Shown: piece by piece, positions 1 through 64,000 of the stretch | Numbering within the stretch: position 1 is the stretch's first letter | Layout of the letters: each line of letters begins with the position of its first letter | Origin: Emiliania huxleyi CCMP1516 | Taxonomy: Eukaryota | Direction: 5' to 3' | Assembly (NCBI RefSeq): GCF_000372725.1 | Contig: NW_005201421.1 | Location: 124,001 to 188,000, forward strand | DNA length: 64,000 nt | Made by a program: the position numbers and the translations under genes | The notes under the pieces: model-generated | What the model saw: the letters and a program-made list of their open reading frames with translations, nothing else | What the model was told of the DNA's origin: nothing | Database searches by the model: none

Positions 1-400
1 AGCGGCGCGCTGCGTAGCGGGGCGCCGACGTACTCGCTTGACATGGGCAACCGCGGCTTCAACTTTTACATGAGAAAACCAGTCTCGGCCAAAAGGGCGG
101 CGCCTCGTTGTGCCGCCTCCGCCTCCATGTGTTGATTGATCACGCCGACGCCCAACCTGAGGGAGGGTGTAGATGATGTAGAATGTATCGCGCGCCTTGC
201 TAGAGCGCTGTAGAGCTGTAGAGCTGTAGAGCGCTGAGCAAAAACCTGAAACGCCACCCAGGCCGCGCTGGGGCGCTCAGAGATAAAACCTCTTCGCTAA
301 CTAACCATCACGCACTCAGCAATCACAAGGCAAGGCAATGAGAGACATGGACGCTGGTCCCTCCCGCTTACCCAGCGCCCGACCCCCACCGATAGGTGAG

Positions 401-785
401 ATGTTCCGCCAGGCTGTCGCCGCGCTCAAGAACCCCGATATCCAGGCCCATCGCCCGTCCCCCAGCGCCGCGAGAGCCCACCCTACTCTTCACCCCGCAA
501 CCCGCCGCGAGACGCCACCCTAATTTCCTCCACCCCACAATCTCCTCCTCTGCTCAGGTCCCGCTCGCCGGCTCCGCCGCCCTGCTGGCGGTCGGCATCT
601 GGGCGACGGCGGAGCCCACCACCGTGGTCGCCGCGCAGGGCGCAAAGGCTCCCCTCAAGCGCCGCCCGTCTTGGGAGGCCAAGTTCGCTGGCGGGTGGGG
701 CGACACGACCCCCGAGATCGAGGCTCAGCTGACGGCCGCGATGGACAAGATCGGCACGCCGGAGTCGGGCGCAAACAGCCCGTGA
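401..785 (+). CDS. Small hypothetical protein (2 exons, GC-AG intron 446-557) with a short hydrophobic segment
   Basis: ATG at 401 (MFRQAVAALKNPDIQ) splices in frame to VPLAGSAALLAVGIWAT...GANSP* after a polypyrimidine tract and CAG at 555-557. Codons are GC3-rich. Confidence 0.5.
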
Positions 786-1234
786 GAGCCGATAGGGGCG
801 GGCGATGCACGGCACACCACAGCCAGCCAACGCCCCTTCCTCTAGTAGCCTCAGACTCCCGGGCGGCGCGGCCTCGCTCATGAGCCTAGCCCAGGAGCTG
901 GTGGCCGGGATAGACAGCGATCGAGATCGGCTCACTCTTGGTTGCCCTGTGGGATGCATCCCGGCTCCATCACGTGTAAGCGCACCCACACGCTGCCCCC
1001 CTGCGCTCTCTCGCGGCGCCCGGCTCTGGCTCTGCGATGTGGTCGGAGAGCACGTGTGCGGCTGCGCGACACGGTAGGGACATGCAGATGTACATGTGCA
1101 TGTCGATCCTTTGAAGTTTGATGATGCACTTGTTTATGCACATGCAAACCGAACACACTAATTTACGGTGGATACACAACGTACACACAGGCCGCGACCG
1201 CTCGGAGACGACTCAGAGAGGGGGCTGTGTCGTG

Positions 1235-1969
1235 TCAGCTCCCCGCGTCCCTCCGCAAGTCGATGGTCTGCCCCCACCCCTCGTCCTTGGCCGCCGACAG
1301 CGCCAGGATCTCGGTGCTGCCGTCCTCCCTCCTCCGCCCCGTCGCGCTCAGGTTGCACGAGTAGGTCGACGCGCCGCCGTCGGTGGTGAAGATGCCGAAG
1401 AAGCGGACGAGGCAGCGCCCGTCCGGCCGCACGCCCGCGCCGAGCACAATCTCGACGCGGAGCAGCGAGCCGAGGCTCGCCTGCAGCTCGCCGCTCGCGC
1501 CGACGATGCGCCGCGTCTCGCGCACCGCTACGCGCACTGTCTGGTCGGCGGCGGCCGCGTCGTCGGCGGAGAGCGACTTTGCGAGGTTGGGCGTGATGTC
1601 GAGCGTGTCGAGCCCGTCGTCGACGGTGAGGCGCAGCGGCGAGGGGGCGTCGACGAGGAGGGCCATCACCGCGTCAAAGCCCCGCCGCGATACGTCGACG
1701 CCCTCCACCGCCAGGAGGCGGTCGCCGGGAGCGATGTCCAGCGCGGCGGCCTGCTCGGCGGCGGCGCCGCCCTCCTGGAAGGAGTCGAAGCGCACCCCGC
1801 CGCCGTCGCGCTCCTCGAGCACGATGCCGAGCGGCTTGGCGAGCGTCACACTCCGCGCGTAGGCGGTGCGCACGCTGAGCGCCGCCGGCGCAGAGCGAGC
1901 GCCGCGCGACGGCACCGGCCGCCAGGCTGACAGCAGCGACGTGAGGGAGGTGAGCAGCAGCGGGAGCAT
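1235..1969 (-). CDS. PDZ-domain protein with N-terminal signal/bipartite targeting peptide (possibly plastid)
   Basis: Hydrophobic N-terminus MLPLLLTSLTSLLSAW. PDZ-like segment VTLAKPLGIVLEE...IAPGDRLLAVEGVDV...FDAVMALL...LRLTV. Intronless 244-aa ORF. Confidence 0.75.
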   Translation of the reverse strand: MLPLLLTSLTSLLSAWRPVPSRGARSAPAALSVRTAYARSVTLAKPLGIVLEERDGGGVRFDSFQEGGAAAEQAAALDIAPGDRLLAVEGVDVSRRGFDAVMALLVDAPSPLRLTVDDGLDTLDITPNLAKSLSADDAAAADQTVRVAVRETRRIVGASGELQASLGSLLRVEIVLGAGVRPDGRCLVRFFGIFTTDGGASTYSCNLSATGRRREDGSTEILALSAAKDEGWGQTIDLRRDAGS

Positions 1970-2371
1970 TATGTGTGCGCCAGGCGGCGGCGGCTGGGCG
2001 CCTGTGATGTGCTACCGACTGCACTCCAAGTGCTCCAGTGTTGGGTTGTAGATCCCTGGGCGAGGGTGATGGAGGGGGGGGTCCGGCGGCGGAGCACCCA
2101 CCTCCTCCCGGCGTGCCGGGAGGCAGGATGTCATCCCCCGTGATCCAGTTCCAGACCGCCCCGTTGGAGGTAGGCCGCTCGTCTAGCCAATCAGCCTTAA
2201 GCGAGCGGTCTGGCCGTTGGAATGGCCGAGAAGGGGAGGACGACTGTCCCTGACGGCGAACCTCAGTTACGAGCCGCCCTCCCCTCGACGGTCTCTCTTT
2301 CGCTACGTGTTCGACGTCGTCGAAAAGCAGGCGGACATCGCTTCCAGGGAGGGGGGCGCCCTTCTCTGCAC

Positions 2372-2819
2372 GCCCCACCCCCCCCCTAGCATGTGGTGAA
2401 GCCTCTGGGGGGGTCGGGATCCCCCCCCCAGCATGTGGTGAAGCCTCTGGGGGGGGTCGGACCCCCCCCCCCTAGCATGTGGTGGGCACCCCCCAGCAGT
2501 TCGTGGGCTAGGAATAGCCGCCAGAGAGCCGATTTTGCCCCCAAAGTTGTGGAATCGTGGCTGAAAGACCAATATCTTGGAGAATCTGACCAGTCTCAAG
2601 GCTCATGTAGCTCCAAAAGATGATTTTCCCCTCGAAAATGCTGCGAAATGAGGCGTAAAATCAAGGGCCCGGAGGGCCTGACCACGAGTCTCTGGGGGGG
2701 TCCTCGGCGGTGACCCCCCCCCCCCCCCCCCAGCATGTGGTGAAGGTGCTGGGGGGTCGGGACCCACCCCCCTAGCATGTGGTGAAGCCTCTGGGGGGGT
2801 TCGGACAGAATTCGTACAC
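2372..2819. mobile_element. Putative non-autonomous insertion with C(n)-AGCATGTGGTGAAG-CTG(n) repeats at both ends
   Basis: Three repeat units (the last partial) at about 2376-2484 and two at about 2714-2800 surround a less GC-rich core. Removing 2372-2819 rejoins the flanking frames (…GALLC-T-EQQGAVC…). CAC lies at both junctions. Confidence 0.45.
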
Positions 2820-3873
2820 CGAGCAGCAGGGAGCCGTCTGCAGCTACAGTCGCTTCAACTTCACCGCCGTGGCGAGCCTGGCGAGGTCATGCTCGCCTCG
2901 CAAACTCTCGGAGCAGGGGGCTGCAGATGCGGCAATTGCCGAGTGTGAGGAGGGCATTGACGAATGAGCATGTGCAGAGCATCAGAGATTACATTGTTTG
3001 CCGCCGCGTGGACCGCACAGCCTTTCTGCGCAACGTGCAGAGGATCGCCGAGTGCATTGTGCACTTCTTCCTCATCGAGGAACTCGTGGCCGAGGACGAT
3101 CAGCTCATGATCGTGGACTGAGCCGCATCACAGCTCGAGTGCTCTAGGTTGGGGTTTCTCGTATCACCGTCGTGCTCTCGTGCAAGGGCGGACCCACTTG
3201 CTCCACGCCCGCCCCTCGTAGACGGTTACCGGGAGCCATCGGAGATCATCTCGGGTCTCTGAGCGGGTACGATGTGGCGGCGTTCCGTCCGCCGGAGCCA
3301 CGCGAGCGCAGCGAGCCGAAGCAAATTTTGAGCTGTGGCCTGTGGGCTGTGGGCTGTATCTGCTATCTGCTAGTGGCTGGCACATATGCATGCGTTTTGC
3401 CATGTGGCCGCGTTGTGAGTGAGCCCTCTCCCCTCCCCTCGGGGTACGGTGATTGACTCTCTCTTCTCCCTTTTGGAGCACCGCACCGACACACACACAG
3501 GCCACATCGCACATGGCAAAGCCGGCCGGAGCCCCGCCTGGCCCCTGATGGCACCTCTGGGGCGCGATGCTCATGCACCTCTCATGCGCACACATGCGCG
3601 TGCGGGGTTTGCCATGTGGCAGGAATGGTGGACATGGCAAAACAAACGAAAGGACAAAGCTAGAAAGCTTGCGGACGGACAGACAAGAGACATCTCTTTA
3701 CTACTTACCGATGTATTCGCATCGCAGCTATCGGGGCTCTGTGTGGGTACTACAGTACACAGTGAAGTTCACCTCAGAATAGTACTTCACTGGTCAAGTG
3801 ACCCACCACGTACATCCTGCGCACGATAGGCAGTAGATACACGTCACCGAGCTGAGGAAGGAGAAGGCGAAGC

Positions 3874-4761
3874 CTACTCCGAGCGTCGCATGACCAAGTC
3901 ATTCATCCAGCCTGCTCTCCAGTGCACCAACTGCGCTTCGGTGGCGATGTGGTGCCCTTTGTCATCGACCATGCTGTATCCTCGCCGCAGAAAAAACCGG
4001 AGGTAATCGAGGGGCCGCGTGGTGTTGGACTTCTCCGCGATGAGCGAGGGCACATACTCTGTCAGCACGAGCCGCGGCGGCGAGATATCAAAGAGGGCCG
4101 ACCAGCCCTTGGTTACCTCCAGCTCGTGTCCCTCCACATCGATCTTGATCACGTCCACCCGGGAAGTGACGAGGTCATCGATGCGCGTCATGTGCATCGT
4201 GCCCGTCACGACGTAGTCCCTGAAGCCGCGTGACCATCCCCATGAGTTCATGAAATGCGCTGGGTCGCCCTGTCCGCAGACGGCGGACGGGGAGTCGATG
4301 TTTCTTCGGCGGGCGACGAGCGCGCAGTCCGCCGTCGTCGCGCCAACCCCCACCTTGTGCAGCGTGACACGCTTCGCGAAGTGTGCGTTCAGGCAGAGAG
4401 AGCGCTCCAGTCTGGCGGAATTTCTGTCGCTGGCCTCAATGGCGATGACATGCGCGTGGTCGGTGGCGGCGGCGAGCATGGTGAACCAGCCCAGGTTGGC
4501 GCCGATGTCAAGCAGGACCGGCTTGCGCCCGAGCTGTGCGTGCAGCTGCGGCAGCGCGGCGGCAAGCAGCGCCGTCTTCTTGCTGTCCCATATCTTGGTG
4601 GAGGCGATGGCGCCGCTGACGCCGTCCTTGTGCGAACGAGGCACAAGGACGTCCATCTGGTACGGCGGAATTTCGCGAACAGGTTGGATGCCTTGGACGT
4701 TCAGAGAGCCTTCGGGCAACGGGCCGCAATCAGCCGTGGCCGCGAGTGAGATGAAGAGCAT
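3874..4761 (-). CDS. FkbM-family SAM-dependent methyltransferase
   Basis: Motifs LLDIGANLGWF, VIAIEAS and VDVIKIDVEGHELEV. Likely start MLFISLAAT at 4761 (signal-like). Confidence 0.85.
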   Translation of the reverse strand: MLFISLAATADCGPLPEGSLNVQGIQPVREIPPYQMDVLVPRSHKDGVSGAIASTKIWDSKKTALLAAALPQLHAQLGRKPVLLDIGANLGWFTMLAAATDHAHVIAIEASDRNSARLERSLCLNAHFAKRVTLHKVGVGATTADCALVARRRNIDSPSAVCGQGDPAHFMNSWGWSRGFRDYVVTGTMHMTRIDDLVTSRVDVIKIDVEGHELEVTKGWSALFDISPPRLVLTEYVPSLIAEKSNTTRPLDYLRFFLRRGYSMVDDKGHHIATEAQLVHWRAGWMNDLVMRRSE

Positions 4762-5496
4762 CGGGCTCGGGAAATGCGGTTGCGCAAACAGCGCGTGGCA
4801 CCGGCGACAGATTGCACGCGCGCGCCGCGGGCAAGCGGGATGGCCAAATGTTCTGGTCCACAAATCGCGCGCTCCACGCTGCAGCCTCCAGGACGCCAGG
4901 ACCCCACCAGAAGCACCGGGACCCCAAGGTCTCCTCATGGCCCTGACGACGGATCGAGCATCGTTTGCATAGCACTATCGCATTAAAACTCCTGGGCTCT
5001 TGATGCCTAGCCCACCGTTCTGCAGAGGTACGGCCCGGGCGGGTCCTCGCGCCGGGCGTCCTCGCCACACGGCTATCCGTTACAGAAGGGAAGTGTGGTA
5101 TAGAGGGTTACATGGGGGATGCAGACTCGGATGCGTGGCGACGGCGGCATCGCTATCCACCGATGCCGCCGCCCCCTCCACATCTCGGTCGCGGCGCGGT
5201 GCGCCAACTGGGTACGTGGGCTCCCGCATTGGATTTGGGTCAGGCCACTGTCAAAGGTCCCTCTCCACTCTTGCTAGTCCACATTGTTGAAGCTGTCGCT
5301 TGCTCTCGAGAGTTGCTCCAATGTGGGCAGAACCAGGCGGCGCTCGATTCCGCCGAGCCGCCGTAGTTCGCGATCGTCGATTCCACCATGCGGGCCCCGT
5401 CGCGAGGGCCCGTCGGAAATGTTGTCCTTGGAGGCCACCCGGCCGAACCATGGGTGGCACCCAAGGGACACTATCTCGGCTGCGGCGGCGTGAATG

Positions 5497-6378
5497 ACGC
5501 GCTCGCCGCCCCGTGCGCCTGAGAAGCCGCGAATCAGGCTGAATTTGCTTGTCCAGCAAGTCTGACGACTTGTCATATGTCAAACATATGATATTTGATA
5601 TAATCAGGTATGTACACACACGCGAGGGTGCCGACGTGCCGACCTGTACTCACGCCCACGGCACACCGGCCGATCGAAGCCGCTGTCGCGTTTGCTGAAT
5701 CACATCCTCGGCCGCTCTGCCGCGTGCGAGTTCCCGGCGCATCTCGGCCGCAATATCCCGCGGGTCGGGTGCGCACGCGAGGTCGGCCTCGTACATGCTG
5801 CGTGCCGAGGCGAGCTGACCGTTCAACAGCAGCCCCAGGAATCGCATGAAGCGGACAACATCAATGTGCGCCACTCCATAAGTGCTCTCACCATCGATGA
5901 CGGCGTGCCGAACGAGTCCTGGGCCAACTTCGTGGGCGTGCGCCTGAGCACAGAGAGTGTGACAATGTATGACGCGTCACGCTTTGTGATCAAGCCAGCA
6001 ACACGCGCCAAGCACACAAGCTTCGTCGAGCTCATTGCCGAGGGCCGGCAAGCTCCGCTGTACTTCGTGAGCCACTGGTGGGGACAGCAGTTGGCGAGCC
6101 TCGTCAAATGCCTCGCGCAGCACGTCATCGACCGCATGCTCGACTCTGATGACCTAGTCTTATCGTACACGCGAGGGCAAGCAGCGGCGTATTGGGTCTG
6201 CGGTGCATTGCGCCGCTGCGCCTGCACGCAGTCAAATTGCGTTGATCCGCACCCGAGTCTCGACAGACTCTCCGCGCCTGCCATTCTCACGCCATTCTGC
6301 CGAGCACTGTTGTGGATAAACCTCGGCCCGCACACTCCGCAGCATTTGCCGACAACCAGTGGAAGTTTGACGCAGAGT
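5497..6378 (+). pseudogene. Fragment of an 'FVSHWWG…YWVCAFxxNQW' (TIR/HET-like) domain gene
   Basis: YFVSHWWG at about 6061. A GT-AG intron at about 6203-6342 joins YWVC to AFADNQWKFD, then coding stops abruptly at AT-rich sequence. The upstream part looks frameshifted. Confidence 0.5.
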
Positions 6379-6944
6379 TACAAATATTTTACATGTTCTC
6401 TCAAAGATGCATCTTTTAAACTTCGTGAAACTTCTGATAATTTCTTTTGATATCCTTCTTCTCTCCCGTACTACAAAAATTTCAAGTCACTACAAAACAC
6501 TGACATGTCCCTCATTTCACATCTCTCGTGACATGTCCCTGATTTCATATCTCACCCTCCCCCCATTTCCTTCATGATCGGCCATATCACCGTGGGTCAC
6601 CGCTTCCCATCTGAACAGCGAAGTTAAGCACGGTCGAGCTCAGGTAGTACTTCCATCCGGGAGGGGGAGGGAAGGCTGAGTGCTGATCATTTTGCTCCCC
6701 TGCTAATTCCCATCCTTTTGCACGCGCTGTCAAAAGCAACCCTTCGTGTCCAGCTGTTAACACAGAACGAGGGGGGGAAATCAGCTGATCTGGCTCTTTT
6801 GCTGCTCTTTTGGGGGTAAATTGACTCGCGCGCATATACCGGACGCAAGACGACAGGCTCGCGCTCACCGCGATGAGCCCGGGTCGCCTTCTGAGGTGCG
6901 GTTCTGCCTCCAGCCGAGATAAAAAGAAACCCGCGGCACGCGAA

Positions 6945-9900
6945 ATGATGACGCCCACTCTGCCCATCCTACTCATCCACTCCGCCGCCGCGTGGGCGCC
7001 CGACGCGCCTCGTTACTGGCCAAAGTATGGCGGCAGCCGCCAGGTCCGCCTCCTCGACGGCGCTTGGCGCTACGGCTTCATCGACGGCTGGGATTCGGGC
7101 TTCGACTCGATGAATGCCAGCTTCAGGCCGTCGGACGGCGCGACGCCAAACATGACGAGCGTCCCCTCCTGCATGGACGTCGTCGCCGGCGGCGCGGGCG
7201 GCTACCTCGGCCCTCGCGGCGTCGGCCTCTTTCGGACCTCCTTCCGCAGCCCCGCGGCCGGCTCGGCCGTGCGGCTGCAGTTCCAGTCGTGCTCCTTCTA
7301 CTGCCGCGTGTGGGTCAACGGGAGGGAGGTGGGCGACCACCTCGCCGGCGGCTACGTCGCCTTTGCCCTCGACGTGCCTGCAGACGCCCTCTCTCCCGAC
7401 GGCGGCGGAGAGAACGAGCTCTTCGTCCTCGCGGGCGCGCTTGCATCACCTCTGCCCTTCAGCCGCCCGACACCCCTCCCTCCCCTCGCTGGCGCATCCC
7501 GCTGGCCCTGCCGCAGAGCACCGCCCCACACGCCGCCGGCGCGTCGCCGCGCGCCCTCCGCGCCAGCTCCCGGAGGCGCCTCATAAAAGCCGCTCGCTCG
7601 CAGACAACCGCTTCAACGCGACCACGGCGCCGATGCACACGGGGGGCGACTTTTGGCACTACGGCGGGATCACGCGCTCGGTCGAGCTGCACGCTGTGCC
7701 GGAGGCGGGACCGCTCCTGTGGCGGGCGCATGTGGTGCCGTCCTCGTCGGCGGTGGAGGCAGAGCAGCCCGACGGCGCGCCGGCGGCGGTGGACATCTCC
7801 CTCGTGCTGAGCGGCGTCGAGGGCGGGCGGGAGGAGCTCAAAGGGCAGGGAGAGCTCGGCGGGAAGGCAGAGTCTGGAGGGGCGGTAGGTGGGTCGCCTC
7901 GGTGCGGCGGCGGCGCGCAGTGCCCCTGCTGCCGTCTGCTTCTTCTCCCGGAACCGTCGATCACCTTTCCTGGAGCCTTCCTGCAGGTGCCGCATGCCCC
8001 GCGCCCGTCTACTACTTCTCCCTCGCCTTCGACGGCGGGGAGGCGGTGGCGAGGAACGGCACCGCGTCGGGCGGGACGGTGCGGGGCGGAGGGAATTGCC
8101 GCGGCCTGAAGGGCGAGGGCAGGGGAATCAAGGACGAGTGCCGCTGCAGGTGCGTCTTGAAGGCGTGCCGGTGCCGGACGCGAAGCCGTGGTCTCCGGAT
8201 GCGCCGCACCTGCACACGCTGACGGCCACCCCGCGGCGGGCAGCTGCGTGGCTCTTCCGGGGCCGTTGCGGGACCTTTCCAGGAGGCCTCCCTGTAGGTG
8301 AGCATGGGCGGGCAGTCGGTGACCGAGAGGTTCGGGCTCCGCCGCTTTGGCGTGGACAAGGCGCGGAGTTTGCACGAGAGAAGGAGTGGCTCATCTGGAC
8401 TCGTTGACCGTGCGCTGTGGGGATGGGCCAGGCGACGGCGCGACTCACCCTCAACGGAGAGGTTGCCAAGCTGGTTGGCTGGAACCACCACACACAGTGG
8501 CCGGTGACGGCGGCGAGCCCGACCGACGCGCGGCTCGGCGCGGCTGCGAAGAGGCGCTGCTCACGCGGCTCTGCGTGTGGTATAGGCGAGCCCGACCGAC
8601 GAGCAGCTCGACGCCGACATCGCGCTGCTCCGCAAGGTGAGATATTCTAACACACATTGAGCCAAGCCATCTCGCTGCTCCGTCACTGAGACATTACCAC
8701 TTTCTTATAGCATTCCACATGGTGGTATTGCGGTATTGCGGTCTTCTGCCTGCTAGGGCGGCGCCAACCTCGTGCGGGGAGCGCACTATCCGCACGACCC
8801 CCGCTGGCTGGACCGGCTCGACGAGGCTGGGATCCTCTTCTGGTCCGAGACGCTCGGCCCTGCGGTCAGCGTCGCAAACACGAAGGACTGGGCCTTCTTC
8901 ATGGTGCACCAGAAGCGGCAGCTCTCCGAGATGATCGACAACGCCATCAACCACGCGGCGGTCTTCGCGTGGGGCTGGTTCAACGAGGGCCCTAGCGACC
9001 ACCCGGAGGCGAGCCCCCCGCCCCCACGGCGCCAGGCGACTCCTCGGGGGGGCTGAGTGCAGCTGCCCCTCCTCCTCGCCAGGCATGCCCTGCCTATGGC
9101 GCCTGCAGCGCGCTCGCACGGGCCCGCGATCCCCCCCTCCCGCCCCTCGACGAGGCCGGGCAGCACTGCTCTTCACGCGTCCAGCTGTGCACAGGCTCGC
9201 GACCCCACGCGCTTCACGACGTGGGCGGACGACCACAAGACGAGCGGAGCCTTGCTGCGAGCACGCGAGCTCTCCCCGATGCGTGGGCTGATGATTGACT
9301 GTCCATCAACAGGAGCGGAGCCTGCTACGAGCACGCGAGCCTCGTCGCCTTCAACGACTACCCCGGCTGGTACTCGTCCAAGTCGCCGCGTGTGTGGGAC
9401 GGCTTCGCGGCGGCGGTGGCCGAGGGGGGGCGAGCGCGGAGTCGCGGGAGAAGGAAGGGTGAGCGCGAGAAGAGACCAACTGTGAGCAGGTGGCCGAGGG
9501 GACGACGGCGAGCGGCCGCCACACCGTCGGCAAGCCGATGATGATCTCAGAGACGGGCGCCGCCCTCCCTCGTGTGCGAGTGAGCTCCGACGGACGCATG
9601 CCCAGCGATGAGTGGTCCGCGGATAGGCGCCGGGGGCGTGTACGAGTGGGGCGACAACGCGACCGCGTCAAAGTGGACGCTGCAGTACCAGTCGGCGGTG
9701 ATCGGCGAGGACGTCGACGTGGCGTTGGCCAACGACCGCATCTCGGGCATCAGCTTGTGGCACTTTTATGACTTCAAGGTCGACAATTGCGGCAGCACCT
9801 GGCCGTGCCACGGCCGGCCGGGGCAGGAGAGAGCGGCGCCCTCCGCACACAAGACCCACCTAGTCACGCGCTTATTCGTCTCCATGGCTGACTTTCGTAG

Positions 9901-10204
9901 GAGAACGGCACCCACTGCACCTACGACCACCCGCCGCCCACCACCTTCGAGGAGCTCCGCCGGCTCGGCCCGCCAAATTGCACCGCCATCGCGCCAACCT
10001 TCCGGCCCGGAGGTACAAACCGCACGGGCGTGCTCGCCTTTCCTTTTGCTTGTTCACCGCCTTCTTTTTTGTTTAGGCACCAACCACAAGGGCGTGCTCG
10101 ACTTCTGGCGGCGGCCGAAGCCGGCGTTCGCGATGGTGGCGGCAAAGTACCGCGCGGCGACGGGCAGGCCCACTGCCTCAGAGTCTGCGATTATTGTCCA
10201 GTAA
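6945..10204 (+). CDS. Secreted glycoside hydrolase family 2 (beta-glucuronidase/beta-galactosidase-like), multi-exon
   Basis: Signal peptide. Motifs VWVNGREVGDHLAGGYVAF, DFWHYGGITRSV, FGLRRF, LNGE..KLVGWNHH, VRGAHYPHDPRWLDRLDEAGILFW, WGWFNEG (acid/base), KPMMISETG (nucleophile) and NHKGVLDFWRRPKPAF. Many GC/GA/GT-AG introns. Confidence 0.9.
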
Positions 10205-11689
10205 CACTAGGCAGAGCACAAGCAAGGTGGTGCGGCTCCGGCTCAGGTCAGAGGGCCCAGCGACTCGTCGGTTGGGTGTAAACGGGCATCCCCGAGTGGC
10301 TTCAAACCAAACAGGGTGTGAATAGAGCTGTCTTGATGGTGCTGAGGACGAAGCCACCTCAAACTTTGATGAAGCCGCGCGTTTTTATAGTTTTCATTAG
10401 CTGTGAATAGTTATTGCGCCCGCCGCAGCCCGCCCTATTCCACTGGGCACGCGCCACGGGCCACGAGAGCCCTGGAAGAGCCCAGCTGGCATGTTCTATC
10501 GCCCGGGTGGCGGGCTGTCTGCACACAGACGTCTCGTCGCCATGGCTGACGCACGACTGGTCCGACGTGCGGTGGGAGTTTGACCTCAGACAGGCCGTCG
10601 GTGTCGGCGGGCTGACGGCGGCCGCCGGAATCGCGATTCGCTCTGCCAGCTGCCAGCAACCTCGTGTCGCGGCTCTCACAGGTGCAGCTGCCAGCAGCCT
10701 CGTGTCGCGGCTCTCAGCGGTGGTGATTGGTCTTTGCGCCGTCGCTCGACGGCGTCACCACCCATCCGATCTGCGCAGCTCCTGCAGCTCCTGCAGCTCC
10801 TGCTGTCAGTCTTCTACTCTCACTCGCCGCGCGCGGATTGTGCGCCGCACCAGCAGGACACATGCTCATGCAAACAGTGCGAGAACTTGGTTGCGCCGCT
10901 TAGTGGCGGCGCTGCTTTAGAGGAAGCGGCAGCAGATGGAGGCGGCGCGGCATGCCAAAGAGCTGCAATCGCAGTACTGGGGGCGGCAGCGCCAGCAACG
11001 AGCAAGGAGAGACTGGCGGAGGTTGAGCGGCTGAGTGCAGCAAGGGCCAAGGGCAAGAAAAAGGAATGTGGGCGTGGGCGATACGGGCGCCGCTAGGCTC
11101 AACGAGGAGATGCTGTGCAGTTAGAGAGCTCATAGCGAGCTCGATTTTGGATGAGAATTTAGATGAGAAATCCCTCAATTTTGAGAAAAAAACGCCAAAA
11201 AATCGGCGCCTGCGGCGGGCCGCTGGGGCTTCCTCCCCAGACCCCGTTTACACCCGAGCTATGCCCCACGACCTGAGCCGGAGCCTGCAGTCGATTGTGC
11301 TTTTTTGCTTTCATTGAGCACTCGCGTGCGCGCCGTGCGAGAAGAAAAGCGAGGATACATGATGACACGTTGAAAATCTTTCGACGAGCTTGGTTCGCGC
11401 CAGCCGCCAGGGAAGTCGGGCCCAGGCGCGCCACAGCCGCCAGCTCGGGTGCTCGGCGCGCCGGCCGCCGCGTCCGCCGGGCGCCGCTCGCTCTCTCGTC
11501 TCTGCTTCTCGCACGCCTGCTAGCTTCTTGCTCACGCTTTCGCGCCGCCGCCGCCGCCTCCCGCTCGCGCTGCTCGCGCCGAGTGTTGACCTCGAGCGCG
11601 ACTTCTCTTTTTCTCTGCCACCTTCGCTGCCACCTTCGCGTTCTTCAACGCGTTCTTCAACTTCTTCCTTTGCGCATCGTCGCATCACC

Positions 11690-12165
11690 AGAGCGGAACG
11701 TCGGCAGGCAGGTTCTGGGGATGCTGATGCACCCATCGCGCGCCGCGCGCCGCAACCACAGCTGGGTCGAAGTGACGCGAGTGGCGGCCGACTGCCTCGG
11801 CCTCCGCTATCCTGATGGCACACCGTTTGCCGAGGGAGCTTCCCGCGGCTTTCCCGACGACACCGGAGAGGGCGTCCACCGAGGCGACTACGGCTTGGGC
11901 CTTGGCACCGGGGAGGCGACCAACTCGAGCGCCGACCTTTTCCCATATGGTTGCTGGCTCTTCCGCGCTCGCGGCTCGGGTGTCTTTGTCAATGTCGGGC
12001 GCACCCTCGTGGTCAGCACGCGGCGCGACGCCCATACACACAGCGCTTGGCATCCCGTGCTCGCGAAGCAACTTTGGCTGCTACCACCCCGGCGACAAGC
12101 TGTACTGTACGCGAGCCATGGCGAGAGGGTACGACTCGATCCAGATCATGCGTGGTCGTGGGGGG
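11690..12165 (+). pseudogene. Frameshifted fragment of an uncharacterised protein family (WVEVTR…YGCWLFRARGSGVFVNVGRTL…GYDSIQI)
   Basis: Protein-like motifs are split across two frames directly upstream of the ankyrin ATG. Confidence 0.4.
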
Positions 12166-12239
12166 CTGCGCCGCAACACACCGAAAAGAGAAAAACCGCA
12201 CCCGCGGCTGGCACAGGTTTGCTCAGGAATTCTTGCGAA

Positions 12240-14372
12240 ATGGCGCGCCGCACTCCGCCGTCCGCGGAGGGCGTCGGCGACGTCCCTGCAAGCATTCGGA
12301 AGGCCGCCAAGGATGGCCAAGCGGGAACGGTGCTGGCGTGGTTCGACGGCGGCGGGTGGGTCGACGCGAGGCTCGAGTACACCTTTGGTGACGGCTCTCG
12401 TGCGAGCGGCATGACGCTGCTGATGCTCGCAATGGCCAATGGCCACGAGGAGCTGGCCGAGGCGCTTCTGCGGCGTGGCGCAGATGTCTCCTTGCAGCAC
12501 AGCAACGGTGGCACCGCGCTGAGCCTCGCCGCCGCGAACGGCCGCGAGAAGCTGGTCGAGCTGGCTTTGCGGCACGGCGCGGAGGTCAATAAGCAAAATA
12601 AGATTGGCAGCACAGCGCTGATGGACGCCGCCTACAAAGGCCACGAGCGGATTGTCGACACGCTGATCCGGCTCGGCGCAGAGATCAACCTGCAGGCCAA
12701 CAAGGGCGGCACCGCTCTGATGCTCGCCGCCGACGGCGGACACCCCGCCGTCGTGCTCCGCTTGCTGCGGGCGGGCGCTGACATGACGCTGCGCGACGTG
12801 TACGGTGAGACGGCGGTGCAGATCGCCAAGGAGAACGGCCACGCCGAGTGCGTCGAGGCTTTCAGGACGTATCTCGGGGAGGTGGCGACAGCTAGGAGCA
12901 AGGCGGCGTCGGCCGAGGCGGGCGGCGCAGGGGCGAACGGCGCACCCGCAGGCGAGGCGGCGGCGGGCGCCAGTGCCGTGGCCTCTGCTTTGATCGGCGA
13001 GGGCGGCACAGAGACCGCGCCGGGCAGCGAGGCGGCGCCAGAGGAGGTCGTGCTAGCGGCTCGGCGAGGCGACGGATTTCCGGTGCTGGCGTGGCTCGAC
13101 GGCGGCGGGCGGGCCGACGCGACGTTCGAGCACACCTTTGGTGACGGCTCTCGTGAGAGCGGAATAACACTGCTGATGGTCGCAGTGGGCAATGGCCACG
13201 CGGCGCTGGCCGAGGCGCTTCTGCGGCGCGGTGCAGATGTCTCGTTGCAGAACAGCAACGGCAATACCGCGTTGGGTCTCGCCGCAGTGAACGGCCACAA
13301 GAAGCTGGTCGAGCTGGCACTGCGGCACGGCGCGGAGATCAATCAGCGAAACAAGATTGGCAGCACAGCGCTGATGGCCGCCGCCTACGGAGGCGGCTTG
13401 CGGGTTGTCGACACGCTGATCCGGCTCGGCGCAGAGATCGACATGCAGAACAGCGACGGCCACACCGCTCTGATGGCCGCCGCCCTCGGCAACCATCCCA
13501 CCGTGGTGCTTCGCTTGCTGCGGGCGGGCGCAGACATGAAGCTGCGCAACGTGGTCGGTGAGACAGCGCTGCAGATTGCCAAGGAGAAGGGCCACGCCGA
13601 GTGCGTGCGCGCCCTCGAGGAGCATGCGGCGGCCAAGGCGGCGGCCGAGAAGGCGACGAAGGAGGCGGCGTGGGCTGCGGGGGCGGCGGAGAGGGAGGCG
13701 GCGAGGGCGGCGGAGGAGAAGGAGGCGGCGCGGCACGCCGACGAGCTGCTGGCGGAGGTCGAGGCTGAGAAGCGCGCCAAGGGCAAGAAGGGCAAGAAGA
13801 AGAAGAAGGGCGGAGGGGCGGGCGCGGCTGGGCCGTCGCAGGAGGCGGAGGAGGGTGCCGAGGCGCCGTCGGAGGCAGCTGAGGCCGCGAAGAAGGCCGA
13901 GGAGGAGAGAATGATGAGGCTTCTCGAGAAGTGTCACGAGGAGCGGATGCGGTTCGGCATCACGGCGGCGAGCCAGGCAGCGGCGTCGGCAGAGGTGGCT
14001 AAGGCGGCGCGCTTGGACGCTGCGGCGGACGAGGCGGAGGAGGAGGCAGAGGCGGAGGAGGAGGAGGCGGCGGCGGCCGTGGCGGCGCTGGCGGATGCCG
14101 AGGTGGATCGGGCGGAGGCCAGGGCGGCGCAGGTGGCAGCGACAGCAGCAGTGGAGAAGGTCATGGCGGCGCTGGAGGAGGCCAAGGCGGCGCTGAGCGA
14201 GGCCAAGGCGGCGCTGAGCGAGGCCGACTCGGCGCTTGAGGGGCGCGAGACGGAGCTTCAGGCGGCGATAGGCGCTGCAGAGGCCACGGGAATTGCTGCG
14301 GGCGCGGCGAGGGCCAGGGCGGACGCTGCCAGGGAGGCTGCGGATGCGGCCCAAAGCGATGCCGTTGCATAG
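12240..14372 (+). CDS. Ankyrin-repeat protein (two ankyrin modules, KGKKGKKKKK basic patch, Ala/Glu coiled-coil tail)
   Basis: Repeated GxTALMxAAxxGHxxxVxxLLxxGA motifs. Intronless. Probable start MARRTPP at 12240. Confidence 0.88.
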   Translation: MARRTPPSAEGVGDVPASIRKAAKDGQAGTVLAWFDGGGWVDARLEYTFGDGSRASGMTLLMLAMANGHEELAEALLRRGADVSLQHSNGGTALSLAAANGREKLVELALRHGAEVNKQNKIGSTALMDAAYKGHERIVDTLIRLGAEINLQANKGGTALMLAADGGHPAVVLRLLRAGADMTLRDVYGETAVQIAKENGHAECVEAFRTYLGEVATARSKAASAEAGGAGANGAPAGEAAAGASAVASALIGEGGTETAPGSEAAPEEVVLAARRGDGFPVLAWLDGGGRADATFEHTFGDGSRESGITLLMVAVGNGHAALAEALLRRGADVSLQNSNGNTALGLAAVNGHKKLVELALRHGAEINQRNKIGSTALMAAAYGGGLRVVDTLIRLGAEIDMQNSDGHTALMAAALGNHPTVVLRLLRAGADMKLRNVVGETALQIAKEKGHAECVRALEEHAAAKAAAEKATKEAAWAAGAAEREAARAAEEKEAARHADELLAEVEAEKRAKGKKGKKKKKGGGAGAAGPSQEAEEGAEAPSEAAEAAKKAEEERMMRLLEKCHEERMRFGITAASQAAASAEVAKAARLDAAADEAEEEAEAEEEEAAAAVAALADAEVDRAEARAAQVAATAAVEKVMAALEEAKAALSEAKAALSEADSALEGRETELQAAIGAAEATGIAAGAARARADAAREAADAAQSDAVA

Positions 14373-15794
14373 ACCATGCACTGTTTCTGGAGGGGCACGC
14401 GGGTTCGATTTTGCCGCGCATTCGGTTGTGTAACACGGGTTATACGTTTGCTGGGGCTGTACTTGTGTGGGGCGCGCATGCACACTATTCACTATTCTTA
14501 CACTAATTCACCACCATGCTCAACGTGCATATAAAAAGTGATCTCTCGTGCTGTGCATCCAGTACGTGATGGCCGGGCTGCGGTCTGCAGCTGCGCAGGC
14601 GCGCAGCCAGGCCGGGTCCAAAATGGGGGTCGAATACTCGCTGCCCCCGGAGAGGGACGACGGGTATCGACGCGGCCCCAGCAAGGTGTACGCCACAGTT
14701 CCCCAGGGGACCGTGGCGACGACCGTCGCCTCGGACTGGCTCGCGAAAGAGCTGGCCGAGCACGGAGAGATCGATGCGGCATACCGCGACCGCATAGTCA
14801 TGCACCTGATGACGGCCGCCGGCGCCTCGGCGCCGGCCGACGCCGTGTTCAGGTTCACGGCTGGCGACGCGATGCAGACCGAGGACGACGACGAGGACGC
14901 TGACCGCTCCGAGGATTATTCCGACGACGGGAGGGCGTCCGACTTGTAGCTGGCCTCACCCATATCTTACCCTCTGCCCCCCCCTCCTGCTACCCCCCAG
15001 GCTAGATGGTCACAGATAGCCCCACACAGCCCCTTACCCCTTCACCCTCGCCTCGCTGCTTGGTGTTTCTGAACACGTAGACGACCACGCTGTGGGGGTT
15101 GTGTTATAGGAGTAGGAGTGGGGTGCAGGTTGCTCACCCACGGCACCGGGCCGGTGCTTGCACTTTGAATGCCGTGGGGCTCCTGCCCGTGTCCCGGGCG
15201 TGGAGATGCGAGGGTCGCCCCCCCTTGCCCCACCACTTTGTGTGTGTGGAGACGTTTACCTTACCTTACCTTACCTTATCTCTCGTGCTCGCCACCTCCT
15301 GCGTGTGGGTGTGCCGTTGGGGGTGCCGTGCTCACTCGTCCACGGTCGCGGAGCGGCGGGGCGCGGCGGGGCTGGGGGCTCTCACTCTCCGCGGGGGGGG
15401 GAGCGGGGAGGGTAGCTTATGGTCGTGTGTGTGTGTGTGACTCGACACACTCACACTCACTTATGGTCGTAACTGAGGTTTGCATGCCGGAGGTAAGGCC
15501 GACGGGCGGCAAGGGCAACAATACGCTGAAAATCTCATTCTCGGGCGGCCCCTTTTCTCCGAGCACCGAGGGAGGGCTGAGGAGTCTTCATGTCGCCGAG
15601 CTCGTACCTCGCTCCTCGACCGAGGAGAGGACGATGTCGACCGCGCGCTGAGCCGAGCTCGAGCAGGAGAGACCGGGTGCGGTGCGGTGTCAACCTCTCC
15701 AGGTGGGGAGCGGGAAGAGGCCGGCAAAACCTCCGCGAATTCTTTTTTCGAAGCTGGGAGGAGCCGCTCAGCATCCGCAACCCCGCCCGTTTGC

Positions 15795-17825
15795 ATGCCC
15801 GGCCGAACGAAGGCTGGCTCGGCCGCGTCCCGGCGCGGGCACGCTTCAACGGCGGCTACTGCTGCGGCGCTCTCGCTGCCGAAAAGGATCGAGGCGGCGG
15901 CGGAGAACGGCAAGGTCGGCGTGGTGCAGACGTGGCTCGCCGGGGATGGGCGGGTTGACGCGACGTGCGTGCATAGCGGTGTGAGTGGCTGTACGCTCCT
16001 GCTGATCGCCGCCGAACACGGTCACAAAGAGATTGTCGAACTGCTGCTGAAGCGCGACGCGGAGGCGGACGCGCGCGACAGCGGAGGCGGTACGGCGCTG
16101 ATGGTCGCCGCCGCCAAAGGCCACGAGCGCGTGGCCGAGATGCTGCTGCGGCACGGCGCAGGGATCAACCTGCATAACAGTCTCGGCGGTACCGCGCTGA
16201 TGCTGGCCGCCCTCTACGGCCATCCCGCCGTTGTGCTCCGCTTGCTGCGGGCGGGCGCAGACATGAAAATGCGCGTTGCAGCGGGCAAGACGGCGCTACA
16301 GATCGCCAAGGAGGAGGGCCACGCCGAGTGCGTCGAGGCCGTCAGGACGTATCTCGGGGAGGTGACGGCAGCTCGGAGCAAGGCGGCGGCGGTCGAGGCG
16401 GGTGGCGCAGGGGCGAGCGGCGCACCCGCAGGCGAGGCGGAGGCGGGCACCAGTGCTGCGGCCTCTGCTTCGGGCGGCGAGGGCGGTGCGGAGGCCGCGC
16501 CGGGCAGCGAGGCGGTGCCAACGGAGGTCATGGACGCGGCTGGGGATGGCGATGAAGAGCCGGTGCTGGCGTGGCTCGACGGCGGCGGGCGGGTCGACGC
16601 GACGTTCGAGTGCACCTTTGGTGACGGCTCCTCTTCGAGCGGCATGACGCTGCTGATGGTCGCAATGTCCCATGGCCACGCGGGGCTGGCCGAGGCGCTT
16701 CTGCGGCGCGGTGCAGATACCTCATTGCTGACCAGCGACGGCATCAGCTATGCGCTGGGTCTCGCCGCTGTGAACGGCCACAAGAAGCTGGTCGAGCTGG
16801 CATTGCGGCACGGCGCGGAGGTGAATCAGCAAAACAATACCTGCGTCACTCCGCTGATGGACGCCGCCTACAAAGGCCACAAGCGGGTTGTCGACACGCT
16901 GATCCGGCACGGCGCAGAGATCGACATACAGGACAACGACGGCGACACCGCTCTGATGTTCGCCGCCCTCGGGGGTTGCCCCGCCGTCGTGCTTCGCTTG
17001 CTGCGGGCGGGCGCTGACATGACGCTGCGCGACGTGGACGGTGAGACAGCGCTGCAGATTGCCAAGGAGAAGGGCCACGCCGAGTGCGTGTCCGCCCTCG
17101 AGGAGCATGCGGCGGCCAAGGCGGCGGCCGAGAAGGCGACGAAGGAGGCGGCGTGGGCTGCGGGGGCGGCGGAGAGGGCGGCGGCGAGGGCGGCGGCGGA
17201 GGCGGAGGCGGCGAGGCACGCCGACGAGCTGCTGGCGGAGGTCGAGGCTGAGAAGCGCGCCAAGGGCAAGAAGGGCAAGAAGAAGAAGAAGGGCGGCGGG
17301 AGCGGCGGCGCTGGGCCATCGCAGGAGTCCGAGGCGCCGGCAGAGGCAGCCGCAGCCAAGCCCGCGCCTTTGGACAAGGAGGGGCTGCTCAAGCTTCTCG
17401 CGGAGCTCCACGAGGACAGGATCCGGTTCGGCATCACGCCGGAGACGTCGGTCGAGGGATTGGCGGAGGCGCTGGGAGAGGCGGCAGGCGAGGCGAGCGA
17501 GGAGGAGGGCGGCGAGGAGACGGCGGAGGCGGCCGAGGAGGAGGGCGAGGAGGAGGGCGAGGAGGAGGGCGAGGAGGCGGCAGCGGAGGCGGCAGCGGAG
17601 GCGCGCCGGCAGGCTGAGGCGGAGGCTGCGGCCGTGGCAGCGGCAGAGGAGGAGGAGGCTGCCGCAGCGGAGGAGGAGGCGGAGGAGGCGGCAGTAGCGG
17701 CGGCAGAGGCGGCGGCGGCAGAGGCGGCAGCGGCGGCGGCGGCGGCAGAGGCGGCGCTCGCCGCAGCCAAGGCGAGGCGCGCGTCAGTTGCCGCTGCGAG
17801 GGCCAGGGCGCGGGAGGCGGCCTAG
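15795..17825 (+). CDS. Ankyrin-repeat protein, tandem paralogue of 12240-14372
   Basis: Ankyrin motifs. Long near-identical DNA blocks are shared with the upstream paralogue (e.g. 17041-17295 vs 13558-13812). Confidence 0.88.
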   Translation: MPGRTKAGSAASRRGHASTAATAAALSLPKRIEAAAENGKVGVVQTWLAGDGRVDATCVHSGVSGCTLLLIAAEHGHKEIVELLLKRDAEADARDSGGGTALMVAAAKGHERVAEMLLRHGAGINLHNSLGGTALMLAALYGHPAVVLRLLRAGADMKMRVAAGKTALQIAKEEGHAECVEAVRTYLGEVTAARSKAAAVEAGGAGASGAPAGEAEAGTSAAASASGGEGGAEAAPGSEAVPTEVMDAAGDGDEEPVLAWLDGGGRVDATFECTFGDGSSSSGMTLLMVAMSHGHAGLAEALLRRGADTSLLTSDGISYALGLAAVNGHKKLVELALRHGAEVNQQNNTCVTPLMDAAYKGHKRVVDTLIRHGAEIDIQDNDGDTALMFAALGGCPAVVLRLLRAGADMTLRDVDGETALQIAKEKGHAECVSALEEHAAAKAAAEKATKEAAWAAGAAERAAARAAAEAEAARHADELLAEVEAEKRAKGKKGKKKKKGGGSGGAGPSQESEAPAEAAAAKPAPLDKEGLLKLLAELHEDRIRFGITPETSVEGLAEALGEAAGEASEEEGGEETAEAAEEEGEEEGEEEGEEAAAEAAAEARRQAEAEAAAVAAAEEEEAAAAEEEAEEAAVAAAEAAAAEAAAAAAAAEAALAAAKARRASVAAARARAREAA

Positions 17826-18399
17826 CCCGCGCGCAAGGACAGCTGGCGCAGTGGTAGCCATGGGGAAGGGTCTCTCGTACTCTGGGGTGCGTTCTCTTGT
17901 GAACGATCGTGGCTGTGGGCTGGGCCCCGCGCCGCGCGGGCGCGCGTGCAGTCCCTCGAGGTTGCCGGGAGCTGCTCACACAGCCGTACGAAGGGTGGGC
18001 GATGGCGCGGGAAAGTGGCATAGCCAATGCCATTGGTGTCTGAGAGCAGAGTGCGAGCATCTCTCAGACACCAGAGTCCGCAGAGTGTAGGAGCTGCTGC
18101 GGTGGCTGCTGCGCCCTGCGCGCGGCTGGCGGGCTGCTTGCTAGCTTGCAAGTTGCATGGGACTCTTCGAGCATGTCTTTGGGTGGGACTCTGAGTGAAA
18201 TCCTCTGTTCGTTCTATATTGACTCCCTATCGGCCTATGACTGTGTCGATACATTGTCGTTTTTTGGGAATGCCGAAAAAGGAAAGAAGAAACCAGCCGT
18301 TGACAGAGATAAAAATGCAGCAGAATCCTCGCCCAGGACCCTGCCGAGACGCGATCACGATGACACGGCGAGACCGAGAGAGCCCAGGCGGCGTCGACA

Positions 18400-18985
18400 G
18401 TAGCCAGCTTAGCCTTCTCCTCTTGGACAATCTGCAGCGCCGTCAGACCGCGCGCAGAGCGCGCCTTCGTATCTGCTCCCGCTTGTAATAGACGTTGCAC
18501 GATAGCGAGGTAGCGTTGCTCATGGCCTCTTTTTTGGCAGCGTGCCGGTGATCGTGGCCTCTCATGACAGAGGCCTTCAGTGCGGTGATGTCATCTCAAG
18601 GTTGACCTCTGCGCCGTGCTGCACTAGGCTCGACCACACGCGAGTGGCACTTGTCGGCGGCGACCCTGAGCGCCGTGCAGCCGGTGTTGTCTTGCAGGTC
18701 GACCTCCGTGCCGCGCTGCAGTAGCAGCTCGACCACACGATCGTGGCCCTTGCCGGCGGCGGTGTGCAGCAGCGTGAAGCCCGTACTCTCGTTAGCGAAC
18801 GCCTTCTCATATAACGCCAGCAGCGTCGCCTCATCGCCTTGGAGATCTGCTGTCATGGCTTCTTCGGCCCGAGCAGGCGCCGCCCGCGCCGCCCGCCGAC
18901 GCCTCGCGCTGGCCCGCGGTTACCTCCGCGATGTGCTGCCGGAAAGCGTCGACGCACGCTTCCTTCCCCTTCGCCTTGGCCACGA
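18400..18985 (-). pseudogene. Degenerate ankyrin-repeat gene
   Basis: GFTLLHTAAGKGHDRVVELLLQRG, LVQHGAEVNL and LLQAGADTKARSARGLTALQI fall in different frames, indicating frameshifts. Confidence 0.7.
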
Positions 18986-19402
18986 CGCCCATCCTCGACT
19001 CCACCATTTCTCAGCGTCCGTCCTTAGAGTTGGACCGTCTCGACACGTGGTGGGTTCCAGAGCAGTCTGCTCGGTTTTCCAGTGTATGTAGTTAGGTATA
19101 TAGCTCTTCCTATTTTCTCTTCCTTTTGAGATTTTCATTTCTCTGCTCGCCAAGTTTAGGTGAGCCAAGTGAATTTCGTTTAGGTGAGCCAAGTGAATTT
19201 CGTTGAAATTTGAACCCTTAGAATCTTTCAACTCCAACTCTAAAAAAGAAACCCGAAATAACGGCTCATCCTTCATCGCGGCAAGGGGGGTCGGCAGATC
19301 CAAAGGAGGCGCGAGGGGGGTTAGTTTCGTCCGGTGCACTCTACCAAATGATCCGCCTCCCGTGGCGCGTTCCCTGGCAGTGCCTCTCTCCTTGAGTCCA
19401 GG

Positions 19403-20800
19403 ATGCCAGCCGTCCGCCGCTATGAGTTTGGAGTCTCGCTGTACGGCGAGCCGGTCGGCCGGGCGGCGATCAACGTGGAGTGCAGTAGAGCCGACGGCTT
19501 CCAGGAGGTCGAGAATGCGCTCTCGCGCCTCCACAATGCATGCCACGATGCAGTGTCGAGCATGCAGCTGAGAAGCTTCCTCAGGCTCGTCTGCATCTCA
19601 ACGACGCCCGGGCCGCTCAAGGAGTGGCTCGGAGAGGAAGCGTACGAGCAGGCACTGCTGGTCGCGATGCTGGCCGGCATGCTTGCTCCCTTGGCAGCAG
19701 GGCAAGGCCTCACGGCGATGGCGCAGGTGAGGGTCCGAGCTCTCGCCCTGGAGAAGCTCCGCGCGGGCGACGGCAGCTGGGTTCTGCCGGTCACGACTGC
19801 AGCTCTCGCGGCCACCTGCCTGGCAGCCGATCACGAGGTTCTGGTCGAGATTGTGAGCGCCAGGCCACCGGTCGAAGAGAGCGAGGCTGCGGTGCAGAGC
19901 ACGCTACTAATGGTGCTGGGGGAGGTGCGCAAGAGATCCGATGACACCTGCAGTCGCCTCGCAATGGTGCACCCAGTGCTGCTCGCGCTCCTTCAGAGCA
20001 ACACGGCCAGCTGCTCCGAACTCGTCGAGTCTGTGGCGGAGGCTGGCGAGCTGCAGCTTCGCGCAAAGTGCGAGGTGGATGCCGACTCGCACCTGCGCCG
20101 CAGCTGCGACCAGTTCCGGCGGCTTCGCGACGGGATAGAGAGCATCAACAAGGTGGCCGTCACGGAGGGCGACCCACTCCAGGAGTTGGACCTTGACAAG
20201 GCGACCAACAAGCCCCCAGCGTCGGATCCAGACAAGCCGCCAACAGTGGCTCGCGCCACCTGCGATTCGCCTCCTGTCGCGGTGGTGCCGGCGGTGGCGC
20301 GGCTGCTCAAGACGCCGACCAAGAGGTCGAGCCCAGCCTCGAGCGGCGACCAGCGGCCCAAGCTACACGCGTGCACCGCCTGTCAAAAGGCGAGGACCGC
20401 ATGCACCGACGAGCGACCGTGCCCTCGCTGCACTCGGCTCGGCCTGCTGTGCGAGGGGACCGCCAAGCCGATGCGCCGCGCCTGTGCGCATTGCAAGCGG
20501 GCCAAGGTGCGGTGCAACCTCAACGATGCCAGTCCCTGTGAGCGCTGCGTGCGCCTCGGACTCGACTGCTCTGCGCGCCCCCCTCCAAAGAGGCCACGCG
20601 ATGAGGGCCCAAAGCCCGACCCCCTTCCCGCGGACTCGGGTCTGGGCCTGGCCGCCTCCGGCGTCTTCTCCGTGGGCGTGGACGAGGCGGAGCTGAGCCC
20701 GATCTCGCTGGCGACGCTGCCGGGCGGCGAGGACTTTGCTGACCTCCTGTTTAAGGTTGACGATTTCGACTTTGACGGCGCCGACGTGCACATGCTGTGA
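19403..20800 (+). CDS. Transcription factor with two tandem Zn(II)2Cys6 (GAL4-type) clusters and acidic C-terminus
   Basis: ACTACQKARTACTDERPCPRCTRLGLLC and ACAHCKRAKVRCNLNDASPCERCVRLGLDC match CxxCx6Cx5-6CxxCx6C. Acidic tail EDFADLLFKVDDFDFD. Confidence 0.85.
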   Translation: MPAVRRYEFGVSLYGEPVGRAAINVECSRADGFQEVENALSRLHNACHDAVSSMQLRSFLRLVCISTTPGPLKEWLGEEAYEQALLVAMLAGMLAPLAAGQGLTAMAQVRVRALALEKLRAGDGSWVLPVTTAALAATCLAADHEVLVEIVSARPPVEESEAAVQSTLLMVLGEVRKRSDDTCSRLAMVHPVLLALLQSNTASCSELVESVAEAGELQLRAKCEVDADSHLRRSCDQFRRLRDGIESINKVAVTEGDPLQELDLDKATNKPPASDPDKPPTVARATCDSPPVAVVPAVARLLKTPTKRSSPASSGDQRPKLHACTACQKARTACTDERPCPRCTRLGLLCEGTAKPMRRACAHCKRAKVRCNLNDASPCERCVRLGLDCSARPPPKRPRDEGPKPDPLPADSGLGLAASGVFSVGVDEAELSPISLATLPGGEDFADLLFKVDDFDFDGADVHML

Positions 20801-21227
20801 TTCGCATTCGTAGGGCATGGTTGAGCTTCTCTGCACTCTGGCATGGTGACTTCTCTGAAGACTGGTGATTTCATGAGCATTAGCATGACCACACTATCTT
20901 CAAAAACTGTTCGGTTTTCAAAGGCAAAACACACATCGCTGACACAAGTCTCACACAACCCCTACTTACACGAGCCGAGACAACACCAACACCCCCCCTC
21001 ATCACGCCAACCTTTACTTGAGCACATCTCCCTGCGAGCTAGAATCTCCGCATTTTCTCCCCTAGTTATCCTCCCGCGCCGCGCGCCATCTATGGACGTC
21101 TAGACTAGAGTGCAGCCCGACTGACGGATTTATCCCAGAGGTGTGGTCGACGGACGACCACAGCACCACCACACTCTACGATCTCTTAAATTTCAGTAAA
21201 CAAAGGAGGCTGCCCACGTCTCGCCCA

Positions 21228-22707
21228 TCACCCCGACACCACCCCCAGCATGCGCCGCACGAGGTGCGCCGCGCGCTCGCAGATTTCCACCCATACCGAC
21301 GTGGCGCCCGCCATCGACACGGCGTCCTCTTGCATGAGTCGCGCGGCGCCGAGCCGCAAGTCCGCAGCAGCGGCGCGGTCGGCGGTGTCGCGAAGCGCAG
21401 CGGGCGAGCTCAGCCAGTCCGGGAGCGGCGGCAGCGATGCACACGCGTGGCACTTGCAAAACACGTCCTGGCTCCCGCACGGCGCTGCCAGCTTGCGGGC
21501 CGTGTATGCGCTGGCGGCGCAGCTGGCCCAAGCCTATGTTCGCCGAGATTAGCCGAGGTGAGCGAGATTATGAGCGAGATTGAGGCGCACCCACCGCTCC
21601 GCCGACTTTGACCTGCGATTCCGGGTCGCAGCACTGCGCCGCAGTGACAAAGGCGTCGGCCGCCGCGCTGAACTCGCCGAGTGCCGCCCGCGCGTTGCCG
21701 AGGTCGCCCCATCCCAGAGGGATGGCGGGCGCCAGCTCGGTGGCCCGCTCGAACAGCTCTGCAGCGGCCGCGTACCCGCTCCGCCGGCTCTGGCTCTGGC
21801 CTCGCTCGCAGAGGTCGAGGTACCGGATCGAGCCTGCCCGCGAGAGCACCTCCGTGTCGAGCTGTGCGAGGTGCGGCTTGCTCTGCTCTGTCAGGACGCG
21901 ATCAAACGAGCCGTCCGAGACGATCTGCAACGCCTTGCAGTAGCTCTTCTCGGCAGTGGCATGGTCGCCGACGCCGGCGTGAGCCTCGCTGTGCAGGCGC
22001 CAAGCGACAATCGAGTCCGGATCGGCCTCCACCACATCCTCCGAGGTTTGACGCAGGCACTCGGGCGTCGCCATCCACGCGGGCAGGGGCGGTAGCCGGA
22101 GCTTGCACGCCGTACACGTCCCGAGCGAGCACTCTCCGCACCCCTTCATCGCCTGCTTGCGAGCCTGGAAGGCCCCGCACACGCTCGCCGCCCACGGCGG
22201 CGACGCCACCGGGCAGCGCTCCGCGCACGCGACAAAGCTCGCAAAGGCGCCCAAGCAGTCGCCTGAAGCCAGGCGCACCTCCGCCAAATCGCCCCAGGCA
22301 AGCGGGTTGGCCTGCTGGAGCTCGATTGCGCGCCGCAGCAGCACGTCCGCCTTGGCGTGGTGCCCGCGAGCGCTCTCGGCGCGGGCCTCCTTGCACAGCT
22401 TGGTGTAGCTGGCGGTCCGTGGCGACGGCGGCGCTGCCGCGTGCCCGAGAGAGCTCTGGATGCCTGCCTCCGTGCACAGCCTGCTGTGGCTGGCGGCCCG
22501 AGCCGGCGACGGCGACGGCGATCCACTGGCGGTGAGCCAGGCCTTTGGACCATTGCTCTCAATCAACTCGGCGTCCTCCGGGATTGATGCGACACGAGGC
22601 GGCGACCGAGGCGGCGAACGAGTCGGCTTGCCATCTCCACTCACGGCCTCAGCTACAAGCGCGAAGTCCGGCGGGTCGATGGCGGCTCGGCGGTAGAGCG
22701 GCTGCAT
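21228..22707 (-). CDS. TPR-repeat protein with duplicated Cys-rich module (2+ exons; intron about 21535-21612)
   Basis: TPR-like helices (RAIELQQANPLAWGDLAE; RATELAPAIPLGWGDLGNARAALGEF) and a repeated WA…C..C..LPPLP.W module. The start is uncertain. Confidence 0.65.
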
Positions 22708-23002
22708 CCGCCGTGACTCGTGACGAGGACTGATGGGGCGGTGAAGGTGCTTGTCGTGGTGCAGGCAGGACGATCCGCTTCAAAGGCAATGACTTCAGCT
22801 GGGTTCATGATGTCGTGAACAGGCTCCCCTGGGCTGGGCGCCGATGATGACGCGGCGGCGCACACACTGGAGGGTCAAGGAGTTGCCCAGGAACGATTTC
22901 CAAACGGCGACACCGTTTGATTGGGGGAGCACGAGGGATCTTCTCCTTCTTCGCGCGACTTTGTGGGTGAGAGCGAATGGGGCGCGGTTCACGCCAAACA
23001 AA

Positions 23003-23118
23003 CATTCGCTCTCACCTGGCAACCCTGTCTGCACGTCTCGCGCGCGCGTGAACAGGGCTCCAGGCCCCAAATGACGTGTGAGTGTTAGAGTTGTTTGGTA
23101 TTGCTAAAAATCTCTCTC
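23003..23118 (+). mobile_element. Very short 3' stub of RLE-type non-LTR retroelement family A
   Basis: Matches the 3' end of 50064-50516 (cattcgctctcacctggcaaccc…gctaaaaatctctctct). Flanked by TTCACGCC repeats. Confidence 0.8.
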
Positions 23119-23197
23119 TTCACGCCTCGCACAACAGAGTTTTGTTGTCGACTTTGTCGCTTGGGGGCCTCCTCTACCTCTTCCTAGTACATGTATT

Positions 23198-23400
23198 GGA
23201 ACCAGCAGCGTGTTTGAGTGAGTGCGATTCGGTGTGCCCAGTAAGCCGTGGCGCGTGGGGGACGATGTCAAGCGCGGCGCGCGTTTTCTTTTCTAGTGCG
23301 CGCCAGTCCCGTGCCCAGGGTCGTGCGAGGGAGCGCCTGGTGCACTTGGAGCACTTGGAGTGCAGTCATCAGCCGCACATCCAAAAAGAAAGAAACAAAA
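23198..23400 (+). repeat. ~190-bp dispersed repeat with (AAAG)n tail, copy 1
   Basis: Near-identical to 24977-25180. Confidence 0.8.
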
Positions 23401-23438
23401 CAGAAACCCAAAGAAGACGGTAAATTCTTTTCTTCGCG

Positions 23439-24695
23439 ATGTCCACACCGCCGCGCCGCCGCTCGCGCCGCCTCGCCGCCGCCACCACCGCCGCCCCCTC
23501 GTCAGACGCGCCGCCGCCCGTCCGCTTGCTCGATCTCCCCAGGGAGCTCCTCGAGCGCGCCCTCTCTCGCTGCGACAGCCCCATCGACATCGCTCGCGTC
23601 GCGGCCGTCTCGCTGCTCTTTCACTCGCTCGCGGAGCAGGGCATCCGCTTGTGGGCGCAGGAGCGCGGCTTCGAGCTTCCGGCGCAGCCAGAGGGCGAGA
23701 GCTGCGCCGTGCGGTGGCTGTGCTATTCTGCGCTGCTGCGCGAGTCCAACCCGCCGGCGAGGGCTGCGGCAGGCCTTCATCACAGCGTCTTCATCGACGG
23801 CGAGGGGCGGCTCTCGTCGTGCGGCTCGGCGGATGGCGTGCCAGCCCTCCTCGGTCACGGCGAGGGCGTGACGCGGCTCAACACGCCGACCCGCCTCCCC
23901 CTTCTGGGTGGCGAGCGCGCCGTGAGCGTGTCGGCTGGAATGTGCCACAGCCTCGCCCTGACCGCTGACGCCGTCTGGAGCTGGGGCGGTGGACTCTTTG
24001 GCAAGCTGGGCCACGGCGACCAGCAGGCCCAGTGGCAGCCGAAGAAGGTCGAGGCCTTTGCTGGCCAGCGTGTCGTCGCTGCGTCGGCTGGAGGATACCA
24101 CAGCCTCGCCCTCACCGCCGACGGCTCCGTCTGGAGCTGGGGCGGTGGACTCTTTGGCAAGCTGGGCCACGGCGGCTATCTGGACCACTGGCTGCCCAAG
24201 AAGGTCGAGGCCTTTGCTGGCCAGCGCGTCGTCGCTGTCTCGGCAGGAGGCGACCACAGCCTCGCACTCTCAGCCGGCGGCGCCGTCTGGAGCTGGGGCT
24301 ATGGATTTTACGGCCAGCTGGGCCACGGCGGCTATCTGGACCACTGGCTGCCCAAGAAGGTCGAGGCCTTTGCTGGGCAGTGCATCGTCGCTGTCTCGGC
24401 TGGAGACGACCACAGCCTCGCCCTCACCGCCGACGGCGCCGTCTGGAGCTGGGGCCTTGGAGGCGATGGCCGGCTGGGCCACGGTGACGAGCAGCGCCAG
24501 CTCCTGCCGAAGAAGGTCGAGGCCTTGGCTGACCAGCACGTCGTCGCTGTGTCGGCTGGACGCAGCCACAGCCTCTCCATCACCGCCAGCGGCGCCGTCT
24601 TTACTTGGGGCAAGGGCGAAGCGGGGGGGGCAGGCAACGGAGAGGACCTGCCGAACCAACTGCTGCCCACGAAGATCGAGGCGCGGGAGCCGTAG
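23439..24695 (+). CDS. F-box-like + RCC1-repeat protein
   Basis: N-terminal LLDLPRELLERAL (F-box-like). Repeated VSAGxxHSLALTADGxVWSWGxGxxGxLGHG RCC1 blades. Intronless. Confidence 0.88.
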   Translation: MSTPPRRRSRRLAAATTAAPSSDAPPPVRLLDLPRELLERALSRCDSPIDIARVAAVSLLFHSLAEQGIRLWAQERGFELPAQPEGESCAVRWLCYSALLRESNPPARAAAGLHHSVFIDGEGRLSSCGSADGVPALLGHGEGVTRLNTPTRLPLLGGERAVSVSAGMCHSLALTADAVWSWGGGLFGKLGHGDQQAQWQPKKVEAFAGQRVVAASAGGYHSLALTADGSVWSWGGGLFGKLGHGGYLDHWLPKKVEAFAGQRVVAVSAGGDHSLALSAGGAVWSWGYGFYGQLGHGGYLDHWLPKKVEAFAGQCIVAVSAGDDHSLALTADGAVWSWGLGGDGRLGHGDEQRQLLPKKVEALADQHVVAVSAGRSHSLSITASGAVFTWGKGEAGGAGNGEDLPNQLLPTKIEAREP

Positions 24696-24976
24696 CCGTA
24701 GTATACACTTCTTGGGCCGTTGGGGTTCTCGTACACCTTTGACAGGAAGGCGCGCTTCCTCGCGTACGAGACCGACCGCATCTCGGCCTTCTTCGTCTTC
24801 CCGGCGCTGTTCTTGGGGTACACCCGCAATCTTCCTCGCCAAGGGCGACAACAAGCGCAACTTCTGGTGCTTCTCGGACTGATCTCTGAGCAAGGTGCGC
24901 AGAGGATGTGGTGAGTGGAGCTGATGGTGAGGTGCGCGTGTGGGCGTACGGTTTTTAGCCCCCGTACGGGTAGGAT

Positions 24977-25180
24977 GGAACCGGCCGAGCAGCGTGTGTT
25001 TGAGTGAGTGCGATTCGGTGTGCCCAGTAAGCCGTGGGGGACGATGTCAAGCGCGGCGCGCGTTTTCTTTTCTAGTGCGCGCCAGTCCCGTGCCCAGGGT
25101 CGTGCGAGGGAGCGCCTGGGTGCACTTGGAGCACTTGGAGTGCAGTCATCAGCCGCACATCCAGGAAAGAAAGAAAGAAA
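24977..25180 (+). repeat. ~190-bp dispersed repeat with (AAAG)n tail, copy 2
   Basis: Near-identical to 23198-23400. Confidence 0.8.
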
Positions 25181-25274
25181 ATGCCTTCCTCTCCTTCTTT
25201 TTGCAGTTCGCACCTGTGTCGATGTCTGCTTTATTTATTTGGTTCTTTTTTTTAAATTCTTTTTGCTTGATGAT

Positions 25275-26243
25275 ATGAAGATGGAGTCCTGGGCGATGCG
25301 CGTCACCGTTCAGCGTCGCCTTGGGCTCCCCCTTGATGTCGCCTGCCAGGCGGTGGAGGCAGGCAAGAGGGCACCCAGCGGCCAGCTACACGACGTCCTT
25401 GGCGACGCCGCGATGGTTATCCCTCGGTCAAAGCATGCTACAAGACACAAATTCCTACTCAAACGTTTGATCAAATGCCTCCGCTCGGCGTGGGGCATGA
25501 TCATCGAGATGGAGCCGACTGCACACCTCAGTTACAGTAATCCAAAACAACCTGACGTGGCGGCGGCAAACATCGGCAGGGGGCACAGGCGCCTTGTTGC
25601 CGATTTGAAGCTCACGAGCTCGCTTGCGAGCCAGGGCAAGGACGCGGCCGGCGATGGAGAGCTCGGCTGGAAGGGGGCCTATGTACGTTTTGGCAACACG
25701 GAGACCGGGCTGCTCAAGTTGGTCAAAGGCCGCGGCAAGTGGTCTCCGTCGGGAGCGACGGCAGCGGCGGTGGCGGGGGAGGAGGAGGAGGCCGAGGAGG
25801 AGGGGGGGAGGAGGGGGAGGAGGAGGATGCCCCCAAGGGAAAGCTCAAGGAGCTGGATGGCGATTACCGCTTTGCGCGGGAGCAGGATTGCGATCTACAT
25901 TTGTTTGATTTTGAGGCTTTCGGAGGCTTTGGAAAGGAGGTTCGCAGCACCCTGAGGGAGGCGGCGAACCAGCTGAGCAACAAACTTTCGCACGCTCAGC
26001 ACCTGGACGAGGTCACATGGACCACCAAGAACTGGCACGGGCTGCAGATGCAGCGCTTGTCTGTCGTCCTCCACACCGCCGTGGCGTGGCAGACGGTGAA
26101 CGAGCTAGCGTGCGGGGAGAGCGGCATTGTGCATGGTGCGGAGTGCATTGCCGTTCTTAACGGAGTCGCTTAGGCGGCTCCGGTGGTGAGCCTGTGTGTG
26201 TGCCAGTCCGCGCCAGTCCGCGCCCTTGTCGTGCCAGTGTGCT
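25275..26243 (+). mobile_element. 5'-truncated, frameshifted non-LTR retrotransposon C-terminus with restriction-like endonuclease (CRE-like)
   Basis: QRRLGLPL…DVLGD…HATRH…EMEP…QPDV…VADLK…FGNTE; after a frameshift, FEAFGGFG…QRLSVVLH. This is the RH/E/PD/D pattern of RLE domains. Confidence 0.7.
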
Positions 26244-26282
26244 AAAGAAAGAAAGAAAACAGACAACCCAAGGGAGGGATGG
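26244..26282 (-). mobile_element. 39-bp 3' stub of (TTTC)n-tailed retroelement family B
   Basis: Matches the 3' ends of 60343-60576 and 50543-50651. TSD CAGTGTGCT at 26235-26243 and 26283-26291. Confidence 0.7.
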
Positions 26283-26390
26283 CAGTGTGCTGTGAGAGAG
26301 GCTTGTCTTTTAAGAATTCTTTTTGCTTTCGCGGCAAGGGTAACCGCGCGACAGAGCGCCGCCCCCCCGGCGCCCGCCTCGCTGCCCGCC

Positions 26391-29300
26391 ATGTGGAGTG
26401 CGAATGCCGCCTTTGGCCGCGTTGTCGAGGGCTCGCAGCTCCAGGGCCGCACCTTCCTCGTCACCGAGCCCGACGGCAGGCGCCGCGACGCCATCGAGCG
26501 CGCCGTGCAGGCTCTCGGCGGCGCGATCTGCTCGGCGGCGCCGTCCGCCGCGACACTCGAGATCTGCGCGAGCCGCGAGAATTGCGTGCTCGAGGGCGGC
26601 GAGCAGGTGACTCCCGACTGGCTCGTCTTCCAGATGCGCGTGTCGCAGCCGCTCGCGCCGGGGCTGTCTCCGCTCTTCCGCCCTCTTGGCGGGACGCCTG
26701 GCCGGGGCTGCGAGGGCGGCATCCCGGCACTCCGTGCCGTGGCCGTCTCGCTGGCCGGGTTTGCAGACGGGTCCCTGGCCAAGGCGCACTGAAGTAGGGG
26801 CTGCGCTGGTAGAGGAGGTGCGGGGCGGAGGCGTGGAGAGCGGCCCCTTCTCAGACCATCGAGCTGCGCGCAGGCGCACGCCCTGCTCCTCGTCGAGAGG
26901 ACCCAGCCCCTCTTCTGCGGCTTTGGATTCGACGGCCGCGCGACGCGCCTCGCCTGCCCCGCCTCCCGCCCGACGGCTGTCCAGCTGGTGGCGTGAGGGA
27001 GGGAGGGTGGGAGTAGGCATCTCGTCTGCTCGCACACCGACGCGGCCTCGGTGTCGCGTGCGAGGCCGGCGCTGCGCGAGGCGCTCGCGGCGAAGCGTGC
27101 GGCGGAGGGGGGTGGCGGGGAGGGGGGTGGCGGGGAGGGAGGGGGTGGTCTGGAGGTGGTCCACGTCGGCTGGCTCGAGGCGTGCGTGCGGCAGTGGGGC
27201 AAGGTTCCCGAGGGGCGGTACCGCCTCGGGGCGGAGCATGTGACTCACCCGCAGGAGGAGGAGGCGGGGAGGCGGGCGGAGAGGCGGGAGGGGAGGGGGG
27301 CGGAGGGGGAGGAGGAGAGGGCGGAGCGACGGAGCGGCGGAGCAGGGAGGGAGGCGGAGGAGGGGCGGGCCGCGGGAGGAGGAGCAGCTGGCCGCCGTCC
27401 AGCGGGCTCTGCCCCTCTCCCCGCCCGCTCCGCCGCCGCCGCGCAGCAGCAGCAGCAGCGCCGCCGCGACAGCAGCGCCGCCGGCGGTCACGGCGGTCGG
27501 GGCGCTCGCTCGGCGACGACGCGCTGCGAGCAAATCATTCCTCCTCCATCCTTCATCATTGTTGAACAGGTCGCTTGGCCCGCGACGACGCGCTTCGAGC
27601 CGCGATCCAAGCAGCGCCTGCCACAGGCGAGGCCAAGCGCCCTCCCGCGCGGCGGCTGTGAACAGCGTCTCTTCACACCTGCACCTGTGAACAGGGGGGG
27701 GAGCCGCCCTCCCGCGCGGAGGCTCCGCCTTCGTTAAGCGGCTCCAGCCTTCCCACGTGGCGGGCGGGTGCTTGCTGCAGCTTCCGCAGGAGATGGACGG
27801 GCTATGAACAGCGTCTCTTCACGGCGGCGGCTGTGGGCAGGTACTGGCTGCAGCTGCCGCAGGAGATGAACGGCCAGTTGCCGGCCGAGGACTGGCCGGC
27901 GGTGCTGGTTGCGGGAGGGGGGGAGTGGACGTGCCAGTACCTCCGGCGGCCAGGCCACAACAACGGCGGCATCTCGGGAGGATGGCAAAGCGGCGCACGG
28001 CCGGCGAGACGGGCTCCGCGGGCGGCGTCTCTTCACGGCTGGCACTGTGGACAGGCGCGGCTTCGCGGTCGACCAGCGGCTCTGCGTCGGTGACGCGGTC
28101 GTCTTCCGCATCGGCGTCGGCGCCTCGGCCCGGCCGGCCGCTGGCGAGCCGCTGACCGTGCACGTCGCGCTCTTCCGCGCTAAGTGCGGAGGGGCCGAGG
28201 TGGCGGCGGAGAGGCAGGGGGCGGCCTCTTCACAGCCGCGGTGTGTGCGCAGGTACGGAGGCACCGAGGGGGCGGCGCAGGCGTTCGCGAGGCGGTGGGT
28301 GCGCGGCGAGCAGGCGCCGGGCGGCGGGTGGCAGGCCCTAGTAGCGAGGAATGAAAGAAGGAATGACTCGCTGCTGGTTCACAGGCGTCAGTCGGCGGGC
28401 GGCAGGGCGCGCTCGTCCTCACTGCGCTGCCCCTCCCCCGTCAGAAAGAGGGCTGCGGCGGAGTGAGAAGAGAGCTTGCCACCAGGCGCGCTCGTCCACC
28501 CGGCGCTGCACGTCTACTCTGACGCGGCCAAGCGTTTCCCGCCCTCGGCCCGGGCGGGGAGGCTCGCGTCGGAACGAGTCCACGCGCGGGAGCCGGGAGG
28601 TGGGGAGGCCGTGCGTGTGAGCAGCGTCTCTTCACACCTGTGGCTGTGGGGCAGGTGCCGAGCGGGGAGGCGTGGAGGCTGGAGGAGCATGCGAGGTGGG
28701 CGCTCGAGCTGGCTGCTCCGGCGCCGTCGCTCCTCCTTCGACAGCACCGACGAGGTCGCCTCTTCACACCTGCTGGCTGAGGCGCAGGCGCCGTCGCGCC
28801 GCTCCTTCTTCGACAGCTCCGACGAGGAGGGGCAGGAGGAAGAGGGGGAGGAGCGGGAGCGGGAGCAGCAGCAGCAGGGGGAGGGGCGGGGGCTGGGGGA
28901 GGGAGGGGGGAAGGGCGGCGGTGGAAGGGCACCGCAGATCGGACGAGCCGCCGAGCAGGCGGCGGCGCAGGCGGCGGCGCAGGCCGGGAGCGCCCATCGC
29001 TCCGCCTCCGCCGCCGCCACGGCTGCTGCCGCTGCCGCTGCCTCGTCGTCGTCGTCCTCCTCCTCCTCCTCCTCCTCTCGCTCTGCCTCCCCCGCCCGCG
29101 CAGCCGCCTCTCGCGAGCGCATCCCTCCTCACGCGCCTCCCGACGCCGCATCGGTGCCGCGCGTGGGCGACGCGGCGCGGTTGACCGAGGCCGATGTCGG
29201 GTAGGGGCTGGTCCATGATCCGACTAGGTGCGGGCGTGGCTCGTCGCGGCGGCGGCGATCCCGTCGGAGCTGCGCCTCTCCAGGGCGGGGCGCGGAGTCG

Positions 29301-31066
29301 AGGGCTGGTACGACCCCGACGGTCGGTCGGATGAGGCGGAGATGAGGAAGTACCGCGGCTTCTGCCGGCAGGGAGACTGGAAGTGGGCTGGCGACTCGGC
29401 GGGCGAGGTGGGCCGCCGCCTGATGGAGCTGCGGCGGTATGCGGACGCGGCGGTGTGGCACGCGGCGGACGTGGCGTGCCAGCTGCTCGAGAGGGAGAAG
29501 GAGCGAGGCGGGGCGGCGCACGGCGCGGCGCTCGTCGGAGGCGCTGCACCACGGCACGCGAAGATATGGGGAGAGAGGGGGGGAGAGGGGGGGAGAGGGG
29601 GAGAGAGAGGGGGAGAGAGGGGGGGAGAGGGGAAGAGAGGGGGGGAGAGGGGGCTGCACCACGGCACGCGAAGCGCCGCTCCTCGGCTCGAAGGGAGGCT
29701 GTGAGTCCGAAGGGAGACTGTGAGTCCGGCCCTCACGCCGTGCACCATATCTCCCCATATCTCCACTCCGTGCAGCCGCTCCTCAGGCACAAGAGAAGCC
29801 GCTTCTCGGCCAACGACCTCTGTATCGCGCTCGACCGGCGGGGGGAGTGCGAGCGCTGCTCCGTCCGCTACTACGACGAGGAGGGCCTCGCGCTGCTCGG
29901 CTCTGCGGCGCACGCCTTCGAGGCGATGCGGCTCGAGGCCGAGGTCCGGCTGTGAACAGCGTCTCTTCACACCTCTAGCTGTGAACAGGCGATGCGGCTC
30001 GAGGCCGAGGTCCGAGATATGGGGAGATATCTCGAGATATGGGGAGATATGGGGAGATATGGGGAGATATGGGGAGATATGGCTCGAGGCCGAGGTGCGA
30101 GAGGGGCCGAGAGGGGCCGAGAGGAGGGGCAGATTTGCCGAGACGTTTGGGGGGGGAGAGGGGGGGGGGGGTTGGCCGACGGGAGGCGAGGCTCGCTCAG
30201 GCCGAGCCGGAGCTGCGGGCGGGCGTGCTGACCCGTCCACGACCCGTCCGCGACACGTCCGCGACGCTGTCCCGTGCCCTCAGGCGGCGCTGCGTGAGGC
30301 GGGTCTGTCGTCCGAGCAGCGGGGCGAGCTGGCCGAGCGGCGCAGCGACGCGCGCCAGCCCGAGGGGCGTGGGCTGCTGCCTCTGCTCGGGCGCGTGCGA
30401 GGAGGCGGCGCTCTGCACTCTGTAGGCGGTCGAGCGGAGGGCGACGCTGGAAGAGGCGCGGGTGGGATCTGAGCGAGAGCAAGTAGACGCCTCTCGGGCC
30501 CCGCGTGTGAGGGCACAGTGTGGTGTCGTAGGCGTGGCGCGAGGCGCTGCAAGACTCGCAGGGAGAGTCGCAAGAGGCGTCGCAGCACGAGGCTGGGTCT
30601 GGGGCGGACTCTGAGGAGGGGGAGGGGGAGGAGGAGGGGGAGGGGGAGGGGGCCGAGCCCGCCTCCGAGGGCGGCGATGCGCCCGTCCGCTCGCCCGGCC
30701 TCGAGGAGAGCGTGTCGCCCGCCCGCCTGCTGCCAGCGGGGGGGCGCCGGCCCAAGGCTGCCTGGCAGGTGCATGGGCAGGCGAGGCGTCGGAGCAGCGC
30801 CTCTTCACACCTCCTCCTGTGGACAGGGGGCCGGCCGGGCCGTCCTCTCCTCCTCCTCCTCCTCCTCCTCCTCCTCCTCCTCCTCTTCCGACGGAGGCGA
30901 CGACGACTCGGACCGAGAGCGGCGCGGCGGCGCGGCGGCGAAGGCGGCCTCTCCTCCTCCTTCGAGCGGGGCAGCGGCGGCCGCAGCGCACGCCCTTCCC
31001 GCCGCCGCGCCGCGGAGGAGGAGCGAGCGGCCGAAGAGGCCCGCGGGCGGGTGGGTCGACGACTTA

Positions 31067-31106
<40 letters not shown>

Positions 31107-34100
31107 TGTGACACAAAGGATGTAATATAACGACCCCAGGCGTGGCGCACCCTCCGCCGCCGACGCCACCCCGCCGCGCCAAGCCAAGCCACGCCGCCGC
31201 TGCGGGCCCGAGTGCGGCCCTTGCACCCGCCGCCGCCGCCGCCCCGTCCCACGCCGCTGCACACGCCGCCGCCGCCACTTCCGCCACTTCCGCCGCCGCC
31301 GCCCCGGCTGCCGCGCCGCCCTCTGCGCCTACGGCGCGGGTGTGGGACGACAGCAGCGAGGACGAGGCGGGGCTGCCGCCGGGCGGCGCTGGAGGCGGAC
31401 TGGCAGGGCACGGGCGGAGGCGGCCGCGGCCGGCGCCGGCGCCGCAGTCGCTCGCGTGGCGGAGCAAGGGGCACGCGTGGGTGGAGAGCCGGCACAAGGC
31501 GCGCCGCTGGAGCGAGTGACTCCCGGGCCGCGTGTTCTGGTGAAGTCACGGGGTGGAGGGGGGTGCACAAGGTGCGTCGCTTCTTCGAGACGACGCCGGG
31601 CGGCGTGGACGGGCTAGTGGCGCAGTACCTCCCTCCGGGCAAGGACGAGGACGAGGACCCTGAGGTGTGGCGAGGTCCGGCTGTGAACAGCGTCTCTTCA
31701 CACCTCTAGCTGTGAACAGGACGAGGACCCCGAGATGTGGCGCGTGGTGCACGACGGCGACGGCGACGAGGAGGACCTGGACTTCGACGACGTGGTGGAC
31801 GCGCTCATCGCAAAGGAGCCTCGAGGGCGGGGGAGGGGGGGAGGGGCGGCGGTCCGAGGCTTTGCTCACTCGTCGATGGGTCGCTTAGGACCTCAACCAC
31901 AAGAGCGCCGACGAGATGGAGGGGGTGCGGCACGAGGAGGAGCGGCAGGAGCGGCTGTCTCGCGCGCAGAGGCTCGAGACGCGCAGCCACCACTGCAGCG
32001 AGAACCAGACGCCGCGGCTGGTGGCGCGCCGTGCGGCGTCTCGCCATGCGCCCCCACTCTCGGGGAGCCTCGGGGTCGGGAATAGGTCGCGGGGCTGTAT
32101 GGCGTCTCGCTGCCTCTGCTCCTCCGGCTCGCCCTCGAGTCGGGCCGCGGGAGCGTGGCGCAACTCGACTCAGTAATCAACCGCGTGGTCGTGAGGTAGG
32201 CTCAACCTCAAGTCGGACCGCGGGAGCATGACCGACCACCTGCTCCTCAAGGCGAGATCATAAGGAATTAATAGAATGAATTAATTGTCGGACCGCGGGA
32301 GCATGACCGACCACCCTGCTCCTCAAGGCGAGATCATAATGAATTAATTAATAGAATGAATTAATTGTCGGACCGCGGGAGCATGACCGACCACCTGCTC
32401 CTCAAGGCGAGATCGGGCCCGAGATAGGGCTCAGATCGAGCCGAGATAGGGCTCAGATCGAGCCGAGATCTGACCGAACCCCCCCCACCCCCGCCCCTCA
32501 AGGCGGGCACGAGGGCGAGCAAGCGCGGCTTCGTCCTCCTCCTCCCGGCCTTCCGCATCGACGGCGCGCGCACAGAGGCGGAGCCGCAGCAAGCGGCGGC
32601 GCGGGGGCGGCGCGGGGCCAAGGGCAGGCCGGCGCAGCCCCACCCGCAGGCGGCGGCGGCGGGCGAGGAGGCGGAGGCGGCGGGGGTCGAGGAGGGGGGT
32701 GCGGCGGGGGGCGGGTAGGGGGGCGCGGCGCAGTCGTCGGCTGCGGCACGTGAGGTGGCAGCGAGGACAGAGGCAGCCGGGCCGGAGGCAGCCGGGCCGG
32801 AGGCAGCCGGGCCGGAGGCAGCCGGGCCGGAGGCGGGGGAGGCGGCCCAGGCAGCCGTCGAGGGGGCAGCGGAGGAGGTGCGGCGGGCGGAGGCGGCGGT
32901 GGCGGGGACGGCGGCGGACATGCCGGCCGATGCGATGGCAGCGGAGGCGGCGGAGGCGGAGGCGAGGGAGGGTGGCTATGCGGAGGAGGATGCGAAGGAG
33001 GATGCGGAGGAGGAGGAGGGTTCGGGGGGCGCCGCCGCAGCAGCCTCCGCCGCAGCTGCGGCGGCCGCGGCGTCGGAGGGAGTGGGTGCGATGACGGAGC
33101 CTGAGGCGGACGACGAGACCGACCCGGAGGCGCTGACGGAGCCGGAGCCAGACCCGGAGGCTGAGCCGGAGGCGGGGGCGGAGGCGGGGGCGGAGGCGGG
33201 GGCGGAGGCGGGGGCGGAGGCGGGGGCGAGGAGAGCGGCTGTGGAGGAGCAGCCGCGGGCGCGAGAGGCGGCGCAGCTTGCAGCGTCGGGGGCGGCCCGG
33301 GCTTGTCTTGCAGCGGAGTCTCCTCGAGCGGAGGAGGGTACGGCGGAGGGGCATGCGGCACAGAGGCGACTGGAGGGGCGCGGAGGAGGGCCCAGCAGGC
33401 TGGCGGGGCCCAGGCGGGCTGTGGCGGGGCCGGGCCGGGCGGGCGCTGCGCCGGCTCCGCTCGTCATGCAGGTTGGGGAGGGGGTCGGGGGGGGGTCCCG
33501 GGGGGGTCTCAGGTGGTGCGCTCGCAGGCGGTGATTTCCCCGGGGGGGCTGCTCCCAGGTGGTGGGCGGCGGGGACGAGTCTCCCGTGCGAACGCTGCTG
33601 CGCGAGCTGGCGGGGCGGCTGGGCGGCGAGTACTTCGGCTCCTCCTCGTACGACCCGGGCTGCCGCCACCGTCGGGGTCGAAACACGTTCGAGAGGAGGA
33701 NNNNNNNNNNNNNNNNNNNNNNNNNNNNNNNNNNNNNNNNNNNNNNNNNNNNNNNNNNNNNNNNNNNNNNNNNNNNNNNNNNNNNNNNNNNNNNNNNNNN
33801 NNNNNNNNNNNNNNNNNNGAGAGAGAAGGGGGCAGGCTCTACGCTGCGGCATGGGCCCGCCCTGGACGCATCCCTCTGTCCCCGCCCCCCCCCCCTTCCC
33901 CTCCGGCAGGCGCGTGGCTGCCCGAGGAGGCGCACGAGCTCTTCTCCGCCGGGGAGGCGACTGCGCCGTGCGGCAGTACGGGGCTGCTTCTAGGAGCCTT
34001 CTAGGAGCCTTCTAGGAACCTTGTAGGCGACTGCACCGTGCGGCAGGGGGCTGCTCTGGCTGGGCGCGCCGCGGGCGCACCGGCTGGCGCGGCCGCAGCG

Positions 34101-34535
34101 CGGCGGCGGCGTCTTCGTCGGCCAGACCTTCGCCCTCGATCCAGAGGTCGTGCCACCGCCCGCGCAGCTACGACGCATCATCGAGGCGGGCGGGGGGGCC
34201 GTCCTGGAGCAGGGCGCGCCGCTGCGCGTGGGCGCCATCGCCGTCGTGCCAGACGGGGCGGACGCATCGCACCCGCTCGCCCAGGAGGCGCGTCTATTCC
34301 CCTCCCGCCCGCCCGACACCCTCCCAAAGGGTCCTCCTCACCCCTCGCCGGGGTGAGTTGGTCGAGACTCGCACACTTCGCACTAACCCGCGCTCCTGCA
34401 GACACCCTGCTCCGTCACAAACTCTTCTGTTCTTCGTGTCTGGCGCAGGCGACGCGCGCGCAGGCTTCGCGAGTGGGGCCGAATGAGCTGCTCGGGCGGC
34501 TGGTCGGCTTGGGTGTCGCGTCACTCGCAGGATGA
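26391..34535 (+). CDS. Large multi-exon BRCT protein (N- and C-terminal tandem BRCT) with internal B3 DNA-binding domain and Tudor-like domain; spans an N gap
   Basis: N-terminal BRCT: AVQALGGAI…VTPDWL…LFRPLGG…GIPAL…HLVCS…VVHVGWLEACVRQWGKVPEGRY. B3: AFVKRLQPSHVAGGYWLQLP…YL…GISGGWRGFAVDQRLCVGDAVVF. Tudor-like: WRVVHDGDGDEEDLD. C-terminal BRCT: LAGRLGGEY…WLPEEAHE…APRAHRL…LRRIIEAGGGAV. It could be two genes. Confidence 0.7.
31068..31106. repeat. (AAT)n microsatellite
   Basis: Directly visible. Confidence 0.95.
32212..32414 (+). repeat. Three copies of a ~48-bp GC-rich unit separated by AT-rich linkers
   Basis: gtcggaccgcgggagcatgaccgaccacctgctcctcaaggcgagatc x3, with linkers containing gaattaatagaatgaattaatt. 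Confidence 0.9.
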
Positions 34536-35254
34536 AACTGCTTGCCTGCTACATGTGTACTGTACAGTAGCGGTACTCTACGTCTCAGGTCGCACAAACG
34601 TGTGGAGCTACGTACATCATGATTCATGTCTCTATACACACATGAACATCTCCCCCCGCCACATGCACATCTCCCCGGGAGCTCCGGCGCGTGGGCTTAA
34701 AGCCACACGGCAAGCACACACATGTTTGACATTCCCTTACTTGCTCTCTCACATGTCTGCGTGCCGGGGACTCCGTGCCGAGAGCGCTCGAGCCGAGGAG
34801 CGAGGTCTGCCCGTGCCGCGCGTGGCGCGTGCGCCGGTGCGCGGTGCACAGACAGAGTCCACCCGTTTCGGGCTTCGCGACTCAGCACAGCGACCTCTCT
34901 CTCCGGGTTTGCAGGGTTGCTGGCCGTATGTTGTGCTGCATGAACAGGGGGTGGGGCAGCAGAATGGGCTGGCCAGTTTCCCCTTTCCCCATTCAGGCTG
35001 CCCATTTCTCGGGGGCGGCACCTGCCGCTGCGGTGCCAATGATCGACTCCTCCTCATCATGTCGCCTCGGCGACAATGGTCGCGCCATCGTCGGTAGTCA
35101 CGCCTATGGACGCTTCGGTAGAGTGAGAGGAGGTCATCCGAGTGGGGCGCAGGCGGTGGATGCAATCGAGTGGGAGGGGGGTAAAGGGGCGCAGGACCGG
35201 GCTGCAACACACCCACCTATAACTCCTCTAAGCCCTGCGCTCCCACCCGCTCGC

Positions 35255-37249
35255 TCAACTTTCTCTCTCCAGGGAAGGCAGCGTAGTACCTGCAACGCTC
35301 GTCACCGTTTGCTTGGGCACAAACCTGCCCTTGTCCCCGCGTTCGCGACTTGTCGCAATGGCTTTCCGCGAGCCGGGTCCGCCTGAAGTGCTGGGGCGGG
35401 CCTCCGCGCCGCGCTGGATCAGCAAGTCGACCACCCGCTCCTGGCCGTTGACAGCGGCGACCATCAGCGCGGTGCCGCCGTCGCTGTTCTGCAGGTCGAC
35501 CTCCGCGCCTCGCCGCAGCAGCAGCTCGACCACCCGCACTTGGCCTTGGTGGGCGGCAGCCGCCAGCGTGGTCCAGCCGTTGCTGTTCTGCTGGTCGATC
35601 GCCGCGCCGCGCTGAAGCAGCAGCTCGACCACCCGCTCGTGGCCGCTGGCAGCGGCGGCACCTAGCGGGGTCTCACCGCCTAGCTTGCAAGAAGCATTGA
35701 CCCGCCCGCCGCTTTCGAGCCACGCCAGCAGCGCCGCCTCGTCGCCTCGCCCGGCCGCGGCCACCGCCGCTGTAACGCTGCCCAGCTCCCTGCCCAGCTC
35801 CCTGCCCAGCTCTGTAAGGCTGCCCAGCTCCGCCTCTGTAAAGCTGGAAGAGACCGCTTCGCCCGAGGAAGCGCTGCCTGCGCCGCCCGCCGCCGCCTCG
35901 CGCTGTCTCGCAGTCACCTCCGCGATGTGCTGCCGGAAGGCGGCGACGCACGCGATGTGGCCCTGCTCCCTGGCCATCTGCAGCGCGGACTTGCCGTCCG
36001 TAGTGCGCAACTTCGTATCCGCGCCCGCCCGCAGCAATTGGAGCACGACGAGGAGCTGGTCGGAGTAGGCGGCGACCATCAGCGCGGTGCCGCCGTCGCT
36101 GTTCTGCTTGTTGATCTCCGCGCCGCGCTGCAGTAGCAGCTCGACCACCCGCACTTGGCCTAGGCCGGCGGCGGCCGTCAGCGCGGTCTGGCCGGCGTTG
36201 TTCTGCAGGTCGACCTCCGCGCCGCGCTGGATCAGTACGTCAACGACCCGCTCGTGGCCGTTGCCAGCGGCGATTTGCAGCAACGTGAAACCCGCACTAT
36301 CGAACGCGTTCACCTGCCCTCCGCTGTTGAGCCACGCCAGCAGCGCCGCCTCCTCGCCTCGCGCAGCCGCTTGCCTGGCCTCTTCGGGAAGGCTGCCCAG
36401 TGAGCCGGAAAAGGGCGCGCCCGCCGCCTCGCCCGAAGGAGGCGCACCCGGCGCCGCCCGGGACCGCCCGGGCCGGCCCGGGCCGGCCCGCGGCCGCCTG
36501 AGTCTGCCCGGGCCCGGCCGGGCCGCCCCGGACCGGCCCGGGACGGCCGGGGACCGNNNNNNNNNNNNNNNNNNNNNNNNNNNNNNNNNNNNNNNNNNNN
36601 NNNNNNNNNNNNNNNNNNNNNNNNNNNNNNNNNNNNNNNNNNNNNNNNNNNNNNNNATAGGGCGCGCCCGCCGCCTCGCCCGAGGGAGCGCCACCCGCGG
36701 GCGCCCGCGCCGCCCGCGCCGCCCGCGCCGCCCGGGCCGCCCGCGCCGCCCGCGCCGCCCGCGCCGCCCGCGCACGCCCGCGACGACCGCGCCGTCCGCC
36801 GCCGCCTCGGGCTGTCTCGAAGTCACCTCCACAACGTGCTGCCGGAAGGCGGCGACGCACGCGGCGTGGCCCTGCTTCTTGGCCAGCTGCAGCGCGGACT
36901 TGCCGTCCGTAGTGCGCAACTTCGTATCCGCGCCCGCCCGTAGCAAGCGGAGCACGACGGCGGGGTGGCCGTTGCGGGCGGCGAACACCAGCGCAGTCTG
37001 CTTAGTGCTGTTCTGCTTGTTGACCTCCGCGCCACGCTGGATCAGCAAGTCGACTACCCGCTCCTGGCCGCTGCGGGCGGCGAACATCAGCGCGGTGACG
37101 CCGCTCACACCGCCTTTCCTGCAAGTCGCGTTGACCTTCCCGCCGCTGTCGAGCCACGCCAGCAGCGCCGCCTCCTCGCCTCGCCCAGCCGCTTGAAATG
37201 CCGCTTCGGGAAGGCTGTCGGTCTCCGGCACGATCGTTGCTAGCGCCAT
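35255..37249 (-). CDS. Ankyrin-repeat protein (three modules), spans an N gap, 3' end apparently truncated
   Basis: Ankyrin motifs in each module, which begins AAxRGxEAALLAWLxSGG. The last repeat stops at LIQRGAE and runs into unrelated sequence near 35400. Confidence 0.75.
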   Translation of the reverse strand: MALATIVPETDSLPEAAFQAAGRGEEAALLAWLDSGGKVNATCRKGGVSGVTALMFAARSGQERVVDLLIQRGAEVNKQNSTKQTALVFAARNGHPAVVLRLLRAGADTKLRTTDGKSALQLAKKQGHAACVAAFRQHVVEVTSRQPEAAADGAVVAGVRGRRGRRGRRGRPGRRGRRGRRGRPRVALPRARRRARPXXXXXXXXXXXXXXXXXXXXXXXXXXXXXXXXXXRSPAVPGRSGAARPGPGRLRRPRAGPGRPGRSRAAPGAPPSGEAAGAPFSGSLGSLPEEARQAAARGEEAALLAWLNSGGQVNAFDSAGFTLLQIAAGNGHERVVDVLIQRGAEVDLQNNAGQTALTAAAGLGQVRVVELLLQRGAEINKQNSDGGTALMVAAYSDQLLVVLQLLRAGADTKLRTTDGKSALQMAREQGHIACVAAFRQHIAEVTARQREAAAGGAGSASSGEAVSSSFTEAELGSLTELGRELGRELGSVTAAVAAAGRGDEAALLAWLESGGRVNASCKLGGETPLGAAAASGHERVVELLLQRGAAIDQQNSNGWTTLAAAAHQGQVRVVELLLRRGAEVDLQNSDGGTALMVAAVNGQERVVDLLIQRGAEARPSTSGGPGSRKAIATSRERGDKGRFVPKQTVTSVAGTTLPSLERES

Positions 37250-37292
37250 TGGCACCGTAAACTTTTTCAGTACCGTCGGGTACTTATTTTAA

Positions 37293-37726
37293 GAGCAGGT
37301 AAACAGCAATAGATCCGGCCCTCAAGCGGCCTAATCGATACCCAGCCCTCACGGAATCGGTCCCTTGTTGTACAGCAATCGATCCTTCACAGTGCCCGTC
37401 CTGCCAACTTGCCGAGAATCGGTCCCCCAGGTCACCTGCCTGTGGCGCGAAGCTGATGTCTCCCGCCCTCGGCGCGCCCAACGCGCAGCGGCGGCAGACC
37501 ACCCTCCGGTTCGAGGGGCGCCTGGGGCTGAGCGGGCTGCCTCCGCCAGAGTTTGGCTCGCCCACCGGCGGGCTGTCACCCTGCCACGGGTCGCAAGCCC
37601 TCTGCCGGCCGGAGCGCAGGCTGCGCGGGCTTCCAGCAATTGGTCCCTTGGCAAGCGCGAATCGGTCCCCCTGGCTCCAGGAATTGATCCGGCACTACAC
37701 CCGGATCAATTGCTGTTTACCTGCTC
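37293..37726. mobile_element. MITE-like element, 26-bp terminal inverted repeats
   Basis: gagcaggtaaacagcaatagatccgg (37293-37318) vs ccggatcaattgctgtttacctgctc (37701-37726), one mismatch. Internal gaatcggtccc x3. No clear TSD. Confidence 0.75.
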
Positions 37727-39202
37727 AGACACAGATTCAAGGACGAGGACACGACACAGGACGCACCTCTAGTGAGGCCCGCATAGTAATGTGGGTGACT
37801 CCTGCCGCCGCCCCTGCCACCCCTGTGTCAGTGTGCCTGTGGTAGTGAGAGACTGCCGAAGCTGGAGGCAGGTCACTAGACTGAGATGAGACCGCCAGTG
37901 GAGTTGGGAGCCCACCGTGCACCGCGCTGCGAGCCTGTCGTGTCCCTTGTGCTTGTCAGGAGCAGGAGAGCCCCACCTGTCCCCCTGATCGTCCTTCCAA
38001 AATCCTGCTCGTGCAGGTGGGGACCCTGTCCTCCTCCCCCATCCCTCGTCTGGGTTTGTCTGTTTTCTTTCTTTCTTTCTTCTCTGAAGCTGAGAGAGAT
38101 TTTTAAAGACCAACAAGAGAAGGCAGACGCCGTCGGTCAACCCGTCATGCGGCTTGCTTTGGCTCGCCGCCACCGCGGTGGCTCACCAAGGACTTTTCAG
38201 CGTGCTGCGTCATCACCGCGCGGCGCGCAAGCCACGCCTCACCCGGGCAAAAAGAACGACCGCGCGCCGCCGCCGCCCGCCTCGCCGCGCCGCGCCGCCC
38301 CGCGCCTCGCCTCGCCTTGCAGCAGCGCATGCGCACACGCACCCACGCGCCCGCGCTCGCTCCGCGAGAGCGAAGCAACCCTCCAAGCGAGTTCCGAACC
38401 GGGAGCCAAAAAGGTCCCGGCTCGAACCGCGAACCGGTTCGACCACCGCCGCTGGCGGTTCTTGCAAAGGCATCAAAGGCAGTGCTTGATATAACGTAAA
38501 ATAGTGCGAGCGCGCGAGATACTCACCCGACCCACCGTGCCCTCGCGAAAAAGATCTCGCGCCGCGCGCGCTCGCACACGCCGCCCGAGAGCACTCCCAC
38601 CCCCGCCGCCTCGCAAGCTCACAGGTTGATTTGAGGAGAAGCAGCTGGGGGAGGTCAAAGCGGGAGAAGGCGGCACGGCGGCGGCGGCGCGGCCCCCCCC
38701 CATCCCCACGCCTCCGGGTCGTGCGTACCGCCTCCGGGCGCGAGTGTCCCCCCAGCGTCTGCTCTGGCAGTCGCTCCGGTAATCAGGCCGAGAGTACCAG
38801 GGAGGAGGGGAGAAGAGCCCAGGGTGGGGAGAGGAGAAGAGCCCAGGGAGGGGGGAGGAGAAGAGCCCAAGACGGCCTCCCTCTCCCTCCCCTCCCACCG
38901 GGCCTCCCTCTCCCTCTCCTCCCACCGGGCCTCCCTCTCCCCCTCCTCCCGCCAAGCACCGACAGTCTCGAGGGGCCAGCCGCTGGAAGGGGCAAGCCAG
39001 CGGCACGAGGGCTTCAGCCACACAGCTACCATGGGAACGCGACCCACACAAAGCACCAAAGTTAGGCATACCCCCCGGCGCAGTGTCCCCCGCTATGTGT
39101 CGCCGTTTGTCGGGGCACGCTATCCTGTGTAGTCAGGGCAAGTGGGGGCGGGGTGGACAGCCCATCGTCTTTACGTTGGGACCTCTCTGCCCAGTCCGGG
39201 GG

Positions 39203-40131
39203 TAGGTCGGTCGGAATCCCCCAAAACAATTAAATTCCCTCTCGAGCGGAGAGAATTTGGGATTCGACTCCCGCGCAATCAAGTCATCAACGATGGTGCC
39301 AACGGCCAAAAAAGCGCCGGTAGCAAGCACGATGGAGGTGCGTCTTTCCCATGCTCGCGCGCCCCCCGCGCGCGAACTATGCATGGGCCCGGCTCGCCCG
39401 CTTGGGGATCCACCCGGCACACCCCCGCCCCCCACCTGCCGGCTTACCTGCCGTCAGTTCGCGCGGGATCGCCCACAACTGTCAGCAACTGAAATCCAGT
39501 TGCTTCAGCTGTGACTTCAGCCTCGCCTCACCGCTCTCCCTTCGGTCGCACGCCTCCGGAGAGAGGTCGCACACGACGCTGGTGACCATTCCCGACGAGC
39601 CATGCGCAGGTCGCGACCCCTGAGGACCTCCACACCTCCAAGGAGAAGCTCCGCGGCATCGGCGAGGCGACCGCTCTCTTTTCAGAACCTGCTAGGGCAG
39701 AGGCCCTGTCCACCCTGGCGTCCCTCGAGGGGTCGCCAGGGCCCGCCGCGGCCCTGGCGAGGCCCGTGGGCGGCCTGCTCCTCATCGACGCCTACGCCCT
39801 CGTCGGCCTGGCCGGCAAATATGCCAGCGGCGGGGGCGGCGCCGGCGATGCGGGTCTCATCTTTACCAGGTGGGTCGAGGCGATGGCCGGGCACGAGTCG
39901 CTCGCGCCGACGCGGGCGCTCCCGGCGCTGGCCACGCCGGAGACCAAGGCGAACTTCGTGAAGTACAAGCGCCGGATGACCGCGTACAAGGCGGACGTGG
40001 AGCGCGCGCTTAAGCGGCGCTCGACGGCCGTTTCTCGCCGGAAGGACCCGGCGGAGGCCGACCGCGAACTCGACCAACTCGTGCGGCAGGCGCACGTTCC
40101 TCTCCAGACCCTTTCGGACGCGGCCGACACG

Positions 40132-40163
<32 letters not shown>

Positions 40164-43100
40164 GTCCTCGCTCGATGCCGAGCTCGACGTGACGGCGCAG
40201 CTGCGCGCGTTTGCCGAGGGTTTGCACCCGCGCCTCGGCGCCGACAGCGCCGTCCACCTCTTGGAGGGCTGCCGCGACGTCCTCGGCTTGATCGCCGCCG
40301 AGGTGCGCGGCGCGCCTCCGCCGCGTGGGCGCGGCACGTCGCAGCTCCGGCAGGTGTCGCTGCTCCTCAACTATGAGCGGCGGCGGCGGCAGCTGAGCGA
40401 GGCGCTCGCCGACGAGCGGCGTGTCGAGCTCGAGCTGGCGGCGCGCCGCCAGCAGGCCGCCGTCGACGCCGCGCTCGCCGACGAGCGGCGGCGCTCCGCC
40501 GCGGCGTACGCGAAGCTCGACGCAGCGCTGCAGGCGGAGCGGCAGGAGACTGGGCGGCTCTGCACGGAGGTGCGGCGGCTCAAGGCGGCGGCGCGCGAGG
40601 CCGAGACTGCGGCGGAGCTGCGGTGCCGCAGCCAGGAGAAGGAGGCCGCGGCGCACTTTGGCTCCATCGCCTCAGAGGCCGAGCGGCGCGCCAAGGTCGC
40701 CGAGGCGCAGCGGGACGACGCGTGTGAGGAGGCGGCGCAGCTGCACGGCCTCTTCGCGCAGCTAGAGGACCAGCTCGACGCGCTGCGCTCGATGCGCGTC
40801 TCGGGGCTGCTCGAGCAGCTGCAGGCGAGCACGCGGCGCATCACCGAGCTCAGTGCGCGGCGCAAGGTGACGCAGCGCAAGCTCTCCGACGTGAACCTCG
40901 TCGAGCGCAACCTGGCGGTGTCGCAGCGGCTGCTCTCGGAGGAGCGGGCGGCCCACGCGAGCTTGTGGCGCGGAGACGCGACGGCAGAGAAGCTGGAGGC
41001 GGTGGAGGCGCAGTGCGCCAAGCTGCAGGCCGAGCTTGAGGCGGCGCAGGCCGAGGCCGCAAAGTTCAAGGCCATCGCCGAGCCCACCAAGGCGCGCTTC
41101 AAGCTGGGCAACCACTTCAACGCCGAGACGGAGCTTGCGTGCATCTCGGTGATGCACCTCGGCATCGCGCGGCAGAAGATCCCGAAGCTGTTCCCGATCT
41201 TCGCGCGGCTCTTGGGGGTCAAGCTGCCGTACCGCGAGATCAAGGTCCCCGGCCCGATCGTGGACGGCAAGCGCACCTCCGTCGTCAAGCGGCTGCCAGA
41301 GACGCCGCAGGCGACGCACTGCAAGGAGCTGGCGGGCGTCTCCTACGAGCTCAACAAGCTCCAGGTCGGCCAGTGGCTGCTGGAGTTCATGAACTCGGAT
41401 GAGTCCTCGTGCTGCTACATCGCCGACGGCGCCGAGGCGCAGCAGATGGAGCGCATCGGCACCGTCCTCTCGCGGCGCGTCAACGGCAAACTCGAGCTGC
41501 GCGCCCTCGATTTGTCGACGGCCTCGAGCAAGACCGCCGAGGCGCAGGCGTCGGCGTACCACGAGTCGATCGAGGAGGTCATCAAGCTCATGGAGGAGGC
41601 CGGCCTCGCGGATGCGCGCGCGGCGGAGCTGCTGCGCCGCTTCCTCCCCACGTGCGCGTGCAACGACCGGGCGTCTACGGCGCGGCTCGCTGCGCGGCTG
41701 GTCCTCGGGCTGGGCGAGGGCGACGACGACCCGACCTGTGCGGAGCACGCGCTCGTCAACATCCTCGAGGAGGGGCGCAAGGCGATGGACGCCATCCTGC
41801 GCGAGCTGATGAACTTCACCGACGAGCAGGCCGCGGCGCACGCCGACAAGATCAAGGCGATGCGGACCTGCGTCGGCTGGTTCAGCTCGCCTGTCTGCGC
41901 GCTCATCTACCAGGCACCGTCAGCCCCGACCCCGCACCGCAGATCACTCCCACTCGCGCGCCAATCCCGCACCCCCCCGCGCCGCACGCGTAGGTGAGCA
42001 AGTACGTCGCGCTCTGCTCGACCAAGGGCTACGCCATCGGCCGCAAGCTGCAGGAGTGGATGGAGGCGCGGCTGGCAGACCTCGAGGAGCAGCTCGAGCA
42101 TCTCGTGGGGCACGTGGAGGACGTGCTCGCGATCTGCGGCTCGCGCGCGTACGTCTTCTACCTCGACGCGGCGCCGACGGAGCGGCTGCTCACTGAGCAC
42201 GACATCTCCATGCTGACCTACCTCGACGAGGATGAGATGCTCAAGGCTGCCGGCGGCGGCAAGCTGCGCAAGTCTATCCTCACCGGCGCGCGCTCGCCGC
42301 CCTGCATGGCGGGGGTGCGCGCCATGGCGCTGATCTGCGACGCGGTGTTTTGGCCGCTGATCCGCGCGGTCAAGCCAGCCGCGGACAAGCACGTCCTCGA
42401 CGTGCTCCCGCGCGTGTGGCCGGCGGCGCACGCGTTTTTTGAGGCGGCCGCCGCGTCGCCCGCGGGCATCGTCGACGGCTCGCTCAAGCTGCAGCTCGGC
42501 GACGTTTCGGCGGCCGCCACCGCCGCTACCGCGCCAACTCCAACGCAGGCGCGCCGCGCCGAGCGCCATCGCCTCGATATGGTGCGCATTCGCGCCGCAG
42601 CGGCCGACGACCCGATGGTGACGCGCTTGCTGACGGCGGCATTCGGCGCGATGTCCCGGGCGGTCTGCAACCACGCTGCGGAGTGGATGCCGGCGGGCCT
42701 CGTCGCCACGAACGGCTCGATCACCAAGACCGGCAAGCTGTGCTCGGCGAACATCACCCCGGCGCTGCGCGCAAAGTACGACGCGCTGCAGGCGACGAGC
42801 ACGCCGGTTGAGCGGCTGCACGCCGTCGGCCGCGTCAGCGACGACCGGCACAAGCGGCAGCGCAATGAGTCGCGCGCCGGCGACTCGCTCGGGCGCTTTA
42901 ACAACCAAGCCGGCTGGCTGACGGGCGAGATCGATGAGCGCGGCGGGCTCAAGGTCGCCGAGACCATGCTTGCGGCGTGCCGAAAGGCGGCGGGGCGGGC
43001 GAGACGCGTTACGCTCAAGGCGCAGCTGGTCGCGGCGGGCCGCGCAAAGCGCGCCGAGCGCGACGAGAAGCTGGGCAGCAAGAAGGCGCGCAAGGCGGCC

Positions 43101-43457
43101 AAGGCGGCCGAGAACGCGCGCATCGCGCAGCTGCCGCTCGTGCGGCGCTACTCAGAGCTGAAGAAGCTGGCGATCGCCGGCTTGCAGGCGCTTCTCGGAC
43201 GCTGTTGAGCGGTATACTAGTGCCCCACTACTCACGGCTCTCGTTTGTTGTAGGACCAGCTCAAGGCCTTCAAGCTGGCGGGGAAGACGGGCTTCACTGT
43301 CACGCAGGCGAACCGCGCGGACTATTGCACGCAGCTGCAGAACCTCCTCTTCGCCGCGCATGGCGTCGAGGCGAACGACCTCGAGGACGGCGACTCGGGG
43401 TGCGACGGCGACGGCGTGGTGCGGAAGGTGCGGCAGCGGCGCGTGGCGGGCGAAGAG

Positions 43458-43489
<32 letters not shown>

Positions 43490-44116
43490 GAAGAAGAAGA
43501 AGAGGAAGAGGGTCGATCTGCGTGAGCTCAACGGCTGGCAGTGGGAGGCGAGTGAGAAGTTTGACATCGAGCGCATTCTCGACAGCAAGGTGGAGACGGT
43601 CGGCAAGGTGCTTGCGCCCTCACACTCGCACCTGCCCTTGCTTATTGCCACTCCATCGCTCACGTGCCCGACCACCTCTCTTCTCGCCTCACAGGGCAAG
43701 AAGCGGGTCGAGATGACGTACTACTTGATCCTCTGGAAGGGGTACCCGCCGGACGTGTCGACGTGGGAGCCAGAGTCAGAGATACACGACGACTTGATCG
43801 ACGCGTACGAGGCGGAGCTCGATGCGGCGTCTGAGCTGGAGGCGGAGGAGGCGGAGGAGGGCGAGGAGGGCGAGGAGGAGTGACTAGCGCGCGTCCTCCG
43901 CCCCCGTGCGCGTGTGTTGAGGTGGTGCGAGAGCCATTTGCGTGCGTGAGCGGTGCGGCCGGGTGTGTGAATGTGAACCGTGGGCCACTTGTGTTGAGGG
44001 ATGGCAACCCATGTGGGTGCCTATGTGTTTCTTTCGAGCTAACGCACCTTGTTTTGCAGTTTCTATGCCGTGCTATTCACTTCCAAAAATCGACCCCCGG
44101 GACCCCGACCGACCTA
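39203..44116 (+). mobile_element. Apparently autonomous DDE DNA transposon, 4,914 bp
   Basis: TIRs taggtcggtcggaatccc (39203-39220) and gggaccccgaccgaccta (44099-44116), 16/18 match. TSD CCGGGGG at 39196-39202 and 44117-44123. Encloses one transposase gene. Confidence 0.85.
39293..43883 (+). CDS. hAT-like DDE transposase with long N-terminal coiled coil and C-terminal chromodomain (5 exons)
   Basis: Predicted exons 39293-39337, 39610-41913, 41994-43187, 43254-43607 and 43695-43883. Motifs YIADG (D1), SKTAEA, CNDRAS (D2), CAEHALVN (CxxH) and ATSTPVERL (E). Chromodomain FDIERILDSK…YYLILWKGYPPDVSTWEPESEI. Confidence 0.8.
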
Positions 44117-44459
44117 CCGGGGGTGCGTCGAACCTTCCATCACCCTGTCGGAAGCGGCGTGCCGGTGGAGGCACGTCCGGGTTTTGGAAGTAAAGATATA
44201 TTACTTTTTTAAAGACCAACAAGAAATCACGACTCTCACAGTGATTTGGGCTCGGCAGCTTGTTAGCCCTCAGCCGAAGCTGGGGCCGGTCCGTAGCCGA
44301 GAGATCTGAAGCTGTGTCGCGCTGCAGGCCTGCCTGCAGCTCGCGGCGGCGGATGAGATCGCGACCGAGTCCGGCTCGCCACGGCGCCGGAGGACGCCGC
44401 CGTCGCGTAGACTCCCTTGCGTTACTACGTGCTTGCCCATGTTTGTAGCCTGACGTTTG

Positions 44460-44934
44460 AGAGAGAGAGAGATTTTTAGCAATACCAAACAACTCTAACA
44501 CTCACACGTCATTTGGGGCCTGGAGCCCTGTTCACGCGCGCGCGAGACGTGCAGACAGGGTTGCCAGGTGAGAGCGAATGGCGCGGTTCACGCCTCGCAC
44601 AACAGAGAGAGAGATGCGCTCTGCATGGTGGGACATAAAAGAGAGCGAGTACTTGGGCGAGTAGGCCGTGCGGTCGACGCTGCCGCGCGCGACTTTGCGC
44701 GCGAGGCGGCGCAGCTTGAGAACGGCGGTGGGCGAGAAGCCGCCGCCGAACGTCTCGTGGAGCAGCAGGTTGAAGTTGTTGCGCTTGACAAAGATCGCGT
44801 CGTGGTAGAAACCGCGATGCGCCTTGACGTAGCCGTGGCCGTTCTTGTGGTCGAAGGGTTGGCCGGGTTGCCCGCGCGCCTTGCAGCCCATGTTTAGGCG
44901 GCGGGCCTTCTCTTCGGTGTTGCCGAGGTTTTGT
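44460..44934 (-). mobile_element. 5'-truncated RLE-type non-LTR retroelement, family A
   Basis: Encodes LGNTEEKARRL…LLHETFGGGFSP…AERISLSVVRG and has a (CT)n tail. TSD TGACGTTTG at 44451-44459 and 44935-44943. Confidence 0.8.
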
Positions 44935-45161
44935 TGACGTTTGTGCCCCGTAAAGAGGGAGATTCAAATAAATATTTTCAAAAGGCGCGATCGCGGCACG
45001 CGAAGACTGGTTGCAATCCCGCCGACCGCCAGGCCGCGGGATGATGCGTGCGTGGTCTTGTAGTGGGTATCGGAAGCGCCCAGACCCCCTATCTGGAAAA
45101 GGGGGCCGAACCCTCAGCATTACAAAGGCGCCATTTGCGGCGGGCTTGTTCGTTCTCCACG

Positions 45162-46028
45162 ATGGCTGCACCAGCCGCCACAGCAAGCCACACCGGTCAC
45201 CACCTCTGGCCTATCGCAGCAAAGCCGGCGGTGCACACGGAGGGTCTGCGCCGTGCCGCCATCCTGATGCGGGGCGAGCCCTTTCGTTGGGGTGATGATC
45301 TTGAAGGCAGGCGGGCGCAGGCCAACGTGTACGCAACGATCCGAAGCCGCGTCATCGACCCGCTCTCCACCTCGTATGGCTTCGCCTACCTGCTGGCCGT
45401 CGACGAGCGGCGCGGGTACTCCGACGGTCTGTACCTACGGCTGCTCGAGTACGTTGGCAGCATCCCGGCCGTCTTTCTACGCGTGAAAACGTCCACACAG
45501 GCCGAAAACTACCGGGAGGCAGTGGCTGCGGGCTGGCCGGGCATGCAGGACGCGGACGTCGTGTTCGTGTTCCGGCACGACGTGTCAATCCAACGTGCCA
45601 TCCACTCTTGGGGCTGCCCGCCCCTCGAGGCGGCCCTCGCGACTCAGATCCTCCTCCCGAGCCGCATCCCTGAGATGGGAAGCGTCAACGACCTCTACCA
45701 GATCGTGCCGCGGCAGCGCCTCGACGTCTTCTCGCGCCACTTCTTCACGAACCACTCCGCTTGCTTCGCGATCGGGATGAGAGGCTGGCAGGTCAACACC
45801 GGCCACTTTTGCCACAGAGTCTTTGATCGAGCGAACATATCCTACGCCACGTGCAACGCGACGGCACGGTATCCAAGATCGCGGGACAGGTTTCGTTCCT
45901 ATTGGGACTACAGCACGCATGAGCTCTCTCGGTGTGGGACACTGCTAAGGGAGACCAACCCCTATCGCTGCGGAGGCAACACGAGAGGTTATCGCAATGC
46001 GAGCCGAATCGTTGAGCCGAATCGTTGA
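45162..46028 (+). CDS. Hypothetical protein (possibly glycosyltransferase-like)
   Basis: Intronless ORF with globular composition (AAILMRGEPFRWG…DVVFVFRHDV…VNDLYQIVP). Function not established. Confidence 0.55.
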   Translation: MAAPAATASHTGHHLWPIAAKPAVHTEGLRRAAILMRGEPFRWGDDLEGRRAQANVYATIRSRVIDPLSTSYGFAYLLAVDERRGYSDGLYLRLLEYVGSIPAVFLRVKTSTQAENYREAVAAGWPGMQDADVVFVFRHDVSIQRAIHSWGCPPLEAALATQILLPSRIPEMGSVNDLYQIVPRQRLDVFSRHFFTNHSACFAIGMRGWQVNTGHFCHRVFDRANISYATCNATARYPRSRDRFRSYWDYSTHELSRCGTLLRETNPYRCGGNTRGYRNASRIVEPNR

Positions 46029-46259
46029 GAGTGATTCTAAGATCTGGTCGGAAGATAAGGTGCGCAGAACTTTCGTATCAAGGAGATACGCCAGGGGGCA
46101 ACCCTCGATTGGTTTTTCCCCCACAGCTCTGGTTAAAAAGGGCCAAGCGGTTGAGGCGTCACTCGCCAGGGACGTGTCACACGAGCGGCTCTGAAATTAT
46201 CACGGCAATGGCGCCCAGCGCAAATATCCCTCTCATTCACTGCCCACAGCCGGAATGTC

Positions 46260-49200
46260 TTATTTCTGTCTCGTGGTCGTGGCGAGCGATTTGCTGCGGT
46301 TCGCCGTGAGCCGCGCGAGGCCGCTCTTCCCCTTCTCGGGCACGCAGCGGCAGAGGCGCGTCGTCTTCGAGAAGGCCGCCTCGCACGTCGAGAAGGCGAT
46401 GTCGGAGACGAGGCACTGCTGGTACGTGTCCAGCGCGGAGTCGTGCACGTACGCGGGCAGCTCGTCCCCCACCTGGTGGCCGCAGCCCGCCTCGCACGGG
46501 AAGTGGCGCGCCAGCGCCTCGCACGACATCACCCACTCCAGCTCGCGCGCCTGCGGGAAGCTCGCAGGAAAGGTGCTAGGAGAGGTCAGGGGGGGCGGGC
46601 CTGCTCGTCCGGCCCTCGCGCGCCTGGCACCGCATCCCCGCACCCTGACACGCGGCGGCGCACGAGGCGCCTGGCGCCGCCTTCACCTCGCGCCACGCGT
46701 GGGCCTGTGGAAAGGCTCCAAGGGAAGGCTCGGACAGAAGGCTCCTCTCCTCCCCCCCCTCCCCCCCGCCACGCGGCGCACCGCCCGAAACGCGTGCTGC
46801 GGCGGCAGCCACGGGCACTTTCGTCGGTCTGCGAGGACCAGAGTGGCGCCTACTCTCGGCTTGGTGCGTGATGAGTTCGCGGAGAAGGACCAGACTAGCG
46901 CCGACTCCGCAGCTCGCAAGGCGGGGGGCGGGGGCGGGGGGAGGCGGGGGGGGGGGGGGGGGAGGGGGAGGCCGTCCCCCGGGGGGGAACCCAGGACGAT
47001 TGTCCCCTTGTCCCTGCCGGGGGGGGACTCCTACACACTCGTGAGGAGGGACTCAGCCGCGACTGGCGGGCTCTCCACTGCGCGAGCCGTCGTGGTCTCC
47101 TTCCAGAGGCCGAGCGGCGTGGCGAGAGAGCGGTAGGTCTCGCGCCTAGTCTCGGGGGGCGATCTCGGGTCGATCTCGGGCCGGGTCGCCCCCTCCCCCG
47201 TGGCGAGGGGCGGATTGAGCGCGTGTACGCGACGACGGTCGTGGTGCCCGCGCCGAGCGCCTCGAGCCACTGCCTCGCGGCCGGGGCATCGCCCGAGCTC
47301 TTCGACCAGAAGGACCCGCCGCCCGCCTGCATTAGACAGAGAGCGGTCGACGCAGGGACAGATCTCTCCCACCGGAAGGACCCGCCGCCCGCCTGCAGCT
47401 TTCCCTGCCCCGCCACGGGCGTGCTCCAAAAGTCGGACGCCTCCCGCCAGGCGGTGATGTGCGCCGGAGGGGCAAAGAGCGCCTGGGCGGGTGGGACCGC
47501 TGCTGATGGTCGCCGATGGGACGACTGGCGGTGTGCGCCGGCGGGCGACGCGCTCCTTGACAGCGTCGTCGTACGCTGGCCGTAGCAGGTGGTGCAGGTC
47601 GCCTGGTGCGGTGCTCTGCGGCGTTAGACTGCCCCCCTCCGTCGGGCGAGCATGGCGGTGGCAGACTGGTCGCCGAAGCTGCCGACGCCGTGCTCCGCGA
47701 AGCCGAACGCCTCGAACGGGCGGTTGTCCTTGACGTTGGTGCCTCGCTTCGACGCGTGCCGTGTGCGTGGCACCTCCGGCCGGAGGCACTCCCTGCCGCG
47801 CGAGGTGGACGAGAGCCGCATCCAGTGGTCCCACCTGCCGGGGAGATTTGGGGAGATGTGGGGAGATATGGGTGGCCCCAGCTGCCGGGGGCCAGGGCTA
47901 GGGCCTAGGGCTAGGGTCTTAGAGCCCAATCCAGTGTCCGACCTCCTCCTGCCCCTCCTCTGCCCCCCACGCCTCCTCCTCCCCACCACCACCACCCCAC
48001 GGACCTGCCCCACACTCGGACCAGTGCTGGCTGGTTGCCAACTCACGCTACTCGACTGCTACTCGCCGCGCCCCGTCGTCGCCGCCTCGGGCCAGTGCGG
48101 CGCGAGCTCGTCGTTCCACGTGTCGCCGGTCACCATCCAGCCCAAGCCTGTTGGGAGGCCCCGAGAAGGCTCAGGCAGGGCTCCACGTCTCGCGGCTCGC
48201 CGCCCAGCCACGCGGCCTGGGAAGTAGTCTGTCCGACCGATCGCCTCGCTCCTCGCCGCAACGTGCGGGTACCCCTGGTCGTTCCACGCAGACACGCACC
48301 AGAGCGTGCGGTCCCTCCGCAGCAGCCACGCAGAGGACCTACACACGGCTCGGCTCGGCTCACCCCGGCCCGCCGCGCAGTCCCGCCGCCGCGGCAGGCC
48401 GCAGCGGCGCGCCAGAAGAAGAGGAGCGTGTCGGGCGAGAGGAGCAGGTCATCCTCGAGCACCTGGGCCGTGGCTGGGAAGGCTCTCGGAAGGCTCGTGG
48501 AAGGCTCCAGCAGCGTCTTCCTCGATCACCACGGCGTGCGAGTGGCCGCGACCCGTCGGAGGAGCGCCCAGCACCGCCTGCGGCACCGCCCCCTCCGAGC
48601 TCAAGTCACCGCCGCCACGTCCCGCGGGCAAGGGAGGGAGGGGCCAGGGAGGGAGGGGCAAGGGAGGGAGGGGCCAGGGAGGGAGGGGCCAGGGAGGGAG
48701 GGGCCAGGGAGGGAGGGGCCAGGGAGGGAGGGGCCAGGGAGGGAGGGGCCAGGGAGGGAGGGGCCAGGGAGGGAGGGGCCAGGGAGGGAGGGGCAAGGGA
48801 GGGAGGGGCCAGGGAGGGAAGGGCGCCTGCAGCGCCGCCTTGAAGTGGCGCGAGATCTTGGCGTAGCCGGAGCCTAAGCTCGGGCCTCCTCGGCTCATCT
48901 CGCTGCGAGCGCGTGTCCGCAACGCGTCGCGCTCGAGACGCGAGCCCGCAAACGCCGGCTGGAAGCGCTGCTTTGGCGGCTGGTGGTAGCGGAGGACGTC
49001 GCGGACGCATGCCGCCGCCTTGGCCGCCGCCGCGATCTCGGCGCGGCCCGCGTCCTCCGACACGTACACCGCAAAGTGGCGCGCCTAGTAGGGGCATGTC
49101 CCACGGCTCCGCCCAAGGCCTGCTCCTCTGCGCCTCTGGTGCAGCGGGGCGCGCACCATCCGCATGGGGCAGACGAGGCCGAGCGAGCGGGAGAGCATGT

Positions 49201-49714
49201 CCGCCCGGTCGTGCGACATGATGACCACCGCCGGGCTCGCCATGCAACCCACCGCCGGGTCGCTCGAGCACCCGTCTGCCTGGTCCTCCTCTGGCCTCGC
49301 CGCAGCGCCGCTCGTCTCTGCCGCCGCAAGAGCGCGCTGCTCCGCCTTGGCCTGCCGCCGCCGCTTGGCCCGAGCGACGCCGTCGTCCGCGGCGGCGTGC
49401 TTATTGGCGGCGCCCTCGACCCACTCCGCGTGCTGCTGCTCGAAGGCCTCCACGTCCTTCGTCAGCGCCGCCTCTGCCGCCTCTGCCGCCGACCTCGCTT
49501 TCGCATCGGCGATCGCCGCCGTCGCTTTGGCATCAGCAGCTCTCGCAGCCGCCGCAGCCGCGTCGGCTTCCGCCGTCTCGTTGCCCTGTGGCTGCCGTCG
49601 CAGGCGAAGCAAAATGAGATAGGTGTAGCAGATCGTCGCCGCCATCACGAGCAAGACCAAAAGCAGCAGCGGCGAGCAGCGCCGCGGCCGGCGACGCGCC
49701 GCCCTCTCCCGCAT
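46260..49714 (-). CDS. MGAT1: GT13 alpha-1,3-mannosyl-glycoprotein beta-1,2-N-acetylglucosaminyltransferase I-like, multi-exon
   Basis: Type II TM anchor. Motifs [56 protein letters not shown] and WDHWMR…[14 protein letters not shown]. Confidence 0.85.
48632..48820. repeat. 15-bp minisatellite (GGGCCAGGGAGGGAG)n in a GnT-I intron
   Basis: About 12 tandem copies visible. Confidence 0.95.
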
Positions 49715-50063
49715 CGCTGGCCGAGGAGGGACGTGGCGGCCTCGGGCTGCTGCGAGGAGATTTTGCGACCGTGGGACGATGACGAGAGAGTCGTAGAGGT
49801 CGTACCACCGTGGCTGTGTCGAGCGCCGGGGCGGGGCGGTGTTGTGTGATGAACCTCGAGTCCCTGGGTCCCCGTGTTGCGTCTGACTGTCACTGAGCGG
49901 CCAGGACTCATAGACTCGGTCGAGAGACCCCAGATTGGCATCCATGCCTCTCTGGACAGGGTGGCCCGCCACAAGGACCCGAGGAATTGCGACTCGCCGC
50001 TTTCCTCCCGCTGTGATTCTGTGGTGAGCTCTGTGTCTTGATTTGCCAACAATAAACCTAAAA

Positions 50064-50516
50064 AAAAAGAGAAGGCCCGCCGCCTAAACATGGGCTGCAA
50101 GGCGCGCGGGCAACCCGGCCAACCCTTCGACCACAAGAACGGCCACGGCTACGTCAAGGCGCATCGCGGTTTCTACCACGACGCGATCTTTGTCAAGCGC
50201 AACAACTTCAACCTGCTGCTCCACGAGACGTTCGGCGGCGGCTTCTCGCCCACCGCCGTTCTCAAGCTGCGCCGCCTCGCGCGCAAAGTCGCGCGCGGCA
50301 GCGTCGACCGCACGGCCTACTCGCCCAAGTACTCGCTCTCTTTTATGTCCCACCATGCAGAGCGCATCTCTCTCTCTGTTGTGCGAGGCGTGAACCGCGC
50401 CATTCGCTCTCACCTGGCAACCCTGTCTGCACGTCTCGCGCGCGCGTGAACAGGGCTCCAGGCCCCAAATGACGTGTGAGTGTTAGAGTTGTTTGGTATT
50501 GCTAAAAATCTCTCTC
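50064..50516 (+). mobile_element. 5'-truncated RLE-type non-LTR retroelement, family A
   Basis: Same 119-aa translation as the 44460-44934 copy and a (CT)n tail. TSD TAAACCTAAAA at 50053-50063 and 50517-50527. Confidence 0.85.
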
Positions 50517-50542
50517 TAAACCTAAAACTGTGCTAGAACGGG

Positions 50543-50651
50543 AAAAAGAAACAAAGAAAACAGACAGCCCAAGGGAGGGATGGGAGGACGGCACGCCGCC
50601 ACCACACAGGGATTTTAAGGAGAGGTGTGTGGTGCGCTATCCGTCGCCCAC
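50543..50651 (-). mobile_element. 3' stub of (TTTC)n-tailed retroelement family B
   Basis: Reverse complement of about 60468-60576. TSD CTAGAACGGG at 50533-50542 and 50652-50661. Confidence 0.8.
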
Positions 50652-50816
50652 CTAGAACGGGGCCCGGGGTTGTGCGCGCATGTGTAATTTTCGAGGGACC
50701 TCGGTGTTGCCGCGACTCCCAGAGGCTCACCGCCTCGCTTGGCAACCTTCACACATCCCACTTTCAGGTACAACACGGACGCTCGTTCAGTGAGCTTCGC
50801 GTTCACTCTGTGCGAA

Positions 50817-51647
50817 ATGGCGTTCCGGATTCCGACGCAGAACGACGTCCCATCCACCGGCTTCTGGGGCGCCGCGACTGCCGTGCACCAATTCTGCGAA
50901 CCAAAGTACAAGACCTCTCACTACGTCGCCGAGTTCTACAACTCGCTCTCATCCTTTGTCTACGTCTTTGCCGCCGTGTACGTGCTCTCGCGGCGTGAAG
51001 CGCGCGCAGACCCGATGATTGTCATAAATGCACTGGCCGTGACGATTATCGGCCTCGGCTCGGTCGCCTTCCACGGCACGATGCTCTTCGAGTTTGAGCT
51101 GTGCGACGAGGTTCCGATGCTCGTCTACATCTCGCTCGCGATGCTCAACAAGTTGGGCTGCCACCCGATGCTCCTCACGCGAGCGCGCTGCGTCGTGTTT
51201 GCGAGCCTCGTCGTCAGCGCGTGCGCGCTGACCATCGCCGTCTACGCCAAGTACGCCGTGTACGAGTTCTTTGTCGCCTCGTTCACCGCGCTCGTGCTGC
51301 TCGACACGGCGCTCGCGCTGACGTGGCGCAGCAAGCAGCGCGTGACGACCTGGGCAGTCTACATGTCGATGGCGTGCATCCTGCTCGGCAAGATCCTGTG
51401 GGAGTGCGAGGTCCGCCTCTGCTCGACCGACGGGCGCGTCTGGCCGCTGCACGTGGTCTGGCACGCGCTCTCGTGCGCGGCGGCCTACTACGGCCTGCTC
51501 GCCGACATGGCGGCGCGCATCGACTGCGGCCTCTCGCCGGCGGTCGCGGGCGGGGAGACCAAGGTGGCGCTCCGGTGGGCGGCCGTGCCATTCTCCGAGG
51601 TGCACGTCGTGTGCGCGGCCGAGGAGGAGGGCAGCAAGGCGCGGTGA
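50817..51647 (+). CDS. Alkaline ceramidase (CREST superfamily, ACER3-like)
   Basis: Motifs GFWG…FCEPKY…YVAEFYNSLSS, GLGSVAFHGTM, DEVPM and LHVVWH. Multiple TM segments. Intronless. Confidence 0.9.
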   Translation: MAFRIPTQNDVPSTGFWGAATAVHQFCEPKYKTSHYVAEFYNSLSSFVYVFAAVYVLSRREARADPMIVINALAVTIIGLGSVAFHGTMLFEFELCDEVPMLVYISLAMLNKLGCHPMLLTRARCVVFASLVVSACALTIAVYAKYAVYEFFVASFTALVLLDTALALTWRSKQRVTTWAVYMSMACILLGKILWECEVRLCSTDGRVWPLHVVWHALSCAAAYYGLLADMAARIDCGLSPAVAGGETKVALRWAAVPFSEVHVVCAAEEEGSKAR

Positions 51648-51994
51648 GCTTGCGATGTCTGCTCTCTACGTGTACGTTTACTCTCGTCTCTCATTCGTCC
51701 ACATCTCTCTAATAGTAACTCTAACTCTCTCTCTCCCTCTCTCTCTCGGTGTTGTAGTACTCGATCAGCGACGCTCATGGCTAATGCAGCTGTACGTACC
51801 CACAGCTGCACGAGCGGGAGCGCCAAAAGAGCAGTGTCATAGTTTCATGCCTGCGATCACCCCCCATGGGTGCCCTTTCTAGTCATTCTAGTGAATGAAT
51901 TGACTCGTCCCAGTGGATGTGTCCGATTTCCGACGTCCCTGTCAAAATGTGCGTGACGTCCGATCCTTTGTAATCGTCTAGAGACGCTGGACAC

Positions 51995-53682
51995 ATGAGC
52001 ACGGAGCCGGCCGCTCCCGGCCCCACGCTGCGCCCACGGCCCGCGCGGCCGGCGCAGCCACCCGGGAGCTCAGGCGCTACCGCTCCGCTTGCGCATGGTA
52101 GCGGCCTACGGTCCGCATCCTGCCGTCCGGACAACCGAGCCCAACAATCGGCGCCGGACAACCGAGCCCAACACCCTCCGCCCAGCCCGGCCCAGGGGTC
52201 GCCGTCCGAGGCACCAGCCGCGACACCATCCGCCGGTGCCGCCGAGGCCGGTGCACTCAGCCCCAGCGGGCAGGCGCTTGCCGCCGCAGAGCTGGCGTCG
52301 CACCAGAGGCAGTGCGCAAGCGCGCAGCCTTTGCCTTTCGTGCAGGTGCAGAACCCTGGAGTGCAGCCGCAAATGTACCTGCCGCCCTCGTCTGGCCTCG
52401 CCGACCAGTGGGCCTGCTGCGCGTCGATGGCCATGCCTTCGCAAGCCTCCGGTTTCGGCTGGCCTGCCGCGCCTGCTCTCATGGACCCCGCTTGGGTGCA
52501 GAGCCCGCATGGCTGCAGCGCGCCCGCCTTCCACGGCTGGGGGATGGGGCAGGTGCAGCCCTCTTGCGGCTCCTACCTCCACACTGGCGCGCAGCAGCTC
52601 TACCCCTGCGGCGGCGAAGCGTGGTCGCCCTTTACGCAGCAGCACCAGGTGCAGCAGCAGATGCAGCAGCAGCAACAACTGATGCAGCAGCAGCAGCAGC
52701 ACGCCGCCTTTCAACCCGGGTTCCCTGCGCCTGGCGCTTCGGCTGCCGCCATTGGCGCTGGCCAGGCCGCCTCCGCCGCCCGAGGGCAAGCCGGAGTCGG
52801 TGAGCGCGACCCTCAGGTCGAGGGCCTCGCCTCTCTCCTCGCCCAGGCCGTGCGGCAGAGTGCCGGTGGCGCCAAGGCCAAGGTCAAGGACGTCAGCGCC
52901 GCCGAGGCCAACGCCGTCGCCACCACGCTCGACCCCGCCGACGTCGCCCCTTTCATCGCGCGCTTCAAGAACATGTGCATCCGGAAGGACCCGCGCTTCG
53001 TCAGGCTGTTCGCCCTCAACGCCGCCCAGCTAGCGAGCACCATCACTGCAGGCGACGACGAGCTCGCCTACCTCGACGCCTACGTCGCCGGGGCTGTTCA
53101 GTGCTGCCTCAAGCCCGACTCTGACGCTGTCAAGCTCTTTAGAAAGCGCAACGACGGCGGTCATCAAGGCAGCGGCCTCTACCAGCTTCAGAGCATCGCT
53201 CGGCTCGCCGTCCTCAAGCCCGGCGTCGAGATGCAGAACGCCGAGGCCGCCTTCAAGAAGAAGACGTTCTTTGTTGCCGGGATGGGGTTCGTCCCCGCGC
53301 AGCTCGCCGCGGAGACGCTCAAGGCCGAGTTCGCGCTCCTCACCAACCAGTGCCGATCGCACTTTGACGTCTACCGCGCCATCATCGGCAAGCTTCCCGA
53401 CCAGATCAGCGGCAAGCGCGATGCCCTCGCCGACAAGATCAACGAGTGGCAGTCCGGCGGGTTCCCGCCCTGGCACAGCTACGACGCCTTCATCACATAC
53501 GTCGCCAACCTGCTCAGCGACGGGAGCGCCTGCGTCAGCGCCGGCGATGCTGGCCCCGCCGATGCCGGCGCTGGCGGGCTCGAGGCGAACGCTGCTGAGA
53601 GGGCCGGCGGTGCCCCGCGCCCTCCTTGCCTCATCTGCGGCAGCCCCGACCACGGCACCAAGCAGTGCACGCGCGATAATCT
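51995..53682 (+). mobile_element. Gag-like ORF with CCHC zinc knuckle, truncated retrotransposon
   Basis: Pro/Gln-rich N-terminus, helical core, CLICGSPDHGTKQC (CX2CX4HX4C). Cut immediately afterwards by the MITE. No pol or LTR recognised. Confidence 0.6.
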
Positions 53683-54605
53683 CTCTGGGGGGGCGCGGGG
53701 GCCCTAGAGGGTGTCCATGCGGGGGGGGAGATGGGGTCCCCCAGCCCGCCGCAGGCGCCGATTTTTTTGGGATTTTTTCTTTTTCGCGCGATTTTTTACT
53801 TGTTTCCATGGGAATTCGGCGTACTTGCGGCCATGCTATCACGCCTTGCGACATCCTTTCGGCGCTGCTGACCGTGCCATGCTGCACAATTGATCACCTG
53901 CATAGCTCGCGGCCTTAGTCTTCGGCATTCAGTGACGACCTGATCGTACGGCCAGTAGGAAGGTGTCCTTCCACGCTTCCAGCTGCGTGCACGCTTTCTG
54001 ACGCAATGCGCGTCACAAACTGCCTCGGATTGGCTGCTGGCACTCTCGAGGCTATGCCTACACAGCCTCGCGCGCATGGGCAGTCAAGAGGGACCACGCA
54101 CCTTCTCAGGACAGCGCCGGTGCCTCTCTCTTGGACCGGCAAACTTGGCGGTCTCGTGTCACCAATGTGGGACCAGTGCGGCATCGCGCCATCGACAGCT
54201 CTGAACTGCGCCTCACCACTGACCGGGAAGGCCGCCAAGTGGGCCAGCACCGGTCGCACATTGTGGCAGCAGTCAGCAGTGCATGTCTGATAGCTAGAGC
54301 AGCAGCGTCAGGGTCGCAGGGTCGGATCGTGTCAAGCCTCTCGCCCGACCGGCCGCGTGCGAACGTCGGCCTGTCTGCTGTCTCGAGTGATCTGTCGGCG
54401 GTCAGTACGACCGATCAGGTTGGAGGTTTCTCATGATTGGAGGGTCTATCTGTATGTACTCCTCGAGATCTCTCCAAATCTGCCCTCTAACCAACCGTAA
54501 CCATTCGGGAAGTCGGTGCTCTGAGCGACTCTGAGCGCCGGAGCCCCGTTTCCGCAATGCGGCGCGGCGCACGGTGCCTCCGGGGGCCCCCGCGCCCCCC
54601 CAGAG
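53683..54605. mobile_element. MITE/non-autonomous DNA transposon, 923 bp
   Basis: Perfect 22-bp TIR ctctgggggggcgcgggggccc / gggcccccgcgcccccccagag. Flanks gATAATCT and cATAATCT (7-8-bp TSD). Confidence 0.85.
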
Positions 54606-55320
54606 CATAATCTTCTCCACCTGCTGCACCAAGGAGCTCTTCGTCCCCACGACCTCCTCCAGCTCGGGCAGGGTCTCCTGCTCGAGCGAGGAGCGACACC
54701 TTCAGCATGCAGCTCCCGACACAGCCTCTCGATGTCGTCCCTGCGGTGCTTTGCGTGGCTGTCCAGCGCCCGCAAGAGCAGCAGCCGCGTGCTAACCGAC
54801 CTCGGGTTGTAGAGAAAATTCTTCTCAGCCAGAGGCACGGATTGGAGATTGGCTTTGGGGACGTCGAGGGCTATCCGGGCACGGATGTGATGCAAAAGGG
54901 GTTCGTCGGGCCACTTTGCCAAGGCCCGGTCCACGGCGCCTACTGCCGTGCCGACCGAGCATATTCTGCGTGTATATTGACTGGGTATGGAACTGGTATG
55001 AGCTGCGACGTGCAGCTGCCTGCAACTGTGAGGAGCACGGCTGAAGCGTGTCCGTCGGCGGTGCAGCCACAACAGTGCTGTCGGGCCTCCAACTGCGGCG
55101 CCAGCCGACCAGGCTGGGCTCAGTAGGCGCCAAGGGAGGTACCAGAGGCACCAGTGGTTGGGCTGGGCAGACCGACACCAACATTGGCGATGGCGCCATT
55201 CAAACGAATTGATTGGGATTCGTACTCAGCGAGACTTGTGCAACCTGGTTCAGCGAAACCTATCGTCGCGTGGAGCAATGCGGCTCTGCGGTGCTCGGCG
55301 GGAGTGCTAGGCACTCGACT
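54606..55320 (-). pseudogene. Disrupted TPR-like gene fragment
   Basis: Helical fragments (VDRALAKWPDEPLLHHIRARIAL…; ETLPELEEVV…) in shifting frames, ending at the MITE. Confidence 0.35.
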
Positions 55321-55422
55321 GGCCAGTCACTTGGCAGCGCCAGCTCCGCGACCGTGCTGCCAGTGAAGGAGACGGCCAACCCTCGAAATCACCCTGGGAA
55401 CGTCCGGGTTTTGGAAGTAAAG

Positions 55423-55634
<212 letters not shown>

Positions 55635-55699
55635 ATAATACATAGAAGGGGACCACGTCCTCGCCCCGGAGCCACAGCGCACAGGGCCAGCGTCTATGT

Positions 55700-56466
55700 C
55701 TACACCGCCGCGACGTCGGAGCTCGCCATCGGTCGCGACGGCGCCGGTCGCAGCGCAAGCCTTCGGCGCGTCGTAGCGCGCGCCTCAGGGCTGTGCTCGT
55801 CGTTCACCGCGAGGTGGCACGAGTAAGAAAAGACGGCGAAACCGCTCAGAGCGAGGAATGCGTTCAGCTCGGGTGGGCCGACGCGGGCGGTGGGCAGCAT
55901 CAGTCCGACACCGCCCACGAAGAGCAGTGCGGTGCCTACACATAGGGAACTGCGACGAGTGAGAAGGGACGGAGGGCGGGGGCGGCAAGGGCCGAGGTGC
56001 GCCGCAGGCCGATCAGAACGTTGGTCATGCCACAGAGGTGTAGGAACTTTCGGCGGTACCGAACTGGCCTCGCCTCTGGCTCCTCGGGCTCAGCGACACA
56101 CGCCTCTTGCATGCAAATCTCCTGGCGGCACACGCCGCACGTTGGCGGCCCCGCTGACCGGCACGCAAGCTCCTCGAGGCAGCTCCGGTGCGCACGCATC
56201 GAGCGGCAGGCGCACACATTGACGAGCATCGGGCCGTCGGAGGAGAGGCAGATGTAGCAGCAGTCGTCCTCCGCGTCCACGTCGTGCTGGTAGGCGAGCG
56301 CCGCGGTGGAGCCCTCGTCGGGCCTCTGCACCGAGTGCGGTTCCTCTCGGAGCAGGCTGTGTTGCGCCTGATTCTCTTTGTCGCCGAGCAGCGCCGCTGC
56401 CTCTGTGGTCGGCGCAAATCCGCTCGGGTAGAACTCGTCGGGCAGCTTGTTGTGCGTGGCAAGCAT
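55700..56466 (-). CDS. RING-CH (MARCH-type) E3 ligase-like protein with C-terminal TM segments (2 exons)
   Basis: CYICL…VCACR…AHRSCL…CGVC (C4HC3). After an intron at about 55936-56001 come hydrophobic segments TALFVGGVGLML and AFLALSGFAVFSY. Confidence 0.75.
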
Positions 56467-56820
56467 AGCGCAGCTAGCGAGCAGGCGCGGAGGGGGGGTC
56501 GGCCACCTCCGCCGCTTCTAAGTTCTATCAAACCCGGCGCCCTCCACCCCCCCCTCCCCCCCGCGCGCGCGATAAGATTTCACGCCTGCGATGACAAATC
56601 GCTTGGCGGTGTACGTCTCTCAGCGGTGCGGATCTCGCCGCTCAAGCCTCGGGCTACACGTACAGGGTCCCCTGCTGAGGAACACGATGGTCATGACTTC
56701 GCGCGCCCCGGACAACCGCGGTCTAATCGCTCTGTGTGTGTGGCGTGCTCCATGCACCCCACGAATGGCAAGTGCGGCGGCGGTCTAATCGCGGCTGCTC
56801 TCGCGACAACTATGCGCCTC

Positions 56821-59653
56821 TTAGTCGCGCTCGAAAGCGGCGAGCTCGTCAGGCGTCGGCATGGCGATTCCGTCGAGCCCGAGGTTACCCAGGCAATACC
56901 GCGCCTTGATTTGCCCGCAGCAGATGCCATCCTGCATGCACTCGACGTCCCAGCAGCGCTGCCAGGCGACACCGCTCTGCAGGTCGACCGTGATCATCGT
57001 CTTGTTGGACATGTGCGCCGCGCCCTTGTGGAAGCAGAAACGGGTGCCCCGCGCGGTCAGGTGCAGCAGCCGCTCCGACGGGTTCCCGGCGCGCACGTAC
57101 GTCCACATCTCGACGCTGCAGCCGGGCGCAGCTCCGGGCCAGCTTGCGAACTTGGCCGCGGCCCAGGCAGCCACCTTGTCCAGCGGCGACGGCGGCGCGC
57201 CTTTGCCCTTTCGCGTGGACTCGAGGAAGGGGTGCGGCACCTTTGGCCAGTCGCGCAGTGGGGCGTCCGTCACCTGATCGTACTTGGCGCACCACTCTCT
57301 CAAACTAGCGCCATCGGCGTTCCTGCCGCCGCCGCCGCCGTCACGGCTGCCGGCGCCACCGCCACCGCCGTCACGGCTGCCGGCGCCTCCACCGGCGGGC
57401 AAGCTTGCGGGGGGGCGACGGGGCGCTGCGGGGGCGTCGCGCGGCAGCTCGAGCGTCGCCCAAGCGCGCGGGCCGTCGGCGAGCCCGCCGCCCGCCGCGG
57501 CGCACGGCGCGAGCTCCGGGTTGACGAGGGAGAGGCGCAGCTGCGCGGAGAGAGGTAGGGACGAGGGCCGGCTGCCGAGCAGTCCGGGCAGGCTGGTCGC
57601 GCCGTCGGACAGCGTGAGCACGGCAGTCGACCCGAGCTTGGACGAGCCCACCAGCCGGAAGGCGCGGTTGCACGAGTAGACCGACTTGTCGACGAAGCAT
57701 GCCACGCCGCCGCCGCCGCGCCTGTCGACGTCCAGCTGCTGGCCGAGCCGAGCGATCACCGCCTTGGCGACGCGCCCCGCCTGCTCCTGGCTGGCGAGCA
57801 GCAGCGGCACGCGCGCTCCGGACGGCAGGAGCAGGTGCGGGCGGAGGATGGCGTGGCGCGACCACTTGTCGACGCGGTGCGAGTCGAGGGCAACCACCTC
57901 GACCTCGAGCCTGCCCTCGGCGACGGCGCGCCGGGCCAGCGCGGCGTCGGCGCCGTGCAGCTCGACTGCCTGCTCGGCTTCGGAGAGCGCCTCCTCGAGG
58001 ATGGCGATGGCCGTATCGACCACGAGGGTGCTCAGCCGCTCGCCGTCGACCGCCAGGTTGAGAGTCGCGCTGCGCACGAACTCGAGGTCAAAGTAGACCC
58101 AGCACGGCAGCGCGGCGTCGATCACCTCGTACGCGTTGCGGCTCGCGGGGGGCAAGCCCTCGTACAACGCAGCAAAGACGGGGGCGCTCGCAGCGACGTA
58201 CGCCTTTGGCGCGCCGCCGCCGCCTCTGCTCGGCAAGTCGAACGCCCACGCACGCGACGCGCCGCTGCGGTCCTCCTTGATCTCGCTGCGGCACGCGTCG
58301 AGCCTCTTGTGGATGCTCGCCGACGATCCGCGCGCCGCCTCGGCCCACATGTCTGCGGGGTCGGAGGAGGCCGGCGGCGGCGCCTGCCGCTGTGGCGGCG
58401 GCTGCGCCCGCTGCTTGCGGCGAGCCGCGAGCTGCTGCCGCGGCTGCACCTCCGCCGCCGCCGCCGCGATGCTCTCGAGCTGGGGCCTGGCTCCAGAGCC
58501 GTGGCCGATCTGCGGGTACGGGTGCCCGAGGCCGCACGCAGGACACAGGTCGGAAAACGAGAGCCGGTCCTCGCCGCCGCTCGCTCCTCGTGAGAGATGG
58601 TCGGCGCCGCCGCACGGGCAGTACCAGTCGTTGTGCAACGAGACCTGACAGAAAGGCAGCCCGCCGTACGCAAAGGCAGCGGCTGCATCCTGGAGCACGC
58701 CGGGGCCCTCAATGAAGGCCTCGAAGCAGCGGTTCAACCCCTTGGGCGCGACCGCCACGATCGTTGCCATTGGCAGCAGGTAGCGCAGCTCGCGCTCGAG
58801 GGCGGGCGGGTCACAGAGAGGGTGAACAAACCGGCCGCCGCCAAGCCAGAGCTGCAGCCGCTCCACCGACTGCGGCTGCGGCGGGCGGAAGACGGGGCGC
58901 GGCTGCGGCGGCGGCGGCGGGCCGCCGTGCACGCCGCCGCCGCCGAACGCGCCACCCCCGCCGCCGTAGCCGCCTCCGTAGCCGCCGCCGTGCACGCCGC
59001 CGCCGCCGAACGCGCCGCCCCCGCCGCCGTAGCCGCCTCCGTAGCCGCCGCCGTGCATGCCGCCGCCGCCGAACGCGCCGCCCCCGCCGCCGTAGCCGCC
59101 TCCGTAGCCGCCGCCGTGCATGCCGCCGCCGCCGAACACGCCGCCGCCGCCGAACACGCGTGGCGGCGCCTGCGGCTGCGGTGCGCGGGGGCGGCGGCGA
59201 GACGCCGCCTCCGCAGCCGCTGCGATGGAGCTTGGCAGCCCCGAGCCGCACTCTGGGCACACGTCGTCGTCGCCCCGGAGCGCAGCGCCGCCGCACGGAC
59301 AGTACCACGTCTTGTTGCTCAGGGTGACCTGGCAGAAGGGCAGGCCCGCGGTGTTGCGAGCAAAGACAGCGGCTGCTTGCTGGAGCACGCCGCGGCCCTC
59401 GAGGAAGGCCTCGAAGCAGCCAGTCCGACCGAACGGTGTCACATGCACCGTGGTTGCGCAAGGCAGCACCTGGCGCAGCTCGCTCTCGAGGGCGCGCGGG
59501 TCGCAGAGGGGCGAAGTGCTGCCGCCGCCGAGAAAGAGCTGCAGCCGCTCGGCCGACGGAGCCGCCGGCGGCGGGCGCCGCCAGCCACCGCCACCCTCGT
59601 CCGCGCGCCCGCCGCCGCCGCCGCCGCCGCCCTCGGCCTCCGGCGGGCGCTTC

Positions 59654-59729
<76 letters not shown>

Positions 59730-60162
59730 GGCCGTCGTACTCGCGCCGCTTTTTCGAGTCGGAGAGCGTCTCGTGCGCCTCGTTGAGCTTCTTGAACGCC
59801 GCCTCCGCGCCGCCCGCCTTGTTCTTGTCGGGGTGCACCTCGAGCGCTAGCCGCTTGTACTTTTGCTTCGGCGCCGACGGGTCCGCGCTGACGGCTTCGG
59901 GGGTAAGGCCGAGCACCGCGTAGTGGTCGGAGGCCTCTAGGATGCGCTCGACCGCCTTGGCCCACTTTGTGCCAGGCCTGAACTCGATCAGGTCGTCCAG
60001 CGATTTGAGGAGCGCCTGCGCAGCGTTGGTCGGGTTCATGCGCTCACTCTTCTCGGCAAAGCGCTTCGCGCCGTCGAGATCGCCAGCGGCCAGCTTCCCC
60101 TGGGCGCGGCGCAGCGCCAGCGCCGCCTGCTCGGGGTCGAGGTTTGGCCCCAGGTTCTCCAT
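56821..60162 (-). CDS. J-domain / duplicated RRM-like+Zn-finger / Gly-rich / PrimPol (AEP + UL52-type Zn finger) fusion
   Basis: J domain DHYAVLG…YKRLALEVHPDKN…AFKKLNEAHETLSD. AEP motifs YEVI…VYFDLEF, KWSRHAI and FVDKSVYSCNRAFRLVGSSK. Zn finger RFC…H.SN…QRCWD.EC. One uninterrupted ORF. Confidence 0.85.
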
Positions 60163-60342
60163 CCTCGGGTGGTGGTTCCTCGGGTCGTCGTGGTGGTTCT
60201 GCGACCACTGCTCGCTCAAGCAGGTCGAGAAAAAATAATCTCCGATCCCTCCCTTCATTTGTCCCTTTTTTTTTTCCCTCGAGAGCCGGAAAAAGAGAAA
60301 AAGAAAACCCCGCTCGCAAGCCTCGCCGACACCCTTTACCGC

Positions 60343-60576
60343 GAGACAGAGGAGGAAGTGACAAGGGAGAGACCGACGAGAGTGGGACGGCCGCGAGGTG
60401 GCATGAAGGTTGCAGCGAGAAGCGGCGAGAGACTGCGAAAAGAGATACGAAGAGGCAGACTCCCCAGGGTGGGCGACGGCTAGCGCATCACACTCCTCTC
60501 CTTAAAATCCCTGTGTGGTGGCGGCGTGCCGTTCTCCCATCCCTCCCTTGGGTTGTGTGTTTTCTTTCTTTCTTTT
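60343..60576 (+). mobile_element. 5'-truncated retroelement family B with (TTTC)n tail
   Basis: ORF remnant ending RVGDG*, then a 3' UTR and tail. TSD ACCCTTTACCGC at 60331-60342 and 60577-60588. Confidence 0.8.
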
Positions 60577-60679
60577 ACCCTTTACCGCTCGCTGCCGAGA
60601 GCTCGAACGCCGGTCGGCTCTGCCGCTCCAGCATCGCCACACGCCTCGCTGATACGCGACCGCACCCAGCGTTTCGCCG

Positions 60680-62299
<1,620 letters not shown>

Positions 62300-62670
62300 C
62301 CATCAGTTGGCACAGGGGACACCGCGTGATCGGCACACAGCGGGGAACACCGTGTACGTTGGGGTGTGGGGGGGTCGGTGCCGTGTGAGGGGTGTGTCGC
62401 GTCGTAGACGTAGTGGATGTGTGTGTGACAAGCTCTAGCTGACCTGATGTTCGGCGCGTCGTCGTCGCAACAGACGGCGGCGCGCGAGATCCGGCGGCCT
62501 GGCAAAGCTACATGGCAAAGAGAAAGGGCAAAGCCAAAGGCGCGGCTCCGCAGGACAGAGAGGAGAGAGGCCGCTGCACGCGCGCGCTGGCCGGTGCGCG
62601 GTGCCGGTGCGCGGTGGGCGTGGCCGTGGGGGCTCGGGCTGGGGGGCAGCGCGAGCGATCTGAGCCCTGG

Positions 62671-64000
62671 TCCGACAGCCTGACAGCAAACCCCAGACAG
62701 CGCCTGACAGTGCCCGACAGCCTGACAGCGTTGACAGCACTTTCTCCGACAGCCTGACAGCACGTATCTGACAGCCTGACAGCAGAGCCTGACATCAGAG
62801 AGGTGACCCGTCGCTGTCAGGCTCTAACGTGACAGCCTGACAGCTGCCCGACAGCCCGACAGCACACAGTGGCCTGACAGCAGCGCTGACAGCCCGACAG
62901 CCCGACCAGCCCGACAGCAGCACAGACCGTACACAGGCTGTGCAGCCTCTTTCTTGTGCCCCATGAGGGTATAACAAAACTATTACATGCAAAGACATGT
63001 GAGTGTGGTCCATGTCCATGTAGTCATGTGGGATGGTCATGGGTCTCTCTTTCAACCCTCCCGCCCCACCTCTGCGGACCCGCGGCTGTGCTACTACACA
63101 CCAGCTAGCCTTCTGGGGCCCTACAGATCAGTCATATGGCTAGGGTGGGGGTGGCCGCCGCCGTCTGTGCCGCCGCCGCCGCCTGCGCCTGCGCCGCCAT
63201 CTGCGCTCCCCCCAGGCGGCCGCCGCCGCCGCCGGCACGGTAGACGCGCGCCGCGCCACTGGCAGCTCGAGCGCAGAGTACCTGCGCCAGCTCTCGATGA
63301 GTCAGCGCAGCAACGGGGTCTTCATCAATGACCCCAAGGGCCTCTTTATCCTCCGGTGGTGTACCGTGAGGTGAAGGGTGACGGGACCCCCCCAGACGGC
63401 CCGCACTACCAGAACAGAGCGTGCAAGAACTAACAAGCTGACGACTCGAGCGACAACGATGGGGAGGCCTTCCGCTGGACCAGCAACTACCAGATCATCA
63501 GCAAGGTGTACCTGAAGAAGCACTCCCTCCTTCCTCTCTGCTATTCTCTCAGTGCGGCAGACAAGAAGATGGTGACGTCCACCATGAAAAGGATGGTGGG
63601 ACCGGAGGCAGAGTAGAGACTGAGTATGTGTAGTAGAGTCCTGCTGGTATCCTCTTGATAGTGTCATAAGTGTGGCTGGTGTGTGTCAGAGCCTGACAGC
63701 GCCCCGGACAGCACCACCTGACAGCTCCTGATAGCACCGGCCCTACGTCTGACAGCAGCAGCAGCCTGACAGCTCTGACAGCTCCGATAGCGTCTGACAG
63801 CAACACCCGACAGCTCCGACAGCACCCGACAGCTACAGATCACCTCTGGCTAGCCCTCTGATGTCAGACAAGCACCCGACAGCACCCGACAGCACCCGAC
63901 AGCACTGACAGCACCTGACAGCTGGTCTGACAGAGGCACCTGACAGTGTCTGACAGCTGCCCGACAGCCCGACAGATCACCTGACAGCACCTGTGACAGC
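62671..64000. repeat. Two arrays of (C/T)GACAG-core repeats (about 62671-62925 and 63690-64000) around a decayed coding fragment
   Basis: Dozens of ctgacag/ccgacag units. A frameshifted protein-like stretch lies at about 63325-63615. Confidence 0.75.

Follow-up and report, generated by a model that had tools for sequence, protein, structure and literature searches.

The origin of new spliceosomal introns is an old question, and most described bursts of gain have been linked to ordinary transposons. A 64,000-nt stretch of Emiliania (Gephyrocapsa) huxleyi DNA (the window, to which all coordinates refer) poses this question in a specific form, as a first-pass annotation had proposed that at least nine predicted introns of one gene end in a shared AG-ending module of about 40 nt, that most of them begin with a duplicate of the downstream exon's first bases, and that insertion of this module with a long target duplication creates a seamless intron. 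The host gene region, which represents one gene or more, lies at 26391-34600 on the forward strand, as do all features described in it below. The proposal that removing the introns restores B3 and Tudor-like reading frames was correct for the frame, since a single open frame runs from 27063 to ~29199 once the first six named introns and three non-module introns are taken out; the domains were not confirmed, as Pfam searches of single exons matched neither B3 nor Tudor and returned BRCT_2 alone, weakly, at 34027-34287. A motif in the spliced translation looks B3-like. An Rfam search of 26000-35000 gave no matches, the exon at 27842-27985 recovered no homologue when used as a query, and the RCC1 protein was absent from the protein cluster collection.

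The reference copy of the module (29949-29988, 40 nt) carries 11-nt direct repeats at both ends and an imperfect inverted copy in its middle; a TTCAC about 20 nt ahead of the AG is branch-point-like and may serve as the branch point. The TGTGAA/TTCACA hairpin ascribed to the module appears weak, with DNA-fold z-scores of -0.95 (sense) and -2.3 (antisense), and a strong hairpin was rejected as the key feature on these scores. A 14-nt core with no more than two mismatches was recovered in eight of the nine named introns, the ninth (ending at 28252) being more degenerate and recognised by eye, and a 16-nt tail pattern matched seven times against 0.35 expected. Copying of the exon start into the 5′ part of the intron was clear in six of the nine, borderline in one (ending at 28654), and absent in those ending at 28054 and 30826.

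Among the six named introns whose removal maintains the open frame, the first (27627-27694, GC-AG, 68 nt) has a 5′ part that matches the exon at 27695 with a gapped score of 14, and the second (27768-27840, GT-AG, 73 nt) combines a diverged module with a 33-nt duplication (29/35 including 2 nt upstream). The third (27985-28054, GC-AG, 70 nt) has a duplication that is now undetectable, the degenerate fourth (28184-28252, GT-AG, 69 nt) has a 28-nt duplication and would be in-frame and stop-free if retained, and the fifth (28584-28654, GC-AG, 71 nt) has the borderline duplication, of 26 nt. The sixth, 5′-truncated in its module (28715-28787), has a gapped duplication of ~41 nt and an uncertain donor, as 28706, 28712, 28715, and 28721 each preserve the frame. 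Farther downstream, the young intron at 29923-29988 (GC-AG, 66 nt) has the perfect 28-bp repeat first reported at 29921-29948/29987-30014, and the same site is present in a metagenome copy (L096, 98-99% identical), where a single mismatch interrupts the repeat close to its end. The intron ending at 30826 has a candidate donor at 30757 (30757-30826) and no detectable duplication, and the young intron at 31650-31719 (GA-AG, 70 nt) opens with a 23-nt duplication (a 23/25 match, 31648-31672/31718-31742, as annotated), continues with 7 nt common to the end of the duplication of 29923-29988, and only then enters the module. The identity of 29941-29989 with 31672-31720 was also reproduced, and by sequence comparison 29923-29988 is likely the parent of 31650-31719.

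Splicing was assessed in four sequencing runs, none of them recorded as RNA, that behave as spliced RNA. The joint 31647->31718, skipping 70 nt, was found in three of the four; among the 15 of 232 joints listed, direct joints cover two of the nine named introns. RNA pieces appear to end at 28583, the last exon position before the fifth intron, in all four runs, and appear to stop at the donor of 27985-28054 in runs X7 and X10, whereas the junction of 29923-29988 is ambiguous in RNA, because a single GT-AG intron at 29944-30094 would yield identical mRNA. Outside the host gene, two module introns of Sec61-alpha were confirmed as spliced by 386/386 protein identity. A draft genome that is GC-rich and repetitive could generate such patterns through assembly, collapse, or chance, but the presence of the 29923-29988 site in independently assembled sequence (L096), the spliced joints, the complete protein match, and near-zero controls effectively refute this reading.

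A metagenome scan placed the module core at 120 loci, and the architecture held well beyond the host gene. The next-exon-start duplication was present at 100 of 129 distinct sites, versus 1 of 400 control pairs, and a clear duplication was wanting at 27. The introns span 59-79 nt, many of them ~68 nt, with duplications of about 28 nt (14-47), or ~40% of the intron. As to splice sites, 119 of the 129 begin with GC, GT, or GA, and copies outside exons are therefore rare; donors among 102 sites were GC at 50, GT at 34, and GA at 12, with the same dinucleotide in left and right copies at 86. Orientation was sense at all 12 sites with Pfam matches and in 56 of 59 confident codon-model calls; because the quasi-palindromic module matches both strands of a PWM, the first PWM strand-concordance count was dropped. 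Mismatches between duplicate copies were spread evenly over the three codon positions, at 18/18/21, the pattern that drift in the intron copy would produce, and module conservation correlated only weakly with duplication score (rho 0.17, p 0.06, n=120). Duplication and insert lengths were anticorrelated (r = -0.86, n=57), somewhat inflated because measured duplication ends include the 5′-junction overlap, and no intron exceeded 79 nt against 6.9 expected. That overlap averaged 3.6 nt over 24 junctions versus 0.76 nt in a rough simulation. The viral contigs scanned contained no module, and the prokaryote genomes gave five matches where chance predicts 4.3, the tail being missing from all five. 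Genome-wide, the data support the proposal that the module supplies the acceptor and the left duplicate a GC, GT, or GA donor, with seamless splicing at new positions.

What is inserted, however, is not a fixed 40-nt module, as first supposed, but the 3′ portion, of varying length, of an intron already present. In three intron pairs, 13-21 nt upstream of the core are held in common and extend by 9-19 nt into the duplication that belongs to one of the two members; all three pairs also agree within the pair in the variable tail, against a background of 151/3655 pairs, and three such pairs arose in 1 of 300 shuffles. Sharing of a parent's own duplication means that introns were copied from introns, the inserted piece sometimes including part of that duplication, with its 3′ end fixed and its 5′ end variable; a child's length can depart from its parent's by as much as 10 nt. 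Both orientations occur: at L024, an inverted copy lies at a distance of 28 bp from the intron that likely gave rise to it and forms a GC-AG intron of its own, required for the frame, and this antisense intron takes both splice sites from the duplication, and at four other loci (L005, L012, L028, and L064) the module is loop-inverted. A mere species-wide acceptor consensus was rejected on the parent-child sharing, the inverted copies, and clustering. Target-primed retroposition of excised intron RNA by a LINE or Penelope reverse transcriptase would yield 5′-truncated copies with a 3′ end fixed at AG, 5′ microhomology, and long variable duplications of the kind known for non-LTR elements (PMC9977147), and could use any intron as template. 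We nevertheless regard it as quite unlikely, as each copy passes from its AG straight into the duplication with no poly(A) or simple-repeat tail, copying passes the putative branch point by ~20-35 nt and so needs debranched RNA, the loop-inverted modules need DNA-level events, and no reverse transcriptase was found within the window.

Comparisons between loci bear on whether the positions are new. Module introns present in one member were absent from the other in the paralogue comparison L072 versus L074 and in L059 versus L017, and related haptophytes have uninterrupted ORFs of 386-470 aa, presumably of genomic origin, where module introns would sit. Absence from the paralogue, and apparently from related haptophytes, identifies the module introns as gains. 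An all-vs-all BLAST of the loci, which were chosen for having the module, found no intron-lacking allele and no within-species presence/absence polymorphism, no de novo insertion event was seen among them, and at L070 no ancient intron was established for comparison. The absence from the paralogue and, apparently, from relatives also excludes a purely in-place version of another scenario, in which old introns are overwritten and homogenised where they stand; in its other form, reverse splicing carries whole introns into exons in the sense orientation, and a copy of the downstream exon, templated on mRNA, then replaces their 5′ part. Such a process, which we consider quite unlikely as well, would explain why copies lie so strongly in exons and in sense, why the duplicate begins precisely at the junction, and why intron length hardly varies, but antisense copies exist and parent and child lengths differ as described above.

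The same design recurs with unrelated fillers. Within the host gene, the three non-module introns required for the open frame are 27502-27569 (GC-AG), in which a duplication is followed by pyrimidine/AT-rich filler, and the predicted introns of like design at 28314-28384 (GC-AG, 71 nt) and 28407-28485 (GC-AG, 79 nt, with a 24-nt duplication); a fourth, 33957-34026 (GC-AG, 70 nt), joins a 20-nt duplication to an 11-nt tandem-repeat filler and is skipped by a 70-nt joint in all four runs. Across the scan, 51 of 141 matches had fillers unrelated to the module, including 10-11-nt repeats and AT-rich sequence, with similar lengths and donors, against no matches in shuffled loci. Unrelated fillers in the same design favour a general process over one element, and within that process the module is probably one template that succeeded. 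They weigh likewise against the module being a minimal non-autonomous Replitron-like element, that is, an HUH copy-and-paste element inserting next to a dinucleotide with a parent-derived fuzzy end and variable duplications. Replitron-1/-N1 of Chlamydomonas reinhardtii (10.1101/2022.12.15.520654, PMC10288648) resemble the module in their terminal direct repeats, one fixed end, fuzzy parent-flank end, and variable duplications, all four Replitron-1 signatures (10.1101/2022.12.15.520654) having a counterpart in the module and its introns, and putative Replitrons have been reported in two other haptophytes. Replitrons, in contrast, measure 0.9-3.6 kb, require an HUH transposase, none of which is linked to the module, and occur less often than expected in coding sequence and introns (PMC9977147). 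In addition, the hairpin appears weak, the module, at 40 nt, falls short of the ~53 nt that can be aligned at either end of a Replitron, and inverted copies do not adjoin G-Y. The GC, GT, and GA starts would fit an orientation-specific dinucleotide target, but donor selection explains them and antisense copies differ. A weak test, covering 61 of 92 long ORFs of the 64-kb window, found no HUH domain. On this balance a Replitron-like origin is unlikely, although it is the strongest of the rival readings. A MITE/TIR DNA transposon was rejected because the terminal repeats are direct and the duplication is 14-47 nt instead of a short fixed length.

The reading that we prefer, at roughly even chances, is that these are recent spliceosomal intron gains in which a duplicate of ~28 nt of the next exon's start and the last ~40 nt of a different intron were joined, probably by templated repair of a staggered break in the gene. 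Two offset nicks ~15-45 nt apart would open the gene body, and a broken end would be extended on an existing, often nearby, intron, copying its branch point and AG. The ends would then rejoin through a few nt of microhomology, with fill-in duplicating the target, and the survivors would be cleanly spliced products of ~60-80 nt in total, with G|GC, G|GT, or G|GA at the start of the left copy. Each product could become the template for the next event, and no dedicated transposase would be required. Since what is copied terminates precisely at AG, we lean slightly toward excised intron RNA rather than DNA as template. Random breaks followed by selection predict many neutral intergenic copies, yet these are rare, so that the model needs an additional step directing insertions to transcribed genes. 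The weak correlation of module conservation with duplication score, the 27 sites lacking a clear duplication, and the resemblance to Replitron-1 also speak against it.

Tandem duplication and the repair of double-strand breaks are recognised sources of introns, as in the Rogers model and, reportedly, in intron gains of Daphnia. In such gains duplicated exon sequence likewise gives the splice sites, as in the antisense intron at L024, but they are sporadic, whereas in E. huxleyi the insert is a reusable acceptor piece and the process has recurred hundreds of times. Known introners with a 4-bp duplication are alike in that a repeated insert gives the AG, the duplication gives the donor, GC and GA donors occur, and the mRNA is unchanged; they differ in that short duplication and in their terminal inverted repeats, against duplications of 14-47 bp, direct repeats, a variable parent-derived 5′ end, and unrelated fillers of the same design here. 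Amoebophrya introners also have repeats at exon-intron borders and non-canonical donors, but these are 3-5-nt direct repeats accompanied by 8-20-nt terminal inverted repeats (PMC7789003), whereas the E. huxleyi module keeps the AG acceptor. Introners have been defined as sequence-similar introns in at least four non-paralogous genes, with similarity to both boundaries and at new positions (PMC12130899). The module occurs at 12 sites in different Pfam families; similarity is confined to the 3′ ~40 nt, the 5′ part being target-derived, and the introns work like the class that co-opts the 5′ and carries the 3′ splice site.

Emiliania is unmentioned in the main texts of PMC9860276 and PMC12130899, but families of E. 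huxleyi introners are already tabulated: the E. huxleyi CCMP1516 rows of the PMC9860276 supplement give five families with 653 copies and mean lengths of 70 and 37 nt, and fam24 in the supplement of PMC12130899 has five copies, "10bp terminal direct repeats", and the co-opt 5′, carry 3′ designation. These E. huxleyi rows give the class as "Unknown" and duplications as "?", "N", or 2-4 bp, and record neither a long duplication nor parent-to-child carry-over. Going by length and the direct-repeat description, the module may be one of the listed families; no description of the duplicate-plus-acceptor architecture was found. Standard introner pipelines would undercount such families because they demand similarity at both ends, and read aligners will misplace the junctions of these duplicate-bearing introns.

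Each such intron carries a record of its origin, since its age can be read from the duplicate and its parent recognised from the piece carried over, and lineages of gain are thereby traceable within one genome. The GC donor majority of E. huxleyi has been ascribed to genome GC content (PMC4028052); a donor copied from an exon start inherits that exon's first two bases, which offers a testable cause for this majority. Somewhat more tentatively than the repair origin itself, we suggest a transposase-free, self-templating intron factory, in which gene-body breaks are patched with any intron's 3′ end or with new filler and the duplication becomes the donor, which could have built a large share of E. 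huxleyi introns and be responsible both for the 61-65% of its donors that are GC and for its GA donors. Copying of an intron's end into a DNA break inside a gene, the likely process here, would go on supplying this alga with new introns and could account for its unusual GC and GA donors.

The first-pass annotation had described at least nine predicted introns of a BRCT gene region (27627-31719) as ending in variants of one ~40-nt module closing in AG, preceded in most by a copy of the next exon's start that forms the 5′ part of the intron and supplies its donor. Sequence comparison confirmed the reported identical module copies, 49 nt each, together with the perfect 28-bp repeat and the 23/25 repeat; the core was present with ≤2 mismatches at eight of the nine sites and degenerate at the ninth, whereas the duplication was clear at six, borderline at one, and absent at two. 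A profile scan of the rest of the 64 kb returned only two weak module-like sites (9194 and 10325), near the level of shuffled windows (0-2), and the module copies are thus clustered in one gene region. Further candidate introns of the duplication design, all outside the named set, were 9120-9194 (with a decayed module), 10013-10076, 32127-32199, and 47327-47392 (minus strand).

Contigs from four runs, each of a different study and presumed to be RNA, were aligned to the window. A joint skipping 70 nt, consistent with the GA-AG intron 31650-31719, occurred in three of the four runs among the 15 of 232 joints listed; further joints coincided with neighbouring introns, the behaviour expected of spliced RNA. 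Indirectly, from the distance-to-end column, donors at 27502, 27985, and 28584 also appear to be used. Removing nine introns between 27063 and 29199 left a single open frame; retention of any one of eight is a frameshift, and only 28184-28252 keeps the frame. At metagenome locus L070, the Sec61-alpha gene minus six introns, of which two carry the module, matched P0121, the protein named Emiliania huxleyi CCMP1516, at 386/386 residues without gaps; P0121 is also present in a transcriptome collection. Module introns are therefore spliced in the cases tested, namely the 31650-31719 joint and the L070 protein.

Scanning the metagenome collection with the 19-nt core yielded 120 loci, these coming from 25 of its 64 parts and including two (L036, L096) that were 98-99% identical to unique parts of the window over common sequence. 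Together with the L070 protein, these two loci assign the window to E. huxleyi. Locus overlap between assemblies, counted by hand (77 in one, 25 in another, seven common), suggests that exact-core sites number at least ~275, and the family is likely larger, since only three of nine window copies match the core exactly. Of 133 exact core matches, 106 were distinct with enough flank and 100 had the usual AG end; 73 of these 100 reached an ungapped duplication score of at least 12, against 0/3000 random pairings. With gaps allowed and with degenerate neighbours and the nine window sites added to the exact-core sites, 100 of 129 scored at least 12 (1/400 in the control). The 102 sites scoring at least 11 combined a duplication of 14-47 nt (median 28) with the module in introns of 59-79 nt (median 68); donors were GC (50), GT (34), GA (12), or other (6), preceded by G in 84. 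Across loci, the first and second codon positions showed G/C in the intron copy against A/T in the exon 23 times, and the opposite twice. Tandem arrays of duplication-plus-module units, for which slippage between the target duplicates is the likely source, were seen in L013, L015, L022, L035, L058, L066, L074, and L110, and 'flop' modules, with the central loop inverted relative to the arms, in L005 (~1375-1412), L012 (~100-135), L028 (~1470-1530), and L064 (~1490-1530).

The module occurs in both orientations. Pfam searches took in 300 of the 367 open frames downstream and a hand-picked 78 of the 337 upstream; matches were obtained at twelve sites, every one on the module's sense strand, and those flanking the module in L006 and L070 were contiguous in the profile. 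A codon model called sense at 83 of 102 sites and in 56 of 59 confident calls. In L024, an inverted copy and a sense copy with identical tails are 28 bp apart, and the inverted one is itself a 68-nt GC-AG intron, the removal of which restores frame; L074 has two antisense copies in tandem where an intron meets an exon.

Introns are also copied from existing introns. Comparison of 86 sites (3655 pairs) revealed three pairs with at least 13 nt in common upstream of the core: L001/L111 (21 nt, 19 into L111's own duplication), the window introns ending at 31719 and 29988 (14 nt, 9 into the duplication), and L072/L065 (13 nt, 10 into the duplication). All three also had the variable tail in common, against a background of 151/3655 pairs, and three such pairs were reached in 1/300 shuffles; the parent's next exon was carried over in none of the three. 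Duplicate and insert overlapped at the 5′ junction by a mean of 3.6 nt (24 cases), versus 0.76 in a rough simulation. Module introns occupy new positions. Paralogues L072 and L074 have exons 78-88% identical and largely different intron sets, L072 being without L074's module insertions, and a module site in L017 is uninterrupted in its distant paralogue L059. Sec61-alpha relatives (97% identity), in a cluster including a Tisochrysis lutea protein, were each called as one ORF (386-470 aa), on contigs up to 19.7 kb that cover all six intron positions; judged from contig size, these calls appear to stem from unspliced DNA. No within-species empty allele was seen among the loci compared.

The duplication design extends to several unrelated fillers. 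A module-blind scan of the loci gave 141 candidates, against none in shuffled loci. Of these, 89 contained the module, one contained it reversed, and 51, similar in length, had other fillers (11-nt and 10-nt tandem repeats, AT-rich, or unique), some of the 51 being plain repeats or one site counted on both strands. Five of six Sec61-alpha introns had 12-18 matches in the first 24 nt. A Replitron-like element as the source of the module would fit its anatomy well (compared with 10.1101/2022.12.15.520654, PMC10288648, and PMC9977147) but not the unrelated fillers, and is unlikely. Total intron length was clamped while duplication and insert varied (r = -0.86), most simply read as selection for intron definition. 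In the window, intron 30010-30094 (within 29944-30094) consists of 10-nt GAGATATGGG repeats with a flanking duplication straddling both splice sites, its L096 counterpart having one unit fewer, and 32212-32414 is built of a tandem 75-nt unit whose filler is AT-rich, with a perfect 28-nt duplication on the minus strand.

Other window features included a ~200-bp direct repeat (93.5%; 23204-23400 and 24988-25181) either side of an intronless F-box/RCC1 gene (23439-24695); ORF fragments (25290-26170) without a Pfam match, which we take to resemble the restriction-like endonuclease end of a non-LTR retrotransposon; and a perfect 451-bp inverted repeat (44464-44914 and 50067-50517, 5.2 kb apart), possibly a TIR element, one end of which has a 117-bp copy at 23003-23119. 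Also intronless were a 1226-aa ORF (56824-60501, minus strand) carrying a DnaJ domain plus a weak C-terminal Herpes_UL52 primase-like match (E 9e-4), and an ankyrin-repeat gene cluster (11277-17822 and 35258-37288; 65-87% alike).

Polymerase theta makes templated insertions, and paired nicks yield tandem duplications. Templated break repair has about an even chance of being the origin of the module introns: a staggered break would open the target site, the broken end would be extended on an intron template, the ends would be joined by microhomology and filled in, and selection would act on the products. Its weak point is that 119 of 129 sites start with GC, GT, or GA, copies thus being scarce outside exons, so that repair would need targeting to transcribed genes. 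LINE-driven retroposition of intron RNA is a somewhat less probable origin than the Replitron-like element, and reverse splicing plus overwriting is slightly less probable again. The module introns work like introners of the 'carry 3′, co-opt 5′' class, from which they differ in how long the duplication is, in their chimeric inheritance, and in not depending on one filler (compared with 10.1101/2022.06.06.494994, PMC4028052, PMC7789003, PMC11282704, and PMC8469720). The supplements of PMC9860276 and PMC12130899 list introner families of E. huxleyi, one of which may be the present module. A search of largely open-access literature, without the original genome paper, turned up no account of long exon-start duplications or of parent-child carry-over in these introns. 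The module-intron system is real, genome-wide, and recent.

What the first reader, a model, noticed from the sequence alone, without database searches (positions are those of the whole stretch)
39203..44116. Intact-looking DNA transposon whose hAT-like transposase is fused to a chromodomain, with a 7-bp TSD
Seen in the sequence: 18-bp TIRs starting TAGG, a perfect CCGGGGG duplication on both sides, and one 5-exon gene with no apparent stops. The protein has a long coiled coil, a DDE core (IADG / NDRAS / CAEH / ATSTPVER), a basic NLS-like patch and a C-terminal chromodomain with aromatic-cage residues (F…W.GY). Established knowledge: CxxH plus ATS..ER is typical of hAT-related transposases, which usually make 8-bp TSDs, and chromodomain targeting is best known from chromovirus integrases. 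Inference: a divergent cut-and-paste family that may read histone methylation to pick target sites or regulate itself.
Basis: partly seen in the sequence, partly recalled or inferred. Interest (0 to 1): 0.85.

Follow-up and report, generated by a model that had tools for sequence, protein, structure and literature searches.

The report
Chromodomain-bearing hAT transposon of haptophyte algae
This is an intact, transcribed jumping gene of a marine alga whose cutting enzyme, predicted to be of the hAT type, ends in a chromodomain shared by dozens of distant relatives and likely used to grip methylated histones, within a group that is probably already catalogued as hATv.

Summary
39203-44116 has 18-bp TIRs (16/18 alike) and an exact 7-bp duplication. 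A 98.8% identical copy ends at the same base with another flank, which fixes the ends at TAGG. RNA contigs confirm introns 2-4. Predicted exon 1 has no RNA support, so the N-terminus is unsettled. A relative's model matches Hermes best (Z 13.9, next 8.7), and D/D/E, CxxH and W are near-invariant. There is no BED finger; a long predicted coiled coil stands in its place. The family is large (590 clusters at 50% identity), its named hosts are haptophytes, and it keeps an intact-cage chromodomain down to about 30% identity, once in a single transcript ORF. The odd 7-bp TSD is already in print: the Tisochrysis element Shanks (Repbase subgroup hATv, which includes E. huxleyi elements) has 7-bp TSDs, a TIR core 9/10 alike and ORFs of 793+580 aa, against 783+578 here. 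Protein homology to Shanks could not be tested. What I found undescribed is the spliced, BED-less, chromodomain-tailed architecture. Its role in target choice is untested.

The parts
39196..39202 (.). left copy of the 7-bp target site duplication
39203..39220 (+). left TIR, 18 bp, starts TAGG
39293..39337 (+). predicted exon 1 (15 codons); same as the JGI ab initio model, but not seen in RNA contigs; start of the gene unsettled
39610..41913 (+). exon 2 (aa 16-783 of the model): N-terminal helices, coiled coil, first half of the RNase H-like core
40213..40293 (+). short N-terminal motif (AxGxH...L..D[VLM][LF]..I) kept in several full-length relatives; role unknown
   Evidence: no Pfam match at E<=10
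40339..41079 (+). about 250 aa of long helices, predicted coiled coil; no BED finger before the core
41425..41427 (+). D621, predicted first catalytic Asp (on strand 1 in the relative's model)
   Evidence: 64 of 65 aligned relatives
41665..41667 (+). D701, predicted second catalytic Asp
   Evidence: 66 of 66
41737..41748 (+). CxxH motif (C725, H728) at the start of the helical insertion
   Evidence: 65 of 68 and 67 of 69
41878..41880 (+). W772, candidate equivalent of the conserved hAT/MULE Trp
   Evidence: 65 of 65; equivalence inferred from spacing
41914..41993 (+). intron 2, GC-AG, 80 nt
   Evidence: RNA joint; 11 of 15 loci with the motif read straight through this point
41994..43187 (+). 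exon 3 (aa 784-1181): helical insertion, catalytic Glu, basic helix
42810..42812 (+). E1056, predicted catalytic Glu in TSTPVER
   Evidence: 56 of 57
43188..43253 (+). intron 3, GC-AG, 66 nt
   Evidence: RNA joint with 190-196 letters on the short side
43254..43607 (+). exon 4 (aa 1182-1299): linker, Gly run, basic NLS-like patch (43491-43511), first chromodomain strand with cage F1284
43608..43694 (+). intron 4, GT-AG, 87 nt, in frame, splits the chromodomain
   Evidence: RNA joint
43695..43883 (+). exon 5 (aa 1300-1361): rest of the chromodomain (cage W1313, Y1316), acidic tail, stop
44099..44116 (-). right TIR
44117..44123 (.). right copy of the 7-bp target site duplication

Best explanation
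A 4914-bp, transcribed and spliced DNA transposon of a haptophyte, probably of the hATv subgroup, whose single transposase is predicted to cut and paste like Hermes and likely uses its C-terminal chromodomain to tether itself to methylated nucleosomes and so bias where it lands. Shown: TIRs, the 7-bp duplication, a near-identical copy at another site, splicing of introns 2-4, conserved D/D/E, CxxH and W, a chromodomain in the same chain across the family, and no BED finger. Predicted: RNase H-like core with an all-helical insertion closest to Hermes, and a coiled coil that would multimerise the enzyme. Inferred from hAT chemistry: excision through hairpins on the flanking DNA and insertion at a 7-bp stagger. 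Inferred and untested: binding of H3K9- or H3K27-methylated tails, steering insertions into repressed, repeat-rich chromatin as in chromodomain retrotransposons. My odds by step: hAT-type autonomous transposon with a fused chromodomain 0.93; hATv member 0.8; methyl-lysine reader 0.8; target choice is its main job 0.5.
For: Foldseek: the first 11 rows are all Hermes (best E 5.5e-7), RAG1 follows at 8.5e-3. VIA-align: Hermes Z 13.9, rmsd 5.4, 355 aligned, next Z 8.7; chromodomain 7vrf Z 5.9, rmsd 1.4, 59 aligned (model of relative P0011, pLDDT 84.6). Residue conservation. Copy L013 at another flank, with 19 synonymous and 8 non-synonymous changes in 838 codons. Three E. huxleyi CCMP1516 gene models on three scaffolds fall in one 90% cluster. 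Transcript-derived 1302-aa ORFs P0180/P0181 (37% identical) hold D, D, CxxH, E and chromodomain in one frame. Chromodomain motif in 47 of 63 clusters (90%) long enough to hold it, down to 30% identity. Cage positions 1 and 3 are aromatic in 44 of 46 and 46 of 46 non-redundant members. Both other complete elements, L005 and L012, carry it inside their TIRs. Shanks TIR core, TSD and ORF sizes. Both flanks are covered far more deeply than the element in a DNA-like run, as expected of repeats.
Against: No binding or insertion-site data. The window holds many ordinary genes, so it is not plainly heterochromatic. Shanks ORFs gave no Pfam or HHpred hit, so Shanks may lack the chromodomain, and some of its new insertions lie near or in genes (that table was selected for gene proximity). 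The other two complete elements do not confirm 7 bp: L012 has an imperfect 7-9-bp match and L005 none. The fold is of a 55% identical stand-in, with a high Foldseek rmsd (17-21). No single RNA contig spans core and chromodomain in this copy; it breaks at the GGC run 43448-43516, which the tool skips. The start codon is unsettled, so the intactness of the N-terminus is not proven.
Confidence: 0.6

Rival explanations
1. Same transposon, but the chromodomain works at the donor: it would find and open the element's own silenced copies, partly replacing the missing BED finger, or damp its own activity, and does not bias targets.
For: No BED-like or CxxC pattern in aa 1-618 or in 20 relatives (only the stretch before the first regex match was read, short in some). 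BED is said to be needed for Hermes excision. Shanks TSDs show no clear consensus by eye.
Against: The direct precedent for a chromodomain on a DDE enzyme is target tethering in retrotransposons. No data on excision.
Confidence: 0.25
2. The chromodomain is not a histone reader here: it binds nucleic acid, or a methylated lysine of the transposase itself (the Lys-rich patch lies just upstream) or of another protein.
For: Chromodomains diverge faster than the core (mean identity 0.38 against 0.53). Some members score weakly (P0180 E 0.003), and the loop between strands varies in length.
Against: The cage is kept over 30-90% core identity, and the best solved matches are HP1 and CBX7.
Confidence: 0.1
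3. A domesticated host chromatin gene derived from a hAT, or a chance fusion of a host chromodomain gene with a dead element.
For: Spliced and transcribed, with an excess of synonymous changes.
Against: Intact TIRs and TSD, a 98.8% copy at another flank, chromodomain inside the TIRs of two distant elements, and chromodomain identity tracks core identity (rho 0.50, 0 of 999 permutations; this shows co-descent only).
Confidence: 0.05

Closest known systems
Repbase subgroup hATv; Tisochrysis lutea hAT/Shanks (PMC10138859)
   Same: Haptophyte hosts including E. huxleyi; 7-bp TSD (31 of 31 rows seen in S6 Data); non-identical TIRs whose first 10 bases match this element at 9; ORFs of 793+580 aa against 783+578 aa on either side of intron 2; no hAT Pfam hit.
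   Different: Shanks is 6.8 kb with TIRs described as 26 bp and is described as two ORFs with no predicted domain. Here it is one spliced gene with a clear chromodomain. Protein homology not testable; Repbase entries not seen.
Canonical hAT (Hermes; Ac and Buster groups)
   Same: Predicted RNase H-like core with helical insertion, D/D/E, CxxH, conserved W, short imperfect TIRs.
   Different: 7-bp and not 8-bp TSD; no BED finger; long predicted coiled coil; C-terminal chromodomain; about twice the length; no sequence-level match to PDB or to hAT Pfam families.
Fungal hAT7 (PMC12730594)
   Same: hAT with 7-bp TSD.
   Different: hAT7 clusters with the Ac/Tam3 group and some carry TET/JBP; no link to this family was tested.
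hAT-Chromo gene models in the sponge Ephydatia muelleri (bioRxiv 2021.11.30.470311, section 10)
   Same: hAT transposase domains fused to a chromodomain.
   Different: Described as restricted to one or few species, as gene models without TIR or TSD data in the text I read; here the fusion is family-wide and inside intact elements.
Chromodomain Gypsy integrases (chromoviruses, MAGGY; Ectocarpus lineages)
   Same: C-terminal chromodomain on a DDE enzyme; the precedent for targeting H3K9me chromatin.
   Different: Retrotransposons with no TIRs and another core architecture.

Membership tests
hAT superfamily | RNase H-like DDE core with all-helical insertion, most like Hermes | tested here: met
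   (model of relative P0011)
hAT superfamily | C/DxxH motif after the second Asp and a conserved Trp (shared with MULE) | tested here: met
   features from passages of PMC5499845 and PMC7780238; the Trp equivalence rests on spacing
hAT superfamily | short terminal inverted repeats | tested here: met
canonical hAT (Ac/Buster) | 8-bp TSD | tested here: not met
   7 bp here; exceptions of 5, 6 and 7 bp are accepted within hAT
canonical hAT (Ac/Buster) | N-terminal BED zinc finger | tested here: not met
   no BED-like or CxxC pattern in aa 1-618, no Pfam hit on exon 2, model all helical; feature
canonical hAT (Ac/Buster) | C-terminal hAT dimerisation domain (PF05699) | tested here: inconclusive
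   no Pfam hit, but the structural alignment runs to Hermes residue 609
hAT superfamily | excision through hairpins on the flanking DNA | not testable with these tools
   needs biochemistry
hATv (as described for Shanks) | 7-bp TSD | tested here: met
hATv (as described for Shanks) | TIR beginning TAGGGCGGTC | tested here: met
   9 of 10 for both window ends; 8-9 of 10 for 22 of 22 ends listed, which were partly chosen by a similar motif
hATv (as described for Shanks) | haptophyte host | tested here: met
   97% identical E. huxleyi protein; the other named host is Prymnesium polylepis
hATv (as described for Shanks) | transposase homologous to Repbase hATv entries | not testable with these tools
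   Repbase not held; supplement cells cut at 400 letters; 0 hits for 6 terms
canonical methyl-lysine-reading chromodomain | three-residue aromatic cage | tested here: met
   F1284, W1313, Y1316; (the W was part of the selection pattern); cage positions recalled from HP1
canonical methyl-lysine-reading chromodomain | binding to a methylated histone tail | not testable with these tools
   needs a peptide assay
MULE/IS256, P, Transib/RAG1 | closest fold among insertion-domain transposases | tested here: not met
   ISCth4 Z 8.1, P element Z 7.1, RAG1 Z 5.8 against Hermes Z 13.9
hATw, hATm, hATx, KDZ, Kolobok | sequence similarity to reference transposases | not tested
   no reference sequences held; that hATw makes 7-bp TSDs is recalled and was not found

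The most novel reading that the evidence does not exclude
An old, widespread lineage of algal cut-and-paste transposons that lost the BED finger and took on an HP1-like chromodomain which steers insertion into methylated heterochromatin: the DNA-transposon counterpart of chromoviruses, active today, and a natural chromatin-guided transposase.
Probability: 0.35. Interest if true: 0.75.

Novelty: new variant of a known kind. Interest (0 to 1): 0.5.

Why it matters
Chromatin-mark targeting is established for retrotransposon integrases. In the papers my ten searches reached, it is not shown for a cut-and-paste transposase. This family keeps an intact reader across 30-99% identity and has young, expressed copies in a cultured model alga. 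A probable relative (Shanks) has 1,429 annotated copies and mapped new insertions, so the question can be tested with existing genomes plus ChIP data. The result also supplies a fold, a spliced gene model and catalytic residues for a group whose ORFs were reported as unclassifiable, and suggests that many haptophyte 'chromo domain-containing proteins' are transposases.

Tried and rejected
No whole genome is held, so no genome-wide TIR or TSD table could be made. Presence or absence at this site in other strains stays open. One DNA-like run has a contig joining 39197 to 44120, one base more than a clean empty site and with only 21 letters on its short side: weak, not counted. No relatives in viral contigs (0 of 49 candidates) or prokaryote genomes (0 of 27). 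Four IMG/VR TIR-pattern hits have 48% GC and no homology: chance. Profile search of PDB sequences with the core: 0 hits. ESM Atlas: best hits are unnamed eukaryotic clusters (0.95, 0.91, 0.90), and named hAT clusters score only 0.77-0.79, leads only. The idea that elements cluster next to one another was dropped: the loose TIR motif has 28 hits in 37 loci against a shuffle mean of 17.6 and maximum of 28. Only ends at or within 7 nt of a homology breakpoint, or with an inverted partner, are trusted (19 of 20; L016 has the motif only). An F-box reading of the N-terminal motif got no support (low pLDDT). No clear subterminal repeat. The 5-bp and 3-bp TSD registers were rejected. An alternative start at ATG 39602 with an intron 39610-39695 would be in frame, but no RNA joint shows it. 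No complex prediction was run, because methylated peptides cannot be modelled.
Full report
Boundaries. The element runs 39203-44116 (4914 bp). Its TIRs match at 16 of 18 bases and CCGGGGG flanks both ends. Because that duplication starts CC and ends GG, the window alone also allows a 5-bp or 3-bp duplication with longer TIRs. Metagenome locus L013 settles it: it is 98.8% identical over 2982 bases, stops exactly at 44116 and goes on with another flank. Of 20 family ends in the loci, none has GG outside TAGG. So the ends are TAGG...CCTA, the duplication here is 7 bp, and a near-identical copy sits at another site. The two other complete elements do not add a clean TSD: L012 (4706 bp, TIR 14/14) has an imperfect 7-9-bp match and L005 (5076 bp, TIR 13/14) none. 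Collapsed assembly or decay could explain this, but it is not support.

Gene. Five exons give 1361 aa with no internal stop; introns 2 and 3 are GC-AG. RNA contigs from two samples of one study skip introns 2 (80 nt, short side 27 letters, a retained form also present), 3 (66 nt) and 4 (87 nt). Of 15 loci with the motif before intron 2, 11 read straight through it, which confirms the junction independently. Exon 1 is not supported: RNA depth there is 0.76 and 0, and contigs run unspliced from 39487/39498, across an in-frame stop at 39583. Coding bias in the main frame is strong from about 39700 (GC3 0.97), upstream of the first in-frame ATG at 39883. The start is therefore unsettled. The JGI model uses the same exon 1, but that is a prediction.

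Host and family. The best hit is an E. huxleyi CCMP1516 protein at 97%. Its 90% cluster holds three gene models on three scaffolds, which may include alleles. A chromodomain-free profile finds 590 clusters at 50% identity with E<=0.001 and 221 proteins in the 90% collection. Named hosts are E. huxleyi and Prymnesium polylepis; most records are unnamed. No relative was found in viral contigs or prokaryote genomes.

Enzyme. Pfam finds no transposase family in the window's ORFs, none among the 25 of 33 families listed for 90 relatives, and PDB sequences give 0 hits. A model of relative P0011 (956 aa, 55% identical over exon 3, 90-row alignment, pLDDT 84.6) shows three strands, a helix, a short fourth strand, a long helical insertion and a helix bearing the Glu. 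Foldseek's first 11 rows are all Hermes (best E 5.5e-7), then RAG1 at 8.5e-3. VIA-align gives Hermes Z 13.9 (rmsd 5.4, 355 aligned), then integrases at 8.7, ISCth4 8.1, P element 7.1 and RAG1 5.8. D621 (64 of 65), D701 (66 of 66), C725 (65 of 68), H728 (67 of 69), W772 (65 of 65) and E1056 (56 of 57) are near-invariant. C/DxxH and the Trp are described for hAT and MULE, which cut through hairpins on the flanking DNA (passages of PMC5499845 and PMC7780238). No BED pattern precedes the core, although hAT transposases are said all to have one (passages of bioRxiv 2022.09.16.508221). Residues 244-490 of exon 2 fold as long helices with mostly high pLDDT, read as a coiled coil; the rest of the N-terminus is unresolved and matches nothing.

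Chromodomain. Pfam E 2.9e-12; the best solved matches are CBX7 and HP1. In this copy one RNA contig links exon 3 to exon 4 and another links exon 4 to exon 5 and the end; they break at a GGC run that the tool skips. In a relative the link is direct: transcript-derived ORFs P0180/P0181 (1302 aa, 37% identical) hold the core motifs and the chromodomain in one frame. Of 101 clusters covering the catalytic Glu, 63 are long enough; 47 match a chromodomain pattern, down to 30% identity. By eye 5 of the 16 misses are chromodomains that the pattern missed, and most of the rest run into an intron or frameshift. In 46 non-redundant members the first cage position is aromatic in 44 and the third in 46 (the middle W was part of the pattern). 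Chromodomain identity follows core identity (rho 0.50, 0 of 999 permutations), which fits one old acquisition but shows nothing about function. L005 and L012 carry it inside their TIRs. The residue before the first cage position is mostly acidic (31 of 42), as I recall for HP1 rather than Polycomb; this copy has Lys there, so it is a weak pointer to H3K9me.

Mechanism. I commit to a Hermes-like cut-and-paste enzyme with a 7-bp target stagger, a coiled coil that would multimerise it, and a chromodomain that would tether it to methylated nucleosomes and bias insertion toward repressed, repeat-rich DNA. The last step rests on the intact cage and on the retrotransposon precedent. Local evidence is thin: the flanks look repetitive, but the window is gene-bearing and a clustering test failed its control. 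A role at silenced donor copies is the main rival.

What is known. PMC10138859 (passages; sections 2.4 and Supporting information whole; S5 Data whole; S6 Data parts 1, 33 and 35 of 37; a term search of 8 files; S4 Fig and S2 Data not readable) describes the active T. lutea element Shanks: 6.8 kb, non-identical TIRs, 7-bp TSDs, ORFs of 793 and 580 aa with no Pfam or HHpred hit. Repbase placed it in hATv, 16 elements of three haptophytes including E. huxleyi. All 31 rows I saw of 81 have 7-bp TSDs. Its first 10 TIR bases match both ends here at 9, and the ORF sizes match the two halves of this gene around intron 2 (783 and 578 aa). Membership is likely but untested at protein level, and this family may already be in Repbase, which I could not see. 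It is the only paper in the library with hATv, transposon and Repbase together. Fungal hAT7 also makes 7-bp TSDs (passages of PMC12730594). hAT-Chromo gene models were noted in a sponge (bioRxiv 2021.11.30.470311, passages and section 10; its supplementary table of fusions was closed and may list E. huxleyi). GingerRoot lacks a chromodomain and the Ectocarpus cases are Gypsy (passages). PMC5963040, PMC8721813, PMC12905397 and PMC12477314 were read as passages and added only context. Searches showed no description of a chromodomain in this group. Earlier notes of this scan list other DNA transposons with chromodomains (unchecked) and none for this sequence.

Verdict. A real, young, expressed hAT-type transposon, probably hATv. 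The 7-bp TSD is known. The family-wide chromodomain, the missing BED finger, the single spliced gene and the Hermes fold are what I did not find described. Interest 0.5.

Noticed in passing
window 44464-44914 and 50067-50517 (opposite strands); 23003-23119: A 451-bp stretch is repeated exactly in inverted orientation, and its last 117 bp occur a third time. It encodes the end of an ORF with a PF..ETFGG motif and ends in a GA run, which I recall as the 3' end of a restriction-like-endonuclease LINE: likely truncated young LINE copies, not TIRs.
   Followed up: partly
window 38700-39150 and 44206-44480: Both flanks are covered tens to thousands of times more deeply than the element, with many loose ends: high-copy repeats. 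The left one is also present in RNA contigs.
   Followed up: no
window 39317-39828: A DNA-like run holds a diverged (about 90%) relative of the element's 5' part, and depth rises at 39291-39487: possibly non-autonomous derivatives or a sister family.
   Followed up: no
window 39602-39961: A 119-codon ORF in another frame starts at the first ATG inside the RNA-covered region and overlaps the transposase frame; it could be a uORF or mark a different first exon.
   Followed up: partly
window 40213-40293: Short motif AxGxH...L..D[VLM][LF]..I conserved in several full-length relatives amid a variable N-terminus; it looks F-box-like by recall, with no support from Pfam or the fold search.
   Followed up: partly
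window 11277-17822 and 35258-37288: Three long paralogous ankyrin-repeat ORFs; also a Zn2Cys6 cluster (19352-20797), TPR (21571-22779), F-box plus RCC1 (23424-24692), ceramidase (50688-51644) and a DnaJ-domain ORF with a weak primase-like hit (56824-60501).
   Followed up: no
L033-L044, L025, L027, L031: A sister family with internally deleted copies that keep a chromodomain-coding remnant and the right TIR; several loci hold more than one end.
   Followed up: partly
L019 1-6700 and L042 2960-5670: A long tandem array with a unit of about 51 bp lies upstream of family sequences in two loci.
   Followed up: no
P0015, P0068: Two relatives carry a further conserved segment behind the chromodomain.
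   Followed up: no
ESM Atlas hits for P0002 and P0011: The nearest clusters are unnamed eukaryotic proteins with basidiomycete, chordate and mollusc members (0.95, 0.91, 0.90): a lead to related unnamed hAT lineages outside algae.
   Followed up: no
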